Source: Kofleriaceae bacterium
GTDB lineage: Bacteria; Myxococcota_A; Polyangia; Haliangiales; Haliangiaceae
NCBI GenBank assembly: GCA_965215005.1
Contig: CBDCCZ010000054.1
Span: 192,001 to 256,000 of the forward strand
Reading direction: 5' to 3'
DNA length: 64,000 bases
The notes below the pieces were generated by a model. It saw only the letters and a program-made list of their open reading frames with translations, was not told the DNA's origin and made no database searches. The stretch's first letter is position 1. The number at the start of each line of letters is the position of its first letter. The position numbers were made by a program, and so were the translations under genes. This document shows, piece by piece, positions 1-64,000 of the stretch.

Positions 1-291
1 TGATTGGTCCGGTGGCGACCCGCCGGGGCCGCGGCCGCTCGAGCCCTCTACGAACGAAACCGCGGCCTCGCACTCGAGGCTCTCGTAGGCGCGCAGCGAC
101 TCGCTATCGGAGAAGACGCCGCCGCATTCCTCGACACACACCGCGAGCGACTCGTCGTCGTACCCTCCTCGGCACCCGAGGTAGTGCTCGCAAGCACCCT
201 CGCAGGTACCGGTGAGGCGTGGTTGGCGAACCTGCACAGGCCGCGCGCACGCGACCAAGAGCAGTGCGAGCGCCAGATACATCAACTTCAT
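1..291 (-). CDS. Cys-rich lipoprotein, 3' end outside the window (not in ORF track)
   Basis: Manual translation from ATG at 291: MKLMYLALALLLVAC (lipobox) followed by TCEGACEHYLGC...CVEEC...LEC; GAGGAGG SD upstream; frame open to the window edge. Confidence 0.75.
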   Translation of the reverse strand, partial: MKLMYLALALLLVACARPVQVRQPRLTGTCEGACEHYLGCRGGYDDESLAVCVEECGGVFSDSESLRAYESLECEAAVSFVEGSSGRGPGGSPPDQS

Positions 292-539
292 AGATCGAAA
301 GCTCCTCCTCAACCGGCTCCACCAGCAACGTGCATCTGAGTCACCGCGCCGAGGCTCTCTACCCGCGTGCTCGCTTGCGACACTCGATCCATCGTCGCCA
401 ACCGGGTTGCCAAAGGCAACACTGCAATTTCCCCGCGCCGATCGCCTCGTGAAGCCGAGCACACTGTGCGACGCAAGCCGTCATCGGTTTGCCCGAGCAA
501 GCTGCGCAATCAATGCATTTTGGGTGACACTCGCCCGCG

Positions 540-1643
540 ATGGGCGGCCGACGAATAGCGATTCTCACCAGCGGCGGCGATGCACCGGGCATGAACGCGG
601 CGGTGCGCGCGGCCACGCTCGTTGCGCTTGCGCAAGGCGTCGAAGTCTTCGGCGTGTTGCGCGGGTATCAAGGGCTCCTGGCGGGCGAGCTGGCTCCGTT
701 GCACAGCGCCGACGTGCTCGGCGTGTTGCGTGAGGGCGGGACCTTTCTCGGTTCGGCGCGTTCGCGCGAGTTCCATGCGCGCGATGCTCGCGATCGAGCG
801 CGCGCGATCCTGCGCGACCAAGGCATCGAGGGTGTCATCGTCATTGGCGGCAATGGCTCGCTTGCAGGCGCTTTGGCGTTGTCCAACGCGGCCGAATGCG
901 CTGCGGAGCCAGTGCGCGTCGTCGCGATTCCCGCTTCTATCGACAACGACGTCGGTCTCACCGGCATGTGTATCGGCGTCGACACCGCGATGAACACCAT
1001 CGTCGATGCCGTCGACAAAATCGCCGACACCGCAACCGCCCACAGCCGCACCTTCATTGTCGAGGTCATGGGCCGCGACTGCGGCTATTTGGCGATGACC
1101 TCGGCCATCGCCTCCGGGGCGGACACGGTGCTGTTTCCCGAAGCCCATCACAGCGAAGAGCAAATCGTCGAGCGTCTTGCCGCCGCGGTGATTGCGGCGC
1201 ATGGTCGCGGGCATCGCAATCGTCGCGTCATCTGCGTCAAGGCCGAAGGCGTGCCCATTCCTGCCGAGCGCCTCAAGGCGTTGGTGGATGCTCGGCTTGA
1301 ACAGGAGCTCGGGGAGCTCACCAGCGAAACCCGCGTGACCGTGCTCGGACACGTGGTGCGTGGCGGCCGGCCGTCGGCCTTCGACAGGCTCCTAGCGAGT
1401 CGCTTGGCGCACGTCGCCGTGCGCGCGCTGCTCGCTGGAGCGACGCGCAAGATGGCGTCATGGATGCCTCCGGCCGAGCTTCCCGAAGAGTTTGGCGAGC
1501 GCTCCGACGTCGATCCGTACTGCTGGTTGGTCGAGTTGGAAGCGGCCATTGCCGAGAGCGACGAGATGCTCACCGGTGACAGCCCACTGGTGCGCTGGCG
1601 CGCGGGAGTCTTCGACGAGCTCGAGTCGGTGTTCTTGCTCTGA
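540..1643 (+). CDS. pfkA: ATP-dependent 6-phosphofructokinase
   Basis: TSGGDAPGMN, GGNGS, SIDND, EVMGRDCG and LGHVVRGG motifs. Confidence 0.95.
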   Translation: MGGRRIAILTSGGDAPGMNAAVRAATLVALAQGVEVFGVLRGYQGLLAGELAPLHSADVLGVLREGGTFLGSARSREFHARDARDRARAILRDQGIEGVIVIGGNGSLAGALALSNAAECAAEPVRVVAIPASIDNDVGLTGMCIGVDTAMNTIVDAVDKIADTATAHSRTFIVEVMGRDCGYLAMTSAIASGADTVLFPEAHHSEEQIVERLAAAVIAAHGRGHRNRRVICVKAEGVPIPAERLKALVDARLEQELGELTSETRVTVLGHVVRGGRPSAFDRLLASRLAHVAVRALLAGATRKMASWMPPAELPEEFGERSDVDPYCWLVELEAAIAESDEMLTGDSPLVRWRAGVFDELESVFLL

Positions 1644-1651
1644 GCTCACGC

Positions 1652-1736
1652 TAGTGATTTACGCGTAAGTCGGCAAACCGCTAGCAACGCAACTATTGCT
1701 TGGGGAGACGCCGAAGGGGGCGCGTGAGTAGCAGAA
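1652..1736 (+). repeat. Dispersed structured intergenic repeat, copy 1
   Basis: Aligns with 18815-18899 with about 9 substitutions and 2 indels; identical 22-mer TTGGGGAGACGCCGAAGGGGGC. Confidence 0.9.
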
Positions 1737-1831
1737 ATTAGTTCCTTTCTCCGTGGTTCAAGCCTTGCTCCCTGAGCTTCGTCGACCGTTGCCGGTGATC
1801 ATTCCGCCGTGTGCCTTGATAGAATCTGCGC

Positions 1832-3760
1832 ATGACGTTCTCTCCGGGCGAAGGCGAGCTGCGTCAGCTGTTCGAAAACGCGCCGCTCGGGATGTTTCAA
1901 AGCACTCCAGAAGGCCGCTTTGTGTTCGTAAATAGCGCCCTCGTCGAGATCTTGGGGTACTCGTGCATTGCTGAGGTGCTCGCTCTAGATCTCGCGCGCG
2001 AGGTGTATGTCGATCCGGTTGAGCGCGAGCAATCGCTTGCGCTGCTCGCGAAAAGCGGCGTGCTAAAGGGGGTGGAGGTCGCGTGGAAGCGCCGTGATGG
2101 CACGTGCCGCATGATTCGCATCGATTGCTACGCAGCGCTCGATGCACATGGCAATGCGTTGCATTACGCGGGCACCGTGCTCGACGTGACAGACCATCGC
2201 GCGGTGCAAGTCTCGCTCGAGAAGCGCACAGCCGAGCTCGCGCAGCGGGAGAGTGAGCTGCGATTGGTGCTGGCGCAGCTTCCAGGCATGGTCTGGACGA
2301 CCGACACCAAGCTCGCCTTTACGTCCTCTCAAGGTGCCGCGCTCCGCAGCCTCGGACTGAGCCCGGGGCAGTTGGTAGGAGTCACGCTCCCGCAATACTT
2401 TGGTACCAGCGATCCCAGCTTTCCGCCGCTCGCCCATCACATGACTGCCTTGGGGGGCCAGGCGGTGAGTTATTCCACCGATTGGGAGAGCCTCTCGTTC
2501 GTGAGTCAGGTCGTGCCGCTGCGTGGCCCCGATGAAAGCATCATCGGCACCCTCGGCTGCGCCATCGATGTAACCGAGCAGCGGCGCCTGGAAAGGAAGC
2601 TTCAGCAGGCGCAAAAGCTCGAGAGCCTGGGCCTGCTTGCGGGAGGCGTGGCGCACGACTTCAATAATCTGTTGGCGGCGATGCTCGGCAGTGCAGAGCT
2701 CGCGCTCCGAGTCGCGCACGACTCGCCGCGACTCGAGTCGCTGATTCGGCAATTTCGGCTCGGCGCGGTGCGAGCCGCGGGCCTCACGCGGCAGCTGCTC
2801 GACTACTCGGGCAAAGGCTACCTAGCCGCCGAGCCCCTCGACTTGAGTGAGCTAGTCGAAGAGACGGCGGCGCTGTTGCATCCTCGCCTTGCCGAGCGGG
2901 CAGAGTTGCACCTGGACCTCGACCCAACGCTGCCGGCGATTGAGGGCGACGCCGCGCAGATCCGACAAATCGTGATGAACCTGCTCACCAACGCCGCAGA
3001 GGCGATCGACGGCGAGCGCGGCAACATCGTCATACGGACGTACGCGTGCGAGCTCGGAGCGGCGCAGCTGCAGAATAGCGAGCTCGAGACGCCGCCACCG
3101 CCGGGAACGTATGGGTGCCTTGAGGTGAGCGATGATGGGTGCGGCATGGATGGCGAGACTCGCCGGCGCTTGTTCGAGCCGTTTTTCACCACGAAACAGC
3201 ACGGGCACGGGTTGGGGCTCGCTACGGCCATGGGTATCATGTCGGCCCACGGCGGGCTCATCGAGGTCCACAGTGGGAAGGCGCGGGGATCGAAATTCCG
3301 GCTGCTATTTCCGCTTGGAAGCTCACGTGTATCGCAGGGGGGAGGGACGCGGGTGAAAGGAGAAGCGAGCATGAAGGGAACTGTATTGGTCGTTGATGAT
3401 GACGACATGGTGCGGGACGTAGCGCTGCAGATGGTGGAAGAGCTCGGCTATGTCGCTCTGCCGGCGGCCGATGGCCATGCCGCGTTGGCGTGCATGGGCG
3501 AGTCGGCGGCGCAGGTGGGAGTGGTGCTGCTCGACATGACGATGCCCGGCATGGGTGGCGCGGAAGTGTTCGAGCGCATTCACGAGCGCTGGCCGAACAC
3601 GCAGATCATCCTGTCGAGCGGCTACGATGAGCAGCAGCATGTCAGCAACTTGGTGGCGCGTGGAGAGGCGTTCTTTCTGCAGAAGCCATACCATTTCGAA
3701 GCTCTCGAGGAGGTTCTGGCTGCCGCCATGCGTCGCGCGAGACCCTCACCGGATTCGTGA
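1832..3760 (+). CDS. PAS-PAS hybrid sensor histidine kinase / receiver
   Basis: Two PAS-like segments, AHDFNN H-box, NLLTNA, FFTTK..GHGLGL, C-terminal REC (VVDDD, LLDMTMP, FLQKPY). Confidence 0.92.
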   Translation: MTFSPGEGELRQLFENAPLGMFQSTPEGRFVFVNSALVEILGYSCIAEVLALDLAREVYVDPVEREQSLALLAKSGVLKGVEVAWKRRDGTCRMIRIDCYAALDAHGNALHYAGTVLDVTDHRAVQVSLEKRTAELAQRESELRLVLAQLPGMVWTTDTKLAFTSSQGAALRSLGLSPGQLVGVTLPQYFGTSDPSFPPLAHHMTALGGQAVSYSTDWESLSFVSQVVPLRGPDESIIGTLGCAIDVTEQRRLERKLQQAQKLESLGLLAGGVAHDFNNLLAAMLGSAELALRVAHDSPRLESLIRQFRLGAVRAAGLTRQLLDYSGKGYLAAEPLDLSELVEETAALLHPRLAERAELHLDLDPTLPAIEGDAAQIRQIVMNLLTNAAEAIDGERGNIVIRTYACELGAAQLQNSELETPPPPGTYGCLEVSDDGCGMDGETRRRLFEPFFTTKQHGHGLGLATAMGIMSAHGGLIEVHSGKARGSKFRLLFPLGSSRVSQGGGTRVKGEASMKGTVLVVDDDDMVRDVALQMVEELGYVALPAADGHAALACMGESAAQVGVVLLDMTMPGMGGAEVFERIHERWPNTQIILSSGYDEQQHVSNLVARGEAFFLQKPYHFEALEEVLAAAMRRARPSPDS

Positions 3761-3772
3761 TAAATCTGGGTC

Positions 3773-4081
3773 ATGTACATCGCCATGAATCAGTTCCGGG
3801 TCGTCCCCGAGCGCAGCGAAGACTTCGAGCGGGCGTGGCGAGAGCGCGATTCGTATCTCGACGAGGTCGATGGCTTCGTCGAGTTTCGCTTGCTGCGCGG
3901 TGGCCAAACCGAGGAGGGCAATCAGCTCTATGCCTCGCACACCGTGTGGCGAGATGAGTCGGCGTTTCGCGCCTGGGTCGACAGCGAAGCGTTTCGCAAG
4001 GCGCACGCGCAGGGCCGACTGACCGGCATCATCGCCGGCCCACCGCAGTTTGCCGGCTGGAGCGCTGTCGATCTGGGCTAG
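3773..4081 (+). CDS. Antibiotic biosynthesis monooxygenase (ABM) family protein, IsdG-like possible heme oxygenase
   Basis: MYIAMNQF start, W..SEAFRKAH motif, 102 aa. Confidence 0.8.
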   Translation: MYIAMNQFRVVPERSEDFERAWRERDSYLDEVDGFVEFRLLRGGQTEEGNQLYASHTVWRDESAFRAWVDSEAFRKAHAQGRLTGIIAGPPQFAGWSAVDLG

Positions 4082-4859
4082 TCGCGGCAGCAGGCTGGTT
4101 GCTATCGCGGCGGCCTCGGTGGTGGTGTGTGCGGTTGCGGTGGCGGCGCTTTGGTATCTATATCAGCCACGCGCGGAGCCGGCACAGCCCACCGCCCCCG
4201 CGCCCGTCGCGCCAGTGGACGCGGAGCTTGCCCAGCTGCGAACGCGCTACGGCAACGCGCTGTATTCGCAGTACGACGAGGAGCTGTTTATCCGTGACTT
4301 CTTTGGCGACCGCAGAGGCGGGGTGTTCGTCGATGTGGGCGCGAGTCACTACGAGATCAACAGCACAACGTACTATCTCGAGAAGCACCTGGGGTGGCGC
4401 GGCATCGCGATCGATGCGCTCGAGGACTATAGGCAGGGGTACCAGCGGCACCGGCCGGGCACGAAGTTCTTCGCGTACTACGTCGCCGACCACTCTGGTG
4501 GCATTTCCGATTTTCATATTGTGCGCGGCAATGAGCGGCTTTCGACCGGCCTCAAAGAGGTGGCCAGCGACAAAGGAAGTCATGAGACGGTGGCGCTGCC
4601 AACGGTGAGCTTGACCGACCTCTTGCAGCGCGAAGGCCTCGAGACGATCGACTTCTTGTCCATCGACATCGAGCAGGCCGAGCCAACTGCGTTGCGTGGG
4701 CTCGATATAGAGCGCTTTCGCCCGGCGCTGGTCTGCATCGACGTGAGCCAGCACCGCGACGCGATCTATGCGTACTTTCGCCGCCACGGCTATGAGGAGC
4801 TCGAGCACTACACCCGCCTCGATCCACTCAATGCGTACTTCCGCCCGGCCGCGGAATAG
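4050..4859 (+). CDS. FkbM-family methyltransferase with N-terminal membrane anchor (start uncertain)
   Basis: YSQ..EE, FVDVGA, GWRGIAID, IDFLSIDIE motifs. Confidence 0.8.
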   Translation: MPAGALSIWASRGSRLVAIAAASVVVCAVAVAALWYLYQPRAEPAQPTAPAPVAPVDAELAQLRTRYGNALYSQYDEELFIRDFFGDRRGGVFVDVGASHYEINSTTYYLEKHLGWRGIAIDALEDYRQGYQRHRPGTKFFAYYVADHSGGISDFHIVRGNERLSTGLKEVASDKGSHETVALPTVSLTDLLQREGLETIDFLSIDIEQAEPTALRGLDIERFRPALVCIDVSQHRDAIYAYFRRHGYEELEHYTRLDPLNAYFRPAAE

Positions 4860-5030
4860 CTCGTGCGACGGCGGCTTGGTGACGCGGCAACTCCGTCGAT
4901 TGGCGCTGGGCAATTCGAGGTGCATTTATTGGAGCGCTCATGGTCCGGCGTGTCGGACGCGGGCGTCCGAGTGGCCGGACGCGCGTCCGCTCGAGCGGAC
5001 GCAGGCCGTGCATTGTTGGGAACTTGGGCC

Positions 5031-5046
5031 TGGCGCCGAAGTTGCT
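5031..5046 (+). promoter_or_regulatory. Putative sigma54 (-24/-12) promoter of radC
   Basis: TGGCGCCGAAGTTGCT: GG-N10-GC spacing matches TGGCACG-N4-TTGC; ends 11 nt before the ATG. Confidence 0.6.
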
Positions 5047-5057
5047 AAACCCGTCGC

Positions 5058-5738
5058 ATGGTCGATGCGGCGGAACGTCCTCGAGAACGAATGCTTGCTT
5101 GTGGCGGCGACGCGTTGTCCACCGAGGAGCTCTTGGCGTTGGTGCTCGGCAGCGGCACCCGCGGACGACCGGCAGATGCGGTCGCGCGCGAGCTTCTGGC
5201 TTCGGCGGGGGGAGTGGCGGCGCTTTCGCGGGCAGCGCCGCGCGAGCTTCTCGAGGTGGCCGGCGTGGGGCAGGCACGCGCCGCGCGAGTCGCTGCGGCG
5301 TTCTATCTCGGGCGGCGGGGAATGGCGCAGCTAGGAGCGCAAGACGCGGCGTTGCTCGATGCCGAAGGGGTGTTTCGCCGGCTACAGCCGCGGCTTGGGG
5401 GGCTGGCGCAGGAGGTGTTCGTGGTGCTTGCCCTCGATGCGCGCCATCGCGTCTTGGCCGAGCTCGAGGTCGCGCGCGGCCATTTGACTGGCGTCGACGT
5501 GCATCCACGGGAAGTGTTTCGCCCGCTGATTCGCCAGGCGGCAGCGGCGGCGGTGATCGCGCATAATCACCCATCGGGGGATCCGTCGCCGAGCGCTCAG
5601 GACGTGGCGCTTACCCTTCGGTTGCAGGCCGTCGGCGAGCTCGTCGGCATTCCAATCCTCGATCATGTGATCGTTACCACCAACCGCTTCGTCTCCCTGG
5701 TCGAGCACCTTCCCACCCTGAGCTCCGCAGAGTCATGA
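5058..5738 (+). CDS. radC: RadC / JAB (MPN) domain protein
   Basis: RPRER, HhH segment, HPREVF, HNHPSGDPSPS..D, LDHVI. Confidence 0.95.
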   Translation: MVDAAERPRERMLACGGDALSTEELLALVLGSGTRGRPADAVARELLASAGGVAALSRAAPRELLEVAGVGQARAARVAAAFYLGRRGMAQLGAQDAALLDAEGVFRRLQPRLGGLAQEVFVVLALDARHRVLAELEVARGHLTGVDVHPREVFRPLIRQAAAAAVIAHNHPSGDPSPSAQDVALTLRLQAVGELVGIPILDHVIVTTNRFVSLVEHLPTLSSAES

Positions 5739-5791
5739 TGAATCGACCGCACGCCTTGCTGCCGCTGCGCGCTTCCTGGAGAATCCGCCGC

Positions 5792-6709
5792 ATGAGGTCG
5801 TGCATCGCACCTGTTGCTGTCGTCGCGATTCTGGCCGCTGTGACACCGGCCTTTGCAGACTCGCTAGTCGAGAATCTCGGGCCGCGCGAGATTGCGCTGG
5901 GCGATGCCTCCCGCGCCGAGGCCACCGGCGGCATGGCTGTCAATCTCAACCCCGCGGGCTTGCCGCTGACCCGCGAGGTGGTGTTCGAGGGCTCGTTTGG
6001 CTATCGCTCCGAAGATAGCGCCTCGCTCATCGGCGTTTCCGCTTGCGACTCGACGGTGCCGATCCCGGGGTGCTTTTATTACAAGTACCTCAGCGCCAGC
6101 CCGGAGGTTGCGGGGCTGCAGCTGAGCCGGCGCTTGCACGAAGGTGGCGTGCTGCTCGCGCGCGCCATTGCGCCGCGCGTCGCGATTGGTGTCAACGGCA
6201 AGTACTTTGACTACAACACCGAGCTCGACGGCGAAGCGTCGGCCAGTGGCTTCAGTGTGGATGCGGGGGCCAGCGTCCGCGCGAGCAGCCGCATCGCCCT
6301 CGGTGTGGTTGGCTACAACCTCGCCGGCGAAGACTCTTCGCAGTACCCGCTGGGGCTCGGGGCGGGGCTTAGCGTGCGTCCAGTCCCAAATCTTGGCCTC
6401 GTTTTCGATGGCGTGTGGAACTTCGATCGACCCGAGGAGACTGCGATCGGGCGCTACGGCGGCGGGGCGGAGTATTTCGTGCGCTCGAGCGATAGTCTCA
6501 GCGGCTACCCGCTTCGGGCGGGGCTCGTGCACGATCGCGCGCGCGAGTCCACGTCTCTAACCGGCGGCTTGGGGCTGGTCTCGGCGAAAGTCGCCTTGGA
6601 CGTGAGCGCGCGCTATCAAGTCGGCGGCGAAGGAGATGAGCTCCTCGTCATCGGCAGCTTGCGAATATTCGGACCACGACAGGAAATGAGCTCGCTCGGT
6701 GGTTTGTGA
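5792..6709 (+). CDS. Probable outer-membrane beta-barrel protein
   Basis: Signal peptide, GPREIALG..NPAGL N-terminal motif, alternating beta-strand pattern. Confidence 0.65.
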   Translation: MRSCIAPVAVVAILAAVTPAFADSLVENLGPREIALGDASRAEATGGMAVNLNPAGLPLTREVVFEGSFGYRSEDSASLIGVSACDSTVPIPGCFYYKYLSASPEVAGLQLSRRLHEGGVLLARAIAPRVAIGVNGKYFDYNTELDGEASASGFSVDAGASVRASSRIALGVVGYNLAGEDSSQYPLGLGAGLSVRPVPNLGLVFDGVWNFDRPEETAIGRYGGGAEYFVRSSDSLSGYPLRAGLVHDRARESTSLTGGLGLVSAKVALDVSARYQVGGEGDELLVIGSLRIFGPRQEMSSLGGL

Positions 6710-6773
6710 AAGCTGCCGGCATCGGCCCCGCGGGGCCCGGTGCCTCGTGCGGCTGAGGTAGACTGCTCCGGCC

Positions 6774-7352
6774 ATGTCGCGTCGCGAACGGCTTCTCGTG
6801 CGTCGCCTGCGCGAGCGAAGCGAGAAGGCCTTTCGTGAGCTGATGGAGCTCCACGGCGACCGGGTTTACAACATGACCTACCGCATGCTCGGCAATCACG
6901 AGGAGGCCGAGGATGTCGCTCAGGAAGTGTTCATCACCGTCTTCAAAACCATCGAGAGCTTTCGCGAAGACGCCAAGCTCTCGACGTGGCTGTATCGGGT
7001 CACCGCCAATCACTGTAAGAACCGCATCAAGTATCTGGCGCGTCGCCATGATCGCCGGCAGGCCGAATACGACGATTCACTCGACCGTAGCGTCACGCCC
7101 GGAGCGACCGCGCCATCCCCGTCGCCGCGTCCAGACAAGCAGCTCGAGGGGGTGGAGCTCGAGCGGTTGGTGCAGGAGGCCATCGCCGAGCTCGACGAGG
7201 AGCACCGACTGCTGGTGGTCCTGCGCGACATCGAAGAGCTGGCGTACGAGGAGATTTGCGAGATCACCTCGCTGCCGGAAGGTACTGTGAAATCACGGCT
7301 TCATCGGGCGCGGCTGGCTCTTCGCAAGAAAATGCTCAAACATGTGGAGTGA
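6774..7352 (+). CDS. ECF RNA polymerase sigma-70 factor
   Basis: AEDVAQEVF, STWLYRV, YEEI..GTVKSRLHRAR. Confidence 0.93.
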   Translation: MSRRERLLVRRLRERSEKAFRELMELHGDRVYNMTYRMLGNHEEAEDVAQEVFITVFKTIESFREDAKLSTWLYRVTANHCKNRIKYLARRHDRRQAEYDDSLDRSVTPGATAPSPSPRPDKQLEGVELERLVQEAIAELDEEHRLLVVLRDIEELAYEEICEITSLPEGTVKSRLHRARLALRKKMLKHVE

Positions 7353-7355
7353 GCC

Positions 7356-7721
7356 ATGGCACCGCGACCGCCCAGCATCAAAGACGCTAACAGCCGGCAG
7401 GCCGGTGAGGATGCGGTCTCGGAGCCCGATGCTGGGGAGCTGGCAGGACTGCACCGCATGTCGGCGCCGCAGAGCTTTCGCACGCAAGTGGAACGCACGC
7501 TGCGTGAGCGTTCGGCGGGGCGCTTCTTTGGCCGCAGAGCGTTTGGCGATCGCGTCCCGTTCGGAGTGCTCGCGGTCGTCGCGCTGCTGGTCGGGCTGAT
7601 CATCGTCGCGCTGGTTTGGTCGAGTCACACCGGCAGCCTGCGCTACGAGCGCAATGGCTCTGAGCCCGAGCTGCCGCCCGCGGCCCGCGAGGTGGTGCCT
7701 CGGCCCCAAGGCCTGCGATGA
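7356..7721 (+). CDS. Small single-TM protein, candidate anti-sigma factor
   Basis: 3 nt after the ECF stop; one hydrophobic helix. Confidence 0.55.
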   Translation: MAPRPPSIKDANSRQAGEDAVSEPDAGELAGLHRMSAPQSFRTQVERTLRERSAGRFFGRRAFGDRVPFGVLAVVALLVGLIIVALVWSSHTGSLRYERNGSEPELPPAAREVVPRPQGLR

Positions 7722-7831
7722 CGCTCGCTGGGGTCGCGACGGAGTTCTCGGGCGTCCGCGGGGCGGCGCCAGGGGAGCGGGGCCGGGGCGCTGGCGAGGC
7801 CCGCGCCCCGATTCGTCCCTCAGCAGTGCCG

Positions 7832-8920
7832 CTAGCGGTGCTTGGTCTCGAAGTCTTTCATGAAACCGACCAGTTTCTCGACGCCGGCGCGCGGAAACGC
7901 GTTGTAGATGCTGGCCCGCATGCCGCCGACGCTGCGATGCCCTTTTAGACCAGAGAAGCCGCGCTGCTTGGATTCACGGAGGAACTCAGCCTCGAAGGCT
8001 TCGTCGCGGCCGCGAAAGCAGACGTTCATGTCAGAACGGCTGCCGGCGCGTGCGGTGGCGCGAAACGCGCGGCTTTCGTCCAAATAGTCGTAAAGCAGCG
8101 CTGCCTTGGCGGCGTTGTACTCGCCGAGCGCGGCGAGGCCGCCAAAATCGGCGATCCACTTGAGGACCTCGTCGAGCACGAAGATCGCGAAGGTCGGTGG
8201 CGTGTTGAACATGGAGTCCGCTTCGGCGTGCGTGCGGTACTGCAGCATCGTTGGCAGGTCTCGGCGGCCCTTTTCGACGAGCTCATCGCGGATGATGACC
8301 AGGGTGATTCCAGCTGGGCCGAGATTCTTCTGCGCGCCGGCGTAGATGATGCCGTAGCGCGCGACGTCAATCGGCCGGCTGAAGATGTGGCTCGAGGCAT
8401 CGGTGACGAGCGGGACTCCGCTTGGTATCGCCGGTAATTTCGCGTACTCGGTGCCGAAGATGGTGTTGTTGCCGGTCATGTGCACGTATGCCGGCGCGCT
8501 CGACCAGGTCATCGCCTCGGCCGCTGGAATGTACGCAAAGTTCTCGTCTTCGCTGGAGGCGGCGACGTGCACCGAACCGAATCGTTTGGCTTCTTTGATG
8601 GCCTTTTTCGACCACGACCCGGTGTTGATGTAGTCGGCAGTGTCGCCCTCGCCGAGCAGGTTCATCGGGATCATGAAGAACTGCGTGGAGGCGCCGCCTT
8701 GCAAGAACAGCACGCGATAGCCCTCGGGAATGCCGCCGACGCTGCGGCACCGAGCCTCTGCCGACTCGATGACCTCCGTGAACTCAGGGCTGCGATGGCT
8801 GTGCTCCATCACGCCGATGCCGGAGTCGCCGAGGCTCCAGAGGGCGCGCTGGGCTTTTTCGATCACCGGCTCGGGGAGCACGGCGGGGCCTGCAGAGAAG
8901 TTGTAGATGCGATCGCTCAT
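7832..8920 (-). CDS. serC: Phosphoserine aminotransferase
   Basis: [42 protein letters not shown]; start at MSDRIYNF. Confidence 0.97.
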
Positions 8921-8921
8921 A

Positions 8922-10142
8922 TCAGGCTCCTTGGGTGCCGAGCTGGGTGAGCTCCATGCTGAGAATGTCGGGGCACGAGCGGCGTATCGCCTCGAGCTGT
9001 GCGTCTGACGGGGCCGCGGCCAGCTGAATGCGCGCGCACGCGGCTTCGGCTCCTTCGTAGAGCACGTTATCCATCTCTTCGACGTTGATGCGCGCTTCTC
9101 CGAGCACGCCGAATACTTTCGACAACACGCCGGGCCGGTTCTTGTGGCGCACCGTGAGTAGACAGGTCGCGCTGGCGCGGCTGGCGCGATTGACGCAGTT
9201 GGGGACTTGGCCGCTGGCGGCAAAGACCTCGGCAATGCGGGCAACTTCGAGCGCGATGGCATCTTGCGCTTGCTCAGTGGACGCACCGACGTGGTGGCTG
9301 CCAACCACTCGGTGGTGCTGCGCGAGCTTGCTTTCGAAGGTGCCTTCGGCCGCGCCCGGCTCATTGTCATAGACGTCGAGCCCAGCCCGGAGCTGTTTTT
9401 CGTCGAGGCCGCGCAGCAGCGCCGCTTCATCGATCACCGAGCCCCGCGAGGTATTGATGAGAGTCGCGCCGGGCTTCATCGCCGCGATGAACTCGCTGTC
9501 GACCAGTCGCTGGGTGTCGCGGGTGGCGGCAATGTGAATGGTGACGATGTCAGCGGCAGCCGCCACCTCGCGCATCGACGCGGCGCGGGTGATGCCAAGC
9601 TCGTCGGCATCATCGGCGGTGAGGCTACGCGAATAGGCGATGACGTCCATACCAAATGCCAGCGCGCGGGAAACCACCTCGCGAGCAATCGTTCCCATGC
9701 CGATGACGCCCAGCGTGCGTCCGAAGAGACCCGCCGCTTTGCCATACTCCTTCTTGTTCCAGCGTCCTTGGCGCAGCTCGGCGGCTTGGTCGGGCAAGCG
9801 TCGATCGCAACCGAGGATCAACCCCCACGTGAGCTCAGCCACCGCGATGGCGTTCTTACCTGGGCAGTTGGCGACGAACACGCCCCCGCGCGAGGCTGCG
9901 GCCACGTCGATGGTGTCGTAGCCGGCGCCGGCGCGAATGATGAGCTTGAGCCGCTGCGCAGTCTGGACCGCTTCGGCGGTGACCCGCGTCGAGCGCACGA
10001 CGAGGACGTCGGGCTCGTGTTGGCTCAGTGCTGCTGGCAGCGCATCCGCGCTCAGGCTCGGCTCACTGATGACGTCGTGGCCGGCGCGCTCGAGTGCGTC
10101 GCGGCCGACAGCTTCGAGCTTGTCGGCGATCAGAACCTTCAT
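8922..10142 (-). CDS. serA: D-3-phosphoglycerate dehydrogenase with C-terminal ACT domain
   Basis: [42 protein letters not shown]; adjacent to serC. Confidence 0.88.
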
Positions 10143-10251
10143 GACAACCCCTTCTTCGGCATGCGTTACGAATTGAGTTCGGGGCGCATGCTAGCGTGGG
10201 TGGGAGATTCGATCCACCGCTCGTTCGGCCGAAGATGGTTAGGCGGAAGCT

Positions 10252-10506
10252 CTAATCCTGCTCTTCCCAGTAGAAGACGGTGATAGCGATGCAATGAAAC
10301 GCCTCGTCACTGGACTGCGTGACGACCACGTCGCACACCGTGCATTGCGGGTTGTTTGCGAGCCAGTCGGTGACCTTCTCGCCGAGCCGTTCCCGGTCGG
10401 CGACCATGGTCGCTGAGAAAACTTTGACGCCGTTGAACGTGCGTTGCTGTCCGAACGAGGCCTGTCCCACGGCACTGTTGGAAAACGCGGAGCGAATCTT
10501 GGACAT
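10252..10506 (-). CDS. Small hypothetical protein (84 aa)
   Basis: AGGAGA SD, coding-like composition, 15 nt after the leuA-like stop. Confidence 0.7.
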   Translation of the reverse strand: MSKIRSAFSNSAVGQASFGQQRTFNGVKVFSATMVADRERLGEKVTDWLANNPQCTVCDVVVTQSSDEAFHCIAITVFYWEEQD

Positions 10507-10521
10507 GAGCAGTTCTCCTTA

Positions 10522-11796
<1,275 letters not shown>

Positions 11797-11933
11797 ACAG
11801 TCCTCCGGGAGTCGTAGGTGTAAAAATTCGGCATCAACCTACCCCATTAGGATGGCCGGAAACGAGGCGGTGCGGGAGCCAAGTCGGCACAGCGACAGCA
11901 GATAGCGAATGACCCGCTGCGTCATTCGGCATC

Positions 11934-11957
11934 GCGAGGCGAGAAAATCGCCTCGCT
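11934..11957. terminator. Stem-loop after the ABC ATPase genes
   Basis: GCGAGGCGA-gaaaa-TCGCCTCGC 9-bp hairpin, no U tract. Confidence 0.4.
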
Positions 11958-11988
11958 GAGTCGCCTCAGGCTGCACGCGGACCGCGAA

Positions 11989-13059
11989 TCACTCCGCTAC
12001 GTGGCACGCGGCGTAGCTGCCGTTGCCGAGTTGGCGCAGAACCGGCCGCTCGGTGAAGCATTGCTCGGGCTTGTCCTTCACCTGACAGCGCGGGTGAAAG
12101 GGGCAGCCGGCGGGCGGCTTGAGCGGGCTTGGCACGTCGCCCTGCAGGATCACGCGCGACTTTTTACTGCGCGGGCGGGGCACCGGCACCGCCGACAGCA
12201 GCGCTTGCGTGTAGGGGTGTTTGGGATTGCGATAGAGCGCATCGCTGATAGCGAGCTCGACGACCCGGCCAAGATACATCACCGCAACGCGGTCGCAGAT
12301 GTACTGCACGATCTTGAGGTCGTGCGAGATGAACAGATAGGTGAGGCCTTCTTGCGCCTGGAGATCCTGCAAAAGGTTAACGATTTGCGCTTGAATCGAA
12401 ACGTCCAGCGCGCTGATCGGCTCATCGCAGACGATGAAGCGTGGCTCCACCGCCAGCGCGCGCGCGATGCCCACCCGCTGTCGCTGCCCGCCGGAAAACT
12501 CGTGAGGATAGCGGCTGACGGCATCGGCTCGGAGCCCGGTCCGCTCGAGCAGCGCCACGACCCGCTCGCGTTTTTCCCGCGCGCTGCTGGCAAGACGGTG
12601 AATCTCGATAGGCTCCGCGACGGTCGCGCCAATCGACATACGCGGGTTGAGAGAGGCGTAGGGATCCTGGAAGATCATCTGCATCTCGCGGCGAATGGGC
12701 CGCAGCTGCGCCTGGGACTTGTGGGTGATGTCGTTGCCGTCGAAGACGATGCGACCCGCGGTTGGGTCGAGCAGCCGCAGAATCGTGCGACCGAGGGTCG
12801 ACTTGCCGCAGCCTGACTCGCCTACCAGCCCGAGCGTCTCGCCCTCGAAGACGTCGAAGGTGACGTCTTCAACGGCGCGAACCAGCGCGCTCTTGCGCGT
12901 GAGCGCGCGTCGAACCTTCTCGAGCGCGGAGATATTCTCGCCCTTGGGCCAGGCGATCTTGAGGGGGAAGTACTTGGCGACGGATTCCACGGTAAGCAGC
13001 GCGCGCTGCGGGCGAGGGCGTCCATCGATGACGGCGTCGGCGAGGCTCGAGTTGCTCAT
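11989..13059 (-). CDS. Oligopeptide/dipeptide ABC transporter ATPase (OppF/DppF type)
   Basis: [26 protein letters not shown]-terminal CPFHPRC..CH. Confidence 0.93.
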
Positions 13060-14090
13060 GCGGCGATTCCGGCGGGAAAATGACAGCGCACTTGGTTGTC
13101 GCCCACCGCCGTCAACGCCGGCTCGACCTCGCGGCACTTCGCGGCGACGGCGGGGCAGCGATCGGCAAACTTGCAGCCAACCGGCAGCTCCGAGAGGCTT
13201 GGGACCATTCCCGGGATTTCGTGGAGCCGCTGAGCGCGGCTTTTTTCACGATACGGCGCCTGGTGCGGGCTCTGCTCGCTGCTCTCGGCAACCTCCCCGT
13301 AGCTCGGCACCGATCGGAGAAGCCCAACCGTGTAGTGGTGTCGAGGCGTCTCGAACAGCGCGACCGTCTTGGCGCGCTCGACCACGCGACCGGCGTACAT
13401 CACGACGACCTCGTCACAGGTTTCCGCGACCACGCCCAAGTCGTGGGTGATCAGCATGATCGACATGCCCATGTCGCGCTGCAGGGCGCGAAGAACGTCG
13501 AGGATCTGCGCCTGGATGGTGACGTCGAGCGCGGTGGTTGGCTCGTCGGCGATGAGAAGATCGGGCTCACACGCCAAGGCCATTGCGATCATCACGCGCT
13601 GACGCATTCCACCCGATAGCTGATGCGGATAGCTATGTACCCGCTCTTCGGGCGCAGGAATGCCGACCTTGCGAAACATCTCTATAGCCACCTCGAGGGC
13701 GGCGCGTTTGCGCTTCCCTTGATGAAGACGAACCGCCTCGCTCACCTGATCGCCAACCGTGAACACCGGATTTAGCGACGTCATCGGCTCCTGGAAAATC
13801 ATCGAGATGTCATTGCCGCGGATCTTGCGGATGGCATCGTCGTCGAGCTCGAGTAGGTCGTTGCCCTTATAGAGGATCTGCCCCGCCGCAATTCGGCCCG
13901 GTGGTGAGGGGATGAGCCGCATCACCGAAAGCGCCGTGACCGACTTGCCGCAGCCGGACTCGCCCACCACGCCCAGCGTCTTGCCCGTGGGAATGTCGAA
14001 AGACACCTGATCGATGGCGCGAATGACGCCGCGGTCGGTGCGGAACTCCGTGACCAGATCGCGGATCTCGAGCAAGCTGCCTGCCGCCAT
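13056..14090 (-). CDS. Oligopeptide/dipeptide ABC transporter ATPase (OppD/DppD type)
   Basis: [31 protein letters not shown]. Confidence 0.93.
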
Positions 14091-14124
14091 AGCCGCGGCA
14101 ACATAGCACGGGCTCGGTGGGTCT

Positions 14125-14949
14125 TCAGCGCGCCGCTTGACGCTCGCCGCAGCGGGGCAATCCTTCGGGCGGACTGAGCTCGAACTTCTGCGGCTCGAGC
14201 TGCGGATTGATCGAGCGCTGTTTCCACTCGACCATCAGATCCGCTTTTTGTGGTGGTTGCTTGAACAGCGTCTTGCCAGGAACTCGAAAGGACTGCCCGT
14301 CTTCGCCCGTGATGGTCTTGAAGTCGGTGTTTCGCAAGCTCCACAGCACCTTCCCCGCCGCATCGCGCAGCTCGCTGCGCACGACATCCCAGCGGCCCTC
14401 GCGCGCGTCGAGCTCGATCCGTTGTCGTTGCTGCTGGTCCGCAGAGATCAGCTCGAGAATCTCGTGGCCGGCGTCGGCGTCCCAGCGAACTTCCCCGCGC
14501 GCCCCCACGAGCACCGGAGTGCCGCCCACCGCCATGAGCAACAGCTCGTCTGGGTTCATGCTCACGCGCAGCAGCTGCGCGACCGAGTCACGGCTGCACG
14601 GGCCGGTGAGCTGGCAGTCATTATTGAAGTCGACGAACGCGAAGGACTGCCCATCGCAGGCCAAATCTGCGGCGACGGTGCCGCCGGTGGGGTTGAGCGC
14701 GTTGATACGAGCGCGCGAGCCCACCTCGCCCATCAGCAACACCGTGCCCTTCACGCGGTCGCTGCCGAGCCAGTAGTCCATCGAGCTCTCGGCGCGGTAG
14801 CTGGTAGCGGCAAGTCGCCGTGCTTCGAGGCGCGCGATGATCTCGCTTGCCTCGGGCTCTGGATAGCTGCGCGGAATCGATTTGCTGCCGCAGGCCGCGA
14901 AGAGAGCGAGCCCAGCCAGCGCCGCAATGCGAGTCGATTGCATGAGCAT
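14125..14949 (-). CDS. Lipoprotein, possibly LolA/LolB-like fold
   Basis: LFAAC lipobox, beta-rich body. Confidence 0.6.
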
Positions 14950-14991
14950 TCTTTAGCAGAGATTGGCGCGGGTGCCGGGGCTGCAGCCGGC

Positions 14992-15837
14992 TCAAGCAAT
15001 CATCTTGTACAGCCCAAGGCAGATGTCGAAGAGGATCAAGAACACGATGTACCACTCGACACGCAGCGTCCGCTGCGCTTGCACCAGCTCGAGCAGCGTC
15101 TCAGCGGTGTTGGCGATGAGGCTGAGCTTGCGCTCGAGCGCTAGATGCCGTTCACGCAGCTCGTACTCGTCTTCGAGGCGCATATACAGCCGCTCGAGCT
15201 GCGGCTGCTCCCACAGCATCTCGGGCTTCTCGGTCACCTCGACGCGAGCCACCATCTTGTATTGCACCATGAGCGTGCCGCCGAGCTGCTTGAGCAGGTC
15301 TTTGGCCTCTTGCTTGCCGCGGCCGCTCTCCTGCAGACGCGCGGCGAGAGGCTCGATCTTGTCGAACACCGTCGCAATCTCGCGCTCGTAGTGGGCGAGC
15401 ACCACGCTCTTAGCCAGAATTTCGGCCACCGCTTGCAGCCGCAACAGACTCGGCTCCATGATGGCGATGGCGTGCTCATCGACACCCTCGAGCAGGTGTG
15501 GCTTGACCCACACCTGGGACTTTTCCAGCTCCGGTCGATCGAATGGACGCACGATGCGTTCGCCGAGCGCGGCGACGAACGCCTCTTCTTCGGCATCGGT
15601 GGTGCCGAAGAACACCGCACCGCCATAGCGAAACAGCACCACCCAGCCGCGGGTGCCGGCTTCCACGATGGTCGGTGCAACCGCCAGCCGTCCCTCCAGA
15701 GCGCGGGTATCGATGCGTTCGCCCAAGAAGTAGGCAACCGCGCGAAACGTGTTGTCATCGTGCGCCAAGAGCCGGTGCTCGAACGCTTCGGTGGCGGTGG
15801 TATCGCCGGTGAATGGCCGCATAGAAGACTCCGTCAT
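14992..15837 (-). CDS. RMD1 / DUF155 family protein
   Basis: LFRYGGAVFF, LAKSVVL..YE, PEMLWE..YELRER, EWYIVFLI. Confidence 0.88.
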   Translation of the reverse strand: MTESSMRPFTGDTTATEAFEHRLLAHDDNTFRAVAYFLGERIDTRALEGRLAVAPTIVEAGTRGWVVLFRYGGAVFFGTTDAEEEAFVAALGERIVRPFDRPELEKSQVWVKPHLLEGVDEHAIAIMEPSLLRLQAVAEILAKSVVLAHYEREIATVFDKIEPLAARLQESGRGKQEAKDLLKQLGGTLMVQYKMVARVEVTEKPEMLWEQPQLERLYMRLEDEYELRERHLALERKLSLIANTAETLLELVQAQRTLRVEWYIVFLILFDICLGLYKMIA

Positions 15838-15910
15838 GGGTGACGCCGCTGGTGCCTCGTCACCAGCATGACATCAATTGGCCGCGCAAGAGAGTCGCGC
15901 GCGGCGCCCG

Positions 15911-16420
15911 TTACTCCTGCTTGAGGGACTCGGCGGCGAGCAGTATCTCGCGCAGCAGCGCGCTATGGGGATTGTGAGAAAGCGCCATACGCAGGCTCAA
16001 GATCGCGCTGGCGACCTCGCCGGCACGCAGCGCCGCCTGGGCCCGGCGATAATGTTGCTTGGCGCGCGGGCTGAGCAGCGCGGCTGCTGCTGTAGGGTCG
16101 ACATCCCCTTCGCGCTCGGCGTCGTAGCTGCGCGACTGCTCGACCAAATAGCGATCGCGCTGCAACGGATCGCGCAGCACCAAGTAGGCGTCTGCAATGC
16201 GGCCGTACACGATGCTCAATCGCTCGAGGTCGGCGGGGGCTAGCACCAGGCGGTACATGTCTGGGTGCAGGCGCGCCGCCATCTGATGATAGGCGTGCTG
16301 CAGCTCGACCTCGCTGGCGGTGTGGTCGATGTCGAGCAAGTCGAAGTGGCTCATGCGCGCAAGCCGCGGTTCCACTCGCCGCAGATAGGCGAGCAGCTCC
16401 TCCTTGGTCCATGCGCTCAC
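15911..16420 (-). CDS. J-domain protein with C-terminal TPR-like helix pair
   Basis: HFDLL..AYHQMA.RLHPD..AYLVLRDP..R.RY. Confidence 0.88.
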   Translation of the reverse strand: MSAWTKEELLAYLRRVEPRLARMSHFDLLDIDHTASEVELQHAYHQMAARLHPDMYRLVLAPADLERLSIVYGRIADAYLVLRDPLQRDRYLVEQSRSYDAEREGDVDPTAAAALLSPRAKQHYRRAQAALRAGEVASAILSLRMALSHNPHSALLREILLAAESLKQE

Positions 16421-16429
16421 TCGCTCGCC

Positions 16430-17974
16430 CTAAGCAGCACTGGGCGCGCCGACGACTTGCAGCCGCGCTTCGCACTTGTTGCCGGTTTTGTCGTCGCGGG
16501 CGCGCACGTGCAGGATCCCATCGGTATCGACGCGGAACGTCACCTCGATTTGTGCTGCCCCGCGCGGCCCCAGCGGTAGCTTTTCGAGCACCAGCTGGCC
16601 GAGGAACTCGTTTTCGTCAAAGCGCTTGGACTCGCCGCGACAGCAGTCGATGACCACCCGATCTTGATCGGCGCGGGCGGTGGTAAAGAGCCGCGATCGT
16701 TCGATGGGAATCGGCGCGTTCTTATCGAGGAGCTTCTCGACATAGCCACCGGCGGTGGCGATGCCGAGCGAGGAGGGCGTGACATCGAGGAGGAGTGGTC
16801 GCGCGGGTGCATCACTGGAGCGATGGCCGGCGTCCAGACGCCCGGAGAGACTGGCGGCTTGAATCGCAGCGCCTTGAGCGACGACCTCATCGGGGTTGAT
16901 ATCGATGGAGGGGTAGCGACCAAAGAGCTGCGCCAATCGATCGCGTACCAGTGGAATGCGCGTGGAACCGCCAACGCACAGGACGTCGCTGATCTGCGTC
17001 ACTTCGAGCCGTGCCGCGGTCAGGACCTGGCGGCAGACCTCCATCGTGCGCTCGACGTAGCCTTCGATGAGGTGATTGAAGTAGTCGCGGGTAAGCGAAA
17101 ACGGCAGGTCGACGTGGCGGCCCTCAACCGGCAATCCATCGAGGGTGCCCGAGGCCTCGGCCTCGGTTGATAAGTAGCGCTTGATTTCTTCCGCGGCGAG
17201 CGCGAGCCGGCTCATGCACTGCGGGGACGTGCGGGGATCGATGGCGAGCTGGCGACTCATCTCCGCGGCGAGAAACTCCGCAATGCAGCGGTCGAGGTCA
17301 TCGCCGCCGAGAAAGTAGTCGCCATCGGTCGCCAGCACTTCGAAAAGCTGTTCGCGAACCCGCAAGATGCTCACGTCGAAGGTGCCACCGCCGAAGTCGA
17401 AGACGACCACGGTCTCATCGAGGCGTTGGCCGTAGCCATAGGCGAGCGCGGCGGCGGTGGGCTCGTTGATGAGCCGCAGCACCTCGAGGCCGGCGAGTCG
17501 ACCCGCTTCTTTGGTGGCCTGTCGTTGCGCATCGGAGAAGTTGGCGGGCACGGTGATGACCGCTTCGGCCACGATGTCGCCAAACTGGGTTTCAGCGAGG
17601 CGCTTTAGGTAGGCGAGCACCTGCGCGGAGATCTCGGGCACGGTGAGGCGGCGGTCGCCAGCAACGATGATGGGCTGCTGATTGATCCCTTCCTCGACGC
17701 GATACGGCAGTGAGGACAGCGCCAGCTGCACCAGCGGCGAGCGCAGGTTTTGGCCGATGAGACGCTTGGCGGAGTAGATGGTGCTCGTGGGGTCGGCAAG
17801 CCGGCAGGCGCGGGCGGCATGGCCGGCGATCACGCCAGCTCCCGCGGGAAACGCGACGACCGAGGGATGGATGCGCTCACCGTGCGATCCGAGAGCGAAG
17901 TTCACCCCTTGAGGCGTGGCCACCGCTGCAACCGAGTTGGTCGTCCCAAGGTCGATTCCGATGGCCAACGGCAT
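16430..17974 (-). CDS. Hsp70/DnaK paralog lacking the helical lid (514 aa)
   Basis: IGIDLGTTNS, ITVPANF, INEPTAAA, FDFGGGTFDVS, VGGSTRIP, LLLDVTP; ends shortly after IEVTFRVDTDGIL. Confidence 0.92.
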   Translation of the reverse strand: MPLAIGIDLGTTNSVAAVATPQGVNFALGSHGERIHPSVVAFPAGAGVIAGHAARACRLADPTSTIYSAKRLIGQNLRSPLVQLALSSLPYRVEEGINQQPIIVAGDRRLTVPEISAQVLAYLKRLAETQFGDIVAEAVITVPANFSDAQRQATKEAGRLAGLEVLRLINEPTAAALAYGYGQRLDETVVVFDFGGGTFDVSILRVREQLFEVLATDGDYFLGGDDLDRCIAEFLAAEMSRQLAIDPRTSPQCMSRLALAAEEIKRYLSTEAEASGTLDGLPVEGRHVDLPFSLTRDYFNHLIEGYVERTMEVCRQVLTAARLEVTQISDVLCVGGSTRIPLVRDRLAQLFGRYPSIDINPDEVVAQGAAIQAASLSGRLDAGHRSSDAPARPLLLDVTPSSLGIATAGGYVEKLLDKNAPIPIERSRLFTTARADQDRVVIDCCRGESKRFDENEFLGQLVLEKLPLGPRGAAQIEVTFRVDTDGILHVRARDDKTGNKCEARLQVVGAPSAA

Positions 17975-18141
17975 GAAGCGTCTCGAGTATCGCCCGAGCC
18001 GACGCGGCGGCGCAAAGGCTCCGCGCCCAGCGGCTGCGTTGCCTACCCCAGAGCCGGCGTGCGTCGGAACGGGGAGCGTGCAACTGGGGCCGATAAACAC
18101 TTGCTCCGTGCGCGTTGGCTGCGTATCTTACGCGCCCTCTC

Positions 18142-18214
18142 GCCGGGGTAGCTCAGTCGGTAGAGCGGGGGTCTCATAAGCCCTGTGTCGGCGGTTCAAA
18201 TCCGCCCCTCGGCA
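18142..18214 (+). tRNA. tRNA with CAT anticodon (elongator Met or Ile2)
   Basis: GCCGGGG/CCTCGGC acceptor, AGCTCAGTCGGTAGAGC D-arm, CT-CAT-AA loop, GGTTCAAATCC T-arm; G1-C72, so not initiator. Confidence 0.92.
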
Positions 18215-18274
18215 CCGCGTTTGGTGCAGAACCCAGCGCCGCCAATCGGGCGGCGCTGGATGGCTCCGAGTCTA

Positions 18275-18312
18275 TTGACATCAAATCCGTGACAGGTAAA
18301 CGTGTCTGTCAC
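18275..18312 (+). promoter_or_regulatory. Putative sigma70 promoter of tRNA-Gln with overlapping inverted repeat
   Basis: Perfect TTGACA at 18275, TAAACG about 16 nt later; GTGACAG-N10-CTGTCAC spans the -10 region. Confidence 0.5.
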
Positions 18313-18329
18313 CCCCCGGAAGGGGCCAT

Positions 18330-18402
<73 letters not shown>

Positions 18403-18411
18403 GAAGAATCC

Positions 18412-18810
18412 ATGAAGATACAGAAAAGCAACCGCCTCTTCTTTGGGTGCAAGATCGACAGCAAACTGCGCGAGGCGTTGGCGCAGGCCAAGCCCGGCGA
18501 TAAGCGCTATTTCGAAGATCCCGAAGCACCGTTTCTCCGCATCGTGCTGGTCGAGGAAGAGCGCTGGATCGGCAAAGTCATCGGTGCCGGCATCAACGTC
18601 ACCGAGGTTGAGGACATTCAGCGCAACGTCACGTCAATTCTGCGGCGCATCGCGCCCAACGTGCGTCACTCGCCCACGGCGGTGAAGATTTTCGTCGTGG
18701 ATGAGCTGGCTGGCGACGAGGTCATTGACCCGGTCCCGGTCCCGGTCGTTGACGATGCCGAGGTCCCCGAAGCGGCCGAGTCGACGGGGCCCTACATCGC
18801 GGATTATTAG
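18412..18810 (+). CDS. Hypothetical protein with acidic tail (132 aa)
   Basis: ATG 11 nt after tRNA-Gln; strong coding-like codon usage. Confidence 0.75.
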   Translation: MKIQKSNRLFFGCKIDSKLREALAQAKPGDKRYFEDPEAPFLRIVLVEEERWIGKVIGAGINVTEVEDIQRNVTSILRRIAPNVRHSPTAVKIFVVDELAGDEVIDPVPVPVVDDAEVPEAAESTGPYIADY

Positions 18811-18814
18811 CCAG

Positions 18815-19059
18815 TAGTGGTTTACGGCGTAAGTCGTAAACCGCAAGCAAAGCAACAATCGATTGGGGAGACGCCGAAGGGGGCACGTGAGCAGCAGAAG
18901 TCTGCCGCCCTTGCCCCGCATCGGGGCGGCGGATTTCTGCGTCACGAATCCCGCGGCGGCGTACTAGCTCGTTGAGCCTGCCTCAGGCGGCTCGAAGAGT
19001 ATCTCGGCGTTCTGCTGCGCGTTTCCACACGACGTGCGCTACAGGCGGGACCGCCGCGT
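18815..19059 (+). repeat. Dispersed structured intergenic repeat, copy 2 (longest; core 18815-18960)
   Basis: 12-bp hairpin with GTAA loop, conserved GGGGAGACGCCGAA core, 17-bp hairpin at about 18894-18940; similar to copies 1 and 3. Confidence 0.85.
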
Positions 19060-19989
19060 TCAGTGAGCGCGGGTCGACTGCAGCTCGTAAGCCAGGCCCC
19101 AACGGACGCCCCGGTCGCAGGCGATGACTTCACTGGCGCCCATCTTGTGGACGAGGCGAGCGAAGATGGCGACGCCTCCAGCGATCACATCAGCGCGCTC
19201 CGGTTCCATTCCCGGCATCGCTTTGCGCTCCTCTACCGAGCTGTCGAAGAGCCGCGCTAGTAGTCGTCCGATGGCCGCCGGCTCGATGCGGTGGCCGTGG
19301 ACCGCTGCAGCGTCGTAGCGAGGCAAGCCGAGCTCTAGCGCCGCCATGGTGGTCGCCGTGCCTGCCGTTGCTACCAGTGGCACGCCGAAAGGCAAGCGCA
19401 CGCCCGCGAGCAGCTCGTCGAGCTCGGTCACCAGCGCCGTGGTCTGAAACGGTGCGGGTGGATCGTCGCGCAGATGGCGCTCCGTCATTCGTACCGAGCC
19501 GATCGGCACGCTCTCAACCGAGACCACCTTGCGCCGCTCGCACACGATGAGCTCGGTCGAGCCGCCGCCGACGTCGGCGATCACGGTGGTTGCATCGCCG
19601 AGCTCGGGCAGCGACTCAGTCACCGCCAAGCTCACCAACTCGGCTTCGCGGGCGCCGCTGATGACCTCGACCTTGGTGCCCAGAATTGCTTCGGCGGCGG
19701 CAAGGAAGTCGGAGGCGTTACCGGCTTCGCGCAGCGCCTGCGTGCCCACCACCGCGATGCGCTGCACCTGATGGGAATCGATGGTGGCGCGGAAGTCGCG
19801 CAGGATGGCGAGGCAGCGCTCGATGGCAGCGTGGTCGAGGACGCCGCTGGTATCCAATCCTTTGCCGAGTCGACCGAAGCGCGCCTCGTCATGCAGCGCA
19901 TGCAGCTGCCCTGGCTGCGGCTCTTCGACGATGAGCAGAAGGAGGGTGTTGGTGCCGATGTCGATGGTTGCAAGGCGAGGAAGGCGCAT
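19060..19989 (-). CDS. ppx: Ppx/GppA family exopolyphosphatase (short form)
   Basis: IDIGTNT, GTQALREA.N, SGAREA, DVGGGSTE, RADVIAGG, GVRWG. Confidence 0.93.
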   Translation of the reverse strand: MRLPRLATIDIGTNTLLLLIVEEPQPGQLHALHDEARFGRLGKGLDTSGVLDHAAIERCLAILRDFRATIDSHQVQRIAVVGTQALREAGNASDFLAAAEAILGTKVEVISGAREAELVSLAVTESLPELGDATTVIADVGGGSTELIVCERRKVVSVESVPIGSVRMTERHLRDDPPAPFQTTALVTELDELLAGVRLPFGVPLVATAGTATTMAALELGLPRYDAAAVHGHRIEPAAIGRLLARLFDSSVEERKAMPGMEPERADVIAGGVAIFARLVHKMGASEVIACDRGVRWGLAYELQSTRAH

Positions 19990-20071
19990 GACAGCAACCT
20001 ACGGCGAACGCCAGGCGCTTGCCAGGATTGGGCGCCGTTGGGTGCCTAGCGGCGTGGGCCGCGCCGCTTCG

Positions 20072-21415
20072 TCAACGTCCCGTCAAGCGCGGCATTGGGC
20101 TCCAGTCCACCGACGTGGCCTTGCCGCTCCACACTCGCACCTGTTGCCCTTTGCCGTCGGCGTTGGCGAGATACACGCCGGGTCCCTGCCGACGGCTGGA
20201 CGCAAACGCAATCGCGCGGCCATTGGGCGAAAACGACGGCTCTTCGTTATCGCCTTGGTTTTGAGTGATGCGGACCATCTCGCGGCTGTCGAGGTCGAGC
20301 GTGACGATGTCGAAGTTGCCTTGGTCGCGTGTGGTGAAGGCCAGGATGCGCTTGCCTTTGCGCGGTGACCACGCCGGCGTCGTGTTGTACGGGCCGTTCA
20401 TCGATACTCGGCGCGGCGTGCCTCCGGTGGCTGGCATCACGAAGATCTGCGGTCCGCCTTCGCGATCCGACACGAACGCGATCTCCCGGCCATCCGGCGA
20501 CCACGCCGGCGAGGTATCGATCGCGCGGTCTTTCGTGAGTCGCTGCAGGATTCGGCCACTGCGGGCATCGAGAATGTAGATCTCGGGGTTGCCGTCTTGC
20601 GACAGCGTGACGGCCAGCTTACTGCCGTCGGGCGACCACGAGCCGCCGGTGTTCATGCCGCGGCGATTGCTGATGCGCTTGGGACGACCGCCACCGGCGC
20701 CGACGATGTACATGTCGGGGTTGTTGCGCATGTACGAGGTGAAGACCACTTGCGAGCCGGTTGGTGACCATTGCGGCAGAATGTTGATCGACCGGTTGCG
20801 CGTGAGTCCATAGGGATTGGCGCCGTCAAAATCCATCGCCATAACGGTTTTCACGCCCCGCCCGCCGGTCACGAATGCGATGCGCGAGCCGAAGAAGCCC
20901 GGCTCGCCCGTGAAGTACTCCACCACGTCGTTGGACCACTGGTGGACCATCTGCCGCAGTTGCTGCTTGGGGCCGCGGTAGGTACGCGACAGCACCGGCT
21001 GGCCGCCTTTCTCGATCTCGTACAGGCGAAACTCGGTCTCGACCTGATCGCCGCTCTCGCGCACCCGATACTTCATGACGCCAAACGCGCCGACGTTGCG
21101 CCACTTGTCGATCTCGATATCGAGCCCTTCGCGACTTAGGTCGGCCAAGAACGAGCGGGGGTCGAGCACCTGGAACCAGCCGGCCACCGACATATCGAAG
21201 CGCGCCACCTCGGCAACGAGCTTGGCCGCTGCGGAGTCGGAGTTGACTCCTTGCGGGATCGCGATGGGATAGAGCGTGCGCTTTGGCGAGTTGATGTCGA
21301 TGACGACACCCGACTCTTGCGCCGGCACCGGCGCGGCACTGAAAAGCAACGTCGCCACGGCAACGGCAGCGACGGCAAAATAGCGATTTAGGGGTTGAAA
21401 TTGAAGCATAGCCAT
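20072..21415 (-). CDS. tolB: Tol-Pal periplasmic beta-propeller protein
   Basis: Signal peptide, TolB_N-like segment, repeated PD40 motifs (P.WSPDG). Confidence 0.92.
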
Positions 21416-22116
21416 TTCGTCGTGATGTGTTCGATCTCGGGCGGAACGGGATGATCACCGCCGCTGCGCCCCTTTTGCAGCTGCAGCAGCGCTAGTCTGA
21501 CGGAGCGATCGATGTTGGCATTCTCCGACGGCGGGTCCAGTTTGAATTCGGTAATGATTCCAGATTTTTGCAGGAGCACGCAGGCGACGGCGGGTTCGGT
21601 TCCCTGCTCTAACGTTGGAACTTCCCAAGCGTCGTAGGCTTCGGCGACGATCTCACGCATGTAGGGGTGGCCCTTATCGACCGAAGCGAAGCCTTTTTCC
21701 GAGCCATCGAACGAGCCCTCGGCAGTTTCCTCGCCTTGATCCATGTCGTCGTTGTCGTCTTGGGTGCGCTTGAAGCGTTCCTCGAAGAGCTTCTCGTAGT
21801 CGAGCTCGTCGGGCTTCTTTTCCGGCTCTTTCGTTTCCGGTTCCGCCGGCTCGGCCTCGGCGTCGTCGGCGATCTTGGTCTGCTCGGGCTCTTCAGGGGG
21901 CGGCGCCATCCGCTTGCGTTCTTTTTGCGGCTGCCGCGATTCAGTGTTGCTCTTGCGCGCCAGCGACACCTCGATGGCTTCCTTGTCGATGATCGAAGGT
22001 CGTTCGGCAGCGCTGCCGACGCCAGCAAAGAACGCCGCTCCGCCGAAGATGGCGCCGTGCAGGACCAACGTCACCAGGAACCCGAGCACGTGCAGAAGCT
22101 TGTTGTTCTGCGGCAT
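21388..22116 (-). CDS. TolA/TonB-type energy transducer
   Basis: N-terminal TM with conserved His (LVLHG), charged linker, TonB/TolA C-terminal domain; lies between tolR and tolB. Confidence 0.8.
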
Positions 22117-22119
22117 ACG

Positions 22120-22605
22120 CTACTCGCGCTCTGGCTGCTCGGCTGGCGACGGGCCGCTGCCGTCGCGGTCGAGAGCTTCTAAGTCGAGCTCTTCGGATGG
22201 ATCGGTTAGCAGCATGACTTTCTCGATACCAGCGCGTTTCGCCGTGGCCATGGCCGTGACGACCACCCCGTACGGGATGTCTTGATCGGCTTCGACGTAC
22301 AGCTCACTGTCAGTCTGCACCTTGCGATTGCTCGCAAGCTTGGGCTCGAGCTCGGTCCAGCTAACCTGCGTCTTGCCGAGGAACAGCTGCTTCCCTTTGT
22401 CGATGCTGAGGATCAGCTTTCCTTCGGCGGTATCGATGGCTTTACCCTCGGTTTGCGGCAACGCAATATCCACACCGGTATTGAGCATGGGCGCAGTGAT
22501 CATGAAGATGACCAACAGCACCAGCATGACATCGACGAACGGCGTGACATTGATTTCGCTGTTGAGCTCGTCACCGCCGCTACCACCTCCTACTTGCATA
22601 CCCAT
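22120..22605 (-). CDS. tolR: TolR/ExbD
   Basis: [30 protein letters not shown]. Confidence 0.92.
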
Positions 22606-22616
22606 GACAGCCCTCG

Positions 22617-23318
22617 CTAGTTAAGGAAGTGACGGCGAATGATGTTGAGATAGTCTTGCTCGAAGGTCTCCATGTTGGCTCTGGACACCCGCACGCGCCG
22701 AATGAAGTAGTTATAAGCGATGACCGCCGGTATTGCCGCCACCAAGCCGATAGCGGTCGCAAACAGCGCCTCGGCGATGCCCGGCGCCACGGTTTGAATG
22801 TTGGCGGAGCTGCCGCTCATCGACCGGAACGAGTTCATGATGCCGAATACGGTGCCGAACAAGCCGATGAACGGCGCCGCCGAACCGGTGGTTGCCAAGA
22901 ACGGCACCATCGAGTCGAGCCGCGTGGTCTCGAAGGTCTGCGCGCGCCGCAAAGCTCGCTTGACGTTGTCGAGATCACTCTCGCGATCCGCGCGATCGCG
23001 AGGCGTGTCGGTGGCGAGCTTGGCGAGCTCGGTGTAGCCCGCAGAGAACATGGCCGCCACGGGGCTGCGGGTGAGCGTCTGCGCGTACTTGTAGATTTGC
23101 TCGATGTCGCGGGACCGCCAGAACGCGTCCAAGAATTGTTTGGACTCTCCCTGCGCGCGCCGGATGTAGAAGTACTTGTAGCCGATGATGTACCAGCACG
23201 CGACGGACATCAGCGCAAGCAGCGCCATGACGAGCTTGACCACCCAGTGCGCCTGTTGGATGAGCGCCGTCAGGTCGAGATCCTCAGACACCGCCAAAAC
23301 CGAGAGTAAGTCTGGCAT
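22617..23318 (-). CDS. tolQ: TolQ/ExbB
   Basis: [41 protein letters not shown]. Confidence 0.94.
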
Positions 23319-23415
23319 ATTCGCTATTTAGACTCAGTGTTGCCGCTAGCACAAGATCGATCGCGCGCGATGATCGCGCCAGCGGTGCTCGCGCAGGTAT
23401 CGAGGAGCACGGCCG

Positions 23416-23958
23416 ATGACAACCCCTTTGAATAGCCGGCGGCAACGTGCGGTCGAATGGCCAGCGCATCCGCTTCTGCGTGTGCGAGGTCTCGCGCAGA
23501 TTGCGCTAATCGCAGCAATGATGACCAGTAGCACAGCGTGCGTAGATGTAGACGGCGGAGCAATTGAGCTCAGCTGGTCGCTTCGTTCGTTCACCGGCGC
23601 GCCGATCGATGACTGCGGCGATACCGGGATCGAGCAGATTCGCGTGCGGTGGAACCAGTGCGACGAGACTACATGCCCGATCTTCGCGTGTGCTCAAGAG
23701 CGCGGTGTGACCGACTTCATTGTGCCCGAAGGCACCCATAGCCTATCGATCGAACCACTGTGCGCGGATGGCCGACAGCCCGTCGACGGCACCTATCAGG
23801 TGCCACCGCCGATCGAGCGGCAAGTCATGCGCGGTCGCGTGGTAACGCTCAGCGCGCTCCTCATCATCGCGAGCGACAATCCCAAGGCTGACGTCGATGC
23901 GGAAGGAAAGGCGGCACAATGCCCGGCAGCGGGCTGTACGTGCCGACCCGACGCATGA
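23416..23958 (+). CDS. Hypothetical lipoprotein (start uncertain)
   Basis: STAC lipobox-like; shares W/C/FxC/GxT pattern with the downstream gene. Confidence 0.6.
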   Translation: MTTPLNSRRQRAVEWPAHPLLRVRGLAQIALIAAMMTSSTACVDVDGGAIELSWSLRSFTGAPIDDCGDTGIEQIRVRWNQCDETTCPIFACAQERGVTDFIVPEGTHSLSIEPLCADGRQPVDGTYQVPPPIERQVMRGRVVTLSALLIIASDNPKADVDAEGKAAQCPAAGCTCRPDA

Positions 23959-24142
23959 CCGAGGTCACGTGGTTGGCGGAGGCTTTTGGAGTAAGTCCGT
24001 CGACGGTGGAGTCCGCCTTGCCGGGTGCCACGTTTCGCCAGATACTTTGCCGCAGCGACTTTGGCGCTGCCCGGGCGCAGGCCACAGGATTCGTTCCATT
24101 CACGTTGCGACGTCGAGCTCGTAATCATCTAGGAGAACAACC

Positions 24143-24823
24143 ATGAAGCTAGTCTATGCAGCGCTCGTAGCAGCCGGTGTGTCACAAGCCGCCGGTTGCG
24201 TATTCACCTCCGTCGAAGAGGGCCAACTCGACGTCAGCTGGAACCTGGAGAGTGGCGACACCTGCCCAGGTGGAACCGCAGAGGTCAACATCGAGGAGGT
24301 TGGCGGCGGTCGCACGTATGTGGAGCTGTTCGACTGCGTCGATGGCCGCGGGCGCACCGGACCCATCCGCGAGGGCCGGTACACTGTCTATGTCAACCTG
24401 ATCGATGACAGCGGTGCTGCGCTGTACGCGCAGTCGTTCTCCGCGGATGTTTCCATCACCCGCGATGGCGAGCTGGTGCCGGTTTCCTTCGACATCAACG
24501 TCGACGAGGCGTTCTTTGCGCTCACCTGGTCGCTCGTCGATACGGGTGGTAGCGAGCTCAGCTGCGCCGAAGCCGGAGCCGGCGGCGTCTCGGTGCTGTC
24601 CACGCTGGTGGGGCCAGCTGGCTCGGGCTTCGACGACGTGTTTGACTGTGAAGCCCGCGAAGGCGTGACGAGCCCCTTGCCCCTCGGCGACTATGAGGTG
24701 GTGACCAGCGTGCTCGAGACCGGCTCCGATGCAGTGCTTGGGCAATCGCAAACACGCGCGGCGGCGCTCGACTTCGGCAACCAACTGAACGACCTCGGTA
24801 ATTTCGAGTTCGTTTTCGAGTAG
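24143..24823 (+). CDS. Acidic lipoprotein with two internal repeats of about 100 aa
   Basis: AGGAGA SD, AAGC lipobox, duplicated SW.L..C..FDC..G.T.P..G.Y.V pattern. Confidence 0.8.
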   Translation: MKLVYAALVAAGVSQAAGCVFTSVEEGQLDVSWNLESGDTCPGGTAEVNIEEVGGGRTYVELFDCVDGRGRTGPIREGRYTVYVNLIDDSGAALYAQSFSADVSITRDGELVPVSFDINVDEAFFALTWSLVDTGGSELSCAEAGAGGVSVLSTLVGPAGSGFDDVFDCEAREGVTSPLPLGDYEVVTSVLETGSDAVLGQSQTRAAALDFGNQLNDLGNFEFVFE

Positions 24824-24846
24824 ATCGTAGCGACGTCGCTCTACCG

Positions 24847-24872
24847 AGCCCGCCCACCTCTGGGCGGGCTTT
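24847..24872 (+). terminator. Intrinsic terminator-like hairpin
   Basis: GAGCCCGCCC-acctct-GGGCGGGCTT, short T run, just after the 24823 stop. Confidence 0.65.
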
Positions 24873-24940
24873 CGTGCGTATAGGCCGTGCCGCCTCGGTC
24901 GGCGGTTGCCGGGCTAGGTCGAGCAGCCTACATTCGTTGG

Positions 24941-25645
24941 ATGAGCCGGCAGCGAGACTTTGGAATCGGTAAGATGCGCATCACTCGAGGCGCGCTGTAC
25001 CTGCTGTTCGCCGAGGTCGGGTTCTCGCTCATCTATCTGTTCTCCGACGAGGCGCTGCGCGCGCAGCTCTACCGCTGGTTTGCCGCCACCACCGAAAACG
25101 TCTGGCTCGACGGCAAGGTGTGGACGCTGGTCACGGGCGCGCTGTGGCAGCCAGACTTCATCACGTTGGTGTTTCACATCCTCATCTTGTGGATGTTCGT
25201 ACCGACGCTGGAGCGTTGGTGGGGCACGAAGAAGTTCCTCCTCTTTGCGCTTTACACCTCGTTAGCGGGCACGGTGGTGGGCACGGCAGCGGGCTTCGTG
25301 CTCAGCGGCGGTGCTCCGACTGGATTGGACCCCTTCATCTACGGCAGCATCGTCGCGTTTGGCGTGCTCTATGCCGACCATCCGGTGCAGTTCTTTGGCG
25401 TCCTGCCGATGACCGGCAAGCAGCTGATGTTTGGCATCATCGGCTTTGTCCTTCTATTCATTGTCCTGACCGGCGCCTGGGCCAAAGGCGCGGGCTTCGC
25501 GGCCGCCATGCTGACCGCGTGGCTCATCACCTCTGGACGATGGAATCCGCGGCTCTGGTTTCTAAAGTGGAAGCAGCAGCGGATCCGTCGGCACCTCAAA
25601 GTGGTCGACAAAGACGGCGATGAGCCGCGCCGTTGGATGAATTAG
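24941..25645 (+). CDS. Rhomboid-superfamily membrane protein, catalytic residues apparently absent
   Basis: WTLVT, H..ILWMF..LERWWG pattern, about 6 TMs; GLDP where GxSG is expected. Confidence 0.75.
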   Translation: MSRQRDFGIGKMRITRGALYLLFAEVGFSLIYLFSDEALRAQLYRWFAATTENVWLDGKVWTLVTGALWQPDFITLVFHILILWMFVPTLERWWGTKKFLLFALYTSLAGTVVGTAAGFVLSGGAPTGLDPFIYGSIVAFGVLYADHPVQFFGVLPMTGKQLMFGIIGFVLLFIVLTGAWAKGAGFAAAMLTAWLITSGRWNPRLWFLKWKQQRIRRHLKVVDKDGDEPRRWMN

Positions 25646-25728
25646 GCGCGTGTCGAGCGGCTGCTGGTGGCCGCCGACAACCGGCTGGCTGCTCGGCAGC
25701 CATGCAACGGTCATGGTAACTTTCGCCC

Positions 25729-27192
<1,464 letters not shown>

Positions 27193-27279
27193 GCGCGGGT
27201 AGATTCGACGTCGGCAGGGCCGCAGAGACGCCGCTCGAGGAGCCCGTTCGGCAGTTCCTCGATCGACGTGGCTCAGCTT

Positions 27280-28446
27280 CTAAGGAGCGTGCGTGCGCGG
27301 CCGATCGCTAGCCGGCGGATGCACGCGCCGGGGCGGTGGATTGCCGGCGCTGTCGCGTGGCGCAGGCGGTGGCGCGGCTCGCCGCGGCGTGTTGGAAGGC
27401 GCCGACTGGCCGGACGTGTTGGGCCGCGACGGCGGCGGTGGGGCGGTGCGCCGCGGCGGCGCCTGCGGCGTGTTGGGCCGTGACGGCGGCGGCGCAGCGC
27501 GACCCGGACTCCGCGGCGGAGTGGTGGTGCGCGGCGGCGGTGCGCTCGGCGTGTTGGGCCGTGACGGCGGCGGCGCCGTGCGGCCCGGACTCCGCGGCGG
27601 GGTGGTGGTGCGCGGCGGTGGTGCGCTCGGCGTGTTGGGCCGCGACGGCGGCGGCGCGGTCTGCCCCGGTCCCCGCGGCGGGGTGGTGGTGCGCGGCGGC
27701 GGTGCGCTCGGCGTGTTGGGCCGCGACGGCGGCGGCGCGGTCTGCCCCGGTCCCCGCGGCGGGGTGGTGGTGCGCGGCGGCGGTGCACCCGGCGTGCTGG
27801 GCCGCGACGGCGGCGTTTGCCCCCGCACTGGCGGCTGCGGGCGATACACCGGTTGCCGTGGCGGCGTGTACGTCGGGCGTTGACGCGGGGGCGTATAGGT
27901 TCGCGCCGGCGGCCGCTGCGGGTCATGCGTCGGCGGCTGCCGATAGCGCCCGTAGTTCGATGGAACTCGCTCATTGCCGCGCGGTCGATACCCCGTGGTG
28001 GGGCGTCCGCTACGGTGATCGCGAATGGTCACGCCGCTGGGAACCCGGTTGCGATGCGACCAATAGCCCGAGTGATAGACGTAGGCGCTGCCGTTATAGT
28101 TGTAGTAGGGCTGGATATAGACGTAGTCGGAGCGGTCTTGCACCCAACGGCCGCCAACCCAAACCCACTCATAGCCGTTCCAGTGCCAGTAGCCGTCGAT
28201 CCACACATAGCCGTAGCCGGGCGAGGCCGTGACCTCTTCATAAAGTGGCTCGGGCGGATAACTTTCCACGTTCAGCGTTGTGGGGCTGCCCACGGCGACC
28301 GAACCCGAGGCATAGCCGGAGCTTCTGCCGGTCGTGGAGTACCCGCTCGAGGGGCGACTCTCTCGGACGACGCAGCCAGACGCCGTCAGCGTAAAGCCGA
28401 GGCTGGCAAGTCCGAGAAGCGAGACCAGATGTCGCTTCGTAGTCAT
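27280..28446 (-). CDS. Lipoprotein with YXWGXW repeats and Pro-rich repeat tail
   Basis: ASGC lipobox; YVWIDGYW, WVWVGGRW, YVYHSGYW. Confidence 0.85.
   Translation of the reverse strand: MTTKRHLVSLLGLASLGFTLTASGCVVRESRPSSGYSTTGRSSGYASGSVAVGSPTTLNVESYPPEPLYEEVTASPGYGYVWIDGYWHWNGYEWVWVGGRWVQDRSDYVYIQPYYNYNGSAYVYHSGYWSHRNRVPSGVTIRDHRSGRPTTGYRPRGNERVPSNYGRYRQPPTHDPQRPPARTYTPPRQRPTYTPPRQPVYRPQPPVRGQTPPSRPSTPGAPPPRTTTPPRGPGQTAPPPSRPNTPSAPPPRTTTPPRGPGQTAPPPSRPNTPSAPPPRTTTPPRSPGRTAPPPSRPNTPSAPPPRTTTPPRSPGRAAPPPSRPNTPQAPPRRTAPPPPSRPNTSGQSAPSNTPRRAAPPPAPRDSAGNPPPRRVHPPASDRPRTHAP
27410..27815 (-). repeat. Coding tandem repeat, 81-bp (27-aa) unit, about 4-5 copies
   Basis: APPPSRPNTPSAPPPRTTTPPRGPGQT unit repeated nearly exactly. 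Confidence 0.9.
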
Positions 28447-28658
28447 AGTCGTTCCTCCATGCACGCGGTTTTGACGGCGCCGGAGCAGCGTCGATTCAAC
28501 TGTATAGTCCAGCGCAAACGTACGCGCAAAAACTCGGGCTCGCTGCGCTCAGCGCGCACGCCTCGGGGCGGGCGCATCGCGGTCGACGCGTTGCCGCTTC
28601 CATAGCCCATCCGCGGCAGCTTCGCGCGCTGTCGGCAGGCTTTGCTATCGTGGCGGCG

Positions 28659-30743
<2,085 letters not shown>

Positions 30744-30745
30744 GG

Positions 30746-31897
30746 CTAACGCTGGCTGCGAGGTTGGCGCCGCCGCAAGCCTATGAGAACCACGATGACG
30801 AGGGCGCCGGTGGGGTCGTGGCGGGCGCTGAGCGCGCACGAGGAGAGCGGCACGACGTCGCGCAGCGCTTCGGTTTCGGCGTCGGCATCGACGACGACGT
30901 GAAGGACGTTGGGGGCGCGGTGCACGCCGTCGGAGGCGATGACGGCAAGGTCATGAGGGCCTGTTGGCAGGTCGGCCGGTGCGCGTAACGCGTAAGGGGC
31001 AACGGTGTCGGCGTCGACGCGTTCGCCATCGACGTAGAGCTCGACGAAGGCGATGCCGCGCTCATCCGTAGCCTCGACCTTGACCTCAAATCCTGGTCCT
31101 ACGTGGGCACCGGGGGAGGGATAGCGAACTTGAATGCTGGGCGCGCGGTCATCGGGCAGTCGCGGGCCCATGGTGGCTAATAGCTTGCGAAACGAGTTCT
31201 GCGTCTGCTCGCAGCGGCATGCGCGGGGCGCATCCTCGCCACACGTTTGCTCAGCATCGCGAAATTGCTTGGCACCGCAGCCGTCGAGATAGGTCATCAA
31301 GTCGGGGCAGTGATAGGAATGATCGAGTCCGAAGGTATGGCCGAGCTCATGCGCGGCAATTTCGCAGACCTTGTCGATGCCTTGGCCGATCGACTCTGGG
31401 AACACAAACGCGATTGCTCGAGGAACGTGCTCGCAGCCGCCGCTGGCGAACGGAGCCACTCCACCGACCTCCGGTGCCAGCTGCAGCGTCGATGAGCTAC
31501 CGCCAATCACGACCTCCACGGCCGGAGCTCGAGGTTCGTCATCGACCACGGTGATGTCGAAGGTGGCAAGCCTGCTTCGCATGCAGTCCATGAACGCTAG
31601 CCACTCGCGCTCGGGCACGTCCCAGCGCGGAATCGTGACTGCCTGCTCGAGAACCGTCGAGACGTTGAGGCCTGAGTCGTTGCGCCGGCCGGGATAGTAG
31701 CGACCTCCCCGATGATTTAGGAACGCCACCTTGGTGGTCGGAAAAAGCGGCTCATCTGGCCCCGCAAGCTCGTTTCGTGGCGGTTCTGCGACGGCTTCGG
31801 TCTCGACGACTAAACAGTAGTCAGAGGCCGCCGCCGCCGCTGGGACGAGAGCCAGAATCCAGCCAAGCAAGGCTGCTGCGATGCGCGCCGATCTCAT
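30746..31897 (-). CDS. Secreted metzincin metalloprotease with Ig-like domain and MYXO-CTERM-like tail
   Basis: HELGHTFGLDH plus Met-turn (DLMTY); Ig-like VELYVDG..APY; C-terminal SSC..hydrophobic..RRR. Confidence 0.82.
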   Translation of the reverse strand: MRSARIAAALLGWILALVPAAAAASDYCLVVETEAVAEPPRNELAGPDEPLFPTTKVAFLNHRGGRYYPGRRNDSGLNVSTVLEQAVTIPRWDVPEREWLAFMDCMRSRLATFDITVVDDEPRAPAVEVVIGGSSSTLQLAPEVGGVAPFASGGCEHVPRAIAFVFPESIGQGIDKVCEIAAHELGHTFGLDHSYHCPDLMTYLDGCGAKQFRDAEQTCGEDAPRACRCEQTQNSFRKLLATMGPRLPDDRAPSIQVRYPSPGAHVGPGFEVKVEATDERGIAFVELYVDGERVDADTVAPYALRAPADLPTGPHDLAVIASDGVHRAPNVLHVVVDADAETEALRDVVPLSSCALSARHDPTGALVIVVLIGLRRRQPRSQR

Positions 31898-32024
31898 GAG
31901 GAGCTTGGCCGCGGTAGCACGGCCGTCGACCAAGTCTAGGAGCGCATCGCGTGCGGGCACCTTAGCCGTGCCTTAAACGCGCCATGAGCGAGGCTTCACG
32001 CTGCTAACGGTGGTGTGACGCGAT

Positions 32025-32093
32025 GCGCCAGGCGCAGCGATGGTTGGAGAGTTGCGCCATGGCGGCTATGTTCGGGCCGTGTCGGCGGATGAT
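32025..32093 (+). repeat. Exact 69-bp direct repeat, copy A (contains TTGGAG-N17-TATGTT)
   Basis: Identical to 33636-33704. Confidence 0.95.
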
Positions 32094-32101
32094 ATCGCTC
32101 T

Positions 32102-32182
32102 GCGAGAGTGGCCGAACTGGTAGACGTGCTGGATTTAGGTTCCAGTGTCGAAAGACGTAGGGGTTCGAGTCCCTCTCTCGCA
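32102..32182 (+). tRNA. tRNA-Leu (TAG), imperfect; probable left attachment site
   Basis: GCGAGAG/CTCTCGC acceptor, CTGGA-TT-TAG-GT-TCCAG, long variable arm; D-stem mismatch and T-stem one C short. Confidence 0.85.
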
Positions 32183-32244
32183 CTAGAGTAACACGATCGA
32201 GAAATCGGCGAACCGCGTTCGCGGAACGTTTGCGGAACGATTTG

Positions 32245-32520
32245 TCACTTCCGACCTCCGCTGATGACCCGGAGGAGCTGCTTCGCCCGCGCGCGCTTCG
32301 CCGTTCCGGCGTCGGTGTAATGCCGCTTGATCGTCCAGCGGGCGAACGCGCCCCAGGGCCAACCAGAGCGAACTTGTCCAGTAGCTCGTCGTCGGGGTTC
32401 GCTCGATCGGGATCGCCCACAACGATGATGTTCTCCCGTAAGCCAAGTCGTGACCAGACCCGAGATCACGGGACCGGACCCCAGGGTGGAATCGGATTGA
32501 GCGGGTACATGGGGCTACCA
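32245..32520 (-). pseudogene. Possible C-terminal relic of a tyrosine integrase
   Basis: GHDLAYGRT..LALGR in one frame and TIKRHYT..LRVISGGRK* in another, resembling HxLR / LGH / catalytic Tyr boxes; next to the att site. Confidence 0.4.
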
Positions 32521-32572
32521 TCTACAGGCTGTTCCCACGTCATATGACGGAAGCGGGGGGGCGATCGACGGT

Positions 32573-33478
32573 TCAGTTGCCCCACCCGGGCACGCCGTTC
32601 TTGGTGAGGACGCCCTGAAGACGGAACGCCGCGGATGACCAAGCCGTGAGGAACTGCTCGAAGCTCGCCGCGATCGGAACCGGCTGCTCGCGCCTACCGA
32701 TCCACACGACCTCGGGGTCGGCAGCATCGGTGATCCGCAGCGCCACCACTCCACTGTCGGCGATCTCACCGAACACGAATAGCTGATCGTCGTACGAGTC
32801 CCAGAGTTGCCAGTGGTCACCATAGTCGTTCACGGGCCAGATGGACGGTTCGGTCAGGTCGCGCGCACCAATCGTCTGAAAGCGCGGCGCATCGGTCGGG
32901 TAGGATGCAACGACGACGCCGTTGCAGACCGACCAGAACGCCACGAGTGTCTTGGGCAACTGGTGCTCGGTGTGCTCGACGAACTCCGCGGCGATCTCTG
33001 TAAGCTGCTCGGGCGCCGGCTCGCCGATCTCGACGCACACGAGTTCGTCGTCGTCTCCAAGGGCCAGTGGGACCGCCTTCCATGCAGTCGTCAGCGCGTC
33101 TACATCGCGGAGATTCGCCAGGACTCGATCCGCAATTGCTTGCTCGCGCTCGCCGAACTCAGGGGCGGGCGGCTGGGTCAGGCGCACACCGTGGCGCACG
33201 GCGATCGTCTCAAAGGTTTGCTTGCCTTCGTCGCCGAAGTCCGCGATGAGACGGGTCTGCCAGGTCGTCAATGCCTGGCGGGCGAGGGCGGCTAGCTCTG
33301 CTTGTCCCTCGATGTTCTCGGCGCCGACAGTCATCCCGAAGATTGAAGCTCCTCCATTCTCTAGGGCAACGACGGCACCGGCGAGTGCCGAAACGTTGAC
33401 GCCGATATCGACCAATGGCCCGTCGGTGGAAGGAGAGGCAGCACTGATCTGAGCACGGATCCATTCGCTCTTTCGCAT
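32573..33478 (-). CDS. Protein with C-terminal SMI1/KNR4 (SUKH)-like domain
   Basis: LPKTLVAFWSVCNG, FVFGE..SG, PEVVWI, IAASFEQFL. Confidence 0.7.
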   Translation of the reverse strand: MRKSEWIRAQISAASPSTDGPLVDIGVNVSALAGAVVALENGGASIFGMTVGAENIEGQAELAALARQALTTWQTRLIADFGDEGKQTFETIAVRHGVRLTQPPAPEFGEREQAIADRVLANLRDVDALTTAWKAVPLALGDDDELVCVEIGEPAPEQLTEIAAEFVEHTEHQLPKTLVAFWSVCNGVVVASYPTDAPRFQTIGARDLTEPSIWPVNDYGDHWQLWDSYDDQLFVFGEIADSGVVALRITDAADPEVVWIGRREQPVPIAASFEQFLTAWSSAAFRLQGVLTKNGVPGWGN

Positions 33479-33587
33479 GGGAGCGCAGCCTAACCGTTGT
33501 TCCGCGGCCGATGAAGGATTCACGCACCTTGCCGCGTCGCGGAACGTCATGGGTTGAGAACCTCGGGAGATTCCTCGTGGGCGCGGA

Positions 33588-33641
33588 ATTTAGGTTCCAG
33601 TGTCGAAAGACGTGGGAGTTCGAGTCTCCCCTCTCGCGCCA
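33588..33641 (+). pseudogene. 3' half of tRNA-Leu (right attachment site)
   Basis: 26 bp identical to 32133-32158, then a different but fully paired T-stem (GGGAG/CTCCC), CTCTCGC-G-CCA. Confidence 0.9.
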
Positions 33642-33704
33642 GGCGCAGCGATGGTTGGAGAGTTGCGCCATGGCGGCTATGTTCGGGCCGTGTCGGCGGA
33701 TGAT
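33636..33704 (+). repeat. Exact 69-bp direct repeat, copy B (tRNA end, promoter-like segment and first codons of the FdhF-like gene)
   Basis: Identical to 32025-32093. Confidence 0.95.
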
Positions 33705-35982
33705 GAAGCGAAGCTCGAGCGGCCCACGCGAGCGGCAGCCGAGGAAACCGAGCTCGAGCTCGAGCGGCCTGCGCGGGCGGCGGGTGGCCTCGGCGCTATC
33801 GGTGCAACCATGCGCCACTTGCGGCGGGAAACCGGGCTTTGGCGCGGCGGCCGCACGCTGCTTCGCATGAATCAATCCAGCGGTTTTGACTGCCCGGGCT
33901 GCGCGTGGCCAGAGCCCGAGCATCGCGCGGCGTTCGAGTTTTGCGAGAACGGCGCCAAGGCGATTGCCGAGGAAGCCACCCGCAAACGCGCCACCCCGGA
34001 GGTGTTCGCGGCGCATGACGTGCTCGCGCTGCGGTCGCTCAGTGACTTCGAGCTCGGCCAGCTCGGCCGACTCACCGAGCCGCTCGTGTGCAACAGCGGC
34101 GAGCCGCGGCACTATCGCCCAATCAGCTGGGAAGCCGCGTTTGCGCTCATTGGCGACGAGTTGCGCGCCATGCAGTCTCCGGATGAAGCGGTGCTCTATA
34201 CCTCGGGGCGCACCTCGAACGAGGCGGCGTTCTTGTATCAGCTCTTTGGACGCAAGCTCGGAACCAACAACTTCCCCGATTGCTCCAACATGTGTCACGA
34301 GTCGAGCGGCGTCGGGCTCGGCGAGGTGATTGGCGTCGGCAAGGGAACCGTGACGCTCGCAGATTTCGAGCACGCGGATCTCATCTTCGTGATTGGCCAA
34401 AATCCTGGGACCAATCACCCACGCATGCTCTCCACCTTGCGGGAGGCGGCGCGCCGCGGCTGCCACATCATCAGCATCAATCCACTGCGCGAGCCGGGGC
34501 TCGAGCGTTTCACTCACCCGCAAAAGCTTGGCGACATGCTTACCGGCGGCACGCGACTCACCGATGAGCTGTTGCAGGTGCGGGTCGGCGGCGATGTGGC
34601 GCTGCTGGTGGGCATCATGAAAGCCGTCTTCGAAGCCGAGCAAGCAAGTCCGGGAGAGATTCTCGACCACGCCTTCATCGATGAGCACTGCACGGGACTT
34701 GCTGCGCTGCGCGAGGCGATTGTCGCTGAGCCGTGGGAGCGCATCGAAGTCGAGTCGGGGGTGAGCCGCGCCCAGCTCGTCGCCGCGGGGGCGGCGTACG
34801 TGCGCGCTGAGCGCGTTATCGCTTGCTGGGCGATGGAATCACGCAGCACGCCAACGGCGTGGCCAACGTACAGCAGATCGTCAACCTAATGCTGCTCCGC
34901 GGCAATCTCGCCGCCGCGGCGCCGGCCTGTGTCCGGTGCGAGGCCACAGCAATGTGCAGGGCGATCGCACCATGGGCATCCATCACCTGCCATCCGCTGA
35001 GTTTCTCGATCGGCTCGGAGCGCGGTTCAACTTCGAGCCGCCGCGCCAGCACGGAATGGACACCGTCGCCGCTATTTCCGCGATGTACGAAGGTCGCGTG
35101 AAGGTTTTCATCTCGATGGGCGGCAACTTCTATTCCGCAACCCCCGACACCGAAGCCGTCGCCGTGGGTCTTGGCCGCTGTCGCCTCACCGTGCACGTCT
35201 CCACCAAGCTCAACCGAGCGCATCTCTACCCCGGACAGTGCTCGCTGATCTTGCCGTGCCTTGGGCGCACCGAACGCGATGTACAAGCCGGGGGCGAGCA
35301 GTTCGTGACCGTCGAAGACTCCATGAGCATGGTGCATCGCTCGCAAGGCGCGTTGCCTGGGGCCAGTGAGCAGCTGCGCAGCGAGCCGGCCATTGTCGCA
35401 GGCATGGCGGCGGCCGCGTTGGGCGAAGATTGGTCAGAGCTCGCTGGAGATTACGACCGGGTGCGCGACGCCATCGCCGAGGTCGTGCCCGGCTTCGAGC
35501 AGTTCAACGAGCGCGTTAGAAGCGCTGCTGGCTTTCAGCTACCCAATCCCGCGCGCGAGCTCGATTTCACCGCCGTGGGTGGGCGCGCTCGCTTCACCGT
35601 GCACGCCATTCCCAACTTGACGCTGCCGGCCGATCGCTACCGGCTGATGACGTTGCGGAGTCACGACCAGTACAACACCACCATCTATGGGCTCGATGAT
35701 CGCTATCGCGGCGTGTTTGGTGGCCGGCGAGTGATCTTCTTGAATCCAGACGATCTCGAAGCGGCGGGACTGACCGCTCGCCAGCGCGTCGACATCATCA
35801 GCGAATACCACGGCCAGGAGCGACGGGTGCAAGGCTTCGCCGTGGTGCCATATGACCTGCCACGTGGCTGCGCAGGCGCCTATTTCCCCGAGGCAAACCC
35901 GCTGGTGCCGCTCGAGAGCGTTGCCGACAAGAGCGGAACGCCGACGTCCAAGTCAATCATCGTTCGCTTGCAGCCGAGCTGA
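33690..35982 (+). CDS. FdhF/YdeP family molybdopterin oxidoreductase, two frameshifts as sequenced
   Basis: GFDCPGCAWP, EFCENG, YTSGRTSNE, PDCSNMCHE, RGHSNVQG, RSHDQYNTTIYG; a missing G at about 34836 and at about 34910. Confidence 0.9.
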
Positions 35983-36076
35983 GCTTCGGTGGCGGAAGCT
36001 TGGGCGTCGAGGCAACTGCGAATCTACGCACCGCAGGCAACGCTGTGAGTCTCTCTAGGCTCGAACTGATCGAGTG

Positions 36077-37330
36077 TTAGAACTCGATCTTCACGCCCGC
36101 GCTCACCGACTGCGGTCCGATTGCTGGGAGAAATTGAACCGTTGGGCTTTGCGCTCGCTCGCGACTCGCCGACCGCTCGTCACTGCCGCTGTCGCTGGCA
36201 ATGTATCCGCTGTAATAAAAGAACGTCGCTGCGAGCGCACTCACGATCGTGGCACCCGCCAACACCGTCGTGAGCTTGGCGCGGGACTGGCCCTTTTCGC
36301 AGGCATCCACCACCGCGGTAACGCCCGGCGAGGCCGCGAGCCTCTCGGCATCACTGCAAGCATCATCGCCAGAGAGCGTGATGCCTTCATTCCTTTCCAG
36401 CGCGGTGAGGGCGTCGAGTTTGTCATCTTCCAAGCTGCCACGGACCTGCAAACCGGTGATGGTCATCGCCGTCGCACTGGCGCCGGTGGCGACCAGCGAG
36501 GTCCAAAACAGCACCCGAGAGACCCCGCCGGGCCGCTCTCTCGACGTTGCAATCGTCTCACTAACGATGGGTTGCAATCGAACCGCGAGCTCGCGGGTCT
36601 CGCTGCCGCTCACCGCGACATTGCCCTCATGCGCCTCGAAGCCTGCGGACTCGATGCGAATCGCGTGCTGCCCCTCGGCGACTCCTGTGATACGAGCCGA
36701 GCCGGCGCTGAGCGTGGTGGCGACGCGGCCATCGAGGTACACGGTGCCGCGCTCGACATTGGCATGCACGACCACCACGCCTTGCTCGGGAACTCCAGTG
36801 AGACGGTTGTACATCGTGCGTCCCCAGTCGCCGAGATCAGCGCCAATCGGCACGATGTCGGTCGTGGTTCGCTCCATCTCCTCCGTCGTTGCATTCAAGA
36901 GCTTGAGCGACACCTGATAGCCATCGGCCAGTTTTTCGACCTTGCCATAGAGCAGGCGCTCGGCACCGAGCTCGCGGCCGATCTCCGCCATGCAGCCACG
37001 CCCCTCGTCGGCGCAGCTCGACAAGAGCTTCATCTCGAGCAGGTCCTTATCGCTGTTGGGCGCCAGTGCATAGGCGCCGGCCGAGAGCGCTGCTTGCTGG
37101 CGAAGCGCTTCCGTGAGCGATTGTGCAAACGACGTCGCCTGCTCATTGACCTCGCCGCTCTCGTCAATCACCTCCAGGCCCAGCACGGCGATGGCCGGCT
37201 TGGCCTCGGCGGCGCGCGCAAGACTTGCGACCAGCAGCAAACACAGCAGCGACGTCATCGATGCAAGGCCGCGACGGGCGCGCGATACAAAACCGCGACG
37301 GGCGCGGCAGGTGCACGAACGCAGTCTCAT
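36077..37330 (-). CDS. PEGA domain-containing exported protein
   Basis: Signal peptide, C..C.AEIG..LGA N-domain, VYLDG..G.H.IRIE..GF PEGA repeat. Confidence 0.8.
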   Translation of the reverse strand: MRLRSCTCRARRGFVSRARRGLASMTSLLCLLLVASLARAAEAKPAIAVLGLEVIDESGEVNEQATSFAQSLTEALRQQAALSAGAYALAPNSDKDLLEMKLLSSCADEGRGCMAEIGRELGAERLLYGKVEKLADGYQVSLKLLNATTEEMERTTTDIVPIGADLGDWGRTMYNRLTGVPEQGVVVVHANVERGTVYLDGRVATTLSAGSARITGVAEGQHAIRIESAGFEAHEGNVAVSGSETRELAVRLQPIVSETIATSRERPGGVSRVLFWTSLVATGASATAMTITGLQVRGSLEDDKLDALTALERNEGITLSGDDACSDAERLAASPGVTAVVDACEKGQSRAKLTTVLAGATIVSALAATFFYYSGYIASDSGSDERSASRERAQSPTVQFLPAIGPQSVSAGVKIEF

Positions 37331-37585
37331 CGGTAATATGCTCCACCACCGGGGCCAGCGGCGCCTTCGGCCCTGACGACGTGACATGGAGTTCGCCGCT
37401 CCAGAAGCGGCATCGCGCTCTGTTCGAGACGCTTTGTGAGCAGGTCCATCGTCTCTCCAACCACTGCAGAAGTTGGCATTATACACACGTCGAGCGCGGC
37501 ACCGGGCGGCGCGCCCGCTCTCGTTGCGCCACCGTGATCCACGCTTCGGGTCCACTTCGCACGCTGGTGCGCTAGCCTGCTGAGG

Positions 37586-39146
37586 ATGCGGGTTCCCCTC
37601 CTGCGCACATTGTCGGGCCGGATCGTGTTGGGTTTCACGATCTTGGTGGCCACGTTCTGCGCGGTTTCCGTGCTCACGGTCCTCAACATGGAGGTCCTCG
37701 CGCGCGACATCCGCGTGATTCGCAAGGGGTATCTCCAGCTGGCGCTAAAGACCCAGCAGCTCTTGCATCAAGAGCGGCTGTTGCGCACGTACTTGCTCGA
37801 AGAACTCACCGCCGAATCTTCTCCGCGGCGCGTCGAGCACAAGGTGCTCCGCCTCAAGGCGGCGCGCAGCAACACCATGCGCGAGATCGAAGGAGTGCTC
37901 GCGGAGGTGCGAGCGCTGCCGGTATCGTCACCGGCGATGGCCAAGGAGCGCGAGCAGCTCGGCTATCAGCTCGATCGATTGCGCGCCGACATGCTCGCGG
38001 AGGAAGCGCTGTTCAAAGAGCTGCGCCGGCGCCCACCGGTGAAGAAACTCGAGACCACCGCCCCCGCCGATTATCAGCGCGCGATGAGAAAACCTCGAGC
38101 AGCTGCGAGCCGCCGAGGCGCTCATCGAAAGCGTCATCTTCGGCCTCGAGAGACAGCAACGCGAGCGCGTCGAGCACACCGCGAGCACGCTGGAAGACAG
38201 CGGGCGGCGGTTGCGCTTGCTCACCACCTATCTCGGGCTCACGGCCACGGTGCTGGCGCTGATGGTCACCGTGTGGGCGACACTGACCTTGCGGCCGCTG
38301 CGGCGCTTGCGGGCAGCGGCGCGCAACATCGCGCGCGGCGACTATGCCAGCCGGATCGACGAGCGTGGCCCCGACGAGGTCGCCGATCTCGCGCGCGAGT
38401 TCAACATCATGGGCCGCGCCGTGGAAGAGCGCGAGCGCGAGCTGGTGCGGTCGGAACGGCTGGTGGCGGTGGGGAAGATGGCGGCGATGATCACTCACGA
38501 AATTCGCAATCCGCTGTCCTCGATTGGTCTCAACACCGAGCTGCTTGAAGAGGAGCTCACCCAGCTTCCCGCCGACCGAGTAGACGAGGCGCAGTCGCTC
38601 TGCCGCAGCATTCAGACCGAGGTCGATCGACTCACGGCGATCACCGAGGAGTATCTGCAGTTCGCCCGTTTGCCCAAGCCCAAGCTTGCGCTCGAGTCGG
38701 TGCCCGCGATCGTGCGAAGTCTGATCGATTTCGAGCGCGACAATCTCGCCATGCGGGGCGTGAGCGTCACCACGGAGCTCGAGGAGTCAGTTCCGCGGGT
38801 CTTAGTTGATGAGAACCAGCTGCGCCAAGCGCTGCTAAACCTCTTGCGCAATGCCGCTGACGCGCTCGATGAGGTAGGCGGTGGACACGTCCGCATCGCC
38901 GTCCGCCGTGGCGGCGACAGCGTCGAAGTTCTTATCGCCGATGATGGTCCAGGCGTGGGTGAAGAGCTGGTCGCTCAGCTATTTGAACCCTTCTTTTCGA
39001 CCAAAGACGGGGGCACCGGGCTCGGCTTAGCGCTCACGCAGCAAATCAGTCGCGAGCACGGCGGCGACATCAAGGTTGCCTCGCAGCCGGGGCACGGTGC
39101 CAGCTTCGTGCTGTCGTTGCCGGTGCCCAGAGCTGCCAGCGGATGA
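37586..39146 (+). CDS. HAMP sensor histidine kinase, one frameshift as sequenced
   Basis: N-terminal TM, second TM plus HAMP, HEIRNPL, NLLRNA, GTGLGL; extra A in the run at 38089-38092. Confidence 0.88.
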
Positions 39147-39161
39147 TGCCGCGTACGCGCC

Positions 39162-39389
39162 TTACAGGGTGTCGTCGTCTTCGTCGAAGGTGCCCTCGGG
39201 CACGACCGTGTCATCGTCGTCGGCGCCCAGTGGTGGATCGAGAGTGTCGTCGGTGACCGGCCCCTCCGGCGCTTCGTCAGCTGCTTCCATAGCTTCTGAT
39301 TGCGGCTCTTCGGGGGCGTTGGCTTCCTTGGATGAGCCCCCACAAGCAGCGGTTAGCGATGCGATCAGCACGAGAGAGCGAAGCTTCAT
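39162..39389 (-). CDS. Small acidic lipoprotein (75 aa)
   Basis: MKLRSLVLIASLTAACGG lipobox. Confidence 0.75.
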   Translation of the reverse strand: MKLRSLVLIASLTAACGGSSKEANAPEEPQSEAMEAADEAPEGPVTDDTLDPPLGADDDDTVVPEGTFDEDDDTL

Positions 39390-39456
39390 GGGCTGATGGT
39401 TGACGAGCGCGAGGCGCCTTGCAAGGCCACGAGCCAGCTTTAGCGGCGGGAATTCC

Positions 39457-42273
39457 TCAGCGCAACTGCGCTTGCAGCGCGAGGGCCTCGGCGTTGGTGG
39501 GCTCGGCCGCGAGCGCCTTCTCGAGCGCAAGCTTCGCGGCTTTGCGGTCGCCCTTGGCGCTCAGGGCTTTGGCCCGACCCACGTGGGCGAGCGCCGGCCG
39601 GCGCAGCGGCGGCCGCACCATCAGAGCGCTCTCGAAGCTAAACAGCGCCTTATCCGCGACACCGGTCTCGAGATAGGCGCGGCCGAGGTTCATCAAGAGG
39701 TCGCTATCCGAGGGATTGATGAGCACGCTCATTTCCCCGTAAGTGCGCACTTTGCGCCAGTTGTTCTGCTTGGCGTAGGCGGCTACGAGGATGTTTAGCG
39801 GCTCCACTTGCATCTGCTCGAGCATCACATACGTCTCGAGCTCGACGAGGGCCTCGGCGAGCTGTCCACGCTTCTTGTAGAGCTGAAACAGCTCCATATA
39901 TGGATAGCTGCGCTCGGGGTCGAGCGCTTTGGCGGCGCACAGCTGGCGGATGGCTTCGTCGAATTTGCCTTCCGCGCGGGCAATGGTGGCTAGTCGGGCG
40001 CGGACGTCGAAGCTATCGGCGCCGAGCTCGATCATGCGCTGGTAGTGGCGCCGCGCACCAGCCGCATCGCGCTGACGAAATGCCAACTCACCGCTGATAT
40101 AAAGCGCCAGCGGCTGCGTAGAGTCGAGCTTCAGGGCTTTATCGGCGGCTGCTTGTGCGGGCATCGCATCACCATTGAAGAAGTGCCCCAGGGCGAGCGC
40201 TGCGTGCGCGCCGGCATCTTTGGGGCGAGACGCGACCTCGACTTCGAGCTTGGCGATATCGTCATACCCTTCGCTGGGCACGTGGAACGTGCCGCGATAC
40301 GGTGCCAGCCGTTGGGTCAAGTAGGCCTGGAACGCCTGATCAAACTCCTTCACGGTCATTCCGGTCATCGCGGTCAACACCGCTGCCGTGTCTTTGCCTT
40401 GCCCATACAGTCGTAGGCCCGCGATGATTTGGTCGAAGCCGAAGTGATCGGCGATGTACTCGATCGTCACAGCGGATAAGTAGTAGGCCACCATCACCTG
40501 CTGCATGTTCGGTTTGACGAAGAACTCGTTGATGTCGGCCACCGAGGGCAAGCTGCCATCCGCCAATGCCGCGTACAGATCCGCGTCGTTTTCACGGCGC
40601 CACTCGGGACGCGCGATGAGCGTCTCGTACTCACTGAGCCCTTCGGTGAACCAGCGCGGCACCCGTGAGTTCGAGAGTTGCAACGCAAATACGTGCGAGA
40701 GCTCGTGCCACAAGACCATCCCCCAGTTGATGTTGCCGTTGGAAGGGCTCATTGCAGTGACCACTTGCCCAAAGCAGACGCCGAGCGCTCCGAGGTTGGG
40801 AAGACCGACGGTGCGAACACTGTAATGCTCGGGATCGGCGAACAGCTCGAGCACCACGGGGGTTTTAGGCTCGAATCCGTAGCGGGCGACCATCTGCGCA
40901 AAGGCGTCCTCCACGAGCGGCGCGATGTAGCGGTGGAGGATTTCCTGCTCGTCATTGGGATAGCGAAAGCGAAACTTCTTGCCCTCGACGAACCCGTAGT
41001 TCTTGGGAATCGTGTCATCGAACAGGTTCAACACGTTGAACGTGCGCATGTTGTATTGGTCGCCGGCCCAGGACTTCTCGAGCCACGAAAGACCTTCCTT
41101 CTCCCGCCCGAGGCGCAAATAGCCGGTTCCCATCGCCTCCATCGCCTCGAAGTAGTCCGGATCGAGCTGCACGGCCTGCTCTTCGAGAGCGATGGCTTCT
41201 TCGTAGCGGTGCTCGCGTACCGCCGAGCGCGCTACTAGATGATAGAGCGCGGCGTAGTGGGGGTTGATCGCAAACACGCGCTTCTTGGCAGCCTCGTAGC
41301 CGGTGCGGTCATCGCGCAGCCAGTGGATGGTGGCGATGAGGGAGAGCGCCTCGAGGTGCTGCGGATTGATGGCCAAGACCTTCTCGAGCGTCTCATTGGC
41401 GCTGTCCCACTTGTTTTGATCGATCTGTAGGCTCGCGCGGGTGAGCAGCGAAGGGACGTGCTTGGGATTGACCGCCAGCGCTTCATCGAGATGATGAAGC
41501 GCCGCGGCAACGTCATAGCTCGCCTCCAGCTTGGCCAACGCCATGCCGTTGTGAGCGTCGGGGTGATAGCCGTCGCTGCGCAAGACGTCGTCGAAGCTCT
41601 GCGAGGCCATCGCAGGGTTGTACTTGGACAGCGCAAGACTCCCCCATTCGATGTTGGCGCGGTGAAACAGCCGATCGATCGTCACGGCTTCCTCGTACGC
41701 TTGGCTGGCGAGCTGAAAGTGCGAGAGTTGCCGAGCGGCACTGGCCAATCGATAGAGATCTTCGGGCTGATCGAGATCGAGCTGCCCGGCGTCATACGCG
41801 TCGATGGTGAGCTGAAACAGTCGATCGGCATCGGCGTCACGACCGAGCACGCGGTAAACCCGCGCCAGAGCGTGCCGTAGATCGGTGTCGCCCGCTGCCT
41901 TGGTCACCATGGGCTCGAGCAATCGGCGGGCTTCGTCGTAGCGCCCCAATTGCAGCAGCAGGTCAGACAGCGCCACGGCAGCTGCCCGGGCTACCTCTGC
42001 CGTGCTGCTGGTCAAAAGCCCCCGCGCCTCTTTCTCCGCCGCGGCGTACTCGCCCACCCGCGCCAGCACCTCGACGAGTAGTAGCCGCGCCGACTCGCGA
42101 TCTTTGCCGGTCACCGAAGAGAGCTCGCCGCGCGCGTTCTTGTAATCGCCGCGCAGAAGCTTTTTTCGTCCCGTGTCGAGATCGGCTGCTCCTGCGACGG
42201 AGCTGTAGAGGGACAGCGTGGCAGCCACGACCACCAGCGCTTGGCCAACGCCGAAGCGCGAAGGGTTGCTCAT
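39457..42273 (-). CDS. Exported TPR protein with central zincin (peptidase MA-like) domain
   Basis: Many TPR repeats flanking HELSH..PRWFTEGLSEY. Confidence 0.85.
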   Translation of the reverse strand: MSNPSRFGVGQALVVVAATLSLYSSVAGAADLDTGRKKLLRGDYKNARGELSSVTGKDRESARLLLVEVLARVGEYAAAEKEARGLLTSSTAEVARAAAVALSDLLLQLGRYDEARRLLEPMVTKAAGDTDLRHALARVYRVLGRDADADRLFQLTIDAYDAGQLDLDQPEDLYRLASAARQLSHFQLASQAYEEAVTIDRLFHRANIEWGSLALSKYNPAMASQSFDDVLRSDGYHPDAHNGMALAKLEASYDVAAALHHLDEALAVNPKHVPSLLTRASLQIDQNKWDSANETLEKVLAINPQHLEALSLIATIHWLRDDRTGYEAAKKRVFAINPHYAALYHLVARSAVREHRYEEAIALEEQAVQLDPDYFEAMEAMGTGYLRLGREKEGLSWLEKSWAGDQYNMRTFNVLNLFDDTIPKNYGFVEGKKFRFRYPNDEQEILHRYIAPLVEDAFAQMVARYGFEPKTPVVLELFADPEHYSVRTVGLPNLGALGVCFGQVVTAMSPSNGNINWGMVLWHELSHVFALQLSNSRVPRWFTEGLSEYETLIARPEWRRENDADLYAALADGSLPSVADINEFFVKPNMQQVMVAYYLSAVTIEYIADHFGFDQIIAGLRLYGQGKDTAAVLTAMTGMTVKEFDQAFQAYLTQRLAPYRGTFHVPSEGYDDIAKLEVEVASRPKDAGAHAALALGHFFNGDAMPAQAAADKALKLDSTQPLALYISGELAFRQRDAAGARRHYQRMIELGADSFDVRARLATIARAEGKFDEAIRQLCAAKALDPERSYPYMELFQLYKKRGQLAEALVELETYVMLEQMQVEPLNILVAAYAKQNNWRKVRTYGEMSVLINPSDSDLLMNLGRAYLETGVADKALFSFESALMVRPPLRRPALAHVGRAKALSAKGDRKAAKLALEKALAAEPTNAEALALQAQLR

Positions 42274-42371
42274 GTCTCGAATGTGTTCGAGAGCCTACAG
42301 CGTGTCAACGCACACAGGACCTGCGGCCGATTCTGCGACGATGGCCGCGCAGGTGCTACAATCGCCAGGTC

Positions 42372-42890
<519 letters not shown>

Positions 42891-42972
42891 GCGCGAGTCT
42901 AGTCGCCATGGCGGCGCAATTTCCCCTAGTTAGGTACAACTAACGAGAGGGGCCCGCTAGACTCGAGTTGCT

Positions 42973-43770
42973 ATGGCTCGAAAGCGTCTGGGAGAGATAC
43001 TGATGGATGCGGGCGTGCTCGATGAAGCGAGCCTGCGCGCGGCGCTCCTCGAGCAGCGCCGCTGGGGGGGCCAGCTGGGGCGAATTCTGGTCGACATGAG
43101 CCTAATCGACGAGAAGACACTGGTCTCCGCCCTGAGCCATCAGCTCAACTTTCCCGTCGCGGATCTCTCGAAGTTGATCGATCCGCAGGTTCTCGATTTG
43201 GTGCCTGCCGAGCTGGCTGAGCAGAACTCGCTGGTGCCGTTCAATGTGCAGGGCAAGTTCCTCGATGTCGCCATGAGCGACCCGACCAACCTCGGTATCA
43301 TCGATGAGCTGCGCATTCGCACTCAGCTCAACGTTCGTCCCTACTTGGCTGGCCCCAAGGTCATCGAGCATGCCTTGGCCACCTACTACGGGCGCGGCGT
43401 GAGCCTCGATATCGGCATGTCGCGGCCCGGCACGCGGCCTCCAGAGGATGGGGTGCCGGAGCTCGACTTGGAGGCCACGTCACGGCCTGTGGCCGCAGAT
43501 CGGTCGTTCGTTTCGCGGTTGCCCACCTCGCCGCCCATCGAGCGCCAGCCTTCGGCTTCGGCGGCGCGGGCCGCCATGTTCGAGCTCGGACCTGCCGGAG
43601 CCAAGCCCGGTTCGTCGCAGCGAGACGCCGAGATCGCCGCGCTTCAGCAGCGCATCTCGAAGCTGGAGGCGCTGGTGAGTCGCGACGAAGACGTGCTGCG
43701 CAAGATTCTCAGCCTGCTGGTCGAGAAGGGCATTGCGAGCCGCGAGGAGATTCTCGAGCGCATCAAGTAA
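42973..43770 (+). CDS. Stand-alone MshEN / T2SSE_N domain protein (no ATPase domain)
   Basis: [12 protein letters not shown]....L..AL.EQ tandem motif, VAMSDP. Confidence 0.88.
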
Positions 43771-43791
43771 CCGCGATGGTTAGCGCTGGCG

Positions 43792-44874
43792 TTAGCCAAA
43801 CTGCAGCGAGCGCTCTAGCTCCTCGGGATTGGTCGAGGCATAGAGCGCCGCTTCGACAGCCACGACGCCGGCGTTCACCAGCTCGACGAGGTGCTGATCA
43901 AAGAGCTGCATGCTGTAGAGGTCGCGGCCCTTCTTGATGAGGTCGGCGATTTCTTGGGCGCGTCCGGGCGCGCGGATGCACTCGCGAATCGAGCGCGTCA
44001 CCCGCAGGATTTCAACCGCCGGGATGCGGCCGCGACCATCGACCGAGGTGACGAGGCGAAGGGAGATGACCGCCTGCAGCGCGTCGGCGAGGCGCTCGCG
44101 TACGATATCCTGCGCCTCGCTCTCGAACATCCCGACGTAGCGTTGAATGGTGGAGACCGCATCGGGGGTATGGATCGCGGAGAGCACCATGTGGCCGGTT
44201 TCTGCGGCCTTTAGGCAGGTTGCGGCGGTATCGCGATCGCGGATCTCGCCGACCATGATCACGTCGGGATCCTGGCGCAGCGCGGCGATGAGTGCATCTT
44301 TGAAGCTTTCGGTGTCGGTCCCCACCTCACGCTGAATGATCATGCACTTGCCCGGCTCGAACAGATATTCGATGGGATCTTCGACGGTGATGACATGGGC
44401 ATGGCGGCTCTCATTGATGTAGCGAATGATCGCCGCGATGGTGGTGGACTTGCCATTGCCGGTGGCGCCGGTGACCAGCACCAGGCCGCGGCGGGTATCG
44501 GCGATCTCGGCGATCACCGGCGGCAGGTTGAGCTCCTCGAGACTTTGCACGTCGACGGGAATGAGCCGCATCACGATGCCGACCGCACCGCGTTGCCGGA
44601 AGATCGACGCGCGAAACCGACCCCGGCCGGCGAGCTGATACGACACGTCGATCTCGCCGAAGGGACGCGTGAAGTCGGTTTGAATCGTGCGGTCGGCGAG
44701 GATGTGGCGCGCGATTGCTTCGGTGTCGCCGGCGGTCATCGGAGGCACTTTGATCGCTCCGAGCAGCTCGCCGTTGAGCCGGTAATGCGGCGGGTAGCCA
44801 ACCTCGAAGTGAATGTCAGAAACCCCGCGATCGATGCCGAAGGCGAGGAGCTTATGGAAGCTACGCTGATCCAT
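43792..44874 (-). CDS. pilT: PilT/PilU family retraction ATPase paralog
   Basis: [37 protein letters not shown]. Confidence 0.88.
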
Positions 44875-44913
44875 GGATCGCTCCGGCGAGTCGTGCGGCG
44901 CCTGCGCTTCGCA

Positions 44914-47664
44914 TCATTTGCTGGGCTCGCCCGAGCCGGGATCGCCGACCTGCTCGTCGCGGAGGCTTCGAATCAGCGGTACCGCGTTGCTGATGCTCGA
45001 TTCCCCCAGGTCCTCTAGACGTAGCGGCTGCCACCGTTCCTCAGTCTGCGAGCGTACCCTTGGACGCGTGCGCTCGGCAAAATCGTCGTCGAGATTTTCA
45101 CTACCGAGCTCGCGGGTCGCCGCTCGCCGTGGCCCCGGTTCGCCGGGGAGCGCCAGCCTTGGCGGCTCATCGAGCCAAACTTGCCCCGAGCCCTCGGCGA
45201 GGGTGGTCGCAGCCGCGCGGTCATCGTCATCGTCATCGTCATCGTACGCGGGCGGCGCTGCGGTAGGCTGGTGCGGACCCTCGGCCAATGCGCGCACGGT
45301 GCGGCGCACCTCGGCGCGCAGTCGCGGAAACGGCGGGCCTGGCCGCGCCAAGAAGAACCCTTGCCCGTAGCGAACGCCAAGATCGTGGAGCACGAGCAGA
45401 TCGTCGGCGGTCTCGATCCCCTCGGCGATCATCACCGCATCGATGGCGTCAGCGATGCGCCCTAGCGACCGCAGCATCTCGCGTTTCACGGTCGAATGCG
45501 CTACGCCGCGGCTCAGAACATCACTGATTTTGATGAAGTGCGGTCGCAACGCCATCACGGTCTCTAGATTGGAGTGGCGCGTACCGACGTCATCGATGGC
45601 CACACCAAAGCCCATCGCGGTGTAGCGCGCCAGGGCTCGACGAAACATGGTGAAGTTATCGATGGCAAGACGCTCGGTGATCTCGAAGACGATGTTGGCT
45701 GGTGTGAGCGCGGCGGCGGCGAGCAGGTTGGAAATCTCATCTTGAATGAACGCGCTGTCGTAGAACGAAAGCGGCAGCAGGTTGACGAACAACCGGTGCA
45801 CGGGCTCTAGACCTGCCGCTCCGCGCAGCGCGCCGCGAAAGCATTCGCGGTCGAGCTCGAAGGTGAGGTCGACTTCGTCGGCAATGGCAAACAGCGTCGC
45901 AGGCGACTCCATGTTGGTTTGCCGGGGTCCCCGCGTCAGCGCTTCGTAACCGAAGATGGTGCTCGACTCGATGTGCACGATCGGTTGGTAAACCGGCGTG
46001 AGCTCCTCGCCCAGAATGATCTCCTGCAGGCGAGCCTTGTCGCGCTGCGCCGCGCGCTCGTGCGCGAGCTGAGCAGCTCCTTGCGCTTCTTTTATCAACC
46101 GTTCCACCAGCCGCTCGGGACGCGTCATCGAGTTGTTTAGTACCCGCGCATGGCCAACGGTGATGCGCGGCTCATCGCGGATCAGCTCGCGCACCAACGC
46201 AGACAGCGCTGCGTTGATGGCTTCGGCAACGCGGAGCGCGATCTTTTCGAGATCGAAGAGCTCCGCACGCGGCTGCCGGCGCGGCGGCGACAACACGCAG
46301 ACGTAGCCGTCATCATCGTTGGTTCGGCAGATGAGGTCGCCGGTCCGCAGATGCGCTCCGCGCATTCCATCGAGCACCTCGCCAGCGCGATCATAGACTT
46401 CGGCGTGCTGCGCCACGCCGAGCTCGAGCTCGAGCCGGCGCAGCCGCGACAGATCGACATAGAGGCAGTTGATGGCGCGATCACGACGCAGCATGGCGAC
46501 AATCTCGCCGAGCTGTTCATGATAGGTGCGGAAGCGGTCATTTCCGGGCATAGACGGCGGCGTCGGCGCGGGGGCAGCTTCGCCGCTGTTGCTTGCCTCG
46601 CTGTCCTCTGAACGCTGCACGAATACATGAACACAGTTGCGCCCGCTAGCCTTGGCTTCACCCAGCGCTGCGACGGCACGAAGGACCAGCTCTTCTGGCT
46701 GTGCCGCGTCTTCGGGGAACTCGGAGACACCAAAGCTGATCGTTAGGCTGCTGCCGCCTGGCGCTTCACAGCCGGCGATGGCCTCGCGCAGCCGCTCTGC
46801 TTCGGCGGCAGCATCCGGCTTGTTCGTTTCTGGTAACAGCACGGCGAACGTGTCCCCGCCATACCGGGCGGCGATGTCGCTATCGCGCGCCGATTGGTCT
46901 CGCTGCTGCAGCGCGGCGGCAGCGCGCTGCAAGAGCTCATCGCCGCGCCGATAGCCCACCGCCTCATTGACCTGCCCGAATCGATCGATGTTGCCAACCA
47001 GCAGGCTCATCGGTAGCCCGTAGCGCTTCGACCGGACTAGCTCTTCGCTCAGTCGCTCTCGAAACGCGCAATGGTTGTAGAGGCCGGTGAGCGGATCTCT
47101 GTAGGCGCGCGCTTCGAGGTCGCGATTGATGCGCTCGAGCTCACTGCTCGCTGTGAGCAGCTCGCGGCCGCGTTCGTCGAGGCTGCGGACGAGTAGTCGT
47201 TCCTTGGCGAACAGCTCGTCGTTGGCGCGCCGTAAATCGCCCAGGAGCGCGCGATTTTCCCGTTCTAACACGTGGCTATGAACCAGCTGCTCGACCACCT
47301 GTTGCAGCTCAGCGTGCTTCCAGGGCTTCTTGATGACGTAATGGATGTTTCCGGCATTGACCGCCTCGATGACGTTATCGACATCGGCGTAGCCGGTAAT
47401 GAGAACTCGCTTGGCCCTTGGCTGGTGACGAATCGACCGCTGCAGGAGCTCAGCGCCGTTCATTTGCGGCATGCGATAGTCGGAGATGATCAGCGCGAGA
47501 TCCTCCAGTTCCGCGAGCATCTGCAATGCTTGCTCGGGCGCTGATGCAGTGATGATCTCATAGCGGCGGCGCAGAACCCGGGTGAGCAGCTCGAGGTTCA
47601 TGCGCTCGTCATCTACGGCGAGGACTCGAGCGCGCTCCTGAGGTCGTGTTCGGTCCGCCGCCAT
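44914..47664 (-). CDS. REC - degenerate GGDEF - EAL protein
   Basis: REC (ISDYRMP), DPLTGL..RDSD..RYGGDTF, YEALTR, FEITE, IDDVG, AEGIE, QGF. Confidence 0.9.
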   Translation of the reverse strand: MAADRTRPQERARVLAVDDERMNLELLTRVLRRRYEIITASAPEQALQMLAELEDLALIISDYRMPQMNGAELLQRSIRHQPRAKRVLITGYADVDNVIEAVNAGNIHYVIKKPWKHAELQQVVEQLVHSHVLERENRALLGDLRRANDELFAKERLLVRSLDERGRELLTASSELERINRDLEARAYRDPLTGLYNHCAFRERLSEELVRSKRYGLPMSLLVGNIDRFGQVNEAVGYRRGDELLQRAAAALQQRDQSARDSDIAARYGGDTFAVLLPETNKPDAAAEAERLREAIAGCEAPGGSSLTISFGVSEFPEDAAQPEELVLRAVAALGEAKASGRNCVHVFVQRSEDSEASNSGEAAPAPTPPSMPGNDRFRTYHEQLGEIVAMLRRDRAINCLYVDLSRLRRLELELGVAQHAEVYDRAGEVLDGMRGAHLRTGDLICRTNDDDGYVCVLSPPRRQPRAELFDLEKIALRVAEAINAALSALVRELIRDEPRITVGHARVLNNSMTRPERLVERLIKEAQGAAQLAHERAAQRDKARLQEIILGEELTPVYQPIVHIESSTIFGYEALTRGPRQTNMESPATLFAIADEVDLTFELDRECFRGALRGAAGLEPVHRLFVNLLPLSFYDSAFIQDEISNLLAAAALTPANIVFEITERLAIDNFTMFRRALARYTAMGFGVAIDDVGTRHSNLETVMALRPHFIKISDVLSRGVAHSTVKREMLRSLGRIADAIDAVMIAEGIETADDLLVLHDLGVRYGQGFFLARPGPPFPRLRAEVRRTVRALAEGPHQPTAAPPAYDDDDDDDDRAAATTLAEGSGQVWLDEPPRLALPGEPGPRRAATRELGSENLDDDFAERTRPRVRSQTEERWQPLRLEDLGESSISNAVPLIRSLRDEQVGDPGSGEPSK

Positions 47665-47837
47665 CGCTAGTGCGAGTCTAGCGAACGCGCGATGGCGCTA
47701 GAAAGCTACCGATGTAAGCAGCCCTGAGTGGTCCGCGCACCGTCGGCGCGACTTTCATAGCGTTAGGCGGCGCGCCGAAGTTTCTGTTACTGTTGAGCTC
47801 GCTCAGAGGGAGCGGGGAGTGACGAGGAGACGGCAAC

Positions 47838-48884
47838 ATGCCGGCTTTTCGCGGTCCTCCTGAGCCAAACGCCAGCAGCGGGAGACGAATGCGAGGCAAG
47901 CGCATACTGTTTTTCGATCCGGACCCAGGTGCACGGCGCATCGCGGAGCGCGCGCTCATCGCGACTGGTTCCGAGGTTGAATCGGCTCGCGATCCCGAGC
48001 ACTTGCTCTCGCTCGTGGAGCACAACGGTTGGGACCTCATGATGATCAACTTCGACCCGCCGTTGCGCGACGATCCTCGCTGGGTCGAAACCTTCAACAC
48101 GATCGAGCAGCGCTGGCCACGCACGAAGCTCGTGCTGCACGCCACCGCCTCGACCGAGGACTATTTGCCGCTGATGAAGCAACGCAGCTTCGTGCGCAAC
48201 ATGATCGCCAAGAACGATGATCCGCTCGAGCCCGACGAGCTCATCATCACCGCCGAGAAGCTGTTACGACAAGACCTGTTCGGGCTGCAGAAGTATCTGC
48301 TCTGGGGCGTCGAGCCCTACTGCGTGCGCATCAAAGACTCGCGGCTCAAGCAGGATTACATCAACGAAGTTGCTCGCTACGCGGCTCAGCTGGGTTGCAA
48401 CAGCCGTACAGTAGAGATGGTCGAGACCATCGTCGACGAGCTGGTGACCAACGCTATCTACAATGCGCCCCGCGATGCCGAAGGCAATGCGAAGTACGCC
48501 AAGATGTCGCGCCGCGACGCGGTGGTGCTCGAAGAGCGCGAGGAGGCCGAGCTGCAGTTTGCGTGCGACGGCGAGTTCATCGCGGTGGCGCAGATCGATC
48601 CTTTTGGCTCGCTGCGACAGGAGACCGTCGTTGGGTATCTCAATCGCTGCCTCGTAAAAGGCCCCGAGCAGTTCTCTGAAGCATCCGGTGGGGCCGGCAT
48701 TGGCTTGTTTCGGGTGTTCCAGTCGCTATCGAAGTTCGTCATCAATATCGATCCTGGCAAGAAGACCGAGGTGATCAGCCTGGTCGACTTGCGGCTCAGC
48801 ATGAAACGCTTCCGCCAGGCAGCGAAGTCATTTCACATCTTCGTCGCAGAGAGCGATGCAGCGACGGCACCTCTCACCCGATAG
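47838..48884 (+). CDS. Atypical receiver plus RsbW-like HATPase (putative Ser kinase)
   Basis: [12 protein letters not shown]-box, GGAGIGL G-box, no HisKA domain. Confidence 0.7.
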
Positions 48885-48892
48885 GTTCTCCG

Positions 48893-49396
48893 ATGCCCAG
48901 CACAACGAACTTTCAGATCGAGGTCCGGGATAGCGGCGGCAAACAGACCTTCTTCATTTCGGGTGTGATCGATGAGAACTCCGACCTCAGTCCGCTCCAG
49001 CGGCTCACCGCAGCGGAGGTCGAGCTCAACATGCGAGGCGTGCGCCGTATCAACTCGTTTGGGGTTCGCGCGTGGGTAGACGTGATTCGCAGCGTCCCGT
49101 CGACCACGCATTTGGTGTTCGTCGAGTGTCCGTCTCCAGTCATCGATCAGTGCAACATGGTGGGTGGGTTTCTCGGCCACGGCGCGCTGCGTTCGTTCTA
49201 TGCGCCGCTCATTTGTGAGGAGTGTGATGAGCAGGTCGACCAGCTGTTCGCGACGCAGGTGTGTCGCGAGCTCGGCGGAAAATTGCCAGCGGTACCCTGC
49301 GATCGATGCGGCGAGCCGATGGAGGTCGATGACCTCGAAGAGCAATATCTTTTATTCCTCCGGGAGGAAGTGAAGTCGCTCGAGCCCGCGCCGTAG
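48893..49396 (+). CDS. STAS-like domain protein with C-terminal Zn ribbon
   Basis: ISGVIDE, VRRINSFGV, CEEC..CDRC. Confidence 0.75.
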   Translation: MPSTTNFQIEVRDSGGKQTFFISGVIDENSDLSPLQRLTAAEVELNMRGVRRINSFGVRAWVDVIRSVPSTTHLVFVECPSPVIDQCNMVGGFLGHGALRSFYAPLICEECDEQVDQLFATQVCRELGGKLPAVPCDRCGEPMEVDDLEEQYLLFLREEVKSLEPAP

Positions 49397-49411
49397 GCGG
49401 CGACGAATTTA

Positions 49412-50581
49412 CTAAAAGCCCAGCAGCGCCGTTCCCGACAGTCGCTCGAACAGCCAGATCATTCCGAGCACTGCGAGCACGAGCGAGCCACTGATCACGA
49501 TCCAGCGATGATATGCGCGCGGCGCGCGGCGGGCGCAGGCAATCAGCAGCGGCAGGACCACGAGCACGATGCAGAGCTGGCCAAGCTCGACCCCGAGGTT
49601 AAAGGCCAGGAGCGGAACCAGGACGTCGTCGGGCGGCAACATGACTTCGAGCATCGAGGCAAAGCCGACACCGTGAATCAAGCCGAGACCAAACGTGAGT
49701 AGCCAACGACTCGAGGCGTTTGGACGCCAGAGGTTCTCGATCGCCACGTAGACGATAGAAAGCGCGATGGCGCTCTCGACGAGCATGCTCGGCAGCCGAA
49801 TCCACCCGAGCGAGGCGGCGATGAGGGTGAGGGAGTGCGCGACGGTAAACGAGGTGACGATCGCGAGAGTGTCGGACAGCGCGGCGCGCAGGCTTCTCGA
49901 GCGCCAACGATGCTCGCGCCGCTCGACCGTGATGCCGACGAGCAGCGCGAGCAGGAACGCCAGGTGATCGAAGCCGAGGACGATGTGCAAAACGCCGCTC
50001 TTCACGAACCCCGCAAAGAAGCGCGGCGGTGGGCTGCCGAGCTCCCAAACGAAGCGCGCGTGACCATCGGTTAGCTCGGCCACGGCAGGCTCATGCCCAG
50101 GTACCGTTACCTGCAGCACCGCCGTGTGGCTCGGGTCGAGATCAAAGAAGAGCTGCTGCTCGATCACGAGGATCTCGATCGGCTCCGGGCAAGCGGCCGT
50201 CCAGCTGAGCTCGACGAGTGGGCCGTCGATGAAGATCGCTTGGTGCGGTGTGAGCGGGCAAGGCAGCTCGCCGTTCTGAATGACGATATGTTCGCTCGCA
50301 TAGCGCAGCGCTTCCATCTCGCGTTGCGCTAAAACGGCCTCGGTGAGCTCGCTATCACCGAGCTCCAGCGCGATGGCGAGCTCGCCAGGACTTACCAGGA
50401 CCCGATAGGAAACGCTGCGGCGATCCGCTGCGACGTCGGCGGTTGCGTGAGTGGCCGCGATTTCATGGGCCTCTGTCGAGCTTGCGCCCAGCAGGATGGC
50501 AACGGCGATGAGCATCGGCGCCCGAGATGCGAAGAACACGGCCGGCAATCCTGCAGAGCGCAACAACGCGATTGAGCGCAT
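49412..50581 (-). CDS. HupE/UreJ family membrane protein
   Basis: HIVLGFDHLAFL, SFTVAHSLTL, GLIHGVGFA, FNLGVELGQ. Confidence 0.9.
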   Translation of the reverse strand: MRSIALLRSAGLPAVFFASRAPMLIAVAILLGASSTEAHEIAATHATADVAADRRSVSYRVLVSPGELAIALELGDSELTEAVLAQREMEALRYASEHIVIQNGELPCPLTPHQAIFIDGPLVELSWTAACPEPIEILVIEQQLFFDLDPSHTAVLQVTVPGHEPAVAELTDGHARFVWELGSPPPRFFAGFVKSGVLHIVLGFDHLAFLLALLVGITVERREHRWRSRSLRAALSDTLAIVTSFTVAHSLTLIAASLGWIRLPSMLVESAIALSIVYVAIENLWRPNASSRWLLTFGLGLIHGVGFASMLEVMLPPDDVLVPLLAFNLGVELGQLCIVLVVLPLLIACARRAPRAYHRWIVISGSLVLAVLGMIWLFERLSGTALLGF

Positions 50582-50627
50582 CCCGCCAGCGTATCTGCTT
50601 TGCCGAGCTTGGTGTATCTTTGGCGCG

Positions 50628-52067
50628 ATGAGCGAGAAACCCGTGGTAGTAATCCTCGCCGCCGGTCTCGGTACCAGGATGAAGAGCGAGACCGCCAAGG
50701 TCTTGCATGAGGTCGCCGGCCGACCGTTGATTCATTGGGCGGTCGAAACCGCGCGCGAAGCGGGTGCGGAACGCGTGGTCGCAATCCTTGGTCATCAGCA
50801 TGAGTTGGTGAAGCAGTCGCTAGATGCGCGCTACGGCAACGACTCGATCACCATCGCCCTGCAGCTCGAGCAAAACGGCACCGGTCATGCGGTGCAGTGC
50901 GCATTGCCGGCTTTGCAGGGTGAGCCCGATGATCGCATCGTCGTTATCCTCACCGGTGACGCACCCTTGCTCCGTGCGGAGCGCGTTCGGGAGCTCGTGC
51001 AGGCATGCGCGGGGGCGCAATCGGGGCTGGCGCTGCTCTCGACGCATCCTTCGCGACAAGTTGCCTACGGGCGCCTCGTTCGCGACGAGCACGGTCGGCT
51101 GCTGCGGATCGTCGAGCACAAAGATGCGACCGCCGAGCAGCGGGAGATCGCCGAGATGAACGCCGGCTTCTATGCGGTGCGCCTCGGCCACTTACGAGCC
51201 GACCTCGCCACCCTCGATGCCAACAATGCGCAAGGCGAGCTGTATTTGACCGACCTTGCGGCAAACGCGGCCGAGCGCGGCGGTGCGGCGGTCGCCGATG
51301 CCCCCTTCGAAGAAGTCTCGGGAATCAATGATCGGATCGATCTCGCCGAGGTGAGCCGCGTGGCCCGCGCGCGGATCAACGCCGCGTGGATGCGCGAAGG
51401 CGTCACCATGGTCGATCCCACTTCCTGCTTCATCGATGCCGACGTCGGTCCGATCGGTCGAGACACGTGGCTAGGCCCCGGCGTCCATCTGCGCGGAGCC
51501 ACCAGTATCGGTGAGGGCGCGCGCATCGACGTCGGTTGCGTGCTCACCGATGCCGAGCTCGATGCTGGCGTCTATCTCAAGCCCTACAGCGTGCTATCAG
51601 AAGCAAGCCTCGGCCCGAATGCCGAGGTGGGCCCCTTTAGCCACTGTCGTCCCGGCACCCGCCTCGATGAGAACGCCAAGCTCGGCAACTTTGTCGAGAC
51701 CAAGAAGACCCACCTCATGGCGGGCGCCAAGGCCAATCATCTGGCCTATCTCGGAGATGCCTCGGTCGGCGCTAGAGCCAACATCGGCGCCGGAACCATC
51801 ACCTGCAACTACGACGGCTTTCACAAACATCGCACCAACATCGAAGCAGGTGCCTTCATCGGCTCTGACAGTCAGCTGGTCGCGCCGGTTACCATCGGCC
51901 GCGACGCGTATGTCGGCTCCGGCACCACCGTCACCCGCGATGTCCCGCGATCCGCGCTCGCGCTGTCGCGCGTCAAGCAGGTGAACGTCGATGGCTGGGC
52001 CGATCGCTTTCGCGAGGCGCAAGCCAAACGCGGCACGCGTCGCGACAAAGACGACGGCTCGACGTGA
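50628..52067 (+). CDS. glmU: Bifunctional UDP-GlcNAc pyrophosphorylase / glucosamine-1-P acetyltransferase
   Basis: LAAGLGTRMKS, GTGHA, NAQGELYLTD, GNFVETK, HLAYLGD, ITCNYDG. Confidence 0.97.
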   Translation: MSEKPVVVILAAGLGTRMKSETAKVLHEVAGRPLIHWAVETAREAGAERVVAILGHQHELVKQSLDARYGNDSITIALQLEQNGTGHAVQCALPALQGEPDDRIVVILTGDAPLLRAERVRELVQACAGAQSGLALLSTHPSRQVAYGRLVRDEHGRLLRIVEHKDATAEQREIAEMNAGFYAVRLGHLRADLATLDANNAQGELYLTDLAANAAERGGAAVADAPFEEVSGINDRIDLAEVSRVARARINAAWMREGVTMVDPTSCFIDADVGPIGRDTWLGPGVHLRGATSIGEGARIDVGCVLTDAELDAGVYLKPYSVLSEASLGPNAEVGPFSHCRPGTRLDENAKLGNFVETKKTHLMAGAKANHLAYLGDASVGARANIGAGTITCNYDGFHKHRTNIEAGAFIGSDSQLVAPVTIGRDAYVGSGTTVTRDVPRSALALSRVKQVNVDGWADRFREAQAKRGTRRDKDDGST

Positions 52068-53053
52068 ATCGAGCTGCCGCGGCAATATTGGCTATGGCAC
52101 TGTGCGCTGGGTGCCCCCCCGACGAGCGCAGCAAACGGGTTGCCGAGCCGCCTGCCGAGCCGAAGTCGATGGCCACACCGCTGCCGCCGGGCGACGCGGC
52201 AGGGCCAACGCCGGCGTGGATGGTGCTGCTGCCGCATGAGCCCGGCATGAGCGTCTTGCAAGTGAGCGCCGGACCGCTGGTGATGGCAGGCGTCGCGATC
52301 GTCGCTTCGAGCTCGATTGGGTTCGTCGGCGTGCGTGTTAGCGATGGCGAGGTGCTTTGGCGGCAACGCGGCGAGGAGCGGCCGGAAGCGCCCGAGCAAC
52401 ACGGCGAGCTGGCCTGGCTCATCGGCCAGTGCATCTATTTGGTGCCCGAGTTGCCGCCGCCGCCGGAGCGGGGCGTGCGCGGCTGCGTGACCATCGTCGA
52501 GCCGAAATCGGGCGCGATCGAGCTGCGGCAGTGGCTCGAGGGCGATCCGCCGGTGCCGCCGATGGGCCTGCCCACCACCGCAATCGAGCTCGACGGTAAA
52601 ACCGTGCGAGCGGCCGATGAGACGCTGCTGGTCGATGAGCGCCCGGTACAGCTTTCCGGCCGCTTCGCAACTGTGCCGGGCACGTTGGCGCCTGGGCCAC
52701 GCCCGCAAACTGTGATTGCAGTGGACCAACGCGGCGGTATCGGGCCCGTCATCGTCGATCTGTCCATCGCGTCCATCGTTCACGCCGGCGACCGCGTTCC
52801 AGCGGTGCAGGTGCTGTCCGCAGCGACCGGTGCTGCCGGCGACATGGCGCTGGCGTTGCGTCTCGATGGCTCGCTGATGAACGATGAGGTCGCCTACTTC
52901 GATGCCAAAGGTGCCTTGATTTGGCGCTGGCCGTTACCACGCCCGCAAAAGCCACGTCTCGAGCCGGTGGGGTTGGCGCTGGTGCCCGATGGGGTGGTGG
53001 TCTTTTGGGAAGGCAACCGCTTGGCCAAGCTACCCACGGTTGAAGGGTCCTGA
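52064..53053 (+). CDS. Hypothetical lipoprotein, beta-propeller-like
   Basis: CAGC lipobox; DGEVLW and GALIW motifs; overlaps the glmU stop. Confidence 0.6.
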   Translation: MNRAAAAILAMALCAGCPPDERSKRVAEPPAEPKSMATPLPPGDAAGPTPAWMVLLPHEPGMSVLQVSAGPLVMAGVAIVASSSIGFVGVRVSDGEVLWRQRGEERPEAPEQHGELAWLIGQCIYLVPELPPPPERGVRGCVTIVEPKSGAIELRQWLEGDPPVPPMGLPTTAIELDGKTVRAADETLLVDERPVQLSGRFATVPGTLAPGPRPQTVIAVDQRGGIGPVIVDLSIASIVHAGDRVPAVQVLSAATGAAGDMALALRLDGSLMNDEVAYFDAKGALIWRWPLPRPQKPRLEPVGLALVPDGVVVFWEGNRLAKLPTVEGS

Positions 53054-53222
53054 AAGCCGCCTCGCACGCCCTCACCGGGCTCTCGAGTGATGGAACCTCT
53101 ATCGAAGCAAATCAGGGGGTTACGCTCCATGGACATGCTTGACGGCCTTTGGCGCGGCGCGGTACAACGTCGGCGCCTGACCCACAGGTCACCCGTTTCA
53201 CAAACTCGCGAAGGACAGACGA

Positions 53223-53576
53223 ATGGCCAATATGCCCAAGGACGCACAGGAGCTCTTTGACGTACAGGTTCCCAAGGCGCTCCAGGAGCACCCGGACAAG
53301 GCGAAGGAAGTCAACGCCATCTACACGTTCAAGATCACGGGCGAGGGCGGCGGCGAGTGGACTTGCGACTTGACCGCAGACCCGCCGACCTGCGTCAAAG
53401 GTGAATCTGGCAACGCCCAGTGCACCATTGAAGTCGCTCACGACGACTTCAAGACCATGCTGTCGGATCCGCAGGCCGGAATGCAGCTCTATTTCCAGGG
53501 CAAGCTCAAGGTCTCTGGCGATCCAATGCTCGCCACGAAGCTGCAGCAGTTCTTCGATATGGCGGCTCAAGGCTAA
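53223..53576 (+). CDS. SCP2 sterol/lipid-binding domain protein
   Basis: F.ITGEGGGEW, YFQGKLKVSGD.MLA.KL. Confidence 0.92.
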   Translation: MANMPKDAQELFDVQVPKALQEHPDKAKEVNAIYTFKITGEGGGEWTCDLTADPPTCVKGESGNAQCTIEVAHDDFKTMLSDPQAGMQLYFQGKLKVSGDPMLATKLQQFFDMAAQG

Positions 53577-53676
53577 GCGCATCGCTTCGCAGGCAACGCG
53601 AGACTGCGTTGCTCAGTGGCTACGCAACGGGTGGTTAGCGCGCTGCTGACCGCCCGTTTTTGCATCTGGAGTCGAT

Positions 53677-54837
53677 ATGACTGCCAAGCGACCGCTCGAT
53701 GGTATTCGGGTCCTCGACCTATCCCGGTTGTTGCCAGGGCCGTATCTCACCATGACGCTCGGCGACATGGGCGCCGACGTCGTCAAGGTCGAGGCGCCGG
53801 TCATTGGCGACTACATGCGGCAGATGCCGCCGTGCAAACAGGACCTCTCGGGAAGGTTCTTGTCCGTCAATCGCAACAAGCGGTCCTTGGTGCTCGACCT
53901 CAAAACCGACACCGGCCGCGAAACGTTCTTGCGGATGGTTGAGCGGGCGGACGTGGTGGTAGAGAGCTTTCGACCCGGCGTGATCGACCGCCTCGGAATC
54001 GGTTATGAGGCGATGCGCGAGCGCCGGCGCGACATCATCGTGTGCTCGATCTCCGGCTTCGGACAGAGTGGTCCATATCGCGAGCGCGCAGGTCACGACT
54101 TGAACTACGTCGCTCTGAGTGGAGTGTTGGCCATGGGCGGGGAGCGCGCGGGCGCACCGGCCATGCCCGGAGTGCAAATCGCCGATCTCGCTGGCGGTGC
54201 TCTGTGGAGCGCTACGGCCATTTTGGCTGCATTGGTCGGTCGCGAGCGCGGCGCCGGAGGCGCGCACCTCGATATCTCCATGACCGAAGGTGCGATGGCG
54301 CTGCTCGCCGCTGAGCTCGGCAACGCCGACTGCGGCATCGAGCCGCCAACCCGCGGCACTCAAATCCTCAACGGTGGCCTCGCTTGCTACAGCATCTACG
54401 AGACTGCAGACGGCAAGTATCTCGCCGTTGGCGCCTTAGAGCCAAAATTCTGGCTCGCGTTCAATCAGGCGATCGGTCGCCGCGGTGACTCCTCGGAGGT
54501 CATTGCACCGCCCGCGCAGCAAGAGGTGATTCGCAGCGAGGTGGCTGCGGTGTTGCGCGGCAAGACGCAACGAGAGTGGGCGCATATCTTCTCGGAAGTC
54601 GATTGCTGCACTGAGCCGGTGCTCGAGCTCGAGGAGCTCGAGGAGCACCCCGTGCATCGCGACCGAGCCGCGTTCTTCACCATCGATGGCGGATCGCTGG
54701 GGCCCGTGAAGCAGCTGCGCACGCCAGTCGGCCGGCGGGCGGAGAATCATCTACCGCCCCGGTTGGGGGAACATAGCGCTGCGGTGCTGTCCGACTACGG
54801 ATTCACCGACGACGAGATCCGCATCATCACGGAGTAA
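53677..54837 (+). CDS. CaiB/BaiF family CoA transferase (AMACR-like)
   Basis: [34 protein letters not shown]. Confidence 0.92.
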
Positions 54838-54858
54838 CGCGGCTACACTGCACCGCCG

Positions 54859-55146
54859 CTACTCGAGCTGCGCCACAGACTGTCTCTGGCGATCCCGGAT
54901 GATCATGACCACCGAAGGAACGAACCCTGCGGTGATGAGAGCGAACAACGCGACGCTCGACCACGATATCGGCCCGGTGATCCGGGATGCCCCCGAGATG
55001 AGGCTGGCGTGCTCAACTCGGTGATGGGCGACGATACTCGGAGGTTCGTCTGCGTTGGCAGGGTCATCACCTCCGCTGGCGGACCCAAGGGTCAACGCGA
55101 GCGCGACGGCGACGAAGAGACCAGCAATAGCGGTGCGTAACGGCAT
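54859..55146 (-). CDS. Small membrane protein
   Basis: AGGAG SD, signal-like N-terminus and C-terminal TM. Confidence 0.55.
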   Translation of the reverse strand: MPLRTAIAGLFVAVALALTLGSASGGDDPANADEPPSIVAHHRVEHASLISGASRITGPISWSSVALFALITAGFVPSVVMIIRDRQRQSVAQLE

Positions 55147-55402
55147 CTCCTAGTGCGGACATTCTATGCGGTCTCAGCGTTCCCGCAAGAGCGAAACATC
55201 ACGGGCAGATCCCGCTGTATTCCCGCAGGGTTCGGCTTCTCGCGGTGAATTTGGAGTACGCTGCAAAACGCTGCCTTGGCTGCGGCGAGGCCCCAATCGC
55301 GGCTCCGGCTGCCCCTGCCGCGACCAGACTCGTGATAGATGTGACTCGGTAAAGGATCATTTTGGCGGCACCCAAACGTTGCCTGCTGAGGAGATTGAAG
55401 GC

Positions 55403-55897
55403 ATGAGACTCATTAAATCCCTCGTTGTCGTCGCGTCCATCGCCGCCTGCGCTGCTTGCGGTGGCAAGGACAAAAAGCCCGCCGCGCCGCAGCCGGTGCA
55501 AGAGCCAGTCGCCACGGAGACTCAGCCAGAGCCCGAGGCTCCTGCCCCCGCGCCTGCTCCTGAAAAGGATCCCGCGTCTCTCGGCGAAATCATCTATTTC
55601 GAATTCGACTCTTCGGATCTGTCGCCCGATGCTCGCGCTCAGCTCGAGGAGAACGCCGCGTGGCTCAAAGAAAACCCCGCGCGGGTTCTCACGATTGAAG
55701 GCCACACTGACGAGGTCGGCACCCCCGAATACAATCTCGGGCTCGGCGAGCGTCGTGCTCGCGCCGCCAAAGACTATCTCGTGAGGCTCGGCATCCAAGA
55801 TCCGCGCGTCGACATCATCACCTACGGTGAAGAGCGTCCGGCCTCCTCCGAAGACGCTGCCAATCGCCGCAGCGTGTTCGTCGCCACCCGCAAGTAG
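55403..55897 (+). CDS. pal: Peptidoglycan-associated lipoprotein (OmpA-C domain)
   Basis: CAAC lipobox, IYFEFDS, IEGHTDEVGT.EYNL.LGERRA, YGEERP, NRR. Confidence 0.88.
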   Translation: MRLIKSLVVVASIAACAACGGKDKKPAAPQPVQEPVATETQPEPEAPAPAPAPEKDPASLGEIIYFEFDSSDLSPDARAQLEENAAWLKENPARVLTIEGHTDEVGTPEYNLGLGERRARAAKDYLVRLGIQDPRVDIITYGEERPASSEDAANRRSVFVATRK

Positions 55898-56149
55898 GGC
55901 GCATCGCCCCGGCGCGCGCTGCGCTCGTCACGGTAACTCGAGCATCTGCTCCGTGAATACGCTGTGCTTCTGTTCCGATTGCGCAGCCGTGTCGACCCGC
56001 AGCGCGCCACGCTGAAACAACTGCGTGAGTGGCCCACCGAGGCTTCTCTCGTGGTTCACCGCGACAAGCCGCTAGAGCCGCAACAGTTGCAGGGTGAGGC
56101 GCCGAAAGCGGCGGGTCATCAATCCCGCGGCGTCGTGTTCGCGCGTCGA

Positions 56150-57610
56150 ATGGCCTGTAGCGTCGCAGTCTGCATTTGCGCGTTCTTGGTGCTGTCCAAC
56201 GCGCATGCACAGGCGAATCCGTTGCCTCCGGACGACCCGGCGAGGGACGCTGCCCAGCGCGCCGCAGGCGGCGATCCTAGCTTTGGGCCGATGTTTGCGA
56301 TCGAGTCGATCGAAATCATTGGCAATCACACCACCGCTGAACGGCTCATTCGCCGGGCGCTTCCCATTGCCCAAGGCGACCAGATTCGAGCCGGCGATCC
56401 GCGGATGCAACAAGCCCGTTATAAGGTTCTGGGGCTTGGATATTTTCGCGCTGTCGACCTACGGCTGCGCAAGGGCTCGCGACGCGGTCTCGTGGTGTTG
56501 ACGGTAGAGGTCATCGAGCGCGGCACCGTGGTTCTCGAAGCGCTCTACTTCGGCGTCAGCTCGATAACGCCTTGGTGGATTGGCGCGGCTGTCAGCGAGC
56601 GCAACTTCCTCGGCACTGGCGTGGGCGTCGGCGGTGGAGCGGTCTACGCGGCCGCGGGCGATATCGCTGCTTCGCAGTCCCAGTGGGCGGCGGAGCTGCG
56701 GCTAGATAAGCGCGCCATTCTCGGGTCCGCATTTGGCGCGCATAGCAGCGTCTACGTGCGCGATGCATTCGAGCCGTACCGCGTCGCCGGTGCGCCGGGC
56801 GATGACTCGGCTGCTGGCTTTCGCGGATTTTCTTACCGACGCGTTGGGACGCGGTTTGGGCTGGGGATCGCGCTGACGCCGCTTGCGCTGATCTCTGTGA
56901 CCGGGCGTTACGAGGGCATACGCGCCGCGCTTCCAGAGGCGCCAACGCGGCGCCTGCCCGATGGCCGGCTCGCGGCAGTCGAGCTCGAGCTCCGCGATGG
57001 CTCGAGTCGTGTCGTGAGCGCCAGCGTCGGGCTCGACCACGACACCCGCGCCGATCCAGTGCTGCCATACAATGGGTACCGCCTGGTGCTGCTCGGCGAG
57101 CTGAGCACTGGCGCGGTGACGAGCGATTACGACTTCGTCTCGCTTCGCGGACGCTTTCAGCATTGGTGGCCGGTGAGCGGCCCGGCGCACGTGGTGTCGA
57201 TGCACGTATCGGCGGGCGTGATAATTGGCGATGCGCCGCGGTTCGATCGCCTCTACGCCGCCGACTTCTACCGGCTCATCACGCCACGCGCTGCCGAGCT
57301 GGTGGTATCGGTAGTCGCGCCGCGAAACCTTCTGGGCACCGGCCCAGCCGCGGGCGTCTACGGCGAGCTCGGCGGCAACGCGATGGCGGAATACAGCTAT
57401 CGGCTGTTCCGTCGCGGCAGCGCCATCTACGGCGGCGACCTCTTCGCCGGCGCCGGAGTGTGGTCGCTGACCAGCGCAGAACGACTCGATGACCGCGGCA
57501 TCGCGGGGCTAACACTCGACCTCGTGCTCGACGCAGGGCTCCGCTTAGACACCGAAATCGGCATCTTCGAGCTCACCTTCGCCAACGCCCTTGGTCGGGT
57601 GCCGCTGTGA
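56150..57610 (+). CDS. BamA/TamA (Omp85) family protein with a single POTRA domain (start uncertain)
   Basis: IEIIGN.TT POTRA, LGYF..V, ERNFLGTG, DTR.D P..G. Confidence 0.82.
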   Translation: MACSVAVCICAFLVLSNAHAQANPLPPDDPARDAAQRAAGGDPSFGPMFAIESIEIIGNHTTAERLIRRALPIAQGDQIRAGDPRMQQARYKVLGLGYFRAVDLRLRKGSRRGLVVLTVEVIERGTVVLEALYFGVSSITPWWIGAAVSERNFLGTGVGVGGGAVYAAAGDIAASQSQWAAELRLDKRAILGSAFGAHSSVYVRDAFEPYRVAGAPGDDSAAGFRGFSYRRVGTRFGLGIALTPLALISVTGRYEGIRAALPEAPTRRLPDGRLAAVELELRDGSSRVVSASVGLDHDTRADPVLPYNGYRLVLLGELSTGAVTSDYDFVSLRGRFQHWWPVSGPAHVVSMHVSAGVIIGDAPRFDRLYAADFYRLITPRAAELVVSVVAPRNLLGTGPAAGVYGELGGNAMAEYSYRLFRRGSAIYGGDLFAGAGVWSLTSAERLDDRGIAGLTLDLVLDAGLRLDTEIGIFELTFANALGRVPL

Positions 57611-58270
57611 ATTGCTGCCTCGGCGTGGCTCTAATCGTATTGCTGATGATCACCCCAGCGTGGGCCGATAGCGGCTCCTCGATTCCTCGCAAGATGCGCT
57701 TTATCGAGAAAGGCAACTACCTGCGCGTGACCACCAGCTTTGGCGAGCTGTTCGATGCGGCTAGCTACGAGCGACTCGGCAACGGGTTGGTTTCGACGAT
57801 TGTCATACGGTTCTACGTCTATCAGCAGCAGGACTCGCAGCCCGTCGCGTACGGCGTCGTGAGCTATCGAGTCGCTTACGATTTATGGGACGAGGTGTAT
57901 CTCGTGCAGATCAACGAGCCCCGGCAGCTCCGCGAGCGAGCTGCGTTTTCGCAACCGCGCGCAGGCACTTACACGGATCACGCAGCTCTCGCAGGTGCCG
58001 ATCGCGTCGCTGGCGACGGTGCCACGCGGCAGAAATCACTATCTCGGCATGGTCATCGAGCTCAATCCGGTGTCGGAGGAGACGTTGGCGGAGATGCGTC
58101 GCTGGCTCACGCGGAGCGCTCAAGCCACCACAATCGATCCCGGTAGCTCGGTGTTTGGCAGCTTCGTGACCGTATTCGTCAATCCCAAGCTGCCGGATGC
58201 AGACCGGGTGCTGCGGCTCCGCTCGCAGCCGTTCTACCGGCGCAAGAGGGCGCGCGACGATGAAGGCTGA
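57607..58270 (+). CDS. DUF4390-like exported protein, one frameshift as sequenced
   Basis: YDLWDEVY; continues in the +1 frame after the C run at about 57919-57922; precedes an NtrY-like kinase. Confidence 0.65.
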
Positions 58271-59747
58271 GCGTCGGCCGCTGAGCCTGCGCACCAAGTT
58301 CGTGACCGGGCTCTTGATGATCGCGTTGGCGCCGCTGGCGGTATCCAGCGTGCTGATCGGGCAGATTGCGCGGCTGGCGCAGAACTTCGCATCCAACGAA
58401 GCCGCGATGATGCGTCCGCCGCTGGAAGCTGCGCAAACTGCGTATCTCGACCTGTTTGCGGCCAAGAAAGAAGCCTATCGTCAGCTCACCTGGCGCGTGG
58501 CGGCAGCGCCAGCGGTGACTGCGGCAGCGCCCAGTGCAGAACGGCTGCGCGAGTTATTGTCACTGCATCCCGAGCTGGTCGGGCTCGTCGTTCATGACGC
58601 AGACGGCACCGAGCTCGCCCGGGTGCTCCGCGGAGAAGCGCCGCCGCGGAGCAAGACGATGACGGCCTCGCTCGAGTCTGGTCGTCGGGTCGCACTGAGC
58701 TTTGCGGTAGACGAGTCGCTGCAGGGGGATTATCGCTCGCTGGTGCGCACTCTCGAGCGTGCCGACCACGTCGCAAAACTACGCGCCACGCTGCCGAGCG
58801 GCTATCGGTACGCGTTCTTGGCGTTGGTCGGTAGCGTGGTGATTCTGGTGGTGGCGGTCGGCATCCTCTATGCGCGGCACTTCACCCGTCGCATCAACAG
58901 GTTGCTGCTAGGTACTCGCGCCGTGGCGGCCGGGCAGCTCAGCTCGCGCGTGGACTTGCCGGGGCGAGATGAGCTAGCCGAGCTCGGGGTAGCGTTCAAT
59001 CGCATGGTCGAGGATCTCGCCCGCGATCGGGCAAAGATCCATTACCTGCAGCGCATCGGCGCGTGGCAAGACGTTGCCCGTAGGCTCGCCCACGAGATCA
59101 AAAATCCGCTCACGCCGATTCAGCTGGCGGTGCAGCAGTGTGTCTCCGCGTATCGCGGCGATGACGAGCGCTTCCGCGGCATGCTCGATGAGACCGAGGA
59201 GATCGTCACGGAAGAGATCGCTGGACTGCGTCGCTTGGTGGATGCGTTTCGCACGCTCGGGCAGCTGCCGCGGGTTGAGCCGACGACGCTCGACTTGGGG
59301 GACGTCGTGCGCGAGCTGGTGCGGGACCCATCGCTTGCGCCGCGCCCGGAGTTACTCGCGCCGGCCGAATCGGTGCCGATTCGGGGCGATAAGCTCCTGC
59401 TTCGCCGCCTGCTCGGTAACTTGGTGGAGAACGGCATCCAGGCGGCGCAGGAGCAAGGGCGAGCGGGCAGGGTGGAGGTTCAGTGGTGGCGCGAGGAAGG
59501 ACGGGCGGTGCTCACCGTCGACGACGAAGGCCCCGGCATCGCGCTGGGCGAGCAGGAGCGCATCTTCGAGCCGTACATCACCAGCAAAGAGACCGGCACC
59601 GGTCTGGGGTTGGCGATCGCTAAAAAGATCGCGATAGAGCACGGCGGAGCGCTCGTGGTAGCCAGCGAGCCGGCGCCCATCGGTGGCGCGCGTTTGGTGC
59701 TAACGCTTCCGCTCACCGATGATGAAGAAGCCACCGCCGGCGCGTAA
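58260..59747 (+). CDS. NtrY-like HAMP sensor histidine kinase
   Basis: [34 protein letters not shown]. Confidence 0.92.
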
Positions 59748-60200
59748 GCCGATGTCCCCAGCGACGCTTTCGACGCGCTCAGCGAGCTTTGCCTGCGCGG
59801 CAGGGGTGAGGCGCGCGATGAGAGTGCCGCCGCGCACCGCGCAATACATCGCTTCGCCTTGGCCGACTTGCAAGCTTGGGTAAGCGAGCTCTTCGTCGTT
59901 GCCATCGTTTAAGCGAATCCGCGCCGACTCACCTTCCCAACGAAGTGAGAGTACGAGCAGGTGCGCGTCTTCGACGTCGATATAGGCGTAGCGCTGCTCG
60001 TCGAGCCGGACGATGTCGCGGCCGTCGTCGAGGCGATCGAGCCAGCGCAACAGCGCTTGCTGCAAGCCGCGATGACGAATGACCTCGCCCTCATGCCAGA
60101 GCTGTCCTGCGCGGTCGAGCCGGAGCCCTACCTGACGGAATCGCTCGAGCATTTCCGGCGTGAGGACGGTAGACGGAGCCCCAGAAGCGTCAGTGGTCAA
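59700..60200 (-). CDS. DUF1285-like protein
   Basis: [18 protein letters not shown]. Confidence 0.65.
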
Positions 60201-60388
60201 TGGTTGCGCAGACGCTCAATACGGTCTTTCGCGTGCAGTTTTCGCTTCTTGAGCTGCACGTACTCGACCTTTTCGGCGGAAGTGAGTGAGATGTGCTTGC
60301 CAAGCTCGCGGAGCCTGCGCTCCAACGCGCGATGCTCGGCGTCGAGTTGCGCGAGCTCGGTATTTCTGCTGTCGATGGTGTGCTGCAC
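60197..60388 (-). CDS. DUF465 (YdcH)-like small coiled protein
   Basis: EHRALE..LKKRKL..KDRI; GTG start with AGGAAG SD. Confidence 0.75.
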
Positions 60389-60551
60389 AAGCGTCTTCCT
60401 TCGATTAGAGCAGGTCGAGCGCGATGCATGCAGCCGCGCGCTCTGGCAACGTCGTTTGACGATAGCGCGCGTCCCCGAGGACCGGCAACGGTGAAAGCGC
60501 AGGCGCGTCAAAGCGCATCAATCCGCCTCATCGCCACCATTGTGAGGCCGG

Positions 60552-61343
60552 TCATGCATCATTTGGTCGCGGCGGCGCGAACGTACCTCCGGGATTGCCG
60601 CCGGGGAACTTGAGCTCCGCCTCCGAGGGGCGAACATACACTGGAGTGCCGGAGCTAAGTCGATCCGGCAGCTCGTTGCCGAGGGCGAGATATCCCACGG
60701 CAGCGGCAGAAGGAGTCTGCCTGCCATCAGCTACCACGCTGGCTCGCGGGCCGAGCTCCGCGAGGAGCTCGGGATAGAGCGCAAAGCCGCTGCCGAGCGA
60801 GACGATAGACTCGTGCCCCAGGCGCTCCGCAAGCGCATCGATATAATCGCCGACCTCGCCGGGAGCCATGACCGCCTCCGGAGCCAGATTTTCAGCCTCG
60901 CTGCCAGCCATGCGGTAACCGCCCACGAAGACCTCGCGGCGTCGTGCGTCGACGATGGGAACGATCACGCGGCCGTCTTGCTGGTTAAACGCATGGTGCG
61001 CCATTGCCAGCGCTGCCAGCGATGAAACCATCCACAGCGGCTTATCCTTAGCGAATGCCAATCCCTTGGCGGTTGCCATGCCGATGCGAAGCCCGGTGAA
61101 GGAGCCAGGACCGGCGCCAATCGCGATGCCGTCGACCTCTTCGAGAGTGAGCGCGGCGGCGCGCAAGACCTCATCGATGAGCGTCAACAGTACTTCGCTA
61201 TGGGTATCTGCGCCGCTCTCGGCGGCCGCCAAGACTTGCATAGCGGAAGGTGCCGTGCCGCGAGCGCCGCGGACCACGGCGACCTCGGCTGTGGGGGTGG
61301 ACGTCTCGAGGGCAAGAACGTGGAGGATGTCTGAATTCATCAT
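60552..61343 (-). CDS. tsaB: tRNA threonylcarbamoyladenosine biosynthesis protein TsaB
   Basis: LALETS, HSE.L, GPGSFTGLRIG, DARRREV, P.YVR.SEAE. Confidence 0.95.
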   Translation of the reverse strand: MMNSDILHVLALETSTPTAEVAVVRGARGTAPSAMQVLAAAESGADTHSEVLLTLIDEVLRAAALTLEEVDGIAIGAGPGSFTGLRIGMATAKGLAFAKDKPLWMVSSLAALAMAHHAFNQQDGRVIVPIVDARRREVFVGGYRMAGSEAENLAPEAVMAPGEVGDYIDALAERLGHESIVSLGSGFALYPELLAELGPRASVVADGRQTPSAAAVGYLALGNELPDRLSSGTPVYVRPSEAELKFPGGNPGGTFAPPRPNDA

Positions 61344-61348
61344 CGTCT

Positions 61349-61533
61349 TCAGTAGAAGTAGCGCCAGAGATCGCTGAGGTTGGCCGCCGGGCCCGACATC
61401 ACCACCACCGCGCGCTGCCACCGCGGCTCGGTGTGAAACGCGCGGCTGGCTCGAGCTGGGTGGGATATCGTCGCAGGCGTTCTCACCGAATAGCTTGATG
61501 CTGCACGAGCAGGAGGAAATACACCACCGACAT
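61349..61533 (-). pseudogene. rseP: Internally deleted rseP (site-2 protease) relic
   Basis: MSVVYFLLLV / IKLFGE..DDIPP / RAFHTEPRWQRAVVVMSGPAANL / SDLWRYFY* across shifted frames, directly upstream of tsaB. Confidence 0.75.
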
Positions 61534-61576
61534 CGTTTCAGGACACCGGAGGTAGCATGTCTGGTAGGCTCACTCC

Positions 61577-61790
61577 TAGTGGCTCACGGCGTGAACCGCG
61601 ACAAAGCAACACCGGTGGGGGAGACGCCGAAAGGGACGCTCGAGGAGCGCAGTGCGGCTCTCGACCCGCATCGGAGCGGTCGACAACGGCGGCAACGATC
61701 CCGTGGCGTGCAGGTGCTTGCCTGTGAAACCGCTGCTGGCTCGAGCACACTCCGCCCCGGCGCACGGCCCAGCGGGTCTGGCGGCGTTGA
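61577..61790 (+). repeat. Dispersed structured intergenic repeat, copy 3 (diverged)
   Basis: TAGTGG..ACGGCGT, CAAAGCAAC, GGGGAGACGCCGAA, CCCGCATCGG and ATCCCGYGGCG shared in order with copy 2. Confidence 0.8.
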
Positions 61791-61814
61791 ACGCAGCGTC
61801 ACGAGGGATGGTTG

Positions 61815-62892
61815 ATGGCGTCGCGTTCCCCGTATCAGGCCCACGAGAAGGGCGCCGAGATCGCCGATGCTCTCGATGCTCTCGACCGGCAGCTCGAGCG
61901 ACTAAGAGCGCTGTACGAGCAGTATTTCATGGGCACGCAGAAGCTCGTGCCAGCGCAACTGCATCGTGAGCTCGAGCGCAAGCTTCGCGAGCTCACGCAA
62001 CTGCAGATCCGCAACACCGCGCTGCGTTTTCGCCTAAACACGCTTACGCAGAAGTTCGGCTCCTACAATACCTACTGGCGTCGGACAATGCGGCAGATCG
62101 AGCAAGGGCGGTATCTGCCGCACATCGCGCGGGTGGCGCGGAAGGCGGGACGGGAGGGTGTGGAGGTTCCCGAGGAAATCCTCGCGGCGATGCCGAAGCG
62201 AATGCGCGAACGGGTGCGACGCGATCGGCAACGGATCGCCGAGCGCGACGATGCCGAGGCTTCCGCTGCGCCGGAGGAGGAGGGGCAGGCGGTGCGCTCG
62301 CCGCAGCAGCGTGCTCATCAGCTCGACGAAAGGCTTCTGGGAGATGACTTTGATCTCGATTCAATGTTCGCGAGCATCACCAGCGAGGCCGAGGCGGTGG
62401 TCGACGCCAGGGAGCCGGGCGGGAGGCAAGAGCCGCCAAAGCCAGCCGCTGTGCGTGAGGTCGGCGCCTCGCTGCCGGTCGCAACGGTAGGCGCGCCGCG
62501 GGCGTCTACCCCGCCTGGACCGCAACCTCCGCGGGCCGCGCCGCCGCCGCGGGGCGTCTACCCCGCCGGGACCGCAACCTCCGCGGGCCGCGTCGCCGCC
62601 TGCGCCGCCGGGACCGCGCCCAACCCCGCCGCCGATTCCACGTGCGCGCCCGCGCAGCGCACCACCGCCGCCACCGGGGATGGACGAGCCGGCAGCCCGT
62701 CAGCTCTATCAGCAATACGTCGAGGCTAGACGAGTTGTCGGCGAGAAAAGCCCCGTTACGTACGAGAAGCTCGTCGACTCGCTCAATCGGCAAGCGCCGC
62801 GCATCATGAAGGAACACAACGCGCGCGGCGTGGACTTCAAGGTTGTCATTAGAGATGCCAAGGTAGTTCTCAAGGCGACACCGAAGCGTTAG
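61815..62892 (+). CDS. Hypothetical protein with Pro-rich linker (resembles myxobacterial MXAN_5187 C-terminal family), one frameshift as sequenced
   Basis: YEQYFMG..NTALRFR..YW.R N-domain and LY..Y..AR..V.F.VV..GK-like C-domain; extra G at about 62551-62554. Confidence 0.7.
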
Positions 62893-62923
62893 CCGAGCGA
62901 TCGCTGCCGCCCGCTTCGGTTAA

Positions 62924-64000
<1,077 letters not shown>

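Follow-up and report, generated by a model that had tools for sequence, protein, structure and literature searches.

Does the strongly folded DNA that lies between two convergent genes, at positions 18,815 to 19,059 of a 64,000-nucleotide stretch from a Kofleriaceae bacterium (the whole stretch is referred to here as the window), act as a functional RNA, or is it the end of something mobile? The first-pass annotation had described there a 12-bp stem with a GNRA loop, a 17-bp hairpin and an alternative pairing, and had left the choice between a switch, a ribozyme-like RNA and a transposase-recognised end. We examined the repeat in the genome of the window (G000; 92.8% complete) and compared it with three further multi-copy families, identified in G016 (a genome of the same taxonomic family, with 12 matches), G433 (of the same class, with 77 matches) and G648. 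It is likely, with a probability that we put at roughly 0.78, that positions 18817-18964 are one copy of a non-autonomous, gene-less mobile repeat, an IS630-type MITE with in-frame insertions like those of the Rickettsia palindromic elements (RPE). The kind of element is already known, and this family is a further example of it, probably neither a riboswitch nor a ribozyme. The features that we refer to below are as follows.

18817..18964, plus strand: element proper, probably a MITE, 148 bp (the unit is 150 bp counting one TA)
18815..18816, no strand: left flanking TA, putative target duplication, within GTAG here and CTAG in most copies
18965..18966, no strand: right flanking TA, putative target duplication, within CTAG
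18817..18842, plus strand: left imperfect terminal inverted repeat, 26 bp, the part best conserved between genomes
18939..18964, minus strand: right imperfect terminal inverted repeat, 26 bp
18817..18844, plus strand: hairpin 1, 12-bp stem and GTAA loop, overlapping the left terminal repeat
18871..18963, plus strand: long interrupted hairpin, with ACGCCG (18871-18876) paired to the 3′ CGGCGT in the lowest-energy fold and no covariation
18894..18940, plus strand: hairpin 2, 17-bp stem, its core CCGCCCT/GGGGCGG present in G016 and G433 and absent from G648
18814..18963, no strand: 50 codons that, read in the CTA register, lack stops on either strand; no gene in this copy, but translated in copies inside genes
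18968..19059, no strand: unique intergenic DNA outside the element
18412..18810, plus strand: upstream neighbour, 132-aa ORF of no Pfam family, with its stop 4 nt before the TA of the element
19060..19989, minus strand: downstream convergent neighbour, Ppx/GppA phosphatase (PF02541, E 1e-57)
1651..1748, plus strand: truncated copy, 5′ two thirds, 72.6 bits
56048..56141, plus strand: degenerate copy with hairpin 2 deleted, two weak pieces of 14.0 and 9.7 bits
61576..61709, plus strand: degenerate copy (copy 3 of the first-pass annotation), 50.3 bits

Both hairpins are present as described, the first with arms at 18817-18828 and 18833-18844 around GTAA, two of its pairs being G-T, and the second at 18894-18940. 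The differences reported from the copy at 61576-61709 (TCAC/GTGA, GCTC/GAGC and CACCGGTG) were also as given. The repeat does begin 4 nt after a stop codon (which ends at 18810, before 18815) in a convergent gap; however, it does not fill this gap, as was claimed, since the repeat with its flanks spans 18814-18967. The rest of the gap, 18968-19059, gave no comparable repeat match, with only 15-35-nt matches at E ≥ 0.3, and folded about as its shuffles did (z = −0.58), whereas RNA folding of 18812-19060 reached z = −5.85, with none of 200 shuffles as good. Folded as DNA, the element showed z = −5.83 on the plus strand and −3.11 on the minus strand. No promoter or terminator was found at the element, and it had no Pfam or NCBIfam match.

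Other features of the window were recorded in passing. The 132-aa ORF has an acidic C-terminal tail, and just upstream of it lie tRNA-Met (18142-18216) and tRNA-Gln (18330-18402); a listed 231-aa ORF over these two tRNAs is an extension artefact. Two direct repeats, of 89 and 44 nt and with about 90% identity, within 32025-32171 and 33583-33724 are located at tRNA-Leu (32101-32183) and about 1.5 kb past it, suggesting an integration scar. An 81-nt tandem array at 27385-27870 is probably a Pro-rich coding repeat.

The copy had been singled out as the longest of its kind, yet it proved an ordinary member of a genome-wide family. We identified 53 near-full copies in G000 by BLAST (at least 130 of 155 bases, at least 80% identity), and a profile built from them gave 154 matches at E ≤ 0.01 and none in the reversed genome. 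The median identity of the copies to the consensus was 93.5%, and no pair was internally identical. Copies start and stop at CTAG-like 4-mers, tandem copies are joined by one common CTAG-like junction, and 27 of 50 two-ended copies had a period of 150. There are also short derivatives between CTAG sites, about 34 and 52 nt long, that consist of hairpin 1 alone or of hairpin 1 and the linker. The contigs over window 1001-20500 support the copy and the tandem junctions; no empty site was found at the DNA level, and no joint skipping the element occurred among the contigs listed over that interval.

To count the flanking letters we used the 50 copies that could be anchored out of 57 strong two-ended matches, some of which were anchored wrongly. 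The left 4-mer read C in 41, T in 42, A in 45 and G in 48 copies, and the right one C in 44, T in 39, A in 36 and G in 32, so that the inner G (48/50) and inner C (44/50) were steadier than the outer C (41) and outer G (32). In addition, all 9 copies whose left 4-mer does not begin with C have C on the right. With the inner letters steadier and this 9/9 agreement, a 148-bp element with a duplicated TA fits better than a 4-bp duplication. The central dinucleotide was the same on both sides in 25 of the 50 copies (some mis-anchored), and the whole 4-mer was identical in 14.

Gene context was taken from a crude gene finder (4995 genes, 87% coding in G000). Convergent gaps held 18 of 56 intergenic loci compared with 255 of all 2173 gaps (p = 6e-5), co-directional gaps held 16 sense and 15 antisense copies, and the terminal TAG coincided with the stop of a gene in 25 cases among 74 strong matches. 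PMC3049150 describes the same pattern of genomic context for RUP and IS elements.

Of the three options raised for the locus, the transposase-recognised end was supported by terminal inverted repeats, TA/CTAG flanks, a patchy distribution and insertions missing from homologous proteins. The left end of the G000 element matched its reverse-complemented right end at 14 of 26 positions, a value reached by 395-735 of 63,190 background TA-G sites (p about 0.01). The agreement between the two ends was 19/26 in G433 (0-1 of the 63,190 sites), 18/26 in G016 (2-5 sites) and 23/26 in G648, where the element folds end to end. The left-end consensus of G000 was identical to that of G016 (26/26) and agreed with those of G433 and G648 at 22 and 21 of 26 positions. 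The G648 end keeps the CGGCGGAAGTCGTGA motif (21/26 to G000), and its hairpin 1 is reduced to a 4-5 bp stub. Thus, terminal-repeat sequence accounts at least in part for the GNRA loop and the G-T pair, and because the GNRA-containing sequence is retained in the G648 family, where the end has only this stub, it is probably a terminal-repeat motif. A conserved "GNRA hairpin" may therefore be a transposon end instead of a functional RNA, as this case illustrates.

An IS630 element resides in G000 (NF033545, 248 bits), flanked by CTAG and present as three 1.5 kb copies, 99.6-100% alike, together with fragments. IS630 reportedly prefers CTAG targets. The right end of our element matched each end of the resident IS630 at 16 of 26 positions (45 and 24 of 63,190 background sites), whereas its left end matched them at 9 and 11 of 26, the chance level, and on the profile of the element ends the two IS630 ends ranked 1183rd and 2007th of 63,190. 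Two of 7 IS630 left ends share their CTAG with a copy of the element (p = 0.014 against all CTAG sites, but 0.12, not significant, against non-coding ones). A copy lay by a Y1 gene at 1 of 14 loci, and TnpB and reverse transcriptase were not found in G000.

Thirty IS630 loci of this order were examined, of which 20 had a callable terminal pair and the other 10 were dropped; a C-TA flank was present at 38 of the 40 ends and TGA at positions 21-23 in 24 of them (background 1.4%), counts that overstate independence since these ends are interrelated (14 are of one type). In our element, TGA occupies the same positions in 22 of 27 right ends and 16 of 27 left ends. No autonomous element with these ends was found by the end-profile scan of G000, among the 30 IS630 loci or in G648, G699 and G036, nor by motif scans of GTDB contigs and of metagenome, viral and plasmid sequences. 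G016 gave no DDE_3 match and G648 no IS630 above the cut-off, both being fragmented assemblies; in G433 an IS630 fragment and a degenerate copy are separated by about 100 bp and do not abut.

Two arrangements of IS630 in G000 were observed along the way. At C6:55895-58311, tandem IS630 copies with one common CTAG, the first of them frameshifted, extend from the left end of a copy of the element. At C19:53900-56200, an IS630 remnant is located between two ORFs that we take to be replication-initiator-like and ParA-like, in a presumably plasmid-like stretch.

The mobility of the element is indicated by a dispersed 148-bp repeat with 26-bp imperfect ends and CTAG-like TA flanks, single shared tandem junctions and homologous genes without the insert. 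An IS630-family transposase acting in trans would bind both ends and excise the element, which would be inserted at the TA of a CTAG with duplication of the TA and a net gain of 150 bp. Most surviving copies would be those behind stop codons or in convergent gaps. Some genic insertions could add 50 residues in a loop and then persist, because the genic CTAG is mostly a Leu codon (CTA-G) and the element is stop-free there on both strands.

Read in the CTA register, the consensus has no stop on either strand, each of the other four frames has 2-3, and a Leu codon is found at 3666 of 4627 genic CTAG sites. Thirteen of the 154 matches lie inside predicted genes, 12 of them in the CTA register; several of the thirteen are weak matches or fall in questionable ORFs. 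Four of the 49 full copies are in frame inside genes, where both flanks look coding and the frame is open; one other may disrupt its gene. The in-frame hosts are a GNAT, a HAD hydrolase, a Ser/Thr kinase-ATPase and a CheA-like kinase; in addition, a LytS-type kinase carries a copy at its C-terminus, and an unnamed protein contains a partial, antisense one. Neither the 150-bp period nor the in-frame insertions had featured in the first-pass annotation. Overall, 69% of CTAG sites are genic compared with 8% of full copies, which implies that most genic insertions are lost or avoided.

The GNAT with its insert has 190 aa, its homologues mostly 135-150 aa, and all 10 homologues that were aligned (of 174) showed a 50-residue gap, for a net gain of 50 codons. 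Similarly, the HAD hydrolase has about 48 extra residues between its catalytic motifs relative to all 10 homologues that were aligned (of 32), while the homologues of the CheA-like kinase do not cover the insert region. AlphaFold placed the GNAT insert, which has no alignment depth, at low confidence in a turn between two strands, with the rest of the fold confident. A profile of the insert peptide searched over 1.84 billion representatives gave 7 matches, namely 5 proteins of G000 and 2 low-complexity repeats, and the peptides of either strand had no NCBIfam or Pfam match. In G433 and G016, 1 in-frame candidate was detected among 37 hairpin sites examined. The case offers a clean RPE-style protein insertion with a readable target, end structure and likely transposase family, and the small GNAT, with 50 residues inserted at a beta-turn, lends itself to testing whether inserts of this kind are neutral.

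Perhaps the element is frame-neutral by selection, its 150-bp period and stop-free CTA register having been selected so that insertion rarely breaks genes, and its left repeat having been reshaped into a strand-specific hairpin with a second job in RNA or ssDNA. We regard this elaboration as unlikely. Against it, shuffles leave both frames open in 13% of cases, or about 4.5% when the length is counted too, and the full trait occurs in 1 of the 4 families, whose periods are 150, 138, 147-149 and 143. If it were true, it would provide a named transposase family and a target rule for new protein loops of the RPE style.

An explanation that dispenses with IS630 is that of a REP/REPIN-like element, which a RAYT-like HUH enzyme of the Y1 type would move as ssDNA, recognising hairpin 1 and cleaving at CT/CTAG. 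Y1_Tnp genes do occur (5 in G000, 8 in G016, 1 in G433), one in G000 beginning about 430 bp from a copy, and hairpin 1, with its strand-specific G-T pairs and compensatory changes, would suit such an enzyme, as would the short derivatives between CTAG sites that have hairpin 1 with or without the linker. It is rather improbable, nevertheless, as the single locus with a copy within 1.5 kb, among the 14 Y1 loci examined, has it on one side, a different short repeat lies ahead of 2 of the 5 G000 genes, and the Y1 protein tested fell short of the RAYT cut-off, at 33.9 bits versus 80. Moreover, the G648 family has the end motif and near-perfect terminal repeats without hairpin 1, and the GTAG/CGTC tag of REP/RAYT systems, as given in PMC3733652, is absent from the family, the left 4-mer being GTAG in 3 of 50 copies, the window copy among them. 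The five G000 genes (C25, C3, C17, C4 and C46; loci L021-L025) are closely related Y1/RAYT-like genes that form a separate mobile system; two of them have a TCTGGCGCAGG-type short tandem repeat before them, and partial duplicates lie beside two.

The structure itself could also have been kept, or the repeat spread, for an RNA function, as a 3′-UTR stabiliser or processing signal, a switch or a ribozyme. In favour of this, the plus strand folds far above its shuffles, the loop of hairpin 1 matches GNRA in 41 of 53 copies with the adjoining G-T, G-C or A-T pair kept in all 53, and both hairpin cores are common to three lineages, with 98.6% of cells paired. The first-pass annotation had also proposed that compensatory changes maintain the structure. 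In hairpin 1 the varying pair is C-G in 34, T-A in 14 and mixed in 3 of the 53 copies, and over three genomes this hairpin gave 9 both-sided cells, which none of 500 shuffles reached, although relatedness inflates the figure; this part of the proposal stood, with the reservation that the T-A state, which changes 8 times on a tree built from the rest of the element, may have had a single origin. The covariation did not extend to hairpin 2, which was 96% paired: the GCCC/GGGC to GCTC/GAGC change exists, but it comes from one degenerate copy, and over the 53 full copies the 17-bp stem shows 1 both-sided change in 886 cells.

Nor did the alternative pairing or pseudoknot between CGGCGT and ACGCCG (18871-18876) survive comparison. 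The complementarity is real in the window copy, but the T of CGGCGT is unconserved and its pair, the sixth, is possible in 12 of 50 copies; only 2 both-sided cells were found, and across genomes, where the middle of the alignment is unreliable, it was no better than shuffles, 500 of 500 of which reached the same pairing. A search of the window against Rfam returned tRNAs only, the best local E being 1.8. The copies show no orientation bias towards transcription (16 sense versus 15 antisense) and are found in both orientations in coding sequences, and the loop sequence occurs in the right terminal repeat too and in G648, where hairpin 1 does not form. Together with the sparse distribution described below, this makes an RNA function very improbable as the reason for the repeat, and neither the switch nor the ribozyme was supported. 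Quasi-palindrome repair or an effect at mRNA 3′ ends could account for the left-repeat hairpin in three lineages and for the common core of hairpin 2, and the MITE reading leaves room for a secondary effect on mRNA stability.

Site-specific insertion by some other enzyme with a CTAG or CT core, whether an IS110-type recombinase or an IS5/IS701-type transposase that duplicates 4 bp, is very improbable: a single CTAG at each tandem junction and at each target would equally fit a core-sharing recombinase, G433 has one IS110 gene, and three copies carry an identical non-standard 4-mer on both sides (CTCG, CGAG and CCAG), but G000 and G016 have no IS110 domain, the 92.8% complete G000 has no DDE_Tnp_1, left and right 4-mers agree in those 14 of 50 copies only, and the end layout is that of IS630. 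Retron/msDNA-like, bridge-RNA and omega-RNA ideas were dropped because reverse transcriptase was absent from G000 (at the same completeness), IS110 from G000 and G016, and the TnpB zinc-ribbon from all 4 genomes.

We therefore return to the IS630-type MITE, whose distribution is patchy. Of 138 genomes of the family, 2 carry it in multiple copies and 14 have any match, the 12 singletons among them lacking a TA anchor; in all, 13 single matches in relatives without a TA anchor were counted as chance. Around G433, 1 of 61 genomes has it in multiple copies; across the class, 4 of 301 genomes had any match, and the exact motif was found in 1 of 401 genomes across the phylum. Two genomes flagged as unpublished, G462 and G463, enter these tallies and the set of CheA-like homologues. 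Such rarity in the family and class argues against a conserved RNA. The motif scan of GTDB contigs gave 12 stretches, 7 of them real, with related elements in contigs of "Nannocystineae bacterium" and "Deltaproteobacteria bacterium". The metagenome scan gave 2 stretches and the viral scans 1 and 2, of which one is possibly real and is ended by the edge of its contig; plasmid sequences had no match to the motif. No published description of this element family, which occurs in myxobacteria-like genomes, was found in the literature on IS630-type MITEs and myxobacteria, although the tables of a large MITE survey (PMC11602168) may list it.

The anatomy is that of RUP from Streptococcus pneumoniae, Correia/NEMIS and ERIC, which are described in PMC2229807 and PMC3049150 as gene-less elements of 100-200 bp with terminal repeats, TA at both ends and strong folding; in these sources the RUP-type MITEs likewise show a surplus between convergent genes and a link to IS630 through similarity of the ends. 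RUP was tied to IS630-Spn1 by the same sort of evidence (PMC2229807). Unlike RUP-type MITEs, our element is GC-rich, its own terminal repeats are very degenerate (14/26) and the left repeat is itself a hairpin. Only one of its two ends matches the resident IS630, and the likeness to RUP is one of anatomy, no relation in sequence being expected. For ISY100 of the IS630 family, PMC2170065 reports 24-bp imperfect repeats and duplication of TA; our element shares the TA flanks in a CTAG context, the imperfect terminal repeats of about 24-26 bp and the TGA at 21-23, but it has no transposase gene and no internal similarity to the resident IS630.

The Rickettsia palindromic elements, as covered in PMC10969869 and PMC2229807, are also palindromic, about 150 bp long and inserted in frame in unrelated protein genes, where they give one peptide. 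The peptides of our element, with no family match on either strand, are non-homologous to them, and it is RPE-like in its working; in contrast to RPE, genic copies make up only 4 of the 49 full ones, the host is presumably a free-living myxobacterium, and the target and end type can be read, the target duplication of RPE being entered as "?" in Table 1 of PMC2229807. The GTAG-/CGTC-tagged REPs of RAYT systems resemble it as dispersed GC-rich hairpins, some of them intragenic (PMC3733652), whereas our element is longer, bounded by terminal repeats and TA, tagless and not flanking Y1 genes.

Three observations on the sister families may be added. In G648, two long downstream ORFs, of 451 and 315 aa, take their ATG and first residues from the left end of the sister element (L207 and L210, position 1525, minus strand), and at L248:1500, on the minus strand, a 37-nt mini-element consists of two terminal-repeat halves between two CTAG. 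In G433, a shortened copy (L084:230) abuts the start of a Ppx/GppA-like gene, the same family as the 3′ neighbour of the window copy, which is probably a coincidence.
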